The notes beneath the pieces were generated by a model, which was given only the letters and a program-made list of their open reading frames with translations, was not told the origin of the DNA and did not search any database. Below, piece by piece: positions 1 through 53,346 of a stretch of DNA of 53,346 nt. The stretch is from a virus (Duplodnaviria; Caudoviricetes), in IMG/VR virus record IMGVR_UViG_3300036982_000579, positions 1 to 53,346 of that record, one strand, 5' to 3'. Each line of letters begins with the position of its first letter. The first letter of the stretch is position 1. The position numbers and the translations under genes were made by a program.

Positions 1-26
1 CCCGCTACCACCAACAGGAAGAAAAT

Positions 27-365
27 ATGTCAACACCACAAGAGCAACCCATCGTCGGACTCAAAGAAATCGGCCCGCTATTAGAAGTAGACGGACGCAC
101 CCCACACGCATGGCACTACCGCCGCCTTCTCCCCGTCCCTGACTACGCGTCGATCAACGGCATCCGAGCATGGGACCGTCAGACGATTGTCGATTGGGCT
201 GCATCCACCGGACGACTCCCCGACAGTCTCCGAGGCGAAGCCAAGGCAGAAGTCAAAGTCCCCCGAGGCGGCAAGAAGATCAAAGCGGAAAACATTGCTG
301 TTCTTGTCGAAGCCGGAATCATCACGCCTGTCAACATGAATGACAACAGCCCGGTCGCACTATGA
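27..365 (+). CDS. small winged-HTH DNA-binding protein (AlpA/excisionase-like)
   Basis: IVGLKEIGPLLEV..RTPHAW....LLPVPD.....GIRAW pattern. Confidence 0.5.
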   Translation: MSTPQEQPIVGLKEIGPLLEVDGRTPHAWHYRRLLPVPDYASINGIRAWDRQTIVDWAASTGRLPDSLRGEAKAEVKVPRGGKKIKAENIAVLVEAGIITPVNMNDNSPVAL

Positions 366-703
366 GCGCCCTTGTCTACGCAGGGCTGATCCTCGCCGCG
401 TACCGGATCACACGTTTCTTTGTCCGTGACTCACTCATCGGTTTCAGCTTGGAATCCGAATCGAAGATGTCACAACGACTAGACACATTCTGTTACAACC
501 CCGACGGAAGCAACCGCAACTGGGCGACCGGCTTCATTGGCGACTTGTTGACTTGTGTGTGGTGTCTCGGTATGCACGTTTCTTGGATTCTGGTTTGTGT
601 TTGGTTTCGTGCGTGGCCGTGGGAACTTGGAGTTGACGGTTGGATCAGTGCGTTCGCTGTTGCCGGTGGTGCTGGTTTCATTTCGTCTCGGATGAACGCG
701 TGA
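362..703 (+). CDS. DUF1360-like membrane protein
   Basis: LAAYRITRFFVRDS...GDLLTCVWCLG motif plus hydrophobic helices. Confidence 0.6.
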   Translation: MSALVYAGLILAAYRITRFFVRDSLIGFSLESESKMSQRLDTFCYNPDGSNRNWATGFIGDLLTCVWCLGMHVSWILVCVWFRAWPWELGVDGWISAFAVAGGAGFISSRMNA

Positions 704-852
704 CTGAACCGATCCAGTTAGAACATTGTGCTGAGTGTGGTGCGGGTGTGTTGCCGGGTGTCGATCACGATACTTACAACACTAAAGATGGTGAGCAGTG
801 GTGGTGTGCTGCTCATTGTCCGCAGTGCGCTAAGGCAGAAGTTGTTGACTGA
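700..852 (+). CDS. small Cys/His Zn-binding protein
   Basis: GTG overlaps upstream stop; CAEC...WCAAHCPQC. Confidence 0.45.
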   Translation: MTEPIQLEHCAECGAGVLPGVDHDTYNTKDGEQWWCAAHCPQCAKAEVVD

Positions 853-1925
853 TGACCTTGAAGAATTTGTCGAAGGCACCTTTCCCGTGGTTCGGTGGGA
901 AGTCTAAGGCTGCTCCGCTTGTGTGGGAACTCCTTGGTGATGTCGCCCATTACGTCGAACCCTTTGCTGGTTCTCTGGCTGTGTTGTTGAATCGACCCCA
1001 CCGGGCCAACACAGGCTGGGCTGAAACTGTGAATGACCTTGATGGTCTGATTGTGAACGCATGGCGTGCTGTTCAGTGGCATCCGCAAGCAACGGCAGAA
1101 CACGCATCGTGGCCTGTTACTGAATTTGATAAGACGGCTCGTGAGGTTGCGTTGGTTCGTTGGCGTGAAGATGGACTTGCTGCGAAGTTGGCGGGGTCTG
1201 CTGATTGGTGTGATCCGAAGATGGCCGGTTGGTGGTTGTGGGGTGTGTGCGTAAGTATCGTGCCGTTCGCCGCCGGGTCTGGCCCGTGGTCTTCTGATGA
1301 GACAGGGCGCTTGCGGAAGATCGACCGGAAGGTTGAGGGTCGGGCAGAGTCGGGTGTCGGTGGTGGGATTCCTAACATGCCGAATGATCGTGGCCTGCTT
1401 GCTCCTTCAACTTGGGAAGCGGATGTGATGTCTGCTGATGGTGAGTTTCATTCGCAGACGATGCCGGAGTTGCTTCGATGGTTTGATTGGCTATGCGCCC
1501 GCCTTCGCCACGTTCGCATCCTGAATGGCGACTGGGCGCGCCTTGTGACCGACGGTGCTTCCAAGACTCTCGCTGTTCGTACTGGCGCTGGTCCGGTTGG
1601 GGTGTTTCTTGATCCACCGTATGCCGACACTGCTGACCGGATGGATGTTGTGTACGCGACTGATGACTTGTCGGTTGCGCATGATGTGAAGCGGTGGTGT
1701 GTTGAGAACGGTTCTGACCCTGAGCGCCGGATCGTGTTTGCATGTTACGAGTCTGAGCATGATGATGAGCTTGCTGATCTTGGCTGGACTGAGCATGAGT
1801 GGCACACGGGGGAGATGGGTGGGTACGGGGCGAGTGGTACGGGGCAACAGCATCGTGAGCGCTTGTGGGCTTCTCCGCATTGTCTTAGCCCTATGGTTGA
1901 ACCTGAACAGCCGTCGTTGTTCTGA
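852..1925 (+). CDS. Dam/D12-class DNA adenine methyltransferase
   Basis: PFPWFGGK, YVEPFAGS (motif I), NDLD, FLDPPY (motif IV). Confidence 0.85.
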   Translation: MTLKNLSKAPFPWFGGKSKAAPLVWELLGDVAHYVEPFAGSLAVLLNRPHRANTGWAETVNDLDGLIVNAWRAVQWHPQATAEHASWPVTEFDKTAREVALVRWREDGLAAKLAGSADWCDPKMAGWWLWGVCVSIVPFAAGSGPWSSDETGRLRKIDRKVEGRAESGVGGGIPNMPNDRGLLAPSTWEADVMSADGEFHSQTMPELLRWFDWLCARLRHVRILNGDWARLVTDGASKTLAVRTGAGPVGVFLDPPYADTADRMDVVYATDDLSVAHDVKRWCVENGSDPERRIVFACYESEHDDELADLGWTEHEWHTGEMGGYGASGTGQQHRERLWASPHCLSPMVEPEQPSLF

Positions 1926-2305
1926 TGGGCGTTGATCTTGGGGTGTGCAAGATCGCTCCAAGAGCGGTGTCTCAGTCTGGTTGTGATTGGTGTGGCGGCT
2001 GGTTGACCCCACGGCAAACTCGTTGGTGTAGCGGATTGTGCATGTCGAAGTTCAGACGGAATCATGTTTGGAAGTTCGCGCGCGCTGCCGCACTGGGTCG
2101 GGATGGGCGTTGTGTGCGGTGTGGTTCTGGTATTGGGTTGGAGGTGAATCATGTTGTGCCGTTGGCGGGGCGTGCGCGTACTGAGTCTTGCTTTCATCAT
2201 TTGGGGAATCTTGAGGTGTTGTGTCATCGGTGTCATGTGGTTGAGACTGCTGCTCAACGGGGGCGTGGGGAGTTGCCGTCTGGTTGGGGTCGGAAAAGAA
2301 TCTGA
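1925..2305 (+). CDS. HNH endonuclease
   Basis: RDGRCVRCG...EVNHVVP...NLEVLCHRCH. Confidence 0.8.
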   Translation: MGVDLGVCKIAPRAVSQSGCDWCGGWLTPRQTRWCSGLCMSKFRRNHVWKFARAAALGRDGRCVRCGSGIGLEVNHVVPLAGRARTESCFHHLGNLEVLCHRCHVVETAAQRGRGELPSGWGRKRI

Positions 2306-2361
2306 AGAATTGTTTGCTATTGACTTGCGCAACTTGTAGTAGATCGTGCTATGATAAGTCT
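2294..2361 (+). promoter_or_regulatory. family-1 phage promoter
   Basis: AAAAGAATCTGAAGAAT...TTGACTTGC...TGCTATGAT, ATG 6 nt later (leaderless). Confidence 0.75.
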
Positions 2362-2604
2362 ATGACAAGCACCGAGATAGAAGAAGAAGCAACACGAGTT
2401 GCGTTGTTTGAGGCAACTGCCGAACTGCGTGCCGCTGAGTCTCGTCACCACGAACTTGTGACAGCAGGAATGCGCTCCTCGCTGAACGACCCAACACGGG
2501 CCACACGCCACGCAGAACTTGCGGCAGTGTGTGACCGTATGGACGATGCGCTGGACATGGTGCTGCACCTGCGGGTAGTCCTTGACGGGTTCGACGAGGA
2601 GTAA
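2362..2604 (+). CDS. hypothetical protein (leaderless)
   Basis: ATG at predicted TSS; hairpin follows at about 2613-2639. Confidence 0.6.
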   Translation: MTSTEIEEEATRVALFEATAELRAAESRHHELVTAGMRSSLNDPTRATRHAELAAVCDRMDDALDMVLHLRVVLDGFDEE

Positions 2605-2663
2605 GCGATTCGACGCAGGGGGGTCAAACCCTCTGCGTCTACCCGTGATGCAATACTTGTCGC

Positions 2664-2906
2664 ATGGCAAACGAGATGATCGACGCACAGAAAGACATGT
2701 CCGCTCTCATGGCTGCAATACTCCAAAAGGATTGGGACGGATTCGTGATGATGGTCGAAGCGCTTACCGAGTCTGAAGCTAAAAACGTGACAGTCGCAAC
2801 AATGGGTTTCCTCGGCCAAGCCATCCGAGACTTCGCAAACCAAGCCAACATGGAACCCTTGCAATTCTGGATACAAGCTATGGAAGGCAACCACCCCGAG
2901 GCGTGA
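2664..2906 (+). CDS. hypothetical protein
   Basis: 80-aa ORF filling the gap. Confidence 0.6.
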   Translation: MANEMIDAQKDMSALMAAILQKDWDGFVMMVEALTESEAKNVTVATMGFLGQAIRDFANQANMEPLQFWIQAMEGNHPEA

Positions 2907-2930
2907 GCGTCCAGCGGGTACTCTTAGACC

Positions 2931-4058
2931 GTGGCCGCACCTCCTCCCCCGCCGTGTTCCGAGTGGACGACACCTGAGCAGGTTCGTTTGTGCTGCACCG
3001 GGTTAGACCCTGACTACGATCTGACTGAGGCAATTCAATTTGCGTCCGAGATTCTATTCAGACTCTCGGGCAGGCGGTGGCCCGGTCAATGCAACCGAAC
3101 TGTTTATCCATGCGCCGGAGATAACTGTGGTTGCAAAGGGGACACTTGGTCATGGTTCGCCGCATCCGGTTGGGGCTGGGCATATGCGGGCTACCCGTCG
3201 TTGCCGTACATGGTTGCCGGGGGTTGGGTCAACAAGTGGGCCGGGTGTCGTGGGATTTGCCACTTGGATTGTGTTGACTTACCGGGAACTGTTGACGAGG
3301 TAACACAGATTCTCATTGACGGCGTGCCGCTTGATCCGTCGGCGTACAAGGTTGAGGCTTACAAGCGTGTCTGCCGGGTTGATGGCGGTCACTGGCCTTG
3401 CTCTAATCATCTCGGCGCGGAACAGTGCGAAACAACCGATGAGATCGTTGAAGTTGAGATTGTTGCGACGGGCGGCGATTGGTCTATGACTATTGGCACG
3501 GTGACTGCCGTGTTTGATTCAACGCTTTCCGCTGTCGATCTTGCTGCTGCAATCGACTTGGCGTTCGGCGCTGGAACGGTTGAGATTGTGTCGGGTGGGC
3601 CGGGAACAGTGGCCCCTTACCTGATTGTGTTTGCTCATGCTGTTGCTGGTTTGCCGGTTGTGAGCGTGGCGGATGTGTCGCTTGCTGGTCCTGATCCGTC
3701 GGTGGCTGTGACTGTTATTGAGCCGGGGTGTATCGCTGGCGAGGGTACTTGGTCGATTAGTTACACGCAGGGTTCGTTGCCTCCTCCGGGCGGTCAATAC
3801 GCTGCGGCGATGTTTGCTTGTCAGATTGCGCTGAACAGGTGCGGTGGTGACGGGTGCGTCCTTCCGCAACGGCTGAAGCAGATCACGCGTGAGGGTGTGT
3901 CAATGGACTTTGGCGACCCGCTGGACTTCCTTGACAAGGGGCAGGTCGGGATTTATGAGGTTGACTTGTGGTTGAAGTCGGTCAACCCTGCTGGGCTGCA
4001 ACGGCGGGCGGCGGTGTATCGGGCTGACCATCGTAAACCGAACACGACTTGGACGTAA
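2931..4058 (+). CDS. head-to-tail adaptor
   Basis: ASEILFRLSGRRW, C.LPQRL..ITREGVS and G..EVDLWL..VNP motifs of actinophage adaptors; first gene of neck/tail block. Confidence 0.55.
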   Translation: MAAPPPPPCSEWTTPEQVRLCCTGLDPDYDLTEAIQFASEILFRLSGRRWPGQCNRTVYPCAGDNCGCKGDTWSWFAASGWGWAYAGYPSLPYMVAGGWVNKWAGCRGICHLDCVDLPGTVDEVTQILIDGVPLDPSAYKVEAYKRVCRVDGGHWPCSNHLGAEQCETTDEIVEVEIVATGGDWSMTIGTVTAVFDSTLSAVDLAAAIDLAFGAGTVEIVSGGPGTVAPYLIVFAHAVAGLPVVSVADVSLAGPDPSVAVTVIEPGCIAGEGTWSISYTQGSLPPPGGQYAAAMFACQIALNRCGGDGCVLPQRLKQITREGVSMDFGDPLDFLDKGQVGIYEVDLWLKSVNPAGLQRRAAVYRADHRKPNTTWT

Positions 4059-4061
4059 TCA

Positions 4062-4598
4062 GTGGCCTGTGATCTGCTTGACCCGGCGTATATCAACGAG
4101 GTGTTGCAACTTGTTGTTGACGATCTGTGTGTTGCGTTAGAGGAATGCACTGTTCCGGGCGCGCCTGAGTCGTGTTTCATTTCGTGGACTGCTCCGCCTG
4201 ATGACTGTTGCAACTTCCTTGCGGTGTGGATGGATGAGCTATTGCCGACAGCGGCGTTTCCTGCGGTGAATAACAGCGATCCGTTTCAGTGTGGGGTATT
4301 GCGCATGATGCGTGTGAAAGCCCGCCTAGTGCGCCCCTGTTGGCCTGTGGTGAGAGATAACGCTCAGTCACCGTTTCCGTCTGCGGGTGACATGCAGGCT
4401 GCGGCTGAGGAACTTCTGATTGACTCTAATGTGGTGTGGTGCCGTCTTGTCTCAGCATTCTCTAACAACTTCTATAATGTAAACGAAACAGATTGTTTGT
4501 TGTCGATGATCGGTGATCTGCGTCCAGACAAACCACGCGGCGGTTGCGCCGGGTTCACCGCTACATGGATGATGGAACTATCAAACTGCCGGTGTTGA
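4062..4598 (+). CDS. putative tail terminator/neck protein
   Basis: position; ends with PRGGCAG motif. Confidence 0.4.
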   Translation: MACDLLDPAYINEVLQLVVDDLCVALEECTVPGAPESCFISWTAPPDDCCNFLAVWMDELLPTAAFPAVNNSDPFQCGVLRMMRVKARLVRPCWPVVRDNAQSPFPSAGDMQAAAEELLIDSNVVWCRLVSAFSNNFYNVNETDCLLSMIGDLRPDKPRGGCAGFTATWMMELSNCRC

Positions 4599-4599
4599 C

Positions 4600-4992
4600 A
4601 TGCCAACAAAGTTCACGCTCAACGAACAAGCGATAGCAGGGCTGGTCGCCCCGACAGGGATGGTGACTGAGTACTTGCGGGGATTAGGAAATCAAGTTGC
4701 AGTGATTGCACGCTCAACTGCCCCGGTCGATACAGGCAAACTTCAATCCTCAATCCTTGTGACCGAGCGGTCTGCTGGTCGAAACGGAACAGCGATTGAG
4801 GTATCGGCTAACACGCTCTACGCAACATATGTCAACAAGGGAACACGACCCCATGTCATCATGCCTAAGAAAGCAAAAATGTTACGCTTCCCGAACAAGG
4901 CAGGCGAAATCGTGTTTGCAAACAAGGTGAATCATCCGGGTACGAAACCTCAACCTTTTATGCTCAACGCAATGCTCGCTGTTATCAGGTAA
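4600..4992 (+). CDS. HK97 gp10-like tail completion protein
   Basis: APVDTGKLQSSI, YATYVNKGTRPH, HPGTKPQPFM. Confidence 0.7.
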   Translation: MPTKFTLNEQAIAGLVAPTGMVTEYLRGLGNQVAVIARSTAPVDTGKLQSSILVTERSAGRNGTAIEVSANTLYATYVNKGTRPHVIMPKKAKMLRFPNKAGEIVFANKVNHPGTKPQPFMLNAMLAVIR

Positions 4993-5028
4993 CATCATTG
5001 CGTTACCACTAGCAAACATGGAGCAAAC

Positions 5029-5373
5029 ATGGCTGATGAAGTAGTTGCTACAAGTGATGTGTTGGATTCTCTTGCTGCTGAAGCTGAAGGTTCGACACTT
5101 GAGTTGAAAGTCCGTGACGAGGTGTTCGGGTTAGCACCTGAGATTCCCGCAATCGTGATGCTGCGGCTGTCTGCCGCGGGGGACGCAAGGACTCCTCCGG
5201 CCCGACAGATGACAGCTATCGCTAATTTCTTGGAACACGCTGTGATCCCTGATGACCGTGACAGGTTCAACGATTTTCTTGAGGACGCTGACCCGATCAT
5301 CGACTTTGAGGAACTGAATGCGATTCTGGAACGCGCCACTGAAGTTATCGCTGCGCGCCCTTCCGAGCCGTAA
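5029..5373 (+). CDS. tail assembly chaperone (gpG-like)
   Basis: acidic ORF upstream of tape measure, ends RPSEP. Confidence 0.7.
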   Translation: MADEVVATSDVLDSLAAEAEGSTLELKVRDEVFGLAPEIPAIVMLRLSAAGDARTPPARQMTAIANFLEHAVIPDDRDRFNDFLEDADPIIDFEELNAILERATEVIAARPSEP

Positions 5374-5708
5374 CCCTTCTTTCCTCTTGGTGTGCTGCTA
5401 ACGCTTTAGAAGTTGACGGCGTGTTGGTCGGCAAAGGTTTACGGCTTACCGATCTGTCGTTGATTCAGATGCTAAACTTTGCTTACTCGCATCTTGTTGC
5501 TGAAGCTGATGAGGAAGGCAGAAAGAAAGTGAACCTTGCTCTAGCTGGGCGGCTTGGCGAGCATGGCGGCGAGATCATTGACGATCCGATGTTGCCTGCG
5601 AGTATGCAGGGCAAAGAGGCTCCTTCATGGTGGAATAGTGACCATGATGCTTTCGCGGATCAGCACACGCTTGCTGATTCTGATACACAATTCCACGGGG
5701 TGCGCTAA
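5358..5708 (+). CDS. tail assembly chaperone extension (gpT-like, -1 frame)
   Basis: -1 frame open from CCCTTCC at 5358 to 5708. Confidence 0.6.
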   Translation, partial: PFRAVTLLSSWCAANALEVDGVLVGKGLRLTDLSLIQMLNFAYSHLVAEADEEGRKKVNLALAGRLGEHGGEIIDDPMLPASMQGKEAPSWWNSDHDAFADQHTLADSDTQFHGVR

Positions 5709-8700
5709 TGGCTGATGTGATCGGGCGCGCTGTCATTGAGATCGTTCCTGACTTTTCTTTGTTCCGCAAAGAGATGGCTCAGACAGTTCAGGCTTTGACT
5801 CGTGAGATGTCTCAGCAGTTAGCTAAGGCTGACGTTGCTGCACCGCTTGCTAAGACGTTTGGTGAGGCTGGCAAGAAAGCTAGTGACAATCTCTTAGCGG
5901 CCACGGGAAAGGCATTCTCTGACGTTGCTGCGGATGCGAGTAAGGCGGGGGAGAAGGTTTCCTCGTCGTTGCAGGACTCGGCGCGTAAGTCTTCTGCTGC
6001 GTTTGAGAGTGTTGATAAGGCAGTTGAGTTTCAGAAGTTGATGTCTAGTGCGTATGGGGCGGGCGAGAAGGTTACGTCAGCGTTCAAGGAGTCTGCACGG
6101 CAGTCGTCTGCGGCGCTTGACACGGTGTCTAGGACGGGTGCTTTTCAAGGTCTGTCTGCTACTGCGTCTGCTGTTGGTGAGAAGATCACAGGGGCATTCA
6201 AGGAGTCTGCTCGTCAAGCTTCAACCGCTTTGCGGAGTGTGGCTGATGGTTCAGCGTTCACTGGTTTAGCGGCGGCGGCTTCCGCCGCCGGGGAGAAAGT
6301 GACGGGTGCGTTCAAGGAAGCGGGCCGTCAAGGTCAAACAGCGTTGCGGGCTATTGGTGATAGTTCTACGTTTCAGGGTTTGTTGTCGGCTGCTAAGTCG
6401 GCGGGTGAGCGGATAACGGGGGAGTTCAAGGAATCGGCGCGTGAGTCTGAACGTGCGATGCAAAAGGTTGAGACTGCTGGCAAGACGGGGATGGGCGGGT
6501 TTGGTAAGGCGGCTATTGGTATTGGTGTTGCTACTGCCGGATTTTATGTTCTGAGCGGTGCGATCAAGGAATCGGTTGAGGCGGCTAACGAGTCTGCTCG
6601 TATCGGGCGGATCACTGAATCTGTTATTGCGGCCACTGGCGGGGCGGCGAACCTGTCAGCGAAACAGATTGACGATCTTGCTTTGTCATTGTCTAACAAG
6701 ACTGGTATCGACGATGAGGCAATCAAGCAATCATCGAACGTGTTGTTGACGTTCAAGAATATCAAAGACCAGATGGGCGAAGGCAACGACATTTTTGCTA
6801 GGACTCAGAAAGCTGTCCTTGACGTTTCAACTGTTCTTGGTAAGGACTTCGCCGGGTCGTCAGTGATGCTTGGTAAGGCGCTCAACGATCCTCTCAAGGG
6901 TATGACTGCTCTTGGCAAGGCTGGTATTCAGTTCACTGCGGAGCAGAAAGAAACGATCAAGGGGCTAGTCGAAGCAGGCGATTTGCTTGGCGCTCAGAAA
7001 ATGATTCTGGCTGAAGTTGAAGGTCAGGTTGGTGGTGCGGCTGCGGCTGCGGCTAACCCGATGGAACGGTTGAAAACCGTTGTTGACAACTTGAAGGAAT
7101 CGTTCGGGGCGGGGCTGCTGCCCATCGTGACGGTGTTCGCTGATGTGTTTTCTAAACTCGCTGAAACACTCGGGCCTATATTGCAAGAAGTTGGGGCCGC
7201 ACTGGGCGGGGCGCTCGGCCCGCTTATGGAGGCTGTTGGTCCGATCCTTACAACGCTTGGAAGTTCTTTCGCAGGGCTGTTAGAGGGGATCACACCGGGC
7301 TTAGAAATATTGGCAGGTGCGTTTGCTGAAACCTTCTCAACGCTTGGCCCGATTATAGCTGAAACATTTGGGAGTATCGGTTCAGTAATCGGGACGTTGC
7401 TGCCGATTTTCGCTCCGATAATTGGGATATTAGGAAACCTCGCAGAAGCGATTTTGCCGATTCTTGCTCAAGCTTTTTACACGTTTGGTTACGTTTTAGA
7501 AAGTGTTATTGCACCCGTACTGAATGTTCTTGGACCGCTGATTGCGACCTTAGTTACTCAACTCGGTGATGTGTTCTTACAAGTTGTGATTGCGTTGTCA
7601 GGGCCGCTACTGACTATCGCTGAGGTTATAGGCGGGGCGCTTGCTACGGCGCTGACTGTGATTGCCCCGTTTCTACAAACAATCATTTCAACTTTTGCTG
7701 AGATGATTACCGGGTTGCTGCCGGTGCTAGTCCCGTTGTTGATGGCGATGGCTGAAGCGTTCGGGACTTTGCTAACAGCGGTGCTTCCGTTGTTGCCGAT
7801 GATCGTTGATCTTGTTGCGAACGTAGGCGGCATATTTTTGGAAGCAATCCTTGCCGTCCTGCCTGTCATCATTGAACTTGTAACAGCGTTTGCTACAGGG
7901 TTGGCTCCTGTTATGGAAGGTATCAAACCGTTGATTGCTGCGGTCGGTGATGTGTTCCTTGCGATCACTCCATTCATACCTATTCTCGCTGATGCAATTC
8001 TTCAGGTTGCTCTAGCGGTTGTAGGTCTGCTGCCGTCGTTGCTGCCGCTCGTAAACGTCATGGTCACTTTGCTAACAGCAATCATTCCTATCATTCCGCA
8101 GTTAGCGGACATGGCAGTCCAAGCGATTCTGTTGCTGCCGCCGATTGTAGGATTGGTTGCTAAACTGTTGGAGTTCGAGCCTCTGCTTTATCTGATCGTC
8201 GGGGCGCTTGCCGCGTATTATGCCGCACAACTTTTGGGGAACATTGCTAATGGTGCTGCTGCCGCTTTGTTCGTCGCACAGAACGCGGCAATCACTATCT
8301 ATAGCGGGCTGATGAAAGCGGCGAAGGTAGCGACGGCTGTGTGGACGGGTGCGCAATGGTTGCTGAACGCCGCTCTCAACGCTAACCCGATTGGTCTAAT
8401 CGTTGTTGCGATTGCTGCTCTGGTCGCGGGTGTAGTCCTTGCCTATAAGAACTTCAAGCCGTTCCGAGACATCGTTGACAAGATAGGCGACTTCTTCCAG
8501 AACACTCTGTGGCCTGCTATCAAGAAAATTGCGGACATCATTGGCGGCGCGTTGATGACTGCCGTCGATGCGGTCTGGCCGATCTTCGAGAAGTTGTTTG
8601 ACATTATGAAAGGCTTGTATCTGCAACCGTTGATCGACGCTTTCAACACGTTGAAAAAGTTGTTCACAGGCGATTTCAAGGGTGCGCTAGAAGGGGTCAA

Positions 8701-11700
8701 GAACCTGTTTAGCAATCTCGGTGAGACATTCGGCAAGATAGGCGATTTGGCTGGGACGCTGATCGGCGCGCTGATGCCTGCTCTTGCCTCGGTCGGGTCG
8801 TGGTTGATGAACGAGGGTATCCCGATGCTTCTCGGGTTCATCATGGACGGGTTGAAGAAGTTGCCGGGTCTGCTTCTTTCGCTTGGCGGGTTCCTGTTTG
8901 ATGGTCTGAAGCTTGCGTTCAATTTCCTTGTTGAAAACGGGCCGATGATCCTTGCGACTCTGTACGGGTGGATTTCGGGTATTGGTAGCACGCTGATCGG
9001 GTTGCTCGGTGACCTTGGCGGGATGCTCTTAGGTTGGCTCACAACAGCGTTCAACTGGCTTGTCGAAAACGGTCCCGGTATCCTTGCGACTCTGTGGGGT
9101 TGGATTTCTGGTATCCCCGGAATGCTCCTCGGGTTGCTCGGGAATCTCGGTGGGATGCTGCTCGGCTGGTTGACGAGTGCGTTCAACTGGTTGGTCGAAA
9201 ACGGGCCGGGTATTCTGGCGACGTTGTTGGGTTGGGTTCTGACGATTCCGACTTTGATCGTGAATGGTTTGATAGCTCTTGGCGGGCTGCTGTTCGACGG
9301 GATCAAGATAGCGTTCGGGTTCATCGTGGAGAAGGGGCCGGACATTCTTCTAACGATGTTGAATTGGGTTCTTACGATTCCGGGCTTGATCCTCAAGGGT
9401 TTGATTGCGCTCGGCGGTTTGCTATTCGATGGTGTGAAAATTGCGTTCGGCTTCATTGTCGAAAAAGGCCCTGACATCCTTCTAACAATGTTGAATTGGG
9501 TTCTGACCATTCCAAGGTTGATCGTCAACGGGCTGCTCACTCTTGGTTCGTTGCTGTTCAACGGGGTGAAGATCGCGTTTGATTTCATCGTGACGAAAGG
9601 CCCGGAGGTTCTCGCTACTGTCGTCGGTTGGGTGACGGGTGTTCCTGCGACGCTTCTTGCTGGTCTTGGTGCTATCGGGGACAAGTTGTTCGGTTGGGCT
9701 AAAGCCGGGTTTGACATGATAAGGGATCGGGGCGGCGAACTTCTGACAGGGGCCGTAGATTTCTTCAGGGGTATTCCCGGCAAGTTGATCGGCGCTCTTG
9801 GCGATGCGGCGGGTGGTGCGAGTAACTTTGCTTCCAAGATTTTCAATTCGTTGCGCGGTTTCATAAACGACAAACTGATAAACAAGCTGCGTAACATCTC
9901 GGTGTTTGGCGCTAAACCGTTTGAGGGTATCCCTACGATCCCTGAGATCAAATTAGCTGAAGGCGGGATTATCACTAAGGCAACCAACGCGATTGTCGGT
10001 GAAGACGGCCCTGAAGTTGTTATCCCGTTGACAAAACCTGAGCGGGCGAAAGAGCTTCTCGTTCAGTCTGGTTTGATGGACATTATTTCTAGCGGTTCGC
10101 CGGGGATTGCGATGTCATCGCCGTCGTCCACGCCTGACACGGACGGGATTAGTTCTACGATCACAACGGCGCTGTCGTCTGTTGTTGACTCTGCAATAGT
10201 TGCTTTGCAACCGATCAAGGATTGGTTTGCAACACTTTCGACGGTTGCGATTGAATCGCTAAAAACATTTGGCGAAACCGTGTGGGCAGGGATACAGGTC
10301 ACGTTTCAATTCCTCGCTACGCAGATATTGACGTTACTCAAAAGCTTGACTGCGTACATTGCGTTGTGGCCGATGACGATTAGCGCGTTGCTGGCGAACA
10401 CGGGCGGGTTGATCTGGTTGAGTATGGCAGGCGGCATGGGGGCGTTTGCTGCGTCATTCAAGGCGGTGTTTGCCGATCTGAGCGTGTACGTCACGACTTG
10501 GAAAACGGGCCTAGAAACAAGCTTCAGTGCGTTGCCTGCGTACATGGGCGGTATTGCTTCGGGGATCACGGGTGCGGTTGCTGCACCGTTCCGAACTTTC
10601 GCATCGTCTATTTGGAATCCGTTTGCGAGGACTTTGACAGGCGCGTTGGATCAGATACCGGCCACGGCGAACATAAACATTCCGTCGTTGTCTTTCCCGA
10701 CAGCACACTCGGGTGGTGTGATTGGTGGCCGGTTGCCTGAAACAGGTGGACCGTTTGAGTCTTCTGAGATGCTTGTGAAGATGCAACGTGGTGAGGGTGT
10801 TATCCCTGCGAGTGTTATGAAAGCGATGACTCCTGCGGAGTTTGAGACTATCCGCCGGGGTGATTTTGGGGAGCGTGATCCTCGGGCTGATATGGCTATG
10901 ACTTCACGGTTCTTGCCGCAGATGGGTGCGCCCGCTGCGCCGATGCCACCACTGGGCGGCGAGTCGTTTGCTACGTTGCCTTCTTCGATTCTTGAAGGGT
11001 TGAAAGACGCTCTCAAGGTGACGTTCACTGAAGCAAAGAACTTGACCGAACAAGCATTTTATGCGCCTAAGTACTTGGGCGGTATTGCTTCTTCTGCTGC
11101 GATGGGTGGTCTTGGGTTTGTTGGTCAGAAGATAGAAGAAGCGAACAAAGCAACTGCTGAGGCTATGGGCGGTGTTGGCACTGCGTTCCCCGGTGGCGCA
11201 CCTATCGGTCTACCTGCTGCGATTGAAAGGTTGCGACAGGTTGCTGGCCGTCCGGGTAACTACCGTGCGCTGATCGACTACATGACTGCTACTCAGGTTC
11301 CGTTCCGTGCTGTTTCGATGGTGCGTGCGGGTGCTACAACTCGTGGTTCTGGCGGCGCTCGTGCATCACTTCACGCTTCCGGTCGGGCGGTTGACTTTGC
11401 GGGGTTGCGGGCTAGTAGGGATTCCCCTGAGTTGCTGAGGATTTATCGGGCGTTTGAGCCGGTGCGTGGCATTCTGCAAGAGCTTATTTATTCGGGTCCG
11501 GGCGGCGGGTTTGTTCGTAATCCGATTACTCGTGCAGATCATCACGATCATGTTCACGCTGGTCTAGCTAATGGCGCGTATGTTCGGAACCGGATGACTG
11601 CGCTGATAGGCGAATCAGGACCAGAGGTTGTTATCCCTCTGACACGCCCTATGCGTGCGTTACAGCTCGCAGAACAATCAGGGCTGCTAGGCGTGCTATC

Positions 11701-11908
11701 TCAAGCTGCCGGTCAGCGTGCGGCCACACAGAACGCCTCAGAGAGCGTCCCGCTGGGCGGCGCTGCGGCGGGTAGTGTTGAGGTTCAAGGTTTGTTCCCC
11801 GGTCAGGGCAACACTTACAACATTTACGGGATCAGTATGGCACAGGTGATTGCTGAAATTGAGGCTCGTGAACAGGCTTCCACACGCGTGAACTTTACGA
11901 GGCGCTAA
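5708..11908 (+). CDS. tape measure protein
   Basis: 2066 aa, Ala/Gly/Leu-rich; LGKALNDP..G.TAL and ANPIGL motifs; W/F-periodic repeats; C-terminal SLHASGRAVDF...HHDHVH. Confidence 0.95.
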   Translation: MADVIGRAVIEIVPDFSLFRKEMAQTVQALTREMSQQLAKADVAAPLAKTFGEAGKKASDNLLAATGKAFSDVAADASKAGEKVSSSLQDSARKSSAAFESVDKAVEFQKLMSSAYGAGEKVTSAFKESARQSSAALDTVSRTGAFQGLSATASAVGEKITGAFKESARQASTALRSVADGSAFTGLAAAASAAGEKVTGAFKEAGRQGQTALRAIGDSSTFQGLLSAAKSAGERITGEFKESARESERAMQKVETAGKTGMGGFGKAAIGIGVATAGFYVLSGAIKESVEAANESARIGRITESVIAATGGAANLSAKQIDDLALSLSNKTGIDDEAIKQSSNVLLTFKNIKDQMGEGNDIFARTQKAVLDVSTVLGKDFAGSSVMLGKALNDPLKGMTALGKAGIQFTAEQKETIKGLVEAGDLLGAQKMILAEVEGQVGGAAAAAANPMERLKTVVDNLKESFGAGLLPIVTVFADVFSKLAETLGPILQEVGAALGGALGPLMEAVGPILTTLGSSFAGLLEGITPGLEILAGAFAETFSTLGPIIAETFGSIGSVIGTLLPIFAPIIGILGNLAEAILPILAQAFYTFGYVLESVIAPVLNVLGPLIATLVTQLGDVFLQVVIALSGPLLTIAEVIGGALATALTVIAPFLQTIISTFAEMITGLLPVLVPLLMAMAEAFGTLLTAVLPLLPMIVDLVANVGGIFLEAILAVLPVIIELVTAFATGLAPVMEGIKPLIAAVGDVFLAITPFIPILADAILQVALAVVGLLPSLLPLVNVMVTLLTAIIPIIPQLADMAVQAILLLPPIVGLVAKLLEFEPLLYLIVGALAAYYAAQLLGNIANGAAAALFVAQNAAITIYSGLMKAAKVATAVWTGAQWLLNAALNANPIGLIVVAIAALVAGVVLAYKNFKPFRDIVDKIGDFFQNTLWPAIKKIADIIGGALMTAVDAVWPIFEKLFDIMKGLYLQPLIDAFNTLKKLFTGDFKGALEGVKNLFSNLGETFGKIGDLAGTLIGALMPALASVGSWLMNEGIPMLLGFIMDGLKKLPGLLLSLGGFLFDGLKLAFNFLVENGPMILATLYGWISGIGSTLIGLLGDLGGMLLGWLTTAFNWLVENGPGILATLWGWISGIPGMLLGLLGNLGGMLLGWLTSAFNWLVENGPGILATLLGWVLTIPTLIVNGLIALGGLLFDGIKIAFGFIVEKGPDILLTMLNWVLTIPGLILKGLIALGGLLFDGVKIAFGFIVEKGPDILLTMLNWVLTIPRLIVNGLLTLGSLLFNGVKIAFDFIVTKGPEVLATVVGWVTGVPATLLAGLGAIGDKLFGWAKAGFDMIRDRGGELLTGAVDFFRGIPGKLIGALGDAAGGASNFASKIFNSLRGFINDKLINKLRNISVFGAKPFEGIPTIPEIKLAEGGIITKATNAIVGEDGPEVVIPLTKPERAKELLVQSGLMDIISSGSPGIAMSSPSSTPDTDGISSTITTALSSVVDSAIVALQPIKDWFATLSTVAIESLKTFGETVWAGIQVTFQFLATQILTLLKSLTAYIALWPMTISALLANTGGLIWLSMAGGMGAFAASFKAVFADLSVYVTTWKTGLETSFSALPAYMGGIASGITGAVAAPFRTFASSIWNPFARTLTGALDQIPATANINIPSLSFPTAHSGGVIGGRLPETGGPFESSEMLVKMQRGEGVIPASVMKAMTPAEFETIRRGDFGERDPRADMAMTSRFLPQMGAPAAPMPPLGGESFATLPSSILEGLKDALKVTFTEAKNLTEQAFYAPKYLGGIASSAAMGGLGFVGQKIEEANKATAEAMGGVGTAFPGGAPIGLPAAIERLRQVAGRPGNYRALIDYMTATQVPFRAVSMVRAGATTRGSGGARASLHASGRAVDFAGLRASRDSPELLRIYRAFEPVRGILQELIYSGPGGGFVRNPITRADHHDHVHAGLANGAYVRNRMTALIGESGPEVVIPLTRPMRALQLAEQSGLLGVLSQAAGQRAATQNASESVPLGGAAAGSVEVQGLFPGQGNTYNIYGISMAQVIAEIEAREQASTRVNFTRR

Positions 11909-13818
11909 TGTATCAAGCCTACTGTTACGGCAACCAAGTTGAGTTGTGGAACAATCAACGCACCTTGGATTATCTACGCGGTAATCCGTATGGGGTTGAC
12001 GCTGCAACAGTTCTCGGCGGGTACGCAGCAGGGGTAGCGGGGAATCTTGGCCCGTATGCGGTGAACAAGGTTCCGTGTTCTCCTGCTTCAGCATTGTTTT
12101 GCGATCAACCTAACGGCACTGAAATTATTGAGCTTGAGGTTGCGCAGACGGATGACTTGATCGACTCAGCCGACTTTGGCGGTATTCCACTGCTGCCCGG
12201 TTCAAGCTTGGACCCTGCTGCACTCAATTTGTTGTTTGACAACTTTGCTGCTCCTCCGGCTTCAGGTGTCATGGGAGCGGGTGTTCTGATGCCGACTGTC
12301 CCGCCGGTGTTGGGAGCGGTTGTTATCGGTTGTAACATCACAGGAATCACGGTCGACGCGACAGGGTGGACCGCGTTGGATTCGGATGTGTACTTGTGGT
12401 CGCTTGACGATCTGAGTAATCCGCTGCCGGGTTCGACTTTGCTTACAGGTGCGGGGTCTGCGGGCTGGAACTTCTTTCCAACTGGAACAGCGGCGCAGTT
12501 GTTGTCTCAACCGGCAGGCGCGGTTGATGTTGAGTTCCGTTGGGACACACCTATCGTGGGGGCATCGTTCCCCGCTGTGAGTTTCGTTTGTGCTGATGCG
12601 GGCGGTGGTATCGCGCCTGTCAGTATTCAAGCAACAGGCTGGACTTGGGTTTGGGGTGTTCCTGTCGATACCGGCACTTACGTTCTTGACCTAACCGACG
12701 GCGCTGATTCTCCACCGTGGTTCGACCCCGATGTTCCTGACTCCGCAGACTTCTATGGTCTGTTCGTTGAAGACATAACTGGTTTCGACTCGGTTGTGCA
12801 ACGCGATCTGACTGCCGCGTCGATCTATGGCGGAAGTTTGGGGCCACTAAAGTTGGGGCCACGAACACTCACCGTCACGGGTTACTTGTTTGCAAAGACC
12901 TGTTGTGGTTCAGAGTACGGGCTGCATTGGTTGAACGAGGCGCTCATCGGTTCCACAGGGTGCGACGACTGCGCAATAGGCGACTTCTTCATGTTGAAGT
13001 GCTGCCCGCCAGAAGACGCAGACCCGATTGACTACGGCAGACTCCTGCACCGGACAGGGCTAGTTGACGGACCCAAGGTCGTCGACAAGTTCGGCACCTG
13101 CTGCGATCAGTGCGGGTATACGACGTTGAAGGTTCAGTTCACGATTGCATCCGAGTTGCCGTACATCTTCTCCGACCTGACGTTCCCGGTGTTTGAGGAA
13201 CCGTTCGGTGAAACAGAATACGAACGGTGTTTCTTCAACTGCACTGACTGCCCGCCCGTCATACCCTCCACCTTCATTCCCGACTGCGGCCCAGCGCGTA
13301 TCGCCCCGCCGCTTCCGTTTATCCCTGACGATGATTGCTTCTGTGAGCCGTGGGTAACGAAACAGATATGCGCGTCCTACACAAACATTGCTGACTGGAA
13401 TAGTGCAACTTCTTTCATCCAGATTTTTGCGGGCGCTACCGATCTGCGGAACCTGAAAATCTCGGCTTACGAAAACCCTCGCGCTGAACTTGGTGTGCCT
13501 TGCCCGTGCGGAATCATAACCGATGACCCTATTTGGAAATGTGTGGAGCCGTGCCAAGAGCTAACCGTTCCACAACTTCCATCCGGTTCGACGCTCACGA
13601 TTGACTCGCGCACGCGTATCGTTTCGCTGCAACTCGCAGGCGGCGGATACGTTTCGGGTCAAGGCATTGTTGGCTCGGCAGGGTACGCAGGGTTTCAATG
13701 GTTTGATCTTCCGCAGTGCGCCAGCCTGTGTTTCGTCATCTCTGTTGATGCACGCGTTTCTGATAGTGCGTGGGTGACGATTGGCGCGGCGGGCAAGTTC
13801 TTAGCATCGGGCGGCTGA
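11908..13818 (+). CDS. minor tail protein (distal-tail-like)
   Basis: immediately after tape measure; GPRTLTVTG and LTIDSRTR motifs; Cys-rich. Confidence 0.7.
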   Translation: MYQAYCYGNQVELWNNQRTLDYLRGNPYGVDAATVLGGYAAGVAGNLGPYAVNKVPCSPASALFCDQPNGTEIIELEVAQTDDLIDSADFGGIPLLPGSSLDPAALNLLFDNFAAPPASGVMGAGVLMPTVPPVLGAVVIGCNITGITVDATGWTALDSDVYLWSLDDLSNPLPGSTLLTGAGSAGWNFFPTGTAAQLLSQPAGAVDVEFRWDTPIVGASFPAVSFVCADAGGGIAPVSIQATGWTWVWGVPVDTGTYVLDLTDGADSPPWFDPDVPDSADFYGLFVEDITGFDSVVQRDLTAASIYGGSLGPLKLGPRTLTVTGYLFAKTCCGSEYGLHWLNEALIGSTGCDDCAIGDFFMLKCCPPEDADPIDYGRLLHRTGLVDGPKVVDKFGTCCDQCGYTTLKVQFTIASELPYIFSDLTFPVFEEPFGETEYERCFFNCTDCPPVIPSTFIPDCGPARIAPPLPFIPDDDCFCEPWVTKQICASYTNIADWNSATSFIQIFAGATDLRNLKISAYENPRAELGVPCPCGIITDDPIWKCVEPCQELTVPQLPSGSTLTIDSRTRIVSLQLAGGGYVSGQGIVGSAGYAGFQWFDLPQCASLCFVISVDARVSDSAWVTIGAAGKFLASGG

Positions 13819-13820
13819 CC

Positions 13821-15761
13821 GTGGCTATCTACGGGGAACTCCTTATCGGGTACGACCCCGGAGTCTGTGTGGCTTACCCGGCGCAAGTCTTAGATATTTC
13901 AGTTGTCAACATTGTTAGCACTAACCCAATCGTCAAATGGCTTTATTATTTCAGCAGTGGTTTGGTAACTAAGTTCGATGCGACACCCGCTCAAATTACG
14001 GGTTACGGCGGCGATGTATGTAATGCTTGTGAGTCCCTCTCTGTATACATAGAGGACTCGCTCGGAAACATATACGAATGCTTCGACGCTGACGGCTACT
14101 CGGTTATCCGATCACAGCCTCAAGATGTGTTCACGGGGTTAGTTCCATCTCCCGTTGCATCTTTCGGTGTTCCACTAAACGGCGTGATGCAGTCTGGTGT
14201 AGCGGCACAGTATGACGGTATAGGGTGCTACGGGCCTTGTTTCTCTTGTATCAACTATTTCCCACACGTATGGGAATCATCCATATGGACAGACGGTATT
14301 GTCTTTGAGACAACAGCTTCGGTTGTACCGGGCGGCATGTTTCTACAAACAACAGCAACTCTAGAGGTGCCGCTTGTAGAAGGATCAAGTTTTGCTGCAT
14401 TTGGAATATCAACTTCCGGTGACGCAGTACCACCTTGGACGCAAGCTTCTCAGATTTCTAGCCCGTCACTCGCGGTGACGATCTTCAGCACGGCTTCAAG
14501 TTTTACTTCACTTGGTCCGGTCCCCGAGGGGTTCGGATGGTCAAACGACAGCCCAATCGCCGCAGGAGAAACCATCGTTTTTTCTGGAACGATTCCAACT
14601 GTTTATCCGGTACACAGTCTTGTAGTTTTCTTTGGAAGCGAAAATGGTCCGGGGGTAGAATCAACCTCGATTTCGGGCGCGTTGATCCCACCGTTCCAAT
14701 CTGTTCTCACACCAACTTGTCTGCCCGGTGCAACTCTCGGCGTAGGCGACGACCTACAAGTCCTACTAATGACCCGCGGCGGGGGAAGTGTGATCGCAGA
14801 ACTCAACCCCGTATCCGGTTCCTTCACACGCGACGTTGACGCGACCTCAACCCTAGAAATGACCGGCGTGACTTCTGGTCTACTCGGAGAATCCTGCTGC
14901 GATAATTGGGATGAGGTGTACCCGTGGAACACCGAAATCATCGTTTACCGCGACGGCAGGGACGCTTGGTGCGGCCCAGTAACGGGCGTTCAGTTTGGCT
15001 ACGGGACTGTGAAAGTGACTGCTGCTGATCTTACTGCGTGGTGGGATCGGCGTGTGTTGCCGACGAATCTGAACTTTGTGAACGTGGACCTTGCGACGAT
15101 CTTTGAGTCTGTTGTTACTTCCGCAATGTCTACTGATCCGGTGGCGAACTTCAGTATCACGACGACCCCGACAGGCATTCTCGGTTCACGAACCTATTTA
15201 CAAACAGATTACAAGTACGCGTCTGATCTTTTATCTGAACTAGCTAAGACAGGAATCGACTACTCGGCATACGGGCGGAGCATTCTTTGCGGCGGCGAGC
15301 AAGTCCCTGCCGATCCATACGTTGTTCTGACGGACGAGTTTTGGGTCCAGCCACCCACGATCAGTGCTAGGGGCAACGATCAGGCCACACAGGTGATCGT
15401 TCTCGGTAAAGGCGTTACGGGCATCGCGACTGCTACCACGGCTTATACGGACTTCTACGGCCTTCTCGTGCGAACCTTCAGCGAGACAGAGATTGAAGAT
15501 GCTGCGTCTGCACAGTCGGCGGCAAACACACGACTCGCGTTGCTGCAAGATCAGCTTTATATCGAAGCGGGAACGGGCGGTGGCCTGAAACCAACAGCGC
15601 CGATCACGCTGCCGGAGTTGATACCGGGGATCAGGGTGCGAGTTGATAGCTCGGCTTCATGCCGTCAGGTCGTAGCGGACTTCAGATTGAAGTCTGTGAA
15701 AGTCGGGTTTGATGGTAGCGTTGCTATTGACTTGCAACCTCTTGGAACGGTTGGCACCTGA
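13821..15761 (+). CDS. minor tail/baseplate hub protein
   Basis: PWNTEIIVYRDGRDAWCGPV...VTAADLTAW; ELIPGIRV C-terminus; GTG start at 13821. Confidence 0.7.
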   Translation: MAIYGELLIGYDPGVCVAYPAQVLDISVVNIVSTNPIVKWLYYFSSGLVTKFDATPAQITGYGGDVCNACESLSVYIEDSLGNIYECFDADGYSVIRSQPQDVFTGLVPSPVASFGVPLNGVMQSGVAAQYDGIGCYGPCFSCINYFPHVWESSIWTDGIVFETTASVVPGGMFLQTTATLEVPLVEGSSFAAFGISTSGDAVPPWTQASQISSPSLAVTIFSTASSFTSLGPVPEGFGWSNDSPIAAGETIVFSGTIPTVYPVHSLVVFFGSENGPGVESTSISGALIPPFQSVLTPTCLPGATLGVGDDLQVLLMTRGGGSVIAELNPVSGSFTRDVDATSTLEMTGVTSGLLGESCCDNWDEVYPWNTEIIVYRDGRDAWCGPVTGVQFGYGTVKVTAADLTAWWDRRVLPTNLNFVNVDLATIFESVVTSAMSTDPVANFSITTTPTGILGSRTYLQTDYKYASDLLSELAKTGIDYSAYGRSILCGGEQVPADPYVVLTDEFWVQPPTISARGNDQATQVIVLGKGVTGIATATTAYTDFYGLLVRTFSETEIEDAASAQSAANTRLALLQDQLYIEAGTGGGLKPTAPITLPELIPGIRVRVDSSASCRQVVADFRLKSVKVGFDGSVAIDLQPLGTVGT

Positions 15762-15949
15762 TGTCTTTTCGTGATGATGAACGCAATCTAGGTCACCGGA
15801 TCGCAGACTTGGAAGCGCGTGTTCGTGCGTTGGAACAGCCCGGTGCGTTGCCTCCTGATCGTGGTTGGATTCTCGCTCAGGTCGGTGTCGACCTCAAATA
15901 CTTGTACGTTCCCACTGGGGTGTACGGACCGATTATTGGTAGTCAGTAG
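15761..15949 (+). CDS. small tail-associated protein
   Basis: RIADLEARVRALE coiled coil; coupled to upstream stop. Confidence 0.55.
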   Translation: MSFRDDERNLGHRIADLEARVRALEQPGALPPDRGWILAQVGVDLKYLYVPTGVYGPIIGSQ

Positions 15950-15963
15950 GTTAGGATTCTGTC

Positions 15964-16500
15964 ATGGCTCGTTGTGGATGTTCTTCTCAGTGTGTGTGTA
16001 GCGTTACGGGTGGTGACTGCGCTGTTGTCTCAGGCAATGGTTCTGTTGGTACGCCTTACACGGTTGATATTGTTGTTGATCCTTCAAGCGTAAATATGCT
16101 TGAATGTGGTGAAACTGGTTTGCTGGTTGAGTTGCAAACCGCTGACACGACTTGCATTGACTTGTCAGGTGCGGGCGTTGTGGGCTTTCCGCTTTTCGCA
16201 ACCCCGATCATTGACCCTGCTGCGGATAATATCTTGGAATGCGGTATTGCTGGCCTTCTAGCTAACATCTCTGTTGGCGAGACGAACTGCATTGAACTTT
16301 CCGGTACGGGAACCGTTGGCAATCCGCTTCTCGCTACTCCTGTGATTGCTGCCGTAGCTGGAAACATTTTGGAATGTGGCGCGTCTGGTCTGGTTGCTGG
16401 CGGTGCTGACTTCAAGACATGGGTGACAGGGATTTCTACGGCTCCAAGTCTTGCTGACCTGAAAGCGCACACCGTTACTTATCTTGCGACACTTCCTTGA
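15964..16500 (+). CDS. minor tail protein with internal repeats
   Basis: MARCGC start; three copies of G.G..G.P.......N.LECG..GL. Confidence 0.6.
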   Translation: MARCGCSSQCVCSVTGGDCAVVSGNGSVGTPYTVDIVVDPSSVNMLECGETGLLVELQTADTTCIDLSGAGVVGFPLFATPIIDPAADNILECGIAGLLANISVGETNCIELSGTGTVGNPLLATPVIAAVAGNILECGASGLVAGGADFKTWVTGISTAPSLADLKAHTVTYLATLP

Positions 16501-16511
16501 GAGGATTCTAA

Positions 16512-17348
16512 ATGGCACAGTGTGGTGTACCAACAGCGGCATGGCCGTATGCGACTTGTGATATTGACACAGAAAACGGTTTGCATTGGGATAACGCGAC
16601 CAACAAGTTTTGGGTTCAGCCGGAGTCCAACACAAATCATCAGGTTGGGGCGTTGTCTTCAATCTTTGCACCGAGTCTTGGTAACTATTGGCGAGACAAG
16701 AACGGACCGTTTGGCAATCAAAAAGTGGTTTGGTGGGCTGAATCTAATAGGGTTCTTGGTCAACGGGTTTTCTTTGAGATTATCCGGAAGCAGGATTCGA
16801 TTATGACGGTGACTAATACTTCATGCAAGAGTAGGTCGATTTCAGCTTGTGTAGACTTCCCGCAGATTTCGCATTATGTGACTATGCAGTCACCTTGGTG
16901 CGCTCTGATCGGACTACTTTGGTATGAAATATATCCGACATCTACGGGACCGACAGGTGCATGGGTTCAGGCATTCGGTATATCTCAGAATGTTGCGTTT
17001 GCACACGCGGCGGTTACCCCGTTCAACAACCCGCTTGCGGTCAATTATCCGTGGGAGCCGACTTATGGTGGCGACACATACGGTTCAGGCTGGATCACAT
17101 CCTCGAATCAAAACCCGCTGTACGATGGTGGTGGTAACGGCTTGGTAGCTAAACTCGAACAGATGGCTAGCCTCAACTGGATCGGCGGCGTGCTTCCCGT
17201 GGGGCATTCAATCAACATGAGTTACAACGTGAGTGCTATTTCCCCTTTCAATCCGCTATTCACCCCGTTTGGCGTTGCTGATGCCCCGTGGCTTGCGAGT
17301 TATACGTCGATCATTACAAGTGGAGTCTTGAACTCGGTGTTGATATGA
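16512..17348 (+). CDS. putative tail fibre/receptor-binding protein
   Basis: position; aromatic, beta-rich composition. Confidence 0.45.
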   Translation: MAQCGVPTAAWPYATCDIDTENGLHWDNATNKFWVQPESNTNHQVGALSSIFAPSLGNYWRDKNGPFGNQKVVWWAESNRVLGQRVFFEIIRKQDSIMTVTNTSCKSRSISACVDFPQISHYVTMQSPWCALIGLLWYEIYPTSTGPTGAWVQAFGISQNVAFAHAAVTPFNNPLAVNYPWEPTYGGDTYGSGWITSSNQNPLYDGGGNGLVAKLEQMASLNWIGGVLPVGHSINMSYNVSAISPFNPLFTPFGVADAPWLASYTSIITSGVLNSVLI

Positions 17349-17860
17349 CCAACCTTGAACCGCCTCAACCTCAACCGTGGCCTGAACTACCTATTATTGA
17401 ACCTCAAACGTGGGCTGAACTACCGAACACAATTCCCGGTGTTGTCGCGTTCTTCGCTGACGCAATCCAAACATCTCGTGAGCGCACTGTTGTTCCCTTT
17501 GATATGCCAACAGACTCGGCGGCAGCGTTAGAAAACGCTGTCAATAACCCTCCCCCTGAGTTGCTTCCTTCTCCTGAGTATCTTGCTCAAAGAGCGGCGA
17601 TAGAATCACTTGGGTTAGACCCTGACATTCTCGCCCCGATCACAACTGTAAACATTCCGATAGGTATGTTTCTGCATCTGTTGACGTATTCTGAGTCAAC
17701 AACCCGTGAGTGGATTCTTGGTAACGGCTGGTCACAAGCGGACTGCGACACGATCTGCTCGCAACTCGTCTTCGTCGACCCCGAGGCGGTAGCATATGTG
17801 GCTACGCTCACACCGGGCGTGCAGACGATCAACGGCAACCTCGTCAACATCATCCTCTAG
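17345..17860 (+). CDS. hypothetical protein
   Basis: ATGA overlap with upstream stop. Confidence 0.6.
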   Translation: MTNLEPPQPQPWPELPIIEPQTWAELPNTIPGVVAFFADAIQTSRERTVVPFDMPTDSAAALENAVNNPPPELLPSPEYLAQRAAIESLGLDPDILAPITTVNIPIGMFLHLLTYSESTTREWILGNGWSQADCDTICSQLVFVDPEAVAYVATLTPGVQTINGNLVNIIL

Positions 17861-17868
17861 GACCAAAC

Positions 17869-18240
17869 ATGACTCTTTATAAAGCACTGTTCAGTCTTCC
17901 CAAGCACCCGTTCGGGACAGTGCAGAACCTTGATCCTGCGGACCCGGTGGTCGTCCAGCGGGTGAAGTCGGGGATGCTTGTTCCTGTTGCCGTGCCGGGT
18001 GATACAACGCCTGTATGGGCCACTGAAGCACCTGTGGAAGCTGCTCCGGTTGAAGCTGCGCCTGCGCCTAAGAAACGTGCGGCCCGCAAGAAGCCTGAAC
18101 CAGAGGTTGAGACTCCTGACCCTAACCCTCAAGTAGAGGTTGAGGGTTCAGAAGAAACCGCCGCCACGCCTGCCCAGCCTGACACGATGACGGTTGAAGC
18201 GCCGTCGTCGGTGATGACTTCTTGGAATCTGTCTGACTGA
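17869..18240 (+). CDS. hypothetical protein, Pro/Ala/Glu-rich tail
   Basis: ORF; low-complexity C-terminus. Confidence 0.6.
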   Translation: MTLYKALFSLPKHPFGTVQNLDPADPVVVQRVKSGMLVPVAVPGDTTPVWATEAPVEAAPVEAAPAPKKRAARKKPEPEVETPDPNPQVEVEGSEETAATPAQPDTMTVEAPSSVMTSWNLSD

Positions 18241-18431
18241 TGGCCTGCTCATGCAACCAAGGCAAAGCCGCTACTGAAGCGAACCCGTCGATCCTTGGTG
18301 ATGACGTTGGCGACACACAGCACGTTAGGGCGACTGTTGCTGTACTGGGCGCTCGGGCGGGGGAACTTACTTGGGTGCGGGGTTCGCACGTTCCGGGCAT
18401 GATACAAGCGGGCTGGTTGCAACCTGTCTAA
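18240..18431 (+). CDS. small MxCxC protein
   Basis: MACSCNQGK; TGATG coupling. Confidence 0.55.
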   Translation: MACSCNQGKAATEANPSILGDDVGDTQHVRATVAVLGARAGELTWVRGSHVPGMIQAGWLQPV

Positions 18432-18856
18432 CCGGCGGCGTTGATCTGAGCGGTGGCCGCGTCGAAGTTGTCGGATGCTTGGTTGAGGTAGGTAGTGGCG
18501 CTATCGTAATCGCCTGCCATGCACGCTGCTGCGGAGTCAACGAGGTTTTGGAATGCGTCAAGCATCGGCTGAAGTGGTGCGTCACTGTACTTGGCGAGTG
18601 CTTCAGATGCGGACTCGCTGAGGTTCTCGCAAGCTATTTCAACGACTCCGACGTTGCCGGTCTTTGTTGCTGCGGTCACTCCGGTCATGTCTGCTTGGAC
18701 TCCGCTTAGGTCATCCATGAAGGATGGTTGAGCGTTGAAGTATTCCTTCATGCTTTGCGGTGCGGGCGCTGCGAATGGTTCTTCGCTTGCGATTGTCGAA
18801 CCGCATCCGGTTGCTGCGATCAGAACAGCAACAACTAAAACCATTTTCTTATTCAC
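18428..18856 (-). CDS. lipoprotein
   Basis: NKKMVLVVAVLIAATG-C lipobox; RBS GGGAG before GTG. Confidence 0.7.
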   Translation of the reverse strand: MNKKMVLVVAVLIAATGCGSTIASEEPFAAPAPQSMKEYFNAQPSFMDDLSGVQADMTGVTAATKTGNVGVVEIACENLSESASEALAKYSDAPLQPMLDAFQNLVDSAAACMAGDYDSATTYLNQASDNFDAATAQINAAG

Positions 18857-18909
18857 TATCTTCTCCCTTGGTAGATGTCTACATGCTGCCACACGGTGTG
18901 GACTTGAAA

Positions 18910-19058
18910 GATCAGGAGGTGGCCGGGCGTGTGGTGCGTGTTAGCTCGGCGTTGCTCCTGCGAAAGCCCGGAGGCGTGACACTGTGGTGCGGTGCGTTGC
19001 TGCGAGGGACCACTACTAACCCTTTGAGGAGGGACGGTGGCCCGGCTACCACCTGATC
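18910..19058 (+). ncRNA. candidate ~150-nt structured RNA
   Basis: closing helix GATCAGGaGGTGGCCGGGC / GCCCGGCTACCaCCTGATC with a G-U pair on + strand; intergenic. Confidence 0.4.
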
Positions 19059-19158
19059 GTTCAGTTAGAAAGATTGCCCCGGCACCACCGGAGAGGAGAA
19101 AAGGAAGGGTGTAGTGATGCCGAGGACTAGCTCCCGATCAGGTATGAGGATCGGGGCG

Positions 19159-19362
19159 TTATGGTTTGCTGATGTAGCGGACGAATCGGTTGATAGGTCC
19201 GGGGCTTGGATAGCTAACCAGCAAGACTAACTTTTCTGCTCCATCGTCGAACAGCATTTCCATGTTCTCCTCGTTTGCGAGAAAGCTGCGGTTAGTAAGA
19301 CCGTTTGCGGGGCTAGGGAATGGTTCGCTGATTGCGAGCGTGTAGGTGTGTGTGGTTGACAT
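19159..19362 (-). CDS. hypothetical protein
   Basis: TAATG coupling, GGAGG RBS. Confidence 0.55.
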   Translation of the reverse strand: MSTTHTYTLAISEPFPSPANGLTNRSFLANEENMEMLFDDGAEKLVLLVSYPSPGPINRFVRYISKP

Positions 19363-19661
19363 TATTTTACCTCCTCCCATTCTTCAACGAACGGCAAAGC
19401 TTGGATGTACTCAAAGCTCCCGTCAGCGTGATGGATGTAGTAGTCGTCCCACAAGTCAGTCCCACCTTGATTACTGTCCTGCCAAGCTGACGGCAGTCCC
19501 GGTATCGAACGTGTCCAGTGCGTCGCAGTCGGGTGATTCTTCACAGCCCGATCAAACCGTTTCGCTTGATCGTCGTGCCACTTGAGTTTCTCAAGAATCT
19601 CAAGGTTCGTCCTTGCTCCTCGGTGTTTCTTTGGACTCTTTTTCCACTCTGTATTAGCCAT
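19362..19661 (-). CDS. hypothetical protein
   Basis: ORF in coupled minus-strand operon. Confidence 0.6.
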   Translation of the reverse strand: MANTEWKKSPKKHRGARTNLEILEKLKWHDDQAKRFDRAVKNHPTATHWTRSIPGLPSAWQDSNQGGTDLWDDYYIHHADGSFEYIQALPFVEEWEEVK

Positions 19662-19884
19662 TTGCTTGTCCTTTCAAGACTGTTTCGTTTTCTTGGTTAG
19701 CTGCGGTCCGCTCATCACGTTCCTCAATCCACTCGTCTTCATCCCAACAGGATTGCCCGTTGGCTTGCTTGTACCGGCGCTCGTCTGGCGAACTTCCACA
19801 GACGGCACATCCACCAACGACATCGCTGACATTTGAGGATTCGTACCAATGGATTCCACGGGGCGGTTCTGTTTGTTCGGGCAT
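19654..19884 (-). CDS. hypothetical protein
   Basis: RBS plus ATG at 19884; CAVC motif. Confidence 0.5.
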   Translation of the reverse strand: MPEQTEPPRGIHWYESSNVSDVVGGCAVCGSSPDERRYKQANGQSCWDEDEWIEERDERTAANQENETVLKGQANG

Positions 19885-19944
19885 CTCTGTTCCTTCCGTT
19901 AGCTGTTTGATTATTTTACATCGCACGATAGACGACAACGCCTA

Positions 19945-20421
19945 TCAAGTAACTCCTCGGATGCCCTTGGCGACCGACATCAAAGCCGTAGCCCGTGTCT
20001 GGACGGCACGGATATGCCGGTCAATCGACTTCTCCCGTGCCTCAAAAATCTTGTAAAGCCGATACAAGTCATCGCCAACCGCAGAATCAGGATCAGAAGG
20101 ATCAACCCGCGCACGCTTCGCCCGCGCCTCACGAATGTCCGCAGCCTCCTTATCGCCCCGATCAGCGATAGCTACAAGTATCCGGTCACGATGGCTTTTC
20201 CAATCCGCTTCAGCTTCAGCGGCCTGCTCCGCTGCCGAGTAATGCTGCTCAACCAGATCAGACAACTCGTCATCCACCCGCATGATCCGCCGCTCCACCT
20301 CGCCCAGCGAAGGCAACTCGGGAAGCATCTGCCCCCCGTTGTCTCTCGTTCGCCCGTTTCGTGCGCGTTGGTCAACGTGCCTAGCAGGACGGGCTGTTCT
20401 CGGATCGTAGTGGTCTGACAT
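19945..20421 (-). CDS. helical coiled-coil protein
   Basis: 158-aa ORF. Confidence 0.6.
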   Translation of the reverse strand: MSDHYDPRTARPARHVDQRARNGRTRDNGGQMLPELPSLGEVERRIMRVDDELSDLVEQHYSAAEQAAEAEADWKSHRDRILVAIADRGDKEAADIREARAKRARVDPSDPDSAVGDDLYRLYKIFEAREKSIDRHIRAVQTRATALMSVAKGIRGVT

Positions 20422-20430
20422 GCGACCATT

Positions 20431-21996
20431 CTACGATTCGGGTTGGACGCTTTCCGTGGCCTCAGCCGTCAAGTCACCGGCCTGCACCGGCCCGCAAGCG
20501 CGTGTTGCTGCGCGAGCATCACCCTTCAAGAACACAAGCACATTCTGATGCGACTTGCCCATCTTGCGGGATACGTCGAACTGTTTACCGACACGCAGAA
20601 TCAGTGAAGCGAGATTCGTTACAAGGATCGCCTCGTTATACAAGGTAAGTCCTGCGTCTTGGAAAGCGCTGATCGTGTCTGAAACAAAGTTGCGGTAGTT
20701 CCCGTCAGGGCCACGGAAGTCTCCGACGACGACAACAGCGAACCGGTCGTCCTTCAACAGTTTTGTTGACTCATCAACAATCTGTCGGAATGACTCAATA
20801 AAAGTTGAGTAATCCATCGTTGAAAGATCACGAGGATCATCCGAGTACACTTCAAGATCACCGTATGGCGGACACGAAAACCACAAATCGGCTTCTAAAC
20901 CTTGACACAACTCGCCCACCTCAGCGGCATCTCCCTCAACCCACTGGGGCAGTGGTGCGGCGGCGAGTACAACTGACGGTCGGATAGCGCTAACCCATAA
21001 CAAGTCGCCCGGTTCCAACGTCGGAATGCACTTCGCCTCGTACCACGGGTCCAACTGCACCCCACGGAACACTGTCACCGCTGCCTCGTCATGGTAATCA
21101 GACGGGTGGTCAACAATCGTCACCATGTCTTGCCATCCGGGTGGTGCGTGCCTCTCAAGGCGTTCTAAGGGCGGGTGACCGACACACACACCAACTACCG
21201 GAATGTTTCTCCCCGCCTCAACTAGACCCCATAGGATGCCTGCAAGGGTCATTCCTGAGCCAACACTGTTCACAATCCGCTCAACACCGTCAGGGATATT
21301 CGCAACCTGAGGTTTCGTAAACTCAACCGCCTCCGGTGCTTCCATCCCATACGGAATCTCAACCCAACCAGACTGCAACGCATCCTCACGCGCACGCGCA
21401 ACGATCACCGTGTTGTACCCCGCCTGATGTTGAATCAACTCGCAACCAGCACCACGAGCCGCAAGAAGCTCCGGTGTCAGATCACCAGAAGGGACATGCG
21501 CGCGACACTTCACACCCAACGCCGCTGCGATCTGAGCCACAAAGTTCACTTGCGGCGACTGTCGTGACCCGGCGGTGATAACCCCTACGCCTTGTTCACG
21601 CGCACGCTCAACCAGAAGCATACAAGTCCGAACTTTCGCGCCCCTCACCCCACCAAAAACGTAATGATCTTCACGTTTCATCCAAATATCGCCATGAGTT
21701 TCAACCGGAGTTAGCTCAGGCATGTGATCCGCGGGGACATCCGGCACAAACGACAGTCCCCGGCACAACTTTTCACCTTGCAACTTGTTTGCTTCAACCT
21801 GTTCCGGGCGAACGTCAATACCCGTGTACTCCCGACCCAACTTCGACGCAACAATTCCCCGGACGGAACCCCCAGCGAACGGATCAAGCACTTGACCGCC
21901 GGGTGGACTGAACCATCTGTAGATCAGTTCACACAAAACAGGGTCGAACAGCGAAGTTGAACCTTCGCCGTAACCCTCAACTTCAGGTTCACCCAT
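20431..21996 (-). CDS. DNA amino-methyltransferase with an inserted fold-type-II PLP-dependent enzyme domain
   Basis: FDPVLCE, VLDPFAGGSVRG (motif I) and FSCPPY (motif IV) separated by TPVE..GDIWMKRED...GAKVR, VGSGMTLAG, LDPWYEAK. Confidence 0.8.
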   Translation of the reverse strand: MGEPEVEGYGEGSTSLFDPVLCELIYRWFSPPGGQVLDPFAGGSVRGIVASKLGREYTGIDVRPEQVEANKLQGEKLCRGLSFVPDVPADHMPELTPVETHGDIWMKREDHYVFGGVRGAKVRTCMLLVERAREQGVGVITAGSRQSPQVNFVAQIAAALGVKCRAHVPSGDLTPELLAARGAGCELIQHQAGYNTVIVARAREDALQSGWVEIPYGMEAPEAVEFTKPQVANIPDGVERIVNSVGSGMTLAGILWGLVEAGRNIPVVGVCVGHPPLERLERHAPPGWQDMVTIVDHPSDYHDEAAVTVFRGVQLDPWYEAKCIPTLEPGDLLWVSAIRPSVVLAAAPLPQWVEGDAAEVGELCQGLEADLWFSCPPYGDLEVYSDDPRDLSTMDYSTFIESFRQIVDESTKLLKDDRFAVVVVGDFRGPDGNYRNFVSDTISAFQDAGLTLYNEAILVTNLASLILRVGKQFDVSRKMGKSHQNVLVFLKGDARAATRACGPVQAGDLTAEATESVQPES

Positions 21997-22660
21997 TTTG
22001 CACCATGTCCGTCGCTTGATGGCCGTGACCCTGTGGCACGGCAACATTCCAAGTCAACGGTTTACCATCACGACCCAACTCAGACTCAATTCCAAGATCA
22101 GTCCACGCCCGTTTCCGATCTTGCCACCACCCTTCACGACTGTTCAGCACGCTGACAGGTAGACCAACGAATCGTTCCGCTAGTTTCACTGGCGCTTTGC
22201 GTGTCTCAGGAATCGGCAGGGGGTCGCCCAGTAGTTCTTCGGCTCGGGTTGCTGAAAGCAGAGAAGCAAGGTCTTCTTCGGTGTAGGACGCTGCAAGAAG
22301 CAAGCTTGTATCTTCATCCATTACTTCTTGGATCATCTTTGCCAGCAACTCGCTGTCGTAGCTGCCTAGATCGGATGTCCGGTTGTCGGCTAACGCAAAC
22401 GCTTTAGCTGTTGTGTTGTCATCTTCAACCCAAACAACAGCGATCTCAGTCCAACCTAATCTTCGGGCTGCTGCAAACGTGTGGTTACCTGCGATGATCT
22501 CGTTGGAACCTATCTGAGCAACAATCGGTTTGCGTTGACCGAACCTGTCAAGCGACCGCATCACAGACTCAACGTCACCTTGTCGGGCGTTGCCTGTCAG
22601 TGTTCGCAATCCGTCAATCGGCACACACAACGGTTGTAATTGCTCAACAATATTTGACAC
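21989..22660 (-). CDS. ParB/Srx-like domain protein (with methylase-associated C-terminal segment)
   Basis: FGQRKPIV..IIAGNHT.AAA..LGW, AFALADNRTS; GGAGG RBS before GTG. Confidence 0.8.
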   Translation of the reverse strand: MSNIVEQLQPLCVPIDGLRTLTGNARQGDVESVMRSLDRFGQRKPIVAQIGSNEIIAGNHTFAAARRLGWTEIAVVWVEDDNTTAKAFALADNRTSDLGSYDSELLAKMIQEVMDEDTSLLLAASYTEEDLASLLSATRAEELLGDPLPIPETRKAPVKLAERFVGLPVSVLNSREGWWQDRKRAWTDLGIESELGRDGKPLTWNVAVPQGHGHQATDMVQNG

Positions 22661-22728
22661 AAAATCCTCCAAGATAAAGACCCACAATACCTCAAAAATG
22701 ATCGCCGGATGTGGTAGAATCACCGACA

Positions 22729-23220
22729 ATGATTGCTGACGATCTTCAAGAATTACTTGTACCTATTGAGACGCTCACACCGTTAGATCACAACCCGCGC
22801 CGGGGTAACGTCAACGCGATCAAAGCAAGCTTGACAAAGTTTGGGCAACTCAAACCGCTAGTCGTGAACCAAGACGGTCAGATCATCGCGGGGAACCATA
22901 CTCACGCTGCTGCTGTCCAACTCGGTTGGGAGCAGATCGCTGCGATCAGGGTTGATCTCAGTACTGCGGAAGCTCAAGCGTTTGCACTTGCCGACAACCA
23001 CACTTCTGATCTTTCGCGGTGGGATAACAAAGAACTTGTAGCGATGCTTAGTCAGATCAAACAAGCTGATTCAACTTTGTTAGAAGCAACGAGTTTCACT
23101 TCCGACGATTTGGATGCCCTACTGGGCGCTTCGGAATCTCCGGCTGGTATGAATGAACCCGGCGAGGAAGATAACAGCGTGTCGGGTCCGACTTGCCCGA
23201 ACTGCGGAGTGAGTCTATAA
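22729..23220 (+). CDS. ParB/Srx-like domain protein
   Basis: NPRRG, FGQLKPLVV, IAGNHT, AFALADN; C-terminal CPNCG. Confidence 0.8.
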   Translation: MIADDLQELLVPIETLTPLDHNPRRGNVNAIKASLTKFGQLKPLVVNQDGQIIAGNHTHAAAVQLGWEQIAAIRVDLSTAEAQAFALADNHTSDLSRWDNKELVAMLSQIKQADSTLLEATSFTSDDLDALLGASESPAGMNEPGEEDNSVSGPTCPNCGVSL

Positions 23221-23251
23221 AGCGTCTACACTGTTTGATAATTTGGGGGTT

Positions 23252-23608
23252 GTGAAACTCAAAGCTATAACTGTGCATCAACCGTGGGCCGGGGCGATTG
23301 TTCGGGGCGAGAAACGTGTGGAGAACAGAACGTGGCCTATTCAGTTTCGTGGCCGGTTGTTGATTCATGCAGGGGCATCGGGAGAGGGAGAACCGAAACG
23401 GGCGATTCTCGGTTCGGTTCAGGTTGTTGATTGTGTGCGTCTTGATCCGAAGTCGTCTGAGTGGGCTGATTACGAGCCGTGGATTTTGCCGAACCATTGG
23501 CATTGGTTGTTAGCGGATGCGAAACAGTTTCAACAACCAGTGAAATGTTCTGGTCGGCAGGGTTTGTGGTCGCCTTCTGAGGACATAAAACTCTCCATTC
23601 CGTACTGA
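23252..23608 (+). CDS. ASCH domain protein
   Basis: AITVHQPWA.AIVRGEKRVENRTW...RGRLLIHAG; GRQGLW. Confidence 0.85.
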   Translation: MKLKAITVHQPWAGAIVRGEKRVENRTWPIQFRGRLLIHAGASGEGEPKRAILGSVQVVDCVRLDPKSSEWADYEPWILPNHWHWLLADAKQFQQPVKCSGRQGLWSPSEDIKLSIPY

Positions 23609-23625
23609 AATAAAGGTAGAATGAT

Positions 23626-24213
23626 GTGATGAACAATCCGATTATTAGCGCTCAGTTGGAACCTTTGCTTGTCCCTGTCGGCCAGCTTGAGGCTTTGGAT
23701 AAGAACCCGCGTAAAGGTGACGTTGCTGCTGTCGCGAAGTCGTATGAGAAGTTCGGGCAGCGTAAGCCGATTGTGGCCCGGATCACTGGGGGTACGCCGG
23801 AGGAGCCGTCGGGGGTTGTGATCGCGGGTAATCACCAGTTTCGTGCAGCCAAAAAGTTGGGGTGGACTCATATCGCAGTTGTTTGGACTGACGACGATGA
23901 GACAACAGCTAAGGCGTTTGCTCTTGCTGACAACAGGACAAGTGAACTTGGAACGATTGACGAGGACTTGTTGGCGCAAAACATTCGGGAGATTCTCGAA
24001 GTTGATGAATCGCTAATAGCGTCCGCCGGGTACTCGCAAGATGATCTTGAAAAACTGTTGAAAGACACGAGTGACATCATTGAAGATACTTCACCGAAGT
24101 TGGGTGATCTTGCGTACCGGCTAGTGATCGACTGCGAAGATGAACAGGATCAAACGCTACTGATGGAACTTTTGGATGGTCATAACGTCAATTATCAAGT
24201 TCAGGTGGTTTGA
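23626..24213 (+). CDS. ParB/Srx-like domain protein
   Basis: NPRKG, FGQRKPIV, IAGNHQ, AFALADNRTS. Confidence 0.8.
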   Translation: MMNNPIISAQLEPLLVPVGQLEALDKNPRKGDVAAVAKSYEKFGQRKPIVARITGGTPEEPSGVVIAGNHQFRAAKKLGWTHIAVVWTDDDETTAKAFALADNRTSELGTIDEDLLAQNIREILEVDESLIASAGYSQDDLEKLLKDTSDIIEDTSPKLGDLAYRLVIDCEDEQDQTLLMELLDGHNVNYQVQVV

Positions 24214-25340
24214 TGAAAGTTGATCTGAATGTGAGCGTGCCGGTTTCAAGGTCGTCTCGCGCCCGTCAGTTGGAAGGAATGTTTGATGTTCCGATTTCTG
24301 AGAAAGCTGAACGGCATTGGTCGGGGAATGTTCCTATCGAAGACAAAAATTGGAATGTTGGTCTGATTGTCGGCCCGTCAGGATGCGGGAAAACTTCAAT
24401 CGCAAAGGACATTTGGGGGCTTGATTCGGAACTTGAATGGCCGCACGATCAAGCAGTCATTGACGGGTTTGACGAAAAGTTTTCAATGAATGATATTTCG
24501 CAGGTTTGTTCGTCTGTCGGGTTCAACACAATCCCGGCGTGGCTGCGTCCTTTCCGTGTGCTGTCAAACGGTGAACAGTTCAGGGCTACGTTAGCTAGAA
24601 GGCTTCTGGAGTCATCTGCTGAACAGCCTCTTGTGTTTGACGAGTTCACTTCTGTTGTTGACAGGCAAGTCGCGCAGATCGGTTCTCACGCCGTTCAGAA
24701 ATGGGTGCGGAAAAACAAACACCAGTTCGTTGCAGTTACATGCCATTACGACGTAGAAGAATGGTTGCAACCCGATTGGATACTTGAACCGTCAACAATG
24801 GCGTTCAGTTGGAGGTCGGTTCAACCCCGACCCCGACTCAACATCACTATCGAACCGTGCGAACATTCAGTCTGGAAAACTTTCGCTCCATTTCACTATC
24901 TGACAAACCAGCTACACAAAGCGGCCCGCTGCTACGTTCTGAAAGTCGAAGGGCAACCCGCTGCGTTCGCTGGGGTAATCCACCGCCCGCACGCCGCTAA
25001 CCGAAGAATCAAAAACGTGACACGGCTAGTAACGCTTCCTGATTGGCAAGGTCTAGGACTTGCGTTTGTTCTCATGGATCATCTTGGCGCTATGTACGCT
25101 GCAAGGAAGTACACGTTCACTATCAACCCTGCTCACCCGGCTCTAGTTCGTGCTTTCGATAAGTCGCCTTTATGGAAGATGACTGTCAAGCCGGGCATGA
25201 TAAAATCCAATAGTCAAACGTCAACTCTGAACGGTGGCGCAAAAGTGTGGATCACTGGTGGGAGAACAACCGCAGGGTTCAAGTATGCGGGGCCTGCTAG
25301 TGACGATGTGGTGTTCGCATCCCAATTCATCAAAGCGTAG
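24213..25340 (+). CDS. ABC-type ATPase fused to GNAT acetyltransferase
   Basis: GPSGCGKT, LSNGEQ signature, LVFDE, TCH; RLVTLPDWQGLGLA acetyl-CoA motif. Confidence 0.8.
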   Translation: MKVDLNVSVPVSRSSRARQLEGMFDVPISEKAERHWSGNVPIEDKNWNVGLIVGPSGCGKTSIAKDIWGLDSELEWPHDQAVIDGFDEKFSMNDISQVCSSVGFNTIPAWLRPFRVLSNGEQFRATLARRLLESSAEQPLVFDEFTSVVDRQVAQIGSHAVQKWVRKNKHQFVAVTCHYDVEEWLQPDWILEPSTMAFSWRSVQPRPRLNITIEPCEHSVWKTFAPFHYLTNQLHKAARCYVLKVEGQPAAFAGVIHRPHAANRRIKNVTRLVTLPDWQGLGLAFVLMDHLGAMYAARKYTFTINPAHPALVRAFDKSPLWKMTVKPGMIKSNSQTSTLNGGAKVWITGGRTTAGFKYAGPASDDVVFASQFIKA

Positions 25341-25356
25341 ACAAGGAAACTACACC

Positions 25357-25842
25357 ATGCCCGGAGGAAGACCAACAAAATTCAACGAAGAAACAACCAC
25401 AAGACTCATCACAGCCCTACGATCAGGCAACTACCGACGAGTCTCCTGCAAGTACGCAGGCATCCACTACAACACTCTCCTCGCATGGCTAGCTAAAGCC
25501 GAGGAAGAAGATGCACCCCCCGAGTTCGTGGAGTTTTCGGACGCAGTAGAAAAGGCTGAGGCTGAGGCGGAGATTCACGACATCGCTTTGATCCGGCAGG
25601 CGGCTACTGGCGGGCAGTGGCAGGCGGCTGCTTGGATTCGGGAGCGGAAGAACCCTGAACGCTGGGGGCGGCGTGATGCGTCGAAGATTGAGTTGACTGG
25701 GGCTGATGGTGGGCCGGTTGATATGCGTGTTTCGTTGGGGGTGGATGCGTCTGCGATTGAGAGTTTGGTTGCGAAGTTGGAGTCTCGGTCTAGGGTGATT
25801 GAGGCTGCTTCTGTTGAACTTGAGCAGGGGTTTCCTATTTGA
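25357..25842 (+). CDS. terS: putative terminase small subunit
   Basis: GRPTKF, HTH, WQAAAWIRERKNPERWGRRD, ELTGADGGP. Confidence 0.65.
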   Translation: MPGGRPTKFNEETTTRLITALRSGNYRRVSCKYAGIHYNTLLAWLAKAEEEDAPPEFVEFSDAVEKAEAEAEIHDIALIRQAATGGQWQAAAWIRERKNPERWGRRDASKIELTGADGGPVDMRVSLGVDASAIESLVAKLESRSRVIEAASVELEQGFPI

Positions 25843-25990
25843 TTGGGTTGTCTTTTGGGTGGTTTTGGGGGTTGCTGGTTTTGGAAACCTGCGCCGTTAC
25901 TGGGCGAAGTGCGGGTTGTCCACCGGCGGGTAAGCCAGTTTTCTGGTTGTGGTGGCCGGTTCTAAGTGTTTCAGCCGGGGCCGGTCACCG

Positions 25991-26242
25991 CTATACGCCT
26001 GCGATCCGCAATGCGGTGTGGATGTCGCAGGCTTCAAGATAGGCGGATTCAAGAGTTGGGTATATGCCGTATGACTCGCCTGCTGCGGGTCCGTACTTGA
26101 CAACGATCCGATAGCCGGTTGGCCTTGGGAGGAGGATGATGCGTGCGCCGTTTTCGATGTTGGCGTTCCACCATGTGTGGGGTTCGGTGGTGGCGTGGCG
26201 TTGCCCGGTTGCTTTGATGGGGGTGAACTCGGGTGGGGTCAT
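25991..26242 (-). CDS. hypothetical protein
   Basis: ATGA coupling; GIYPTLESA motif. Confidence 0.55.
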   Translation of the reverse strand: MTPPEFTPIKATGQRHATTEPHTWWNANIENGARIILLPRPTGYRIVVKYGPAAGESYGIYPTLESAYLEACDIHTALRIAGV

Positions 26243-26361
26243 GCTGCTTCTCCTTCTTCTTGAGCTTCTTGTGTTGCGGCTTCGATGATTGCAAGGCATC
26301 GGGCTGCGCCGTGAATCTCGAATTGTTCTTGTAAGAACTGGATGATCTGTGCTTCCGTCAT
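26239..26361 (-). CDS. small hypothetical protein (40 aa, not in ORF track)
   Basis: AAGGAG RBS; MTEAQIIQFLQEQF... Confidence 0.5.
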   Translation of the reverse strand: MTEAQIIQFLQEQFEIHGAARCLAIIEAATQEAQEEGEAA

Positions 26362-26405
26362 TGCTGCTCCTTGTCGTTGTTTACTAATTTGATGTTGGTT
26401 AGTAG

Positions 26406-26567
26406 TTAGTTAGTAGTTGTGAAGATTGCGTTGTGTTCTTCTTCTGCTGCGATTTCGCAGTCCACGCAACGTCCGGTGGTTGGGACTACATGGCGTTCCC
26501 ACCCGCAGTCTTCGCATGTTGCGATTTCGTTGGCGGTGGCTGCTTCTAACAGTGCTTCGATATTCAT
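26406..26567 (-). CDS. small Zn-finger protein
   Basis: CEDC...CVDC. Confidence 0.5.
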   Translation of the reverse strand: MNIEALLEAATANEIATCEDCGWERHVVPTTGRCVDCEIAAEEEHNAIFTTTN

Positions 26568-26713
26568 ACTTCTTCTCCCTCGGTTACGGTGGCGCTGTGG
26601 TCGCCCTCGGTGCTTGTCCACTCGAATGCTCCACTCTGTTCAACCATGATGGCTGAGTGTGTGGCGAGTCCTTCGCAAGTTTCGCAGTTGGTGTGTGTCG
26701 TGGTCGATGTCAT
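26564..26713 (-). CDS. small hypothetical protein (leaderless)
   Basis: TTATCTAC-ATG after promoter. Confidence 0.5.
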   Translation of the reverse strand: MTSTTTHTNCETCEGLATHSAIMVEQSGAFEWTSTEGDHSATVTEGEEV

Positions 26714-26791
26714 GTAGATAACACTACTATAGCGGTGTGACATTATCAAGTCGATAATGCCTTATGGGGAAGATTTCTTCAGATTCTTTTT
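26714..26791 (-). promoter_or_regulatory. family-1 phage promoter
   Basis: AAAAAGAATCTGAAGAAAT...GACTTGATAATGTCACACC...TAGTGT. Confidence 0.7.
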
Positions 26792-26875
26792 AGACCCCCC
26801 CGACACGCACCCCGGCCCAGCCGTAACAGTCGCAAGAGCCGCTCCGACACTGGGCGGTCCGGCTGGCGGGGAGTC

Positions 26876-27031
26876 CTAACCCTCAACCTCAACATCAACA
26901 TCAGGTTTAGGGTTTTCGATCTCACCCCACGCTGCCTGCGTAATCCACCACGCTTCACGCATAGCCTCAGCCCACGACACCTTGCCGCCTGAGCCTTCAA
27001 CGATCTCACGGGCCAACCGCTCAACACTCAC
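26876..27031 (-). CDS. small hypothetical protein (51 aa, not in ORF track)
   Basis: GTGA overlap; VSVERLAREIVEG... Confidence 0.45.
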   Translation of the reverse strand: MSVERLAREIVEGSGGKVSWAEAMREAWWITQAAWGEIENPKPDVDVEVEG

Positions 27032-27207
27032 TTGCGGCTCTCCTGCATCTTGACAATGAGCCGGTCGATCTGATCTTCAAGAACGTCTAGCTGTGCCATT
27101 GCGATGATTTCCATTTCAAGGTTCTCGTCGCGCATTGCTTGAAGGCGTTGATCGTCAACCTTGTTCCACTCCTCGCGAAGTGTGTCGATCTGATAATCGT
27201 GTTCCAT
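27028..27207 (-). CDS. small coiled-coil protein (59 aa, not in ORF track)
   Basis: TGATG coupling; MEHDYQIDTLREEW... Confidence 0.55.
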   Translation of the reverse strand: MEHDYQIDTLREEWNKVDDQRLQAMRDENLEMEIIAMAQLDVLEDQIDRLIVKMQESRK

Positions 27208-27413
27208 CAGCCTGCTCCTGCTGTGAGGAACACGAACTCAAGTGTTCCGACATTGTAGCCGTCGGCGTTTCCTCGTCCGAGGAACTGATCTGCGAATAGC
27301 TGTGCTTCTTGGGCGTTGGAGAAGAAACCGAGCGGCATGTCTGCTCCGCTGACTCTCGCTGTGAAGTGTGCGGCTGCTGGTTCAGATGGGAAGATTCCGT
27401 ATGAGGAGTCCAT
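27207..27413 (-). CDS. hypothetical protein
   Basis: coupled ORF; G.F....A motif twice. Confidence 0.55.
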   Translation of the reverse strand: MDSSYGIFPSEPAAAHFTARVSGADMPLGFFSNAQEAQLFADQFLGRGNADGYNVGTLEFVFLTAGAG

Positions 27414-27652
27414 TAGAAGATCACCTCTGTCACGGGGATCAACAGCGAAGTGTTGCCGTTTACGGTGATGTCGATTGCTCGTTCCACTTGCGCTCGGGCG
27501 GGTGCGTTGCGTTCCGCTGCTGCACGGTTGTCGAACACACCGAACTCGCAGTTGCTAAACCACACGGTGATGTCGTTCGATTCAATGTTGAACGAACCGC
27601 TGACCTCTGTGGTTACTGAGAACCTCGGGGTGTTGATCTTGATTTCGGTCAT
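27413..27652 (-). CDS. hypothetical protein (DITVW family)
   Basis: AAGGAG RBS and family-2 leader. Confidence 0.6.
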   Translation of the reverse strand: MTEIKINTPRFSVTTEVSGSFNIESNDITVWFSNCEFGVFDNRAAAERNAPARAQVERAIDITVNGNTSLLIPVTEVIF

Positions 27653-27709
27653 CTGCTTGCTCCTTAGTTGTGATTGCTTATTTGATAACTCTATCGGAAG
27701 GGTGTGACA
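27653..27709 (-). promoter_or_regulatory. family-2 promoter/leader
   Basis: TGTCACACCC...TTATCAAATAAGCAATCACAAC.AAGGAGCAA. Confidence 0.65.
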
Positions 27710-27710
27710 G

Positions 27711-27932
27711 TTAGCCGTTCACAACGTGGCGAACGTGCTTGGCGAATCCGGTTTCAGGGTGGATCGGGATGCGACCGTATGACGGGGTGCCATCGGGGTG
27801 ACGGCCACCGAAGTCTGCGACGACGGTTTCGATTCCGTCCTCACGCTCAACACGAATCACATATCCGTGGTTGCCATCGGCAGGGCTTACGTCTGTCAGG
27901 TAGATCGAATCTCCGGGGGCTACGTTTAGCAT
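27711..27932 (-). CDS. hypothetical protein
   Basis: AAGGAG RBS. Confidence 0.55.
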   Translation of the reverse strand: MLNVAPGDSIYLTDVSPADGNHGYVIRVEREDGIETVVADFGGRHPDGTPSYGRIPIHPETGFAKHVRHVVNG

Positions 27933-28054
27933 GACTTGTTCTCCTTGGTAGTTGTGACTTGCGTTGGTACGATCTTCCTGATGACCATGCCTGCGGCGTG
28001 ACGGCTGATCGCTGCTCGGAACTCTGCGTCCTTTTGTGCTTCGCTTTTCAACAT
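27926..28054 (-). CDS. small hypothetical protein (42 aa)
   Basis: GGGAG RBS; MLKSEAQKDAEF... Confidence 0.45.
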   Translation of the reverse strand: MLKSEAQKDAEFRAAISRHAAGMVIRKIVPTQVTTTKENKSC

Positions 28055-28189
28055 GTTCTGTTCTCCCTAGATCGTTGTGTTGGGTGGGAGCCTCGGTGTC
28101 TCCCGTGGGGGGTGTCTCATCCTTCCCCTGCGATGGCCTCGGATTTGTTACAAGCTTTGACTCCGGTGCCGATCAACTGCTCGCTTGTG

Positions 28190-28255
28190 TAGATAACTAT
28201 ACAGCATGGGTGTGACAGGGACGAATCCAAATCAAACATTTCTTCAGATTCTTTT
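28190..28255 (-). promoter_or_regulatory. family-1 phage promoter
   Basis: AAAAGAATCTGAAGAAAT...TGTCACACCCATGCTGTATAGTTATCTAC. Confidence 0.75.
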
Positions 28256-28337
28256 CCGACCCAAACCCGGCCCACTCCCAGTGATGCGGCCCGCCGGTTC
28301 CCCGTCACGAGTCTACTCGGCAAGGTAGACTCCACCG

Positions 28338-29177
28338 ATGAGCAAACTTGCCGGGCTATCCCCATCCAGCGTTCAGCTATGGGAGCAATGTCCCCGGAAG
28401 TTCTGCGAGGAAAAGATGATGGGCAGATCAGGTGGCACGGGAGAAGCCGCGCTACTCGGCACGTTCGTCCACCTCGCACTCGAACACTTGATGCAACTGC
28501 CATCTGAGAAGCGTGTCATTGAGACTGCACGCAAGGTCGCGCGTTCGTCGTGGGCTGAGTTTGCTGCGACAAAGGAATGGATCGAGTGGGTTGCCGAAAC
28601 CGGGTTCGCTGATGAGCAAGCGTTTCGCCGTCGTGGTTGGGCAAGCGTCTGCGGCTATTTCCAAATGGAGAAGCCGAGTGATGTTGAGGTTGTAGCGACT
28701 GAGCGTTTCATCTCGGCCACGATTGAAGGCGTTCCGGTCCGAGGAATTGTCGACCGGCTTGATCGTGATGTGTTCGGCAATATCGTGATCGTCGATTACA
28801 AGACAGGCAAAGTTCCGTCGCCGTGGTTCCGTGGGCCGAAGATGCAACAACTCAACATCTATGCGGCGCTCGTCGAAGAAGTTGACGGTGTGCGACCTGA
28901 TGAAGGCCGGTTGTTGTTCACTACTTTCTCTGAGACTGTTGCTACTGATGTCACTGCTGAGTCGGTGTGGTCTGCGGTTGAAGTGTTGAAGAATACTTGG
29001 GAGGACATTCATCGTGCGATAGAAGATGACTTGTTTCCTGCGAAGGTTGGACCTTTGTGTGGTTGGTGTCCGTTTGTGGGTGACTGCCCTGATGGGTTGG
29101 CTGAGGTGAAGTCTCGTCGATCTGCGGGCAAATTGAAGAAGACTGCTCCGGCTTGGGAGTTAGCGGCGGGCGAGTGA
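28338..29177 (+). CDS. RecB-family/Cas4-like PD-(D/E)xK exonuclease
   Basis: LSPSS...CP, GTFVH, RGIVDRLD, IVDYKTG, QL.IY, CGWCPF...C. Confidence 0.85.
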   Translation: MSKLAGLSPSSVQLWEQCPRKFCEEKMMGRSGGTGEAALLGTFVHLALEHLMQLPSEKRVIETARKVARSSWAEFAATKEWIEWVAETGFADEQAFRRRGWASVCGYFQMEKPSDVEVVATERFISATIEGVPVRGIVDRLDRDVFGNIVIVDYKTGKVPSPWFRGPKMQQLNIYAALVEEVDGVRPDEGRLLFTTFSETVATDVTAESVWSAVEVLKNTWEDIHRAIEDDLFPAKVGPLCGWCPFVGDCPDGLAEVKSRRSAGKLKKTAPAWELAAGE

Positions 29178-29537
29178 TCGTTCCGCCAGTCCCGCCAGCG
29201 GCGGAATATGGCGGGAACCGGCGGGAATCGACCACTGGGCGGCGGGGACCGAGCGGCGGAAGGCGGGGAATACCGGCGGGGAGTGGCGGGCCGACGGCGG
29301 TTGAGCGGCGGAATATGGCGGCTGATCCGCCGAATCGACGGCGGAAGGCGGCGGCCTAGTGGTGGCCTAGTGGCCTGCTGGCGGCGGGTGGCGGGCGATG
29401 CAACGGCTGACGGCGGGCCGACGGCGGCTCAAGGCGGCGGATCAACGGCGGGCGGCGGGGAGCGCTGTGGCGGGCGGCGGCGGAATGGCGGGAATCGAAC
29501 GGCGGAACCCGGCGGTTGAGCGGCGGCGGCGGGCGGC
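29162..29537 (+). repeat. GGCGG-rich degenerate repeat tract
   Basis: dense GGCGG units; recurring GGCGGAATATGGCGG, GGCGGGCCGACGGCGG, GGCGGTTGAGCGGCGG. Confidence 0.85.
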
Positions 29538-29558
29538 ATCACTGGGTCGTTTACGCCC

Positions 29559-29625
29559 AAAAAGAAATATCAGATTTCTTTGTTATTGACTTGCATTCCT
29601 GTAGTGACTTGAACTACATTTACAT
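29559..29625 (+). promoter_or_regulatory. family-1 phage promoter
   Basis: AAAAGAAATATCAG...TTGACTTGCAT..TGTAG...TACATT. Confidence 0.7.
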
Positions 29626-29660
29626 GTATCGAAGTAGTCACAACACGAGGAGAACAGCAC

Positions 29661-29807
29661 ATGTCGGATAATCGAAACAACCAAAACAACCGAGATCAGA
29701 GCCGCCGAGACCGTCACGGTTTCGATCAGTCAGACAATGATCGTGATGCACAGCGTGATCGTCGTCGGGACTCGGACCGAGACTCGTGGGGCAATAGTTG
29801 GGACTGA
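29661..29807 (+). CDS. 48-aa Arg/Asp/Asn-rich peptide (not in ORF track)
   Basis: GAGGAG RBS, directly after promoter. Confidence 0.5.
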   Translation: MSDNRNNQNNRDQSRRDRHGFDQSDNDRDAQRDRRRDSDRDSWGNSWD

Positions 29808-29817
29808 CAGTCTCAAC

Positions 29818-29898
29818 GGGGTGTGGCACCAAATAGTGTCACACCCCCCCGATACACTTATCAAACAAGAAGCAATCACAACACAAGGAGCAAGGCAC
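29818..29898 (+). promoter_or_regulatory. family-2 promoter with inverted-repeat operator
   Basis: GGGTGTGGCAC-N6-GTGTCACACCC, TACACT, AAGCAATCACAAC..AAGGAGCAA. Confidence 0.7.
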
Positions 29899-30126
29899 AT
29901 GGCAGAACTACAGGTAGCAAATGGAATGTGGATCACGGAAGACTTTGACATCGACCTGACTTCAGACGACATCACCGTATGGGTGTTGGAAGTCGAAGTG
30001 TTCGATGCAGAAGCATCACCGTGTTTCTCAGTCGAAATCGAAATGGGAATCTTTGAGTCTTACGCTGAGGCTGAGGCCGACGCACCCGAGGACGCACGAC
30101 TTTACTCGGCGGAGGTGGCAGCGTAA
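29899..30126 (+). CDS. acidic hypothetical protein (DITVW family)
   Basis: RBS; motif shared with 27413 and 39769 ORFs. Confidence 0.6.
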   Translation: MAELQVANGMWITEDFDIDLTSDDITVWVLEVEVFDAEASPCFSVEIEMGIFESYAEAEADAPEDARLYSAEVAA

Positions 30127-30431
30127 TGGCAAAGCACGCATCGCTTCCAATGAAGCCACTGTGGGACATCGCTCGTAGCATGAGCGATAACCCGCAGTTC
30201 AACCAGCGGGACTTTGCCGGAATGGTCAACATGTCCAGCCGGGCCGTGACCCGTTGGATCACCGCAGGCGAAACTCTCTCGTGGGTATCGGCAGACGAGG
30301 CGGCTATCGCACTCGGGTTGCATCCGATCCTTGTATGGGGTGACGCATGGTTGAACGTGCGTGGCGACCTGACGGCCCTTGAGGTCGAAGTGATTAGCGA
30401 TCTTGAAGCTGAAGCTTTCGCTGATCTGTAA
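30126..30431 (+). CDS. XRE-like HTH transcriptional regulator
   Basis: QRDFAGMVNMSSRAVTRW...ADEAAIALGLHP..VWG. Confidence 0.65.
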   Translation: MAKHASLPMKPLWDIARSMSDNPQFNQRDFAGMVNMSSRAVTRWITAGETLSWVSADEAAIALGLHPILVWGDAWLNVRGDLTALEVEVISDLEAEAFADL

Positions 30432-30440
30432 ACAAGTTGG

Positions 30441-30510
30441 AGGGTGTGGCACTTACTGTCACACCCTTCGACTATAATCAAACAAGTAATCACAACGAAT
30501 AAGGAGCAAG
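30441..30510 (+). promoter_or_regulatory. family-2 promoter with inverted-repeat operator
   Basis: AGGGTGTGGCA-N5-TGTCACACCCT, TATAAT at 30473, conserved leader. Confidence 0.75.
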
Positions 30511-30738
30511 ATGTCGAACAAGAAAAACTACCCGCCGATTACCAAAGAGCAGAGAATTGAACTGCTCTCGGTATACCTGCCGAAAATTGAGTCAGGTCTT
30601 TCCGATCTGATCGCCAAGCGTGACAAGCTTCGCAACACTCCCGAGTGGGAATGGGCGAAACAGAATGTGCGAGGCGCAACAGCACACGTTGAAGTAACTC
30701 GTAACGAGCTTCACGCTCTACAGGCAGAGGTGGCGTAA
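30511..30738 (+). CDS. hypothetical protein
   Basis: AAGGAG RBS. Confidence 0.6.
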   Translation: MSNKKNYPPITKEQRIELLSVYLPKIESGLSDLIAKRDKLRNTPEWEWAKQNVRGATAHVEVTRNELHALQAEVA

Positions 30739-31172
30739 TGGGAGCGGCAAACTTTCGCACGATCAACACAGGCGACACCGCAGCAGACGCATTCAATCAA
30801 GCCGTAGCTGAAGCACAGAACGAATACGGCTGCGAGGGCTACACCGGCACTATCGCTGAGAAGGACGGTTTCGTACTCGTTCCCCTTCCGCTCAACGTCG
30901 AAGCAGAGTTAGTTGTAGGCGCTCTTGACCTTTCACAATTCGACGACTCCTACTACCAGACAGACCAAGAAGAAGCCGCTACCGCCAAGGCGTTACTCAA
31001 CGAATACTTTGGCGACAGTGATGCCAAGCGGCTGATAGAGCTTTATCTAAACAAGTGGGGTCCAGCACTTTGCTTCAAGCTTCGCCCGCCAGAGATTGTC
31101 CAATGGGGCCAATACAACACCTTGCCCACACATCAAGATGTGTTCTTGTTCGCAGGGTACGCATCCGAATAA
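30738..31172 (+). CDS. conserved-looking phage hypothetical protein
   Basis: MGA..F...AF..AV.EA..EYG..GYTGTIAEK...KWGPA...FLFAGYAS. Confidence 0.65.
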   Translation: MGAANFRTINTGDTAADAFNQAVAEAQNEYGCEGYTGTIAEKDGFVLVPLPLNVEAELVVGALDLSQFDDSYYQTDQEEAATAKALLNEYFGDSDAKRLIELYLNKWGPALCFKLRPPEIVQWGQYNTLPTHQDVFLFAGYASE

Positions 31173-31198
31173 CAGACTTGTTCAAGTATGATCTGATC

Positions 31199-31435
31199 GT
31201 GGCTTGTAACTGCGGAAAAAACAAACGCCTCCCCCCGGTCAGCGGGCCGAGATCCGCGCCCAGCGCTACTGGGACACCGAGCCATGTTTGGTTCTACGCT
31301 GTTCCACCTGAGAAGTCCGGTCTGGAGCCTGTCAGGTTTTACTTGTTGCGTGAAGCAAGATGGTATGCGCAACGACAGAAGGGTCCGGGGTGGATCATCG
31401 AAGGGCGTTCTGAACCGGATGAAGTCCCGGTCTGA
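31199..31435 (+). CDS. small MxCxC protein
   Basis: GTG start, ACNCGK. Confidence 0.55.
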   Translation: MACNCGKNKRLPPVSGPRSAPSATGTPSHVWFYAVPPEKSGLEPVRFYLLREARWYAQRQKGPGWIIEGRSEPDEVPV

Positions 31436-31641
31436 TGGGGTGCGGCTGCGGTAAGGCGAAACGGCAGGCGGTGACCACTGGGCCGGGTCCGGCGGCGTTT
31501 GAGCGAGGCGTTCAGCGGTCAAAGATCATGTTCGTTGTTGCTGGCGCTGACGGCGAGTCGGTGTTCTACACGTTGCGTGAAGCGCGTGTGTTCGCTGAGG
31601 AGCAGGGCGTGCAGGTTGAGTCCCGTCGGATAGCGGTGTAA
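31435..31641 (+). CDS. small MxCxC protein (paralog of upstream gene)
   Basis: MGCGCGK; FY.LREAR shared. Confidence 0.6.
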   Translation: MGCGCGKAKRQAVTTGPGPAAFERGVQRSKIMFVVAGADGESVFYTLREARVFAEEQGVQVESRRIAV

Positions 31642-32001
31642 AAACCGAAAAGGCGGGGGGACCGTAATCCGGTTCCGACAAGTTTGATTCACCAAGGCCC
31701 TTACTGCGCTTTTGCTACTAGATGCGCAATCCACGAACTCAGGCACGCCTCACATTCAGAACTACTTTCGGTAGCTCTTACGTCACGATTGCTCGTGCGT
31801 TGCTTCTGCCATCAAGTGTCGTGTTCCCGCTAGTGCGTGCTGGCTTGCGTTGGAGATGCGTTGCCGTATCCCTGCTGAGTGTCTGGTGTCCACTAGAAGG
31901 CCGTTGACCTTGTTGCTTGTCGGAACCCTTTTGCTACGGTTGTCCCCCCGCCTTGACCCCCGGTTGCGCCGGTTCGTTTCGGTTGTTTGTATTTCCTTAC
32001 A
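31641..32001 (-). ncRNA. candidate large structured ncRNA A (~360 nt)
   Basis: own promoter; end-to-end helices 31650-31662/31942-31954 and 31671-31682/31916-31927; GCAA loops on minus strand. Confidence 0.7.
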
Positions 32002-32002
32002 A

Positions 32003-32067
32003 CACTGAATGTATCACGATGAGCTACAGCTTGCAAGTCAATAACACAGATTGTTCAGATTTCTTTT
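32003..32067 (-). promoter_or_regulatory. family-1 phage promoter (ncRNA A)
   Basis: AAAAGAAATCTGAA...TTGACTTGCAA-17-TACATT. Confidence 0.75.
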
Positions 32068-32118
32068 GACAGAACAACCGTTCGATGGCCCAGCGCCCAG
32101 TAAGGCGAGCCGCCCGGA

Positions 32119-32586
32119 TCAGAACGGCGACTCATCCGAGTACGACTCCTCACGCTGTGGCGCACGCTTACGAGGAGCAGAACTACGACCACGATCATCG
32201 TCACGACCACGCTCAGGCCGACCAGCCTGCTCAACACGAGTCATCTCAACCGTTGACCAACGAGTAGTACCCGCAACCTCATCAGCCACGACACCAACCT
32301 TGGAACGCTTCTCACCTGTCTTCTTGTCTTCCCAACGGGAATGCTCAAGACGACCAGAGACAAGAACACGATCACCCTTACGGAATGACTCAACGACATT
32401 CTCCGCTGTTTCCTTCCAGCAAGTGATGTCGAAGAAATGTGGTTCCTCTTGCCACTCGCCGTCTTTCTGAAAGCGCCTGTTCCAAGCCAATCCGAACCGG
32501 GCGACAGAAACACCCGATGGGGTGATCTGCAACTCCGGGTCAGAGGTGACATTTCCTACCAGTGTGATTTCATTACCTGCTGCCAT
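32119..32586 (-). CDS. ssb: single-stranded DNA-binding protein
   Basis: ITLVGNVTSDPEL..TPSG, KGDRVLVSGRL, acidic DESPF tail. Confidence 0.95.
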   Translation of the reverse strand: MAAGNEITLVGNVTSDPELQITPSGVSVARFGLAWNRRFQKDGEWQEEPHFFDITCWKETAENVVESFRKGDRVLVSGRLEHSRWEDKKTGEKRSKVGVVADEVAGTTRWSTVEMTRVEQAGRPERGRDDDRGRSSAPRKRAPQREESYSDESPF

Positions 32587-32601
32587 GATCTCTCTCTCTT
32601 G

Positions 32602-32994
32602 TTACGCGGCGACTTGTGTCGCACGCTCAATCACAATTTGGATTCCCGGTTGATCCGGGTTCTCCGCTGAAACCAACACGGTTTCAACTTCGCATTTCCA
32701 CACATCGCCACGGTCAAGTGACGGGGCGAGTTTCGCTGCGAGGTCACGAGGAACATGTCCAATCATGGACCGTCTCCCCAACATAGGAATGTGAACCTCA
32801 ACAGCGTTCTCGTCAAACTGATTTCCGGGGTTACGAATCAACACAACCTCAACAGGTTCATCAACCACTTCGCCGTTCCATCCAAGCTGTTTCGTTTGAG
32901 ATTCAACAACGAACGCTTCAATCGTCTGCAAGTTTTGTGGGTAGCGTTCCATGAACGTCAACCCGACAACCTTGAACTCAACTCGTTTGCTCAT
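32602..32994 (-). CDS. HIRAN domain protein
   Basis: KVVGLTF, LIRNPGNQFDENAVEV, IGHVPRDLA..LAP. Confidence 0.8.
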   Translation of the reverse strand: MSKRVEFKVVGLTFMERYPQNLQTIEAFVVESQTKQLGWNGEVVDEPVEVVLIRNPGNQFDENAVEVHIPMLGRRSMIGHVPRDLAAKLAPSLDRGDVWKCEVETVLVSAENPDQPGIQIVIERATQVAA

Positions 32995-33656
32995 GCGTCG
33001 AACCATCCGAGGATCGCTTCAGCATCCGTTGCTGTCGCATGAATCAAGTTCGTCACACCGAGCTTCTTGAGGAAAGCCACAAACACTTTCTCCTCGGTAG
33101 CGTTCAACCCGTCCATCAACTCAGTGATCTGGTCAAGTGTTTCATCGTCGGCCAATTCAGCGAAAGCGTCAGCTTCCTCATCGCCACCTATCGCTTCATC
33201 AGAAGCTACCCCTGCTTCTTCTAAAGCAGCTTGCATCGGATCACCTGACGGCAACGCAGCAATCGTGTTCGCTGACTGCACAGTAAGTTCAGCGCCACCA
33301 CGGATCGCCGCAATCTCAGCGTCACGCTGCCGCCACAACACAAGCGCCTTCAAGTCCTTCAGATCGTCAGGATACCCGGCACGCTTCAGCGCCCGACCTA
33401 GCGTCTTGGTGCAAAGGATGTTCCACTCGTCAGGCGAACCGGAAGCAGGCACAGGTTTCCAAGCAGTGACATCAGATCGGCCCGCAGGGAACCGGATCGT
33501 TGCAAGACAAAACTGTTTGTCTCCACCGAACTTGTCCGGCACTCCTACATCAGAACCAGCTACAAGCTGGAAGTCGTAGGTGGCTTCAGGGTGATCTTCG
33601 AGTAGAAGACCTAACCTCAATCCGGGGGATGCGTAAAACTCGCTTATTGCTGCCAT
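32991..33656 (-). CDS. putative ssDNA-annealing recombinase
   Basis: CTKTLGRALKRAG resembles the ETxAxGRAL helix of Rad52/ERF-like SSAPs; operon with ssb. Confidence 0.4.
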   Translation of the reverse strand: MAAISEFYASPGLRLGLLLEDHPEATYDFQLVAGSDVGVPDKFGGDKQFCLATIRFPAGRSDVTAWKPVPASGSPDEWNILCTKTLGRALKRAGYPDDLKDLKALVLWRQRDAEIAAIRGGAELTVQSANTIAALPSGDPMQAALEEAGVASDEAIGGDEEADAFAELADDETLDQITELMDGLNATEEKVFVAFLKKLGVTNLIHATATDAEAILGWFDA

Positions 33657-33771
33657 GCGTTTCAACCTCGCTCTAGTCCTTCTATGTACGAGGATCATTG
33701 TAGGTGAAGGGGCAGACGCAAACACAGAAGCGCCGTCGCCGCTGCTGGGCGTGCTGGGCGGTTTGGGCTGG

Positions 33772-33849
33772 AAAAGAAATATAAAAGAATCTGAAGAAAT
33801 ACTACTTATTGACTTGTGAATGTCAGACCCATGCTGTATAGTTATCTAC
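33772..33849 (+). promoter_or_regulatory. family-1 phage promoter
   Basis: AAAAGAATCTGAAGAAAT...TTGACTTGTGA-17-TATAGT TATCTAC-ATG. Confidence 0.8.
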
Positions 33850-34020
33850 ATGAGAACAACAACTTTCTACACCATCTTCCACGGGCCGACCAACTGCAAC
33901 GTGCGCTTGACCCACGAGGTCACCGAGCAGGAATGGCAAGCAGCTATGGACTGGATGGTCGGTCAGGCCAACCCGGTTCTACGAACAGGTGGCTTCAGCC
34001 CGCTGGTCTTTGAGCGATAG
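33850..34020 (+). CDS. small hypothetical protein (leaderless)
   Basis: ATG at predicted TSS. Confidence 0.55.
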   Translation: MRTTTFYTIFHGPTNCNVRLTHEVTEQEWQAAMDWMVGQANPVLRTGGFSPLVFER

Positions 34021-34060
34021 GGCCAACGCCTAACGGGTGGGACAAAGCGTCCCACCCCCC

Positions 34061-34125
34061 AAATAAATATCAAGAAACATCACAGTGTGGCTTGATCCTC
34101 TACAGATACAGGGTAAGATAAAGAC
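34061..34125 (+). promoter_or_regulatory. degenerate family-1 promoter
   Basis: AAATATCAAGAAA...CTTGATC...TAAGAT AAAGAC-ATG. Confidence 0.5.
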
Positions 34126-34296
34126 ATGGAAAACACCGCAGCAACCGAACTCAACAACCACGCAATCCAAATCGCAACATGGTTGCTAGAAGACGCACTA
34201 CGCGACATCGAAAGCTTCCCCGGTGGCAGCAGCCAAGACTTCAACGAGGCACGCGCCGCAGACGCACGCACCCTTCTTGCAGCCCTGCAAGCATAA
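34126..34296 (+). CDS. small hypothetical protein (56 aa, not in ORF track)
   Basis: MENTAATELNNHAI...; leaderless. Confidence 0.5.
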   Translation: MENTAATELNNHAIQIATWLLEDALRDIESFPGGSSQDFNEARAADARTLLAALQA

Positions 34297-34325
34297 CAAC
34301 CCAAATCACAACCCAAGGAGAACAC

Positions 34326-34550
34326 ATGCAAGTCCATCCAGAACACCTCAAGAACCGGATCGCCCTAGCAATCCGAATCGCAGACTCCGCCGCCAAGTGG
34401 GAGATCCCGAACCGTTACCTGTTCGACTTCCCGCTAGACGGGCTGATCTGGACCCGCATCGCAGAAGGAGCAGGCTGCACCACCCGCCCCTCGGTCGATA
34501 CCATCGCCGCTGCTGTCGCAATCGTCGCCGCCCGGCAGGTGGCAGCATGA
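34326..34550 (+). CDS. hypothetical protein
   Basis: AAGGAG RBS; N-terminus similar to 45259..45507. Confidence 0.6.
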   Translation: MQVHPEHLKNRIALAIRIADSAAKWEIPNRYLFDFPLDGLIWTRIAEGAGCTTRPSVDTIAAAVAIVAARQVAA

Positions 34551-34885
34551 CACTCACAATCACAAGCCTCACATCCTCCGCACCGCTTCCATTCATGGTG
34601 CGAACAGAAGACGATACACTCGTCGGCACGTTCGCCACTGAACAAGAAGCGGAACAGTTCGTTGCGAGATATACGGTTCCGATGTTCCCTGAAATCGAAA
34701 TTGAAATCGACTTGAACGGACCAGACGGCAACGCCTTCTACATCCTCGGTGCTGTGACACAAGCGTTGCGTTCAGCAGGTGCAACCAAGGAACAAACAAT
34801 CACTTTCAACAATGACGCGACAAGCAGTGACTACGAAAACTTGTTAGAAGTTGTTGCTCGGTGGGTCAACTTAGATGCCTACTGA
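34547..34885 (+). CDS. hypothetical protein
   Basis: DLNGPDGNAFYILG...DYENLL motif common in phage/plasmid proteins. Confidence 0.65.
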   Translation: MTLTITSLTSSAPLPFMVRTEDDTLVGTFATEQEAEQFVARYTVPMFPEIEIEIDLNGPDGNAFYILGAVTQALRSAGATKEQTITFNNDATSSDYENLLEVVARWVNLDAY

Positions 34886-34927
34886 TCCACGAGGCTCTGC
34901 GTCTAACAGGGGTGCTACGGTAATCCT

Positions 34928-35209
34928 ATGAGGAAACTACTTGCACTTTCTGTACTGCTCGTCGCCGTTGGCTGCGGATCATCTGAGTACGACAGCTACG
35001 ACGGCAGCAGCTTTGACAGCGGCATAACCGATTCCGACTTGAGCGAGTACGCCGGGTTGCAAGACTCATGGGATGAGGAAGACATCGAAAGCCAAGCAAA
35101 CATCTGCATGGCTATCGACATCGACCCTTCAATCGCACGAACAACCGCTATCGAAAACAACGTGGACCCTGATGTGGCTGAAGCTTTCTTTGAGGAAGTT
35201 TGCCCGTAA
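34928..35209 (+). CDS. acidic lipoprotein
   Basis: MRKLLALSVLLVAVG-C lipobox. Confidence 0.7.
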   Translation: MRKLLALSVLLVAVGCGSSEYDSYDGSSFDSGITDSDLSEYAGLQDSWDEEDIESQANICMAIDIDPSIARTTAIENNVDPDVAEAFFEEVCP

Positions 35210-35248
35210 CCTCCCGACATTTCTGAGAGTCTGGTTTACAATTAGGGC

Positions 35249-36175
35249 ATGGCTACACCTAACGCGATTGAGCGGTTGGTTTGGGGGCAGAACGTCAACA
35301 CTTGGTCACGCCTCGCACACAGGGCGACCCAGTGGAAGTATTTCACGCTGCCTTCTTGTAGCAGGCTTGAACTTCCTAAAGCACGCACAGTAGCGATCCC
35401 TGTTGCTGAAGTTGAATGGCCTGAAATGTTTGTTGGGTTGACGACCCGCCCGTTCTCCCCCGATGTTGTCGGCCCAAGCGGGATCTCAACTGGGACGTTT
35501 ATGCAGCAGGGGACGGATAAGAATCGGACGCTGACTTACGGCGGGGGTTACGGTAAGTGGGAACAAGCACGGACTTTGATCCCGTTACCTGCTTCAGGCG
35601 AGTACTACACGCGAGGTTGGCCTACACCAAGTTGGGATCGACACGAGATAATCACTTCGCCTGACGGAACGGTCCATGAGCTAATCCAGTTCGACCCGCT
35701 TGCTGCGCCTGCGTTACCTCCTATCCCTAATCAGGCGCTCATGTGGGGCCGCTGGTTGGACGGTGTGTGCGTTGAGGGTAAACCATGCACTGCTACCGGC
35801 TACGCCCACCATATGCACGTTTGGACCCCTTGGTCGCAGACTGACCCGCATGACTTAGCGATTGTTCTACCTGATTACGTCGGTTGCGACGGCACTTTGA
35901 CCACTGGGCCACGCGCCGGAGGGAAGTTGGTGTTGGCACGAGCGTCTGGTTCGTATCAGCGGATGGTTGCTCTTGGCGGCGAATGTCGTTCGCTTGCTGA
36001 GGCTGCTGCGTTGTACGGATTGCGAATCATCGACCGCTCAGGCTTTACAAATAATGATCCTGCGAAACCGTTGCAACCTCATATCCAAATCCAAACAGGT
36101 AATACTTGGGTTGGGTCGAACGTAGGAAAGTTCACTCTCACGATGACTGATCTGCTGGAGGCTGAGGACGTATGA
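35249..36175 (+). CDS. hypothetical protein
   Basis: 308-aa ORF heading the lysis-associated operon. Confidence 0.7.
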   Translation: MATPNAIERLVWGQNVNTWSRLAHRATQWKYFTLPSCSRLELPKARTVAIPVAEVEWPEMFVGLTTRPFSPDVVGPSGISTGTFMQQGTDKNRTLTYGGGYGKWEQARTLIPLPASGEYYTRGWPTPSWDRHEIITSPDGTVHELIQFDPLAAPALPPIPNQALMWGRWLDGVCVEGKPCTATGYAHHMHVWTPWSQTDPHDLAIVLPDYVGCDGTLTTGPRAGGKLVLARASGSYQRMVALGGECRSLAEAAALYGLRIIDRSGFTNNDPAKPLQPHIQIQTGNTWVGSNVGKFTLTMTDLLEAEDV

Positions 36176-36522
36176 CCGGGGCGTGGCTTCTAGCGGCAGC
36201 AGTGTTCTTCACATGGGGGACTGTTGCGTTTACCGTTTCGGCGGTGATCCTTCAGGCGTACTTGACGCATCTTGCACGTTTCGGTTTCACGATGATCGCT
36301 TTGACATCATTCGGAATTGCTGCTTCAGCGATAGTCTTTGCCGCAGGGTTTGTTTCAGAAGACAGCCGGGATCAACTGCGAGTTGTGTACGGGGCGTGTA
36401 TCGCTATCGGCATCATCTGCGTGGCACTGTCTTCAATGGTTGAGACTTCGCTCATGCGCAAACACTGTGAGCTAATGGAACGGATAGAACGGGGCGATGA
36501 GTGGCTGAACAATTCGGAGTAA
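36172..36522 (+). CDS. membrane protein (3 TM)
   Basis: hydrophobic segments. Confidence 0.65.
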   Translation: MTGAWLLAAAVFFTWGTVAFTVSAVILQAYLTHLARFGFTMIALTSFGIAASAIVFAAGFVSEDSRDQLRVVYGACIAIGIICVALSSMVETSLMRKHCELMERIERGDEWLNNSE

Positions 36523-36878
36523 CGACGATAGTGGCGATTGGTATAGGCGCGCTAACGACGGTACTCACTTACATTTCAGGCCGCAGGCCGTCACAAGCTG
36601 ATTACGCTGAGAGACTGTTGAACGCAACTGTCCCCGCAGCGGAGATGTTGGGTAAGCGGCTAGAGGTGTTGGAAGCTGATCTCGCTAAGAGCAGAAAGCG
36701 TTATGACCGACTTGAAGCACGAGCATCGTCTGAGGCTTTTCGTTGCAACGAACTTGAACGCAAGTTCGCAGCACTTGTCGAACATCTCAAACAGGTAAAC
36801 GTACCGATGCCTGACAATCTGATTGAACCTACCCGAACCGCCCGTACTCGGAAGACTGACTTGGAAGAAGAAGAATGA
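36501..36878 (+). CDS. TM plus coiled-coil lysis-cassette protein
   Basis: N-terminal TM, coiled coil. Confidence 0.6.
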   Translation: MAEQFGVTTIVAIGIGALTTVLTYISGRRPSQADYAERLLNATVPAAEMLGKRLEVLEADLAKSRKRYDRLEARASSEAFRCNELERKFAALVEHLKQVNVPMPDNLIEPTRTARTRKTDLEEEE

Positions 36879-37312
36879 AACAACTTATTGTTCCCATCGT
36901 TGAGAAGGTGTTATCTCAATTCGTCCAAGCGTTCGTCGTGGCGTTGTTCGGCGGAATGGCATTCGGCTGGACGGCGGTTCAGTGCGCCGCCTTGGCGGGA
37001 GTGTCGGCGGTTATCACGCTTGCGCTCAACTCAGTCAACTCCGCCGTGATCCCCGTGGGGATGCCGTTCTACACTGACCTGACGTTGCGTGTGTTGCGTT
37101 CTGGTGCATCTGCGTTCCTTGCGTTCATGGTGATGGCACCCGTGCTTGACGTTCAATCAGGTGACTTCTGGAAGGCCGCATTGGGCGCTGGGGCCGTTGG
37201 CGCTGTGTCGGCGTTGAAAGCGCAAGGCGCTCGGCAGGTAGGCGACCCGGAATCGGCGGCGCTGCTCCCAGTAGCCTTGGAGCCTGTGATTCCTGAACCG
37301 ATGGCTGACTAA
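36875..37312 (+). CDS. holin, r1t-like (tandem-duplicated)
   Basis: EKVLSQFVQAF..W and RVLRSGASAF..W..A...SALK...GDPESAAL halves. Confidence 0.65.
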   Translation: MKQLIVPIVEKVLSQFVQAFVVALFGGMAFGWTAVQCAALAGVSAVITLALNSVNSAVIPVGMPFYTDLTLRVLRSGASAFLAFMVMAPVLDVQSGDFWKAALGAGAVGAVSALKAQGARQVGDPESAALLPVALEPVIPEPMAD

Positions 37313-37356
37313 AAACAAATAACCCCCCCCGCCCGAAAGCGAGAGGGTTATTTGTT
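37312..37356. terminator. intrinsic terminator (ncRNA B; probably bidirectional)
   Basis: AACAAATAACCCCCCCGC/GCGAGAGGGTTATTTGTT hairpin, T-tract on minus strand. Confidence 0.8.
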
Positions 37357-38049
37357 CGGCCTTCACAGGATATGCCGGTCACATTTCTGCACCGGACTGT
37401 CCCCTTGGTTTTCTAGCTGGCTGGCCCCTGATCTGACGGCAAGTCATCGGGTACTTCAGTTTCAGCATCCAAGGTTACGTCCCCCCCTTCATCTGCCTCC
37501 CCGCAGTCAGTACATCCGGCGCAGTCGCCTGTGTGGTCCTCAATGCCTTGAGTGAACTCTTGCCGAGTCCGTGACCTGTCACAGGTTTACAACCCTGCAA
37601 GGGGTTGCCCTGATGTCTCTACGGTTCTTTCTTCAAGGTTTCAAGGCTTGACCAGAATGTGTAGGCTCCCACTGCGTAGCACCGATGTACCTTGCTCACG
37701 TTGATGCCTCCACCAACGCTTTGATCGACTGTTCTTGCGTCTTTCCCCGCCGGGGAGTTGCACCCCGCCACACTCTGCTCAAGACTTGAAGCCTTGAAGT
37801 TGTTTGCCTGTTGTCTCTCAGGCTTTGCCGTTACTTTCTGTTCCTCGGCTGGAACCGTCACCGTGATTAGTAGTGGTGCGCTACTTGTCCCCCTGCCCCT
37901 CTGCAAGCTCATGCTCGGGTTCGGTTAGGACTTGAGTTGCCACCTCGCCCTTTTGTGAGTCTTGGGTCTGACTCTGGCGGCGGCTTTCTCTATTTGGTTT
38001 GGCTGTTTCCTTGGTTGTTCTCCTTTGTTCGTTTTGCTGTTTCGTTATG
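37312..38049 (-). ncRNA. candidate large structured ncRNA B (~740 nt)
   Basis: promoter plus terminator, no credible ORF, 30-bp interrupted helix 37631-37660/37770-37799, many hairpins. Confidence 0.72.
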
Positions 38050-38116
38050 TAGATAACAATACAGCAGTTCTATTAGGAAAGCAAGGCCATATGGAACATT
38101 TCTTCAGATTTCTTTT
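38046..38116 (-). promoter_or_regulatory. family-1 phage promoter (ncRNA B)
   Basis: AAAAGAAATCTGAAGAAAT...TTGCTT...TGCTGTATTGTTATCTACATAA. Confidence 0.75.
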
Positions 38117-38162
38117 CCAGCACCACATCGACCCCCAACAAGACCGCGCTACCATCAACCAC

Positions 38163-38315
38163 ATGGACTCAAACCTGTCGGCTGAAGACCTAGACCGCTA
38201 CGTCGAACTTGTAGACCACGAGATGTACGCCCGCCAAGGAATCGTCATCCACGCAGGGGCATTCCCCGACGACAACGCTCCGCACGGAATGAACGACGAG
38301 GAGGAAATGATATGA
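38163..38315 (+). CDS. small acidic protein
   Basis: ATG 38163; coupled to endolysin. Confidence 0.5.
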   Translation: MDSNLSAEDLDRYVELVDHEMYARQGIVIHAGAFPDDNAPHGMNDEEEMI

Positions 38316-39076
38316 GTCGCACGACTGCACAACTCCGAGTCCTCTGGTCGCCCGCCTGCACTGGGCCATTTGCATCCGTACCCCTGTTCGGCGGAGCGTC
38401 CATCAGTGTTCGTGCTTCAACCGTTGACGCATGGCAAGCGCTCAACGCTGTCCTCGTCAAATGGAACTACAAGGCAACCCCACCTGATTGCGGTGCGTAC
38501 AACTGCCGGGCAATCACAGGCGGAACCCAGTACTCGCTCCACGCTTACGGCATAGCCGCCGATATAAACTGGCAACAGAATCCATACGGGCCTGTCCTGA
38601 TTACTGACATGCCTCGTGGGATGGTCGATGAGATCAAAGCGATCAGAACAAACAACGGTGTCAACGTGTTTCGTTGGGGCGGCGACTACTCTGGCAACAA
38701 AGATGCGATGCACTATGAGATTGTGGCTTCGCCCGCTGAGATAGCAACAGGAATAGCAACTGGGTCACAACCGATCCCAACACCGGAGGATGAAATGGCA
38801 AGCAGTTACCTGAGAGTGAATCAGCCCGGCGATCCGAACCACGGGCGTGTCGAAGTGATTGACGATTTCAACCGTCGTTGGATTTCACCGGAGGAGCTAC
38901 AACTGCTGGTGTTCTTTGGGGCGAAGGTTCAGGACGTTACGCTTGCAACTTTCAATACGTTGACGGCGAACAAGACGGTGAACCCGATTGTTGTTAGCGG
39001 CGGGGCTGCTGCACCAACGTCGGCAGAAAACGCGACAGCAACAGCGAATCTTCTGTCTCAGCGTTTGCAGTCGTAA
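38312..39076 (+). CDS. endolysin, M15-family Zn peptidase
   Basis: GAYNCR...SLHAYGIAAD, RWGGDY...DAMHYE. Confidence 0.85.
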   Translation: MSRTTAQLRVLWSPACTGPFASVPLFGGASISVRASTVDAWQALNAVLVKWNYKATPPDCGAYNCRAITGGTQYSLHAYGIAADINWQQNPYGPVLITDMPRGMVDEIKAIRTNNGVNVFRWGGDYSGNKDAMHYEIVASPAEIATGIATGSQPIPTPEDEMASSYLRVNQPGDPNHGRVEVIDDFNRRWISPEELQLLVFFGAKVQDVTLATFNTLTANKTVNPIVVSGGAAAPTSAENATATANLLSQRLQS

Positions 39077-39264
39077 TGGCAAAAGGCAACCGGGTTGTGA
39101 TCTACAAAGATGACACTGGGATGTGGCGCTGGCGGGGAGTCGCCGGGAACAACCGGGTGATCGGTGCTGCGGAGCAGGGGTTCAGGTTCAAGTGGTATGC
39201 GGTCCGTAAAGCGCGCAATGCGTTTCCTGATGCCCGTGTTGAATACGCTAATCACGACATTTAG
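39076..39264 (+). CDS. DUF1508/YegP-like protein
   Basis: IYKD..G.WRWR..A.N.RVI...EQGF. Confidence 0.7.
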   Translation: MAKGNRVVIYKDDTGMWRWRGVAGNNRVIGAAEQGFRFKWYAVRKARNAFPDARVEYANHDI

Positions 39265-39455
39265 AGCATGAGTGTTCCGCGTATCAGCATGAGCGCGTAG
39301 TCCCGTTCGGGCATCTCAAAATCTTCCCATGCCATACCGACACTGTTTGCCATTGCCCGGCAGATTGTCTGCTCAGGCCATCCGGCTTTGCTCATTTCAA
39401 GAGCCGTGGCTTTGAGGCGTTCTATGTCTGATGCGATGAACCGGAGTTGTGTCAT
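39261..39455 (-). CDS. hypothetical protein
   Basis: coupled ORF. Confidence 0.5.
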   Translation of the reverse strand: MTQLRFIASDIERLKATALEMSKAGWPEQTICRAMANSVGMAWEDFEMPERDYALMLIRGTLML

Positions 39456-39772
39456 TCTGAGAAGTAGCTTCCCACGGAAATGCGACAGTCAGCGATAACC
39501 GGGCCGGGGAGAATAGAACCAAACACGCTGCAATCGTTTGTGCAAAGCCGAACGGACCACGAGTTGTTTTCACCCCATTCCGATTCGGCGTTGATACCGA
39601 GTGATTCCAACTTGTGTCGCAGATCGTTGGCGCGGAGGAAGCATTCGTAGTTCATTGTCTCTGATTCGTCCTCGTCGAATCCGCAGGCGGCGAGTTCTTT
39701 CACGCCTGCTTCGAGCAAGGCAACCTCGGGAAGTTTCCTGAGAAACGTGAGAAGGGTTTGTAGATCGTTCAT
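39452..39772 (-). CDS. hypothetical protein
   Basis: coupled ORF. Confidence 0.55.
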   Translation of the reverse strand: MNDLQTLLTFLRKLPEVALLEAGVKELAACGFDEDESETMNYECFLRANDLRHKLESLGINAESEWGENNSWSVRLCTNDCSVFGSILPGPVIADCRISVGSYFSE

Positions 39773-40008
39773 GCTGTCACCTCTACTGAGAGAATGTCGG
39801 CACCTTCGGGTGCGTCTGCGATTGCTTCATCCTCGTTATCGAACAAGCGCCATGAGGCGACGTACTCGCCTGAGTAGGGTGCGCCTGTTGGCTCGCTGTG
39901 AAACCAGCAGGTCATGTCTTCAGACTCGGTGTCGAAGTCGTCGTTGACTTCGACGTTCTCCAACCAGCCTGCTCCACCTTCAACGAAAATCTCTTTGAGT
40001 ATCTTCAC
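39769..40008 (-). CDS. acidic hypothetical protein (DITVW family)
   Basis: AAGGAG RBS, GTG start; DMTCW...FDNEDEAIADAP. Confidence 0.6.
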   Translation of the reverse strand: MKILKEIFVEGGAGWLENVEVNDDFDTESEDMTCWFHSEPTGAPYSGEYVASWRLFDNEDEAIADAPEGADILSVEVTA

Positions 40009-40066
40009 TACGTTCTCCTTGCGTTGTGTGTTTGATAAGTCTAGGTGTTGGGTTAGACAGAAAGCT

Positions 40067-40225
40067 TTACCCGCGGCACGCCCGACGGGAAGCTTCCTTC
40101 TTACGATCCAAAAACTTGTGGCTCGTCTGAATGCGACGATCACGCATGGCATCAAGGCGTGCGTTGCGATCAGCAATTCGAGTTGCCTTGGCGATCATGG
40201 AAATGTTGCTCTCGTTCTTCTTCAT
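40067..40225 (-). CDS. small basic protein
   Basis: AAGGAG RBS; MKKNESN... Confidence 0.55.
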   Translation of the reverse strand: MKKNESNISMIAKATRIADRNARLDAMRDRRIQTSHKFLDRKKEASRRACRG

Positions 40226-40291
40226 TGCTGTTCTCCTTTGTTGTGACTTCAGTGTAGATAGAGGGTGTGACACTATTCGTGCCACACCCTT
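40226..40291 (-). promoter_or_regulatory. family-2 promoter with inverted-repeat operator
   Basis: GGGTGTGGCAC-N5-GTGTCACACCC...TACACT...TCACAACAAAGGAG. Confidence 0.7.
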
Positions 40292-40298
40292 CAGTGGT

Positions 40299-40532
40299 TC
40301 AGACGACGCAACCGTGACCGTCAGACACCCGGCTACGGGTTGAGTCTGTTCTGCCGCTTGTGTGCGTGCGTGGAACAAAGTGCATATCGAACACTGGCCG
40401 AGGCACGTTGCTCATCATGCAGAACATGTTGAGCAGGTATGGACACATTTGCTGTGGGTGCCAGTTGGTGCTTCCGTCTAGTTCTGGAAGAACTACCGGG
40501 CTAATTGAGTTGATGTACTGCGTCTCGTTCAT
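40299..40532 (-). CDS. hypothetical protein (leaderless)
   Basis: ATG at predicted TSS. Confidence 0.45.
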   Translation of the reverse strand: MNETQYINSISPVVLPELDGSTNWHPQQMCPYLLNMFCMMSNVPRPVFDMHFVPRTHTSGRTDSTRSRVSDGHGCVV

Positions 40533-40608
40533 GTCTTTATTATAGCACGACGTTCTACACTTGCAAGTCAATATCAAACAAATAACAAGATTTCTTTAGA
40601 TTTCTTTT
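40533..40608 (-). promoter_or_regulatory. family-1 phage promoter
   Basis: AAAAGAAATCTAAAGAAAT...TTGACTTGCAA...TGCTATAAT. Confidence 0.8.
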
Positions 40609-40771
40609 GACCCCAAACCATGACCGTCTAACCCACATGCAATACTCAACCCGTCGGGCGTGGTCCCGTTGAAGCTTGAATCTCCTCTTAGTCGATGTCT
40701 GACCAAGCCGAGGGCGACTCTCCTTGTCGTGTTGTGAGCCACGCCCGACAAACAAGGAGTAGAATCAAACC

Positions 40772-42343
40772 GTGGACCCGCTAGTCGTCATACCACCCGA
40801 ACTCCTAGCACTAGCAACCGAACACGAACGCGAGCAATACCGGCTGTACCTAATCGACCGAGCCGTCGCCGCCGACGACTGGGAAACATGGCTGCTGTCA
40901 ATGGCACCCGGCTACGCTTCAGCACCCTTCGGAGATCATCACATCAAGTTTTGGGAATGGGCATGGGACATACATCCAACAGAACGCCCGAGACCATTCG
41001 TTGCTATCTGGCCGCGAGGCGGAGCAAAGAGTACAAGCGCTGAGATGTGTGTCGTCGCGTTAGCCGCACGACAGAAACGCAACTACTGCCTCTACGTTTC
41101 GGAGACACAAGATCAGGCAGACGACCACGTTGCCAACATCGCTGCACTATTCGAGGATGAAGAAGTCGGATTCGCTTACCCCGAACTTGGTTCCCGGCTG
41201 ATGGGCAAGTTCGGATCAGCGAAAGGCTGGCGGCGCAACCGAGTCCGCACTGGGACCGGATTCACCGTTGACGCTGTTGGGCTTGACTCTGCTGCACGAG
41301 GAATCAAGCTGGAAAGTATGCGACCCGATCTGATGGTCTTTGACGACATCGACAGCGAAGCCGATTCCCAACTCGCAACAGATAAGAAGATCAGGACGAT
41401 CACCCGGAAGCTTCTCCCTGCCGGGTCGAACACCTGTGCTGTGATCGCAATTCAGAACAAGGTCCACGACGATTCGATTTTCGCCCAGCTTGCTGACGGG
41501 CGCGCTGACTTTCTTCGGGATCGGATTGTGTCAGGCCCGATACCGGCAGTTTGGAATCTTGGTTGGGTTGAAGAAGATGGTTTGTTCAAGATCGTTGACG
41601 GGCAAGAATCGTGGGAAGGTCAACCTGTCAATTCATCGCAAGCGTTGATGAATGATATTGGGCTGACAGCGTTCCTTGCTGAGTGTCAACACGCTACGGT
41701 CACGATGACGGGCGGGATGTTTGACCATATCAACTGGCCTCATTTGCATGTGACTGAAGCGGAGCTTCCTGTTATGCGAAGGGTGGTTGTCTGGTTGGAC
41801 CCTGCTGTGACTTCTACCGATTCGTCTGACTGTCAGGGTATGCAGTGCGACGGGCTAGGTGTTGATGGTCTGATCTATAGGCTGTGGTCGTGGGAAGGAC
41901 GGACGACACCGTTGGACGCTGTGAAGCGGGGTATCCGTGCGGCGATTCAGTGGAACGCAACGACATTGGGTATTGAATCGGATCAGGGTGGCGATACTTG
42001 GAAGGCTGTGTATCACCAAGCGTGTGAAGATTTGCGGGCCGCCGGGGAACTAACTGGGTCGGCTCCTCGGTTTGCTGCGGCGAAAGCGGGTGCTGGTCAC
42101 GGGTCGAAGATGACTCGCGCTCAAAGAATGCTTGTCGATTATGAGCGCAACAAAATCAGGCATCTGATCGGAACCCACCAGCAACTTGAACTGGGGCTGA
42201 TGCGGTTTCCGAAAGCGAAGCCTTACGATCTGGTTGACGCTGCGTATTGGTCGTGGGCTGATCTGGCGGGCAAGTCGAATCGTGGGCGTTCTCGTGTTGG
42301 GTCTGCTTCGGGGCAGACGGTCGGTGCGTTCAGTTTCAACTAA
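40772..42343 (+). CDS. terL: terminase large subunit
   Basis: WPRGGAKST Walker A, RG....RPDLMVFDD Walker B, WLDPA, GIESDQGG, FP....DLVDA nuclease motifs. Confidence 0.9.
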   Translation: MDPLVVIPPELLALATEHEREQYRLYLIDRAVAADDWETWLLSMAPGYASAPFGDHHIKFWEWAWDIHPTERPRPFVAIWPRGGAKSTSAEMCVVALAARQKRNYCLYVSETQDQADDHVANIAALFEDEEVGFAYPELGSRLMGKFGSAKGWRRNRVRTGTGFTVDAVGLDSAARGIKLESMRPDLMVFDDIDSEADSQLATDKKIRTITRKLLPAGSNTCAVIAIQNKVHDDSIFAQLADGRADFLRDRIVSGPIPAVWNLGWVEEDGLFKIVDGQESWEGQPVNSSQALMNDIGLTAFLAECQHATVTMTGGMFDHINWPHLHVTEAELPVMRRVVVWLDPAVTSTDSSDCQGMQCDGLGVDGLIYRLWSWEGRTTPLDAVKRGIRAAIQWNATTLGIESDQGGDTWKAVYHQACEDLRAAGELTGSAPRFAAAKAGAGHGSKMTRAQRMLVDYERNKIRHLIGTHQQLELGLMRFPKAKPYDLVDAAYWSWADLAGKSNRGRSRVGSASGQTVGAFSFN

Positions 42344-42381
42344 AAATGCAAGAAGCCCCTCCTTTGTGGAGGGGCTGAAGC
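42343..42381. terminator. intrinsic terminator between terL and ncRNA C
   Basis: AGCCCCTCC-TTTGT-GGAGGGGCT hairpin; T-rich tail on minus strand. Confidence 0.75.
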
Positions 42382-43185
42382 CATCTTGCTGACTAACCGA
42401 AAAGGCAATACGTCCTTTTGTCGGCATCGGTTGATACCGCCAAATTTTTGCACCATTGGGGGTGCCTGCAACCTCCCTTGCAGGTGGGGCCTATCTTCTG
42501 TCACCCGAAATCTACAACTTTCGGAACACCAGAGGATTCGTTCAGCGGTGGGACTTTGTTTCAGGCGATATTCCCTGTGCTGCTTTTTGCCTGTTGTTTG
42601 ATTGAGTTGAACTTCTTATAAGAGAAGCTGAAAGTAATTTCATGCACCTCATAACACATAGGTTTCCGGCTCAGCGAACTTGCGTCCCATACTGGCAGCT
42701 TAGTGAGCGGCGCTTGTACTAGCGTCCACTCCTTCAGCTTGTCGGTTTGCCCCGTCAGACACCACACTTGAGAAGTTTGCAACCCTCCGTTACTCACTCT
42801 CAACTCCTCTAACAAGAAGTTCAACACAATCAAGTTCTTAGAAGATGCCCTTGGACCGGCTACTTGCTTTCGTTCTTACTACTCCACGGATTGTGCGCAC
42901 GCACCGCTTCACCTCAGAACTAATTGCTTTCACCGTTCTCTACCTTCGCTCACCTACTTGCCCCATCCATCCACATCCCTTCGTTCAGGGATCGCTCGTT
43001 ATCCGTCAGGCGAGTCGTGGTCGTTAGCCGTCAGGGGATGCTTCATTTGGCGGGGTATGATGGCACCTCAGAAGTTCCAAGTTCATCATCTAAGAACTTG
43101 ATTGTTGTACTTGAGAGTCTTTGGTGTGCGGACCCTAACCGCCATGTTCCCCGGTGCTTCCGGTTCTTTCAGTTGCTTGCTTGTG
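42343..43185 (-). ncRNA. candidate large structured ncRNA C (~845 nt)
   Basis: promoter plus terminator; adjacent 22-bp and ~32-bp helices, the latter with five G-U pairs on minus strand; module shared with ncRNA F. Confidence 0.78.
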
Positions 43186-43252
43186 TAGATCAGTATACAG
43201 CATAGCGGGGACATTGCAAGTCAATATCAAACATTTCTTTAGATTTCTTTTT
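43183..43252 (-). promoter_or_regulatory. family-1 phage promoter (ncRNA C)
   Basis: AAAAGAAATCTAAAGAAAT...TTGACTTGCAATGTC...TGCTGTATACTGATCTAC. Confidence 0.8.
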
Positions 43253-43334
43253 CGACTCCAAACCGCCCGCCCGCCCAGCAGTAACGGCCCGCCCGTCTCC
43301 TTTACTGTCACACCCTGTCTGTAGTATCTGTTAC

Positions 43335-43565
43335 ATGATCTCAATACAGGAACTTGTAGGCGACAACACCGCAACCGGCTCTCTATGGGAATGCTTCACA
43401 CCCACACCTCACGCTTGCACCGGAATAGCAACAGTGGCAGTTACACAAACGCCTTGCTGCACCGCAGGAGCGGTCACAGAACAGTCATGGCAAGAAGCAC
43501 AAGCTGCTGCTGAACACGCTGAGGCATTGCGAGACGCAGCCGCTCAGAACGAGCTAGAGCTTTAG
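43335..43565 (+). CDS. hypothetical protein
   Basis: ORF after TGTCACACCC...TATCT element. Confidence 0.45.
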   Translation: MISIQELVGDNTATGSLWECFTPTPHACTGIATVAVTQTPCCTAGAVTEQSWQEAQAAAEHAEALRDAAAQNELEL

Positions 43566-43733
43566 AAAGCAATCAGGGCAGATGTCGTCCACGCCGGGCC
43601 GCTGACGTTCCCACCCGTATTGGGCTGCTGCTTCTTTGATTGCTTCAGCCGCGGCAGAAGCGGCGACAGGAGCATTGCGTTTACATCTATCGCATCTCAC
43701 GGTCCACCCCTTCTTTCTCAGTGCTGTAGTCAT
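43554..43733 (-). CDS. small Zn-finger protein (59 aa, not in ORF track)
   Basis: VRCDRC...GW...DICPDC. Confidence 0.6.
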   Translation of the reverse strand: MTTALRKKGWTVRCDRCKRNAPVAASAAAEAIKEAAAQYGWERQRPGVDDICPDCFLKL

Positions 43734-43742
43734 GCGAACAGG

Positions 43743-43892
43743 TTACTCAGGTTCAGGCCATTCGGTCGCATCGAACCGAGATGCCGCTTCTTGAGCGCAC
43801 TGACCGCAGATACCGCCGTACTGATTCCATTCAGACGGCCAGTACACCGGGTTGATATGACGGCAAGGCCATCCGCACCGAGGGCATGTCAT
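43743..43892 (-). CDS. small Zn-finger protein
   Basis: CPRC...CGQC. Confidence 0.5.
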   Translation of the reverse strand: MTCPRCGWPCRHINPVYWPSEWNQYGGICGQCAQEAASRFDATEWPEPE

Positions 43893-43984
43893 CTTGAACG
43901 AGTCTTTGCCTACACTTGGTGAGGTGATTTCGTGTCTAGGTAGTCTGTTAGAACGTGTACGAACTTGAACCAATGGAGAGTCCT

Positions 43985-44170
43985 ATGAGCGATATGGAAG
44001 CAGAAGTGTACTCGGGTGATATGCGTGGCTGTGATGAATGCGGAGTTGGGCCAGAAGATGAGTGTGTCCCTGATTGTCCGTGGGTAGCGGCGGCTGAAGA
44101 CGCAGCCACTACTGGGCCGCCGCCCGGCCCGGTTGCGTTGATCGACGTTCTAGCAAATGTTACGGAATGA
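43985..44170 (+). CDS. small Cys-rich protein
   Basis: GGAG RBS; CDECG....EC..DCP. Confidence 0.45.
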   Translation: MSDMEAEVYSGDMRGCDECGVGPEDECVPDCPWVAAAEDAATTGPPPGPVALIDVLANVTE

Positions 44171-44269
44171 TTGCATTACGTCTACATGTGCGCGTAGCCT
44201 TGAAACTCAACAGCCACCCGCTCATCCAAAACGGGTGGCTGTCGCGTATCTAACCGACAACTGAAAGAG

Positions 44270-44701
44270 GTGACCATGAGGCTGAATCTCAGGTCTGTAT
44301 CTATTGCGGCAATCGTCATGTTATCTGCCGTGTCAAGTATTGGCTGTACCCCGGAAGAAATAGCGTCCTACGCGACGATGAACCCGGCTGAACAAGCTGC
44401 TGTCAAAGCACATCTACAAGCACAAGCGGAACCTGTCGTGCAAGCGCACACGCCTCCGGGTGGTTTCCTCGCCTGTGTCCGGCGGCACGAGTCTGGCGGA
44501 AGCTACACCGCCAAGAATCCGAACAGCACCGCTTCAGGCGCATACCAGTTTCTTGATTCGACTTGGCGGACAATGAGCGCCCGAGCGGGTCACGCTGGGT
44601 GGGGGTCCGCACGCCACGCTCCGCCACACGTTCAGGACGCGGTTGCGGTTTACACCGTGAACAGCGGTTGGCGTTCAGCTTGGAACGGCACAGGTTGCTA
44701 A
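44270..44701 (+). CDS. exported Rpf/transglycosylase-like lysozyme-fold protein
   Basis: signal/lipobox-like SSIG-C; CVRRHESGG.Y, ASGAYQF..STW, A..AP..VQD..A, W...GC. Confidence 0.8.
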   Translation: MTMRLNLRSVSIAAIVMLSAVSSIGCTPEEIASYATMNPAEQAAVKAHLQAQAEPVVQAHTPPGGFLACVRRHESGGSYTAKNPNSTASGAYQFLDSTWRTMSARAGHAGWGSARHAPPHVQDAVAVYTVNSGWRSAWNGTGC

Positions 44702-44744
44702 CTGGGCCGCCGCCCGGCGGTTTCCCTCACGGGGTATCGCCGGG

Positions 44745-44960
44745 CTAACCCAACTTGAACATGTTGGCTAGGCGTTCAGGGCCGGGGGTGCCGTCAGCGG
44801 ACCGAGGGTTGTGGAGAAGGTCATGCAACTCGTTCAGCTTGCGCATCCGTTCAGTTATTGTTTGACCCTCGTAGATCCATCCGTCAGCGAGAAAGTCCAC
44901 GTTACTGTGTTCCGTTTTCAAGTGAATCATTGCTTCGCTGATACTGAAAAAGTCGTTCAT
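44745..44960 (-). CDS. hypothetical protein
   Basis: ATGA coupling. Confidence 0.5.
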   Translation of the reverse strand: MNDFFSISEAMIHLKTEHSNVDFLADGWIYEGQTITERMRKLNELHDLLHNPRSADGTPGPERLANMFKLG

Positions 44961-45262
44961 GGTTCCATCCGTCGAACGTCGAAGCCTGCCAGCGAAACAC
45001 GCCACGGCTCACAAAGCTGCATCCCGTTTTCACGGAACATCCACACGGTCATTTGACCTTTGTCGGTGTCTTCTTGGAACCGATCAAAGACCCGGATGCC
45101 TGCTTCCTTGAGTTGGATTCTGAGAATCTCATCCGCTCGGAACATTTCCGCTTTGCGTTCTTCGCCGCCGTTGCGGTCGTAATCTTGGACCGCCCGGTTG
45201 AACGCTTGCGCAACGTCGGTTTCCCGAATCGCTTTGATGACGCTGTAGGAGATTTCGTTCAT
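44957..45262 (-). CDS. hypothetical protein
   Basis: ATGA coupling. Confidence 0.6.
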   Translation of the reverse strand: MNEISYSVIKAIRETDVAQAFNRAVQDYDRNGGEERKAEMFRADEILRIQLKEAGIRVFDRFQEDTDKGQMTVWMFRENGMQLCEPWRVSLAGFDVRRMEP

Positions 45263-45507
45263 GCTGCCACCCGCTCAAAGACAAGGGCGAGTGTTGCTGA
45301 CACGGTTGCCTCGGAAGGCTCGCTGCTGGAACCGACACCCTCGTAGATGTAGCGCCAGAACTGAACGTCGCTTGCTGCATCTCGCAAGCACTCAAGATCG
45401 GCGGCGTTTGGAACTGCTTTGCCTTCTGCGATCCATCGGATCGTTTCGTCGGCCAACTTGCTGGCTAGTGCCATCCGGTTGGCTAGGTGTGCTGCGTGCA
45501 TCTTCAT
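45259..45507 (-). CDS. hypothetical protein
   Basis: family-2 leader, AAGGAG. Confidence 0.6.
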   Translation of the reverse strand: MKMHAAHLANRMALASKLADETIRWIAEGKAVPNAADLECLRDAASDVQFWRYIYEGVGSSSEPSEATVSATLALVFERVAA

Positions 45508-45567
45508 TTGGTTTGCTCCTTGTTGTTGTGATTACTTGTTAGTGATTATAGCTAGAGGGTGTGACAC
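45508..45567 (-). promoter_or_regulatory. family-2 promoter/leader
   Basis: GTGTCACACCC-N6-TATAAT...AAGTAATCACAAC..AAGGAGCAA. Confidence 0.7.
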
Positions 45568-45831
45568 TCAGTCGTCTTCGAGCATGTACTCGGAGAAGGG
45601 CGGTGTTGCGATGCGGACATTTACAATGCCCGTGATTGTGGTGACTGCGACGAACTCGTGAATGCAAGCGATGGCTTCTGCCTCGGTTGCGAACCAACCG
45701 ATGTTCATGTCATCCCACGCACCCGTGTCGGTGATGACAACTGCCTTGAACAACTTGTCGTCACCGTGATTGACTGCGACGAACTCGGCTAGGGCTTCTG
45801 CTTGTACTTGGGTGAGTGTTTGTGTTTCCAT
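45568..45831 (-). CDS. hypothetical protein
   Basis: family-2 leader; GWFATEAEA motif. Confidence 0.6.
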   Translation of the reverse strand: METQTLTQVQAEALAEFVAVNHGDDKLFKAVVITDTGAWDDMNIGWFATEAEAIACIHEFVAVTTITGIVNVRIATPPFSEYMLEDD

Positions 45832-45908
45832 CTTGGCTCCCTGTTGTTGTGATTGCTTATTTGATAAGTGTACTTGAAGGGTGTGACACTTTGTCGTGCC
45901 ACACCCTT
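45832..45908 (-). promoter_or_regulatory. family-2 promoter with inverted-repeat operator
   Basis: AAGGGTGTGGCAC-N6-GTGTCACACCCTT..TACACT TATCAAATAAGCAATCACAAC. Confidence 0.75.
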
Positions 45909-45915
45909 TCAGGTT

Positions 45916-46209
45916 TTAGTTGACGCACTCGGCGTTTGCCCGGCGAGCGAAGTCGATCTCCGCTGCGGTGAACCCTGCGGAAGCTGCGATCCGGCGGTCG
46001 ATGCGATCCGAGTGAATCGCTTGGGTGCAGGTTCCGCCGCTCATTGCGGTGAACAGTGCGAACACTGTTGCTTGAGCGTTTTCACGGCGTGTTGCAATCG
46101 CTCGGATGGCGAACGACTCGTCAGTGTTGTTCGCTGCCGCATCCGCTGCGATGTTGAAGTTGTTGACGTAGTTGTCGTTGATTGTCTGGATGATCTGTGT
46201 CGATGTCAT
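45916..46209 (-). CDS. hypothetical protein (leaderless)
   Basis: ATCTAC-ATG after promoter. Confidence 0.6.
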   Translation of the reverse strand: MTSTQIIQTINDNYVNNFNIAADAAANNTDESFAIRAIATRRENAQATVFALFTAMSGGTCTQAIHSDRIDRRIAASAGFTAAEIDFARRANAECVN

Positions 46210-46277
46210 GTAGATTATTATACTGCACTGCCATGACATTGCAAGTCAATAATCAAGATTTCTTCAGATTTCTTTTA
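46210..46277 (-). promoter_or_regulatory. family-1 phage promoter
   Basis: AAAAGAAATCTGAAGAAAT...TTGACTTGCAATGTCA...TATAAT. Confidence 0.8.
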
Positions 46278-46509
46278 GACGCTCCGCTTTCCAGAAGTCG
46301 CCTGATCGAACATCACAACCATCAGTCAACCGTTGAGCAATCCGAATCACCCGGTCAATCTCACGAACCATCTCCGGCCCACACTCAATCGCCGCCAACG
46401 GATACTCCGCATGATTGGTAGCAAGTTCCTCAGTCGCCTTGACCATCAGGTCCAACGCTTCAAGCCACTGCTGTGCAGGCTTGTAGTTGCTGCTCAGTAC
46501 ATCACTCAT
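46264..46509 (-). CDS. hypothetical protein
   Basis: GGAGGAG RBS, TAATG coupling. Confidence 0.55.
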   Translation of the reverse strand: MSDVLSSNYKPAQQWLEALDLMVKATEELATNHAEYPLAAIECGPEMVREIDRVIRIAQRLTDGCDVRSGDFWKAERLKEI

Positions 46510-46652
46510 TACTTCTCCTCCTGTTTAGGTGTCGGCTGCACGTTCTTCCACGCAGTCAGCTTCCGACTAATACTCATTAGCCGATCCACTTCTTTCTCGG
46601 GTGCTTCTTCTTCTGGATGCTCGGCATCACTCGCCGCTTCTTCAGTAGTCAT
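46509..46652 (-). CDS. small hypothetical protein (47 aa)
   Basis: MTTEEAASDAEH... Confidence 0.4.
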   Translation of the reverse strand: MTTEEAASDAEHPEEEAPEKEVDRLMSISRKLTAWKNVQPTPKQEEK

Positions 46653-46912
46653 ATGTTCAACAGTATAAGGAATGGACTAGACGCAAAACGGCCCAGTCGT
46701 ACTGGGCCGCCCGCCGACTTGTCTAACTGTAAACGTCTAGTTGAGGTTGAGGGTTTGGCCCAGTGGTCAGCCCGCCGGGGCCAAGTCTGGACTAGGGGTT
46801 GAGAGTTTGGGTTTGTAAATGAATCCAAAGAAAAGTTTAGTGGAAAGTCGTTTAGCGTCTAACGCTGTCTATATAGTGAGTCCTACAACACCAAACACGG
46901 AGGCAATAACAC

Positions 46913-47899
46913 ATGGCGAAGAACACAGACATCACAATCCTCGGCAACGGGGGAAGCGTTCACGCAAACGAAAAGCACGACGGCCCGGTTCCTTTCGACC
47001 GGGTGCGTTCACTGTTCGACTTCAAGGTCGAATACACCCCGCTCTATACGCATGACGCTTTCGGTGACTCAGAGAAACTTCCGAACCGTCAGGCGATCCG
47101 TCGTACTGACACCGGGCTGATCCTCAACACGGTGTCCAAGTCTCACGGACTTCACCAGTTCAGCGACGTACTCGTGGACAACCTGTTCACTCTGCTTGAT
47201 GCGTCTGACAATGATCTTCAAGTTTCGGGTGCGGGTCTCCTGAAGAACGGTGCAGTTGGTTGGGTTCAGGTTCAGGCACCTTGCTTGGAAGCTGGCGAAG
47301 GCGATGTCGCCCCAACTCTCACGCTTGCATCTTCGCACGATGGGTCACTCGCCACTTCATATCGGATGGGCATGTTTCGCTTCATCTGTTCCAACCAGAT
47401 CGGCGCTCTCCGCAGGAAAAGCGACAACGTGTTCAAGTTGCGTCACACCCTCAACTCGTCGATGAACTTCACGACGGCTCGCAACACTCTCGGTCTGATG
47501 TGGAAGCAGGCTGAGTCCTTCAACGAGGAAGTCAACACGCTAATCAACCTTTCGGTGACCGACACTGAGTTCTACCGAATTGTGAACCGCTTGGCTCCGA
47601 TGCCACCGGAGTCCGCAACTGAGGCTGCTCGTACCCGGTGGGAGAATCGTGTTGAGTCGGTGTCCAACATCTATCGCAACGATGAGCGTGTTGGTGACTT
47701 CCGTGGAACCGGGTGGGGAGTTGTTCAGGCGTTCAATACTTATCGCCAGCATGAGCGCCCGTTCCGTGCGAATGGAACCGCTGGAACTACGTCACGACTT
47801 GGTCGCACGATGGGCGACTTCTTGTCGGGTGCGATTGACCTTGATGACCAGAAGGTGACGGCGGCGGTGTTCGCTGAGTCTGCTCGTAAGGGCTTGTGA
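46913..47899 (+). CDS. DUF932 family protein
   Basis: LASSHDGS, RFICSNQ, LRHT, GTGWGVVQA motifs. Confidence 0.85.
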   Translation: MAKNTDITILGNGGSVHANEKHDGPVPFDRVRSLFDFKVEYTPLYTHDAFGDSEKLPNRQAIRRTDTGLILNTVSKSHGLHQFSDVLVDNLFTLLDASDNDLQVSGAGLLKNGAVGWVQVQAPCLEAGEGDVAPTLTLASSHDGSLATSYRMGMFRFICSNQIGALRRKSDNVFKLRHTLNSSMNFTTARNTLGLMWKQAESFNEEVNTLINLSVTDTEFYRIVNRLAPMPPESATEAARTRWENRVESVSNIYRNDERVGDFRGTGWGVVQAFNTYRQHERPFRANGTAGTTSRLGRTMGDFLSGAIDLDDQKVTAAVFAESARKGL

Positions 47900-47915
47900 G
47901 TTGTTGTTGGTGATG

Positions 47916-47945
47916 GGGGGACCGGGTAGCGCCGGTCCCTTTGTC
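47916..47945 (+). terminator. intrinsic terminator
   Basis: GGGACCGG-TAGCG-CCGGTCCC-TTTGT. Confidence 0.65.
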
Positions 47946-48000
47946 GCGTGTTGGGTTCAACCCGGCGGGCCGTGTCACTGGGAGAGGCGGCGGGTCGTCG

Positions 48001-48082
48001 AAAAAGAATCCAAAAGAAATCCAAGAAATATCTCATTTGGAGTTGCAAACTGTCAGACACATGTAGTACTGTTATCTACATA
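48001..48082 (+). promoter_or_regulatory. family-1 phage promoter (ncRNA D)
   Basis: AAAAGAAATCCAAGAAAT...TTGCAA-18-TACTGT TATCTACATAA. Confidence 0.75.
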
Positions 48083-48619
48083 AGCAGTGAGCAACAAGAA
48101 CCGGACACACAACCGGGGGCGAATCGCAGCAAGACGCACAAAGCGTGTAGCGGGTTCCGGGTGACACACCACCTAAAAGGAAATGTGACGGTTGCACACT
48201 CAGCAACAGAAAGAGCGAGTGCTAGTTAGATTCTGTTTGATACCAGAAGACGATTGAAGTGCATGAAGTAGCCTCCGGGTGTAAGCCTTCCTCTCCTAAG
48301 ACATCCTCAGTACGGCTTCCTCAACAGTAACTAGAATGACTCAAGTTGAAACTTGCGGTATCGGACCCAAGACGATTGAGGTGACCAAGTAGTCGAAAGA
48401 CGTAAGCCTTGCTCTCCCAACACATCCCTAGTACGGCACCTCCGCAGCAACTTGAGTGGTTGGTCAGTGGAATCGTCTGGAGACAGACAGGCACACAGAG
48501 TCAAGTGAAAGCGTCGTCAAGAGCGTAATCACCGAAGCGTATTCGGTCGGGGAGCAAGGCAGCCCGATGTTGCGTCACAGGGATAGAAACTTGCAGCTCT
48601 TATTCAGAACATCGGTTCC
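48079..48619 (+). ncRNA. candidate large structured ncRNA D (~540 nt) with internal duplicated module
   Basis: own promoter; nested helices GAACCGG/TCGGTTC, TGTGACG/CGTCACA, CTGTTTG/CAGACAG; ~90-nt covarying repeat. Confidence 0.72.
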
Positions 48620-48630
48620 ACTGACCAACC

Positions 48631-48697
48631 AAAAGAAATATCAAACAATCTTCTGTTTCGACTTGCGGACTGTAGTCGCATCGACTACTATCTTGTG
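48631..48697 (+). promoter_or_regulatory. family-1 phage promoter (ncRNA E)
   Basis: AAAAGAAATATCAAA...GACTTGCGG-17-TACTAT. Confidence 0.7.
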
Positions 48698-49774
48698 TGT
48701 GGGGGGGCAACAACCTCACAACAGCAACTTGAAAACAGAGACAAGCTTGAGCGGCTAAGAGATCAGCAAGGCCCCCACGCAAAGAACGGGACATTCCAAA
48801 CCGGCAACAACGTGACAAACCTTCAACAGACTCTTAGCCCTCAAGAAAGCAATGAGCGCCTTGTAGGTTGCTCACGCAATTAGCAGCACCAACCAAAGTT
48901 CAGCAGATGTCCGCACGTCGGAAACTGTCGGCAGCGGAGGTTGACAGTAGGAACCTGAGTTAGGTACTTGAGCAGCAATCGCAACAGCATGGAAACTGAG
49001 TAGGGTTCCGGGGCTGGAGGATCGTATCCTTCACGCTGCGGGTCAAAACCTCAAAGGTGATAAACGCTGAAGCCTTTAGCTGACACCGATCCATACCGCC
49101 CTACGCTAATCAAACGGACTAATTACCCGGAGCGTGAACAACCTATAAGGCATTCAATGCCCCGAAGTCCGGCAAGGCTGGAATCAACTTCATATAACCA
49201 CCGCGAAGTTAGCGGCGAGCCGGTGAAAAGCCGACCCCCATAGCGGCGGGCAGACTGCTTAGGCTTCTTCTAGTCCTAAAGGGCCAACATCAACACAGTT
49301 GGAATTAGAACCCATAGATTTCCCCACGGGGTGAGAAATACCGTGTGCGTAGTCAGCGTTGAGTTGGACTAAGCGGGTGGGATACCCGCACACATCGCTA
49401 TCACGCAAGTGATACAGGATTGAATCTTGATGAGATAGGCGGAGTTCGTCGGGTCACTCCCGAAACGATCCAAGCGTCAACTCAAGATTCAGGGGAGGGT
49501 TCGGCAAGGCCGGTATTCCGCAGACAAGCACCTTAGCCCGAGCTTAGTGAGCGAAGGAGAGACCGCCGCTGGACTGTAGCCCGGAATGCTGAACCCCCCC
49601 ACCTTCTAGTACTTCAGCGGGTAGCACCGTAGGAGCCGACCAGCAGACAGATGCGGAAAGGAAGTCTGATACAGGCTGAACAGATGCGGCGTGCCGCTCA
49701 AACTCAGTGCAACGACGACTATTCCAAACGCCGCTGCTATAGGGGAGCCGGTGCTGCCCACTGAAGTACTAGAA
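48698..49774 (+). ncRNA. candidate large structured ncRNA E (~1075 nt)
   Basis: no ORF of 60 aa or more in any frame 48884-49605; many long-range helices; 26-bp terminal helix. Confidence 0.78.
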
Positions 49775-49840
49775 AAGAATCTCAAAGATATTTGCAAATG
49801 GCCTTGACTCTTGTAGCCACATCAACTACATTAGTTCTTG
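49773..49840 (+). promoter_or_regulatory. family-1 phage promoter (ncRNA F)
   Basis: AAAAGAATCTCAAAGATAT...TTGACT-17-TACATT. Confidence 0.75.
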
Positions 49841-50558
49841 TAAGGGAGAAACAAGCCCTAGCACGCAACTTGAAAACAGAGACAAAGCATCACGACAAGA
49901 AATACAAAGTCGCTTCCTCGAAAGAGGACACAACGGAGGATGGACCTTGCCCACTCAATAAGCCACGCCAATGGCTTGAGAGGAGCAACACGAAAGTGCA
50001 AGGTGTGGAAGTAGTAGTAGCTGTTTCTGCCAATCGAAAGGTTGAACTATCCAAAGACGCACCCTGAGAAATCAGGGGCATGAGGTTGAGAGCAGCACCC
50101 GCTTCGGCGGGGCCGATACCGAGGCACGGTATCGGGGAGAAAATGGATAACCGCTGCCGCAAGCTAACGCTTGCCACCGCTACTACGGTGAACTCAGGGC
50201 AATCGCAGGCTCGCCCCGCAAGGGACGCAGAGCCGCAAAGGAATACTGGAAGGCTAGACACGGCAACCCACGGTTCGGGGTTGGCGTGTGCCTCAACTGA
50301 ACCAAGCACCGCACCATCTCCGGTCTATGAGATGGGAGGCACCATGCAGCATCGGGAATATCGCCTCAACCAAGTCCCAACGCTGAACGAAACCGCAGAT
50401 TGTGGCTGCGGATAGGAGTAGCTGAACTTGTCAGCGGGGTCTAGCCTGCCCGCCTAACGAACAAGGTAGACGGGGCTTGCAAGTACATAGGAACTGCTTG
50501 CAAGCCTCGCAACAAACAAGCCCTGACGATTCGTTCGTGCAGGGCTGTTTGCGTTTTT
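49840..50558 (+). ncRNA. candidate large structured ncRNA F (~720 nt)
   Basis: four GAAA, one GCAA and one cUUCGg capped hairpins; terminator; module shared with ncRNA C. Confidence 0.78.
50514..50558 (+). terminator. intrinsic terminator after D-E-F block
   Basis: CAAACaAGCCCTG...CAGGGCTGTTTG then CGTTTTT. Confidence 0.65.
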
Positions 50559-50562
50559 GGAC

Positions 50563-50690
50563 CCGCCGCTATTCCGCCGCTATTCCGCCGCTATTCCGCC
50601 GTTGATCCGCCGTTGATCCGCCGTTGATCCGCCGTTGAAATGGCGGTCTTCCGCCGCCAATCCGCCACACCGCCCGCCGCCGCCGGACGG
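50563..50690 (+). repeat. 11-bp tandem repeat
   Basis: (CCGCCGCTATT)x3 then (CCGCCGTTGAT)x~4, then degenerate CCGCC units. Confidence 0.9.
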
Positions 50691-50914
50691 CCCAGCGCCC
50701 AGTAGCGTCAAGCCGATCTGGTACACTTGCTCATATCGGGTCCAAAACACTCACGGGGCCGGTGACCCAATACGCGAAGAAGCCGGACGATTAGTACTCG
50801 CCCGGCCCTTCTAAGACACCTCCGCCATACCCATTGGCGTGTCAGTTCCTGAGTCCAAGCATACAGTACTTGGTCGGGGTTGCACACTTCAGGGTCCGGC
50901 AGGGAAGGACTGAA

Positions 50915-51808
50915 GTGACGATCAGAGTTGAACACAGAACACAGTTCACAGTTGTTGACTCAAGAACTATCAACGATGAAGCCTTGTCGTTGCGCGCCAC
51001 TGGGCTGCTTGTGTGGCTTCTTGATAAACCGGATGGTTGGCGGATCAACTCAATAGAGATCAGTAAGCGGTGCAAGGAAGGTCGTGATGCTATCCGTGCT
51101 GCGATAGCGGAGCTTGAAGAAGCGGGCTATTTGACGCGTGAAAAGTATCGTGGCCCGGATGGTCGTTGGGTGAATGAGTCGGTTGTTCGTGAACGTCCGC
51201 TTGTTGAACCAGATGTGCAAATCATTGAACCAGACACAGACTTTGTTGATAGTCATATTGACCGGGGACTGGAAACCCGTCGCCGGATAACCGGAGCCGG
51301 AGAAACGGGTTCCGGTTTTTCAGGCCCTATTATCAGTACTAAGAGTCAAGACTATAAAAAGACTATAAAGACTTATGTCAACGAAACAGAAAAAGCGGAA
51401 ACGGAAGCTGCTTCTTTACCGCCTCGTTCTGAACTTCAACTCGTTGACGCAGGGCAGATAACAAAAAACGTGGGGACAGCGGAGCGGGTGATGGAAGCGT
51501 GGGTCGCCGCCACCGGGCGCGCACCGGGGAAAGTGAAGTTGAACGCTAAACGTAGGGCTGCTGTTGCTGCCCGGTTGCGGGAGGGGTATACCGAGGAGGA
51601 CTTGATTGCTGCGGCACGGGGGATTGCGTTATCTGCTTGGCATACCGGGGATAACCCTGATGGGAAGAAGTTTGATGATCTGCTTGTTGCGATCAGGGAC
51701 GGTGAGCGGGTTGAGCGGTTCAGGGACATCTACGAGGCTGGCGGTGAACGTGGCCGTATGTCGTCTACGGATCAGGTCATGGCTTTGTACGCTCAGGAGC
51801 AAGCATGA
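50915..51808 (+). CDS. replication initiator (N-terminal wHTH)
   Basis: FTVV....I.D..LSLRA.GLL.WLL..PDGW...EGRDAI.AAI.ELE.AGYL; upstream of loader and helicase. Confidence 0.75.
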   Translation: MTIRVEHRTQFTVVDSRTINDEALSLRATGLLVWLLDKPDGWRINSIEISKRCKEGRDAIRAAIAELEEAGYLTREKYRGPDGRWVNESVVRERPLVEPDVQIIEPDTDFVDSHIDRGLETRRRITGAGETGSGFSGPIISTKSQDYKKTIKTYVNETEKAETEAASLPPRSELQLVDAGQITKNVGTAERVMEAWVAATGRAPGKVKLNAKRRAAVAARLREGYTEEDLIAAARGIALSAWHTGDNPDGKKFDDLLVAIRDGERVERFRDIYEAGGERGRMSSTDQVMALYAQEQA

Positions 51809-52242
51809 ATCTTGGTGAAGCAGGGCTTGTTGTGAGGTTGCTTGAGTTCGGGTGGTCGCAGAAGTTTCCTCCTGAGATGGCGTTGATCTATGTGGAGTGT
51901 TTGCGTGGTTTGCCGTATAAGGCTGCGAAGTCTGGCATTGAGGAAATGTTGCGGACTGAGGAGTTTCGTCCGTCGGTTGCTGCTGTGTGCAGGGCTGCTA
52001 CTGGAGCGCCTGAAGAAGCGGAGGCTTTGGCTGGGGCAGAGCGCTGGTTGGCTTATCAGGAGCAGATGCGGTTTGTGAATGGGTCGGGGCATGTTCCCGT
52101 CCGTCCTGAGGTTCATAATCTTGTTATTGAGTCGTGTGCTGGTTTGTCTGCGGGGATGTTCGGTTGGCAATCACGGTTCAAGGGTTCGTATGAAGCGCGG
52201 GTTCAGGGTGTGTTGTCTGGTTGGAAGGAGTTAGGAGCATGA
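51805..52242 (+). CDS. putative helicase loader/inhibitor
   Basis: L..LPY..A...I......EEFRPSVA motif; position between initiator and helicase. Confidence 0.55.
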   Translation: MNLGEAGLVVRLLEFGWSQKFPPEMALIYVECLRGLPYKAAKSGIEEMLRTEEFRPSVAAVCRAATGAPEEAEALAGAERWLAYQEQMRFVNGSGHVPVRPEVHNLVIESCAGLSAGMFGWQSRFKGSYEARVQGVLSGWKELGA

Positions 52243-53346
52243 AGGATCAGTTGCCGCCTTACGATCTGCAAGCTGAGGAAGCGCTTGTCGGTGCGATGAT
52301 CTTGAATAACGAGGCTATTGGCGAGGTATTGCCGCTGTGTTCCGCTGAAGACCTCTACACACCACGCCTAAGGGTGCTGTATTCGACGATTGCGGGTATG
52401 CACGGGCGTGGGGAACCTGTAGACGCAACAACGCTCTCAGGGGCGCTCACGCTGTCTGAAGGGGAAGCCGCTGGGACGGCTGCTGCGGACATTATGGGTT
52501 TGATAGCGAACGCAGGGTTCGTGTCTAACGTGGCCGCTTACGCAACTCGGGTCGTGAAGTGCGCTGCTTACAGGAAGCTGATTAGTGCTTGTCACGAAAT
52601 CGGTGACAGGGCGTTCGGTCAAGATGGCGACCCGTCCGAGCTGGGCGACATGCTCAACGCTGCGGTACTGGACATCCATAAGTCGGATGTTGTTGAGGTT
52701 CCGGGGGATGTCTGGACGATTGACGGGTTCTTGGATCGGCCTATCTCGGAGCGTCCTGCTTGGGTGATTCCGGGGTTGATGCGTGTCGGGTGGAGAGTCA
52801 TGGTTGTGGCTCAGGAGGGGATTGGAAAGACGGTTCTGTTGCGACAGTTGGGTATTGCTGCCGCTCAAGGGGTTCATCCGCTGCGGTTTACTCCTATTCC
52901 GCCTTGCCGGACGTTGATTGTGGACCTTGAGAACCCTGATGATTCGATTATCGACGTTTGTAATCCGATCAGAACACAAGTTGGTTCGGTTGTTGATGAA
53001 TATGACGCTGACCGGGCGTGGTTGTGGCACCGACCCGGCGGGGTAAACCTGCGTTCTAGGCGTGACAGGTCTGAACTGGAAGCTGTGATCGCCCATGTGC
53101 GTCCCACACTGGTCTGCTTAGGACCGATCTACAAGGCGTACAGGGTTGAGGCACGGGAATCTGATGAGCAGGCATCTTCTGAAGTGATGTCTGTGTTTGA
53201 TGATCTTCGAGTTCGGTATGGATTCGGGTTGATCCTTGAGCATCACGCTCCGAAAGGCTCGGGTGGGACCAGAGACTTGATGCCTTACGGTTCGAGCTTG
53301 TGGTTGCGGTGGCCTGAGATCGGCTTGAAACTTGAATCAACGGGCG
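52239..53346 (+). CDS. replicative helicase (DnaB N-terminal domain plus RecA-fold ATPase), truncated by window end
   Basis: PPYDLQAEEALVGAMIL; AQEGIGKT Walker A; IVDLEN; ILEHHAPK. Confidence 0.8.
   Translation, partial: MKDQLPPYDLQAEEALVGAMILNNEAIGEVLPLCSAEDLYTPRLRVLYSTIAGMHGRGEPVDATTLSGALTLSEGEAAGTAAADIMGLIANAGFVSNVAAYATRVVKCAAYRKLISACHEIGDRAFGQDGDPSELGDMLNAAVLDIHKSDVVEVPGDVWTIDGFLDRPISERPAWVIPGLMRVGWRVMVVAQEGIGKTVLLRQLGIAAAQGVHPLRFTPIPPCRTLIVDLENPDDSIIDVCNPIRTQVGSVVDEYDADRAWLWHRPGGVNLRSRRDRSELEAVIAHVRPTLVCLGPIYKAYRVEARESDEQASSEVMSVFDDLRVRYGFGLILEHHAPKGSGGTRDLMPYGSSLWLRWPEIGLKLESTG

What the first reader, a model, noticed from the sequence alone, without database searches (positions are those of the whole stretch)
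48698..49774. ncRNA E: a >1-kb RNA with long-range pairings and a possible pseudoknot/switch
Helices seen: 48746-48761/48831-48845; GTTCAGCA ~48897/TGCTGAAC ~49587; TTCCGGGCT ~49005/AGCCCGGAA ~49578; 49421-49430/49482-49491; TATCAC-GCAA-GTGATA; and a 26-bp terminal helix 49604-49629/49749-49774 (one C-A, one U-G). The segment CCCCATAGCGGCGG (~49236) can pair with CCGCCGCTG (~49563) or with CCGCTGCTATAGGGG (~49731) inside the terminal domain. It would be larger than GOLLD (~800 nt). I see no group I or II intron core.
Basis: partly seen in the sequence, partly recalled or inferred. Interest (0 to 1): 0.78.

Follow-up and report, generated by a model that had tools for sequence, protein, structure and literature searches.

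The report
Modular structured non-coding RNA in phage
A promoter-driven, protein-free stretch of an uncultivated phage folds into a conserved two-domain RNA with swappable hairpins, apparently a new phage-specific structured RNA of unknown job, but not the single giant switch RNA first proposed.

Summary
The window is a phage record. 48698-49774 lies in a 2.9-kb ORF-free, A-rich stretch between a DUF932 gene and the replication origin (iterons 50549-50677, initiator gene 50834). It is not coding. Folding beats shuffles on the + strand (z -4.6; hairpin z -5.5). In 7 distinct relatives a consensus fold keeps 96.9% of cells paired, with 21 of 166 pairs changed on both sides.

The conserved part is only about 490 nt: domain D1 (48849-49160, closed by a long-range helix) and domain D2 (49421-49599). 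The other parts are indel modules:
- 48746-48845
- the 259-nt insert 49161-49420
- the terminal hairpin 49604-49774

The proposed long-range helix GTTCAGCA/TGCTGAAC fails: its 3' strand covaries with 49493-49506 instead. The proposed switch partners co-occur only in this phage.

A second promoter follows the hairpin. No Rfam family matches. RNA-library contigs of relatives cover the region.

Verdict: a real, lineage-restricted structured ncRNA, one of three tandem non-coding units. Its function is unknown.

The parts
48628..48691 (+). Promoter module P2: an A-rich upstream element, -35 TTGCGG (48663-48668), a 17-nt spacer and -10 TACTAT (48686-48691). The predicted start is about 48697-48699.
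   Evidence: Read. It belongs to a repeated promoter-module family with about 12 copies in the window. It is conserved in W, A, B, G and L. The simple promoter scan did not list it.
48697..48745 (+). 5' G-run hairpin (48697-48720) followed by a 20-nt leader motif (48725-48744). The motif recurs exactly at 49866-49885, after promoter P3.
   Evidence: One search finds 2 exact copies against 0 expected. (D2) reports a 74-nt direct repeat at 70% identity.
48746..48845 (+). Variable stem-loop VD1, with a 15-bp basal helix 48746-48761/48831-48845.
   Evidence: It forms in the MFE. It is replaced in L and N and deleted in L033.
48849..49160 (+). Conserved domain D1, a multi-branched fold closed by the long-range helix 48849-48877/49132-49160. 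Inner helices are 48879-84/49105-10, 48889-94/48939-44, 48947-51/49100-04, 48973-88/49066-82 and 49003-20/49029-51.
   Evidence: Alignment A1 of 7 sequences, the RNAalifold consensus, pair counts and the coordinate map.
49161..49420 (+). Variable linker VD2. It is 259 nt in W and A and about 61-68 nt in B, G, L, N and L033. It contains the GCAA-capped hairpin 49399-49414 and 49236-49249.
   Evidence: One RNA-library contig carries 66 letters here.
49421..49599 (+). Conserved domain D2: hairpin arm 49421-49491, and arm 49493-49599 closed by helix 49493-49506/49587-49599.
   Evidence: Covariance model R1 finds exactly one copy in each E-bearing source and none elsewhere.
49604..49774 (+). Accessory terminal hairpin VD3, with a 26-bp basal helix. 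It is not followed by a U tract.
   Evidence: A shortened version is present in N. It is absent from A and L, and no match was found in B, G or L033.
49772..49832 (+). Promoter module P3 (-35 TTGACT 49804-49809, -10 TACATT 49827-49832). It starts the next non-coding unit, which runs to the terminator-like hairpin at 50519-50556.
   Evidence: The structure of unit 3 is.

Best explanation
E is a lineage-specific, non-coding, structured RNA of a tailed phage.

What is shown or inferred about its make-up:
- It is transcribed rightwards from a sigma-70-type promoter (P2) of the phage's own repeated promoter family.
- It is the middle unit of a roughly 2.5-kb non-coding, three-promoter stretch. The three promoters start at about 48079, 48698 and 49840. 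The stretch ends at a terminator-like hairpin (50519-50556) a few bases before the origin iterons.
- Its functional core is two independently folding domains, D1 (312 nt) and D2 (179 nt), whose helices are kept by compensatory changes.
- Three peripheral elements (VD1, VD2, VD3) are gained, lost or swapped between relatives, as in other large structured RNAs.

What is inferred about how it works (not shown):
- The folded RNA acts in trans as a stable scaffold or decoy for a protein or another RNA during infection, rather than as a leader for a gene.
- The 26-bp hairpin is a double-strand-specific (RNase III-type) processing or 3'-protecting element that separates E from the next unit.

The structure and the non-coding nature are shown here. 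Transcription is supported only weakly. The function is inference.
For: Non-coding:
- No frame longer than 149 aa exists in E under any single stop reassignment.
- Substitutions show no period-3 bias, and indels are mostly 1-2 nt.
- Period-3 power is 1.78, against 8.52 in coding parts.

Structure:
- Folding z is -4.60 on the + strand and -2.69 on the - strand.
- The RNAalifold consensus has 166 pairs; 96.9% of cells are paired.
- 21 pairs changed on both sides, against 14.9 +/- 1.8 in shuffles (0 of 500 as high) and 1-5 in slid controls.
- With a structure predicted from W alone, 11 pairs changed on both sides, against 6.3 +/- 1.6 (2 of 500) and 1-4 in slid controls.

Strand:
- There are 109 G-U cells against 7 A-C cells.
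- Alifold energy is -166.2 on the + strand and -146.7 on the reverse complement.

Promoters: the module recurs about 12 times in the window.

Modularity.

RNA libraries: contigs from 3 runs of 1 study cover 48721-49059 and 49139-49586 of close relatives.

No downstream gene: the next ORF lies beyond a terminator-like hairpin and the iterons.
Against: - Only 7 distinct sequences were available, about 4 lineages and all 80% identical or more. Most double changes are shared by one clade (B, G, L033).
- The consensus structure was derived from the same alignment it was tested on.
- One of the two count-type measures is not above shuffles: further pair types are 46, against 50.7 (495 of 500 shuffles as high).
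- Local 150-nt folding is no better than in coding DNA.
- RNA-library contigs cannot show strand, ends or expression level, and DNA carry-over is not excluded.
- P2 was not picked by the simple promoter scan.
- No partner protein, target or phenotype is known.
- The family was found in only 8 viral and 2 further metagenome contigs.
Confidence: 0.6

Rival explanations
1. One reading: a single RNA of more than 1 kb (48698-49774) held together by long-range pairings, with a pseudoknot or switch in which 49236-49249 alternates between 49563-49571 and 49731-49745.
For: - All segments exist.
- The full-length MFE encloses the molecule by pairing the 5' G-run with the C-run at about 49592-49600.
- Similar end pairing is possible in B, G and L033, with duplex energy about -21 kcal/mol (no shuffle control).
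Against: - 48898/49587 is complementary in 1 of 7 sequences, while 49587-49599 covaries with 49493-49506.
- 49236-49249 is present in 2 of 7 (W, A) and 49731-49745 in 2 of 7 (W, N). Only W has both.
- A and L lack 49599-49909 altogether.
- Inside the hairpin domain, the 49731 segment pairs locally in both W and N.
Confidence: 0.08
2. Origin-linked role in cis. The three rightward promoters and their transcripts would serve replication by activating or priming the adjacent iteron origin. Alternatively, iteron-like octamers in the RNA or DNA would titrate the initiator. The conserved folds would tune this.
For: - The non-coding stretch ends a few bases before 11-nt-period iterons (50549-50677), which precede a replication-initiator gene.
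- The iteron core octamer occurs 16 times in the window against 2.07 expected. Two of these lie in E, at 49242 (-) and 49563 (+), the latter conserved in 6 of 7.
Against: - A terminator-like hairpin with a T-rich tail lies between the transcripts and the iterons.
- E is about 950 nt from the iterons and is separated from them by another promoter and unit.
- Two octamers in 1 kb is weak enrichment.
- Transcriptional activation would not need conserved, covarying folds.
Confidence: 0.17
3. No RNA-level function. The stretch would be a recombination-prone junction of promoter cassettes and hairpins between gene modules, with the apparent covariation arising from few lineages and a structure fitted to the data.
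For: - Relatives differ by large indels and carry different cargo genes in the same interval.
- Local z-scores are ordinary.
- There are few independent lineages.
- One count measure is not above shuffles.
Against: - D1 and D2 are kept in all 7 sequences, while the flanks are swapped.
- 96.9% of cells are paired, against 30-40% in slid controls.
- Several helices hold 2-6 double changes with almost no disruptions.
- The G-U to A-C asymmetry is 109 to 7.
- The signal persists with a single-sequence structure.
Confidence: 0.12
4. Hidden protein-coding genes: small ORFs, a recoded stop, or assembly frameshifts.
For: Several 60-100-aa ORFs can be drawn.
Against: - No long frame appears under any stop reassignment.
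- There is no period-3 signal.
- Indels of 1-2 nt and whole-hairpin replacements occur between relatives.
- The 93-aa ORF at 47948-48229 is 39.7% identical as protein where the DNA is 93.5% identical.
Confidence: 0.03

Closest known systems
GOLLD and ROOL: large 'ornate' RNAs associated with phages and prophages
   Same: - E is phage-borne, several hundred nucleotides long, multi-domain and A-rich.
- It has no associated ORF and no known function.
- It carries variable peripheral elements.
- GOLLD, ROOL and OLE form homo-oligomers according to the abstract of PMC12286853 (seen in the search listing).
   Different: - E shows no sequence or structure match to any Rfam model.
- There are no tRNA genes nearby; none is found in the window. 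The link of GOLLD and ROOL to tRNA genes is recalled, not checked here.
- E is one of three tandem promoter-driven units next to a replication origin.
- E is known from only about 10 contigs.
- Oligomerisation is untested.
RNase III processing hairpins between early transcripts of T7-like phages (recalled from established knowledge)
   Same: A long, nearly perfect double-stranded stem (26 bp) lies between two transcription units without a U tract. A double-strand-specific nuclease could cut it, or it could protect a 3' end.
   Different: The whole element is 171 nt, with a branched or looped tip. It is absent from most relatives. Cleavage is untested.
ColE1 RNA II-type origin-proximal structured transcripts (recalled)
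   Same: A structured non-coding transcript is made from a promoter upstream of the origin and reads towards it.
   Different: - A terminator-like hairpin precedes the iterons.
- The origin is iteron- and initiator-dependent.
- No antisense partner was seen.
- E is not the origin-nearest unit.
Candidate structured RNAs catalogued from IMG/VR (PMC10690425; passages read)
   Same: They come from the same data source and rest on the same comparative logic. Single hairpins of E might be among them.
   Different: Those motifs are 29-151 nt long (passage in section 2.1). Their alignments are in supplements that I could not open, so overlap is unknown.

Membership tests
GOLLD / ROOL / OLE / HEARO and all other Rfam 15 families | Match to the family covariance model. 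| tested here: not met
   There are 0 matches at gathering score in the window and in 6 relatives' loci. At E up to 10 only chance-level hits appear (asX2, SNORD95, CDKN2B-AS; E 4-8.5).
GOLLD / ROOL | Located in phage or prophage DNA. | tested here: met
   The window is a virus record with tape-measure, terminase, endolysin and replication genes.
GOLLD / ROOL | Frequent neighbourhood of tRNA genes (recalled feature). | tested here: not met
   ARAGORN finds 0 tRNA genes in the window.
GOLLD / ROOL / OLE | Homo-oligomeric RNA-only assembly. | not testable with these tools
   The only lead is a 9-nt loop holding a 6-nt palindrome (49118-49126), invariant in 7 of 7.
Group I / group II introns | Catalytic core matched by the intron models, with flanking exons or an intron-encoded protein. 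| tested here: not met
   No intron model hit appears even at E up to 10. There is no interrupted gene and no reverse transcriptase or homing endonuclease ORF in 47900-50830.
Intrinsic terminator (for the 26-bp hairpin) | A G+C-rich stem followed directly by a U tract. | tested here: not met
   The sequence after 49774 is A-rich. The terminator scan lists nothing there.
RNase III-type processing site (for the 26-bp hairpin) | About 20 bp or more of nearly perfect double-stranded RNA. | tested here: met
   24 of 26 positions form Watson-Crick pairs, and the domain folds with z -5.52. Cleavage itself is not testable here.
ColE1 RNA II-type primer transcript | The transcript runs into the origin. 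| tested here: inconclusive
   A terminator-like hairpin at 50519-50556 lies before the iterons. It was read by eye and from the alifold model and is not listed by the scan.
Sigma-70-type promoter (P2) | -35 and -10 hexamers with 16-18 nt spacing. | tested here: inconclusive
   TTGCGG-17-TACTAT falls below the scan's threshold. However, it belongs to a roughly 12-copy module family that includes the scan-positive P3.

The most novel reading that the evidence does not exclude
The 2.5-kb non-coding stretch encodes a set of previously unknown large phage RNAs. E's conserved D1-D2 core would be an autonomous 'ornate' RNA that assembles with itself, for example through the invariant palindromic loop at 49118-49126. 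Alternatively it assembles with a host factor into a particle used for host takeover or counter-defence, with the swappable hairpins tuning specificity. That would add a new class to the very short list of giant phage RNAs (GOLLD, ROOL).
Probability: 0.2. Interest if true: 0.8.

Novelty: new member of a known kind. Interest (0 to 1): 0.55.

Why it matters
Phage genomes are normally packed with genes. Here about 5% of a phage genome is spent on three tandem, promoter-driven, structured non-coding RNAs next to the replication origin. Large structured phage RNAs are few, and none has a known function. A new, unrelated example offers another system in which to ask what such RNAs do. This one has clearly separable conserved domains and naturally occurring domain-deletion variants (A, L, L033, N). 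If it is only a lineage-specific curiosity, it still documents that long non-coding early transcripts with conserved folds exist in uncultivated phages and are missed by short-motif screens.

Tried and rejected
- Rfam scans at gathering and permissive thresholds gave nothing.
- DNA searches of 'phages' and 'plasmids' found no match.
- In genome contigs, the E 20-mer gave 0 hits and the DnaB protein gave 0 relatives. The host therefore stays unknown. Protein matches in isolated phages are about 30% identical, mostly to actinophages, which is not informative.
- The metagenome scan returned only 3 loci, 1 of them the same contig as L020 and 1 near-identical to it.
- Three different viral-contig patterns returned the same 7 contigs. 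An eighth locus, L028, was a chance 18-mer hit with no other similarity.
- Covariance model R1 (D2) found no extra or diverged copies in 17 sources. L012, L013, L014, L017, L021, L023, L010 and L008 were negative.
- Stop-codon recoding is rejected.
- Local 150-nt z-scores do not single out E. The first scan timed out at 22.9 kb.
- RNA-library contigs leave 49716-49916 uncovered, and depth falls to about 10-15 over 50520-50720. Contigs begin at 48066 and end at 50522, and adapter sequence abuts 50523 and 50809. These are suggestive of transcript ends, but contigs cannot show ends or strand, so I do not count them.
- The 5'-3' end pairing and iteron-octamer enrichment are kept as ideas only.
- Literature searches found no named RNA matching this context. 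Supplements of PMC10690425 were not available.

Full report
**Context**

The window is a 53,346-base IMG/VR virus record, linear and estimated 66% complete. It encodes a tape-measure protein, terminase, endolysin, exonuclease, a DUF932 protein (46913-47899), a replication initiator (50834-51808) and a DnaB-type helicase.

Between the DUF932 gene and the initiator lie 2.9 kb without any frame of 150 aa or more. A exceeds T on the + strand there (AT skew about +0.24).

Just upstream of the initiator is an array of roughly nine 11-nt-period repeats (50549-50677), which I read as origin iterons. A hairpin with a T-rich tail precedes it (50519-50556). I read that hairpin by eye. It is paired in the alifold model but is not listed by the scan.

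**Is it coding?**

No. Four results agree:
- Under the standard code or any single stop reassignment, the longest frame inside E is 149 aa.
- Substitutions between relatives show no codon phase (chi-square p 0.10-0.83), and small indels are mostly 1-2 nt.
- Period-3 power is 1.78 in 47900-50850, against 8.52 in clearly coding parts.
- The 93-aa ORF at 47948-48229 is 39.7% identical as protein in a relative whose DNA is 93.5% identical.

**Promoters and units**

A module made of an A-rich upstream element, a -35 hexamer and a -10 hexamer recurs about 12 times in the window on both strands. Three copies face rightwards in this stretch:

| Promoter | -35 | Spacer | -10 | Coordinates |
|---|---|---|---|---|
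| P1 | TTGCAA | 18 | TACTGT | 48043-48072 |
| P2 | TTGCGG | 17 | TACTAT | 48663-48691 |
| P3 | TTGACT | 17 | TACATT | 49804-49832 |

Only P3 passes the simple scan.

P2 and P3 are each followed by a short hairpin and then an identical 20-nt leader motif, at 48725 and 49866 (74-nt repeat).

No terminator follows E. Transcripts from P2 would therefore run on to about 50556 unless they are processed.

**Relatives**

Flanking proteins and DNA patterns retrieved the same small set of contigs.

- Seven distinct E sequences were aligned: W, A=L019, B=L015, G=L018, L=L020, N=L022 and L033.
- Left out as duplicates of the same contigs or identical sequence: L005/L027, L006/L025, L009/L016/L029, L011/L030, L024 and L026/L032.
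- Also left out: L034 (99.8% identical to L020), L007/L031 (D2 only), L021 (ends before D1) and L028 (chance hit).
- Nothing was found in isolated phages, plasmids or 185,579 species' genomes.

**Modularity**

- D1 (48849-49160) and D2 (49421-49599) are present in all 7 sequences.
- 49161-49420 is 259 nt in W and A, but 61-68 nt of unrelated sequence in the other five.
- 48765-48846 is missing in L033, and the equivalent region is replaced in L and N.
- 49599-49909 (the hairpin, P3 and the leader) is missing in A and L, where D2 is joined directly to the next unit.
- N keeps a shortened hairpin, and B, G and N carry an extra module of about 160 nt after D2.
- From the BLAST coordinates, the distance from the P2 start to the end of D2 is roughly 600 nt (L033), 710 (B, G), 730-760 (N, L) and 900 (W, A).

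**Structure**

Thermodynamics:
- The + strand 48698-49598 folds with z -4.60 (0 of 20 shuffles as good), against -2.69 for the - strand.
- The hairpin domain folds with z -5.52 (0 of 200).
- Local 150-nt windows are ordinary, with mean z about -0.4 compared with -0.18 in coding DNA. The signal therefore comes from longer-range helices.

Consensus fold (RNAalifold on the 7 sequences), with pair counts:

| Measure | Observed | Shuffled | Shuffles as high |
|---|---|---|---|
| Predicted pairs | 166 | - | - |
| Cells paired | 96.9% | 93.3% | 0 of 500 |
| Pairs changed on both sides | 21 | 14.9 +/- 1.8 | 0 of 500 |
| Covariation score | 0.173 | 0.107 | 0 of 500 |
| Further pair types | 46 | 50.7 | 495 of 500 |

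- Slid controls give 1-5 double-changed pairs and 30-40% of cells paired.
- The count of further pair types is not above shuffles.

Because that structure was fitted to the alignment, I repeated the count with the MFE of W alone:

| Measure | Observed | Shuffled | Shuffles as high |
|---|---|---|---|
| Cells paired | 89.5% | 88.0% | 0 of 500 |
| Pairs changed on both sides | 11 | 6.3 +/- 1.6 | 2 of 500 |

Slid controls there give 1-4. This is weaker, but it points the same way.

Strand:
- G-U cells outnumber A-C cells 109 to 7.
- The reverse complement gives a poorer consensus fold (-146.7 against -166.2 kcal/mol).
- Together these point to the + strand.

The best single helix is 49493-49506/49587-49599, with 6 pairs changed on both sides and three fully complementary haplotypes.

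D1 is closed by a 25-pair helix whose strands lie about 290 nt apart (48849-48877/49132-49160). By my own reading, N carries an inserted G matched by an inserted C in this helix. The alignment scores it as mismatches.

- The 8-bp match 48898/49587 is of a kind expected about 8 times by chance in a sequence like this. It is complementary only in W, because its 3' strand covaries with a different partner.
- The 7-bp match 49006/49580 never varies informatively.
- The alternative partners proposed for a switch lie in modules that are not shared: 49236-49249 only in W and A, and 49731-49745 only in W and N. Inside the hairpin domain the latter is paired locally in both W and N.
- The comparative data therefore give no support for a pseudoknot or switch, though they cannot exclude a W-specific one.

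**Expression**

- Three metatranscriptome runs of one study hold parts of the stretch.
- Their contigs, 85-97% alike, cover relatives' unit 1, the E leader, D1 (48721-49059), the W/A-type insert plus D2 (49139-49586) and unit 3.
- One variant carries a much reduced E, with 134 and 165 letters in place of 48745-49133 and 49450-49927.
- Contigs cannot prove transcription, strand or ends.

**Neighbours**

Unit 3 (about 49840-50556) is also structured. RNAalifold on 4 sequences predicts 188 pairs, 12 of them changed on both sides. Local z is -5.2 and -5.6. E is thus one member of a tandem set.

**Known families**

No Rfam model matches. There are no tRNA genes. No reverse transcriptase, nuclease or other RNA-partner gene is adjacent. 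By eye, the extra genes in relatives look like a ParB-methylase fusion, a terminase-like protein and a pentapeptide protein; I did not run them through Pfam.

The closest kind is the large phage-associated RNAs GOLLD and ROOL (PMC12286853, abstract seen). E is not a member of either family. A screen of IMG/VR for structured RNAs reported motifs of 29-151 nt only (PMC10690425, passages read). Its supplements were not available to me.

**Verdict**

E is a genuine, lineage-restricted, modular structured non-coding RNA with a two-domain core of about 490 nt. It is promoter-driven, sits next to the replication origin, and has no known function. The '>1 kb, long-range, switch' reading is not supported.

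Noticed in passing
window 50549-50677: About nine tandem 11-nt-period repeats with core CCGCCGCT/CCGCCGTT lie directly upstream of the replication-initiator gene. They are probably origin iterons.
   Followed up: partly
window 29160-29540: A G-rich stretch (42% G) is densely packed with GGCGG-type motifs. It includes 5 copies of the iteron core octamer on the - strand, about 21 kb from the origin and just before a promoter module. It may be a second initiator-binding or control locus.
   Followed up: partly
window 49840-50556: The next non-coding unit, driven by P3, is itself a conserved structured RNA: 188 consensus pairs with 12 compensatory in 4 sequences, and local z down to -5.6. It ends in a terminator-like hairpin.
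   Followed up: partly
window 48079-48630: The first non-coding unit, driven by P1, holds an internal direct repeat at 121-nt spacing (48266-48316/48387-48437, 76%) and a 19-nt, 95% complementary long-range helix (48457-48475/48613-48631).
   Followed up: no
window, about 12 sites (+ strand 29559, 33771, 48000, 48628, 49772; - strand 26792, 28267, 32079, 38128, 40610, 43263, 46279): A repeated promoter module (a doubled AAGAAAT-type upstream element, -35 and extended -10) recurs at these sites. Several copies lead into ORF-poor stretches that are A-rich on the transcribed strand.
   Followed up: partly
window 44699-46909, 25840-27713, 42341-44203: These are further long stretches without frames of 150 aa or more. 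45001-45600 has local + strand z of -3.5 to -4.7. More non-coding RNAs may lie here.
   Followed up: no
L019 7001-8641; L015 8889-10550 (-); L015 10555-11007; L022 4087-5793 (-): Relatives carry different cargo genes in the same DUF932-to-origin interval. By eye these are a ParB-like plus DNA-methylase fusion, a terminase-like protein on the opposite strand and a pentapeptide-repeat protein.
   Followed up: no
window 49118-49126: A 9-nt hairpin loop holding a 6-nt self-complementary sequence is invariant in 7 of 7 sequences. Its layout resembles a kissing-loop dimerisation site.
   Followed up: no
window 20431-22047 (-): A 538-aa ORF combines a DNA-methylase motif with a pyridoxal-phosphate-dependent enzyme domain, an unusual fusion.
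   Followed up: no
window 50523 and 50809: RNA-library contigs of relatives end at these places with sequencing-adapter sequence attached. This may mark defined RNA ends on either side of the iterons.
   Followed up: no
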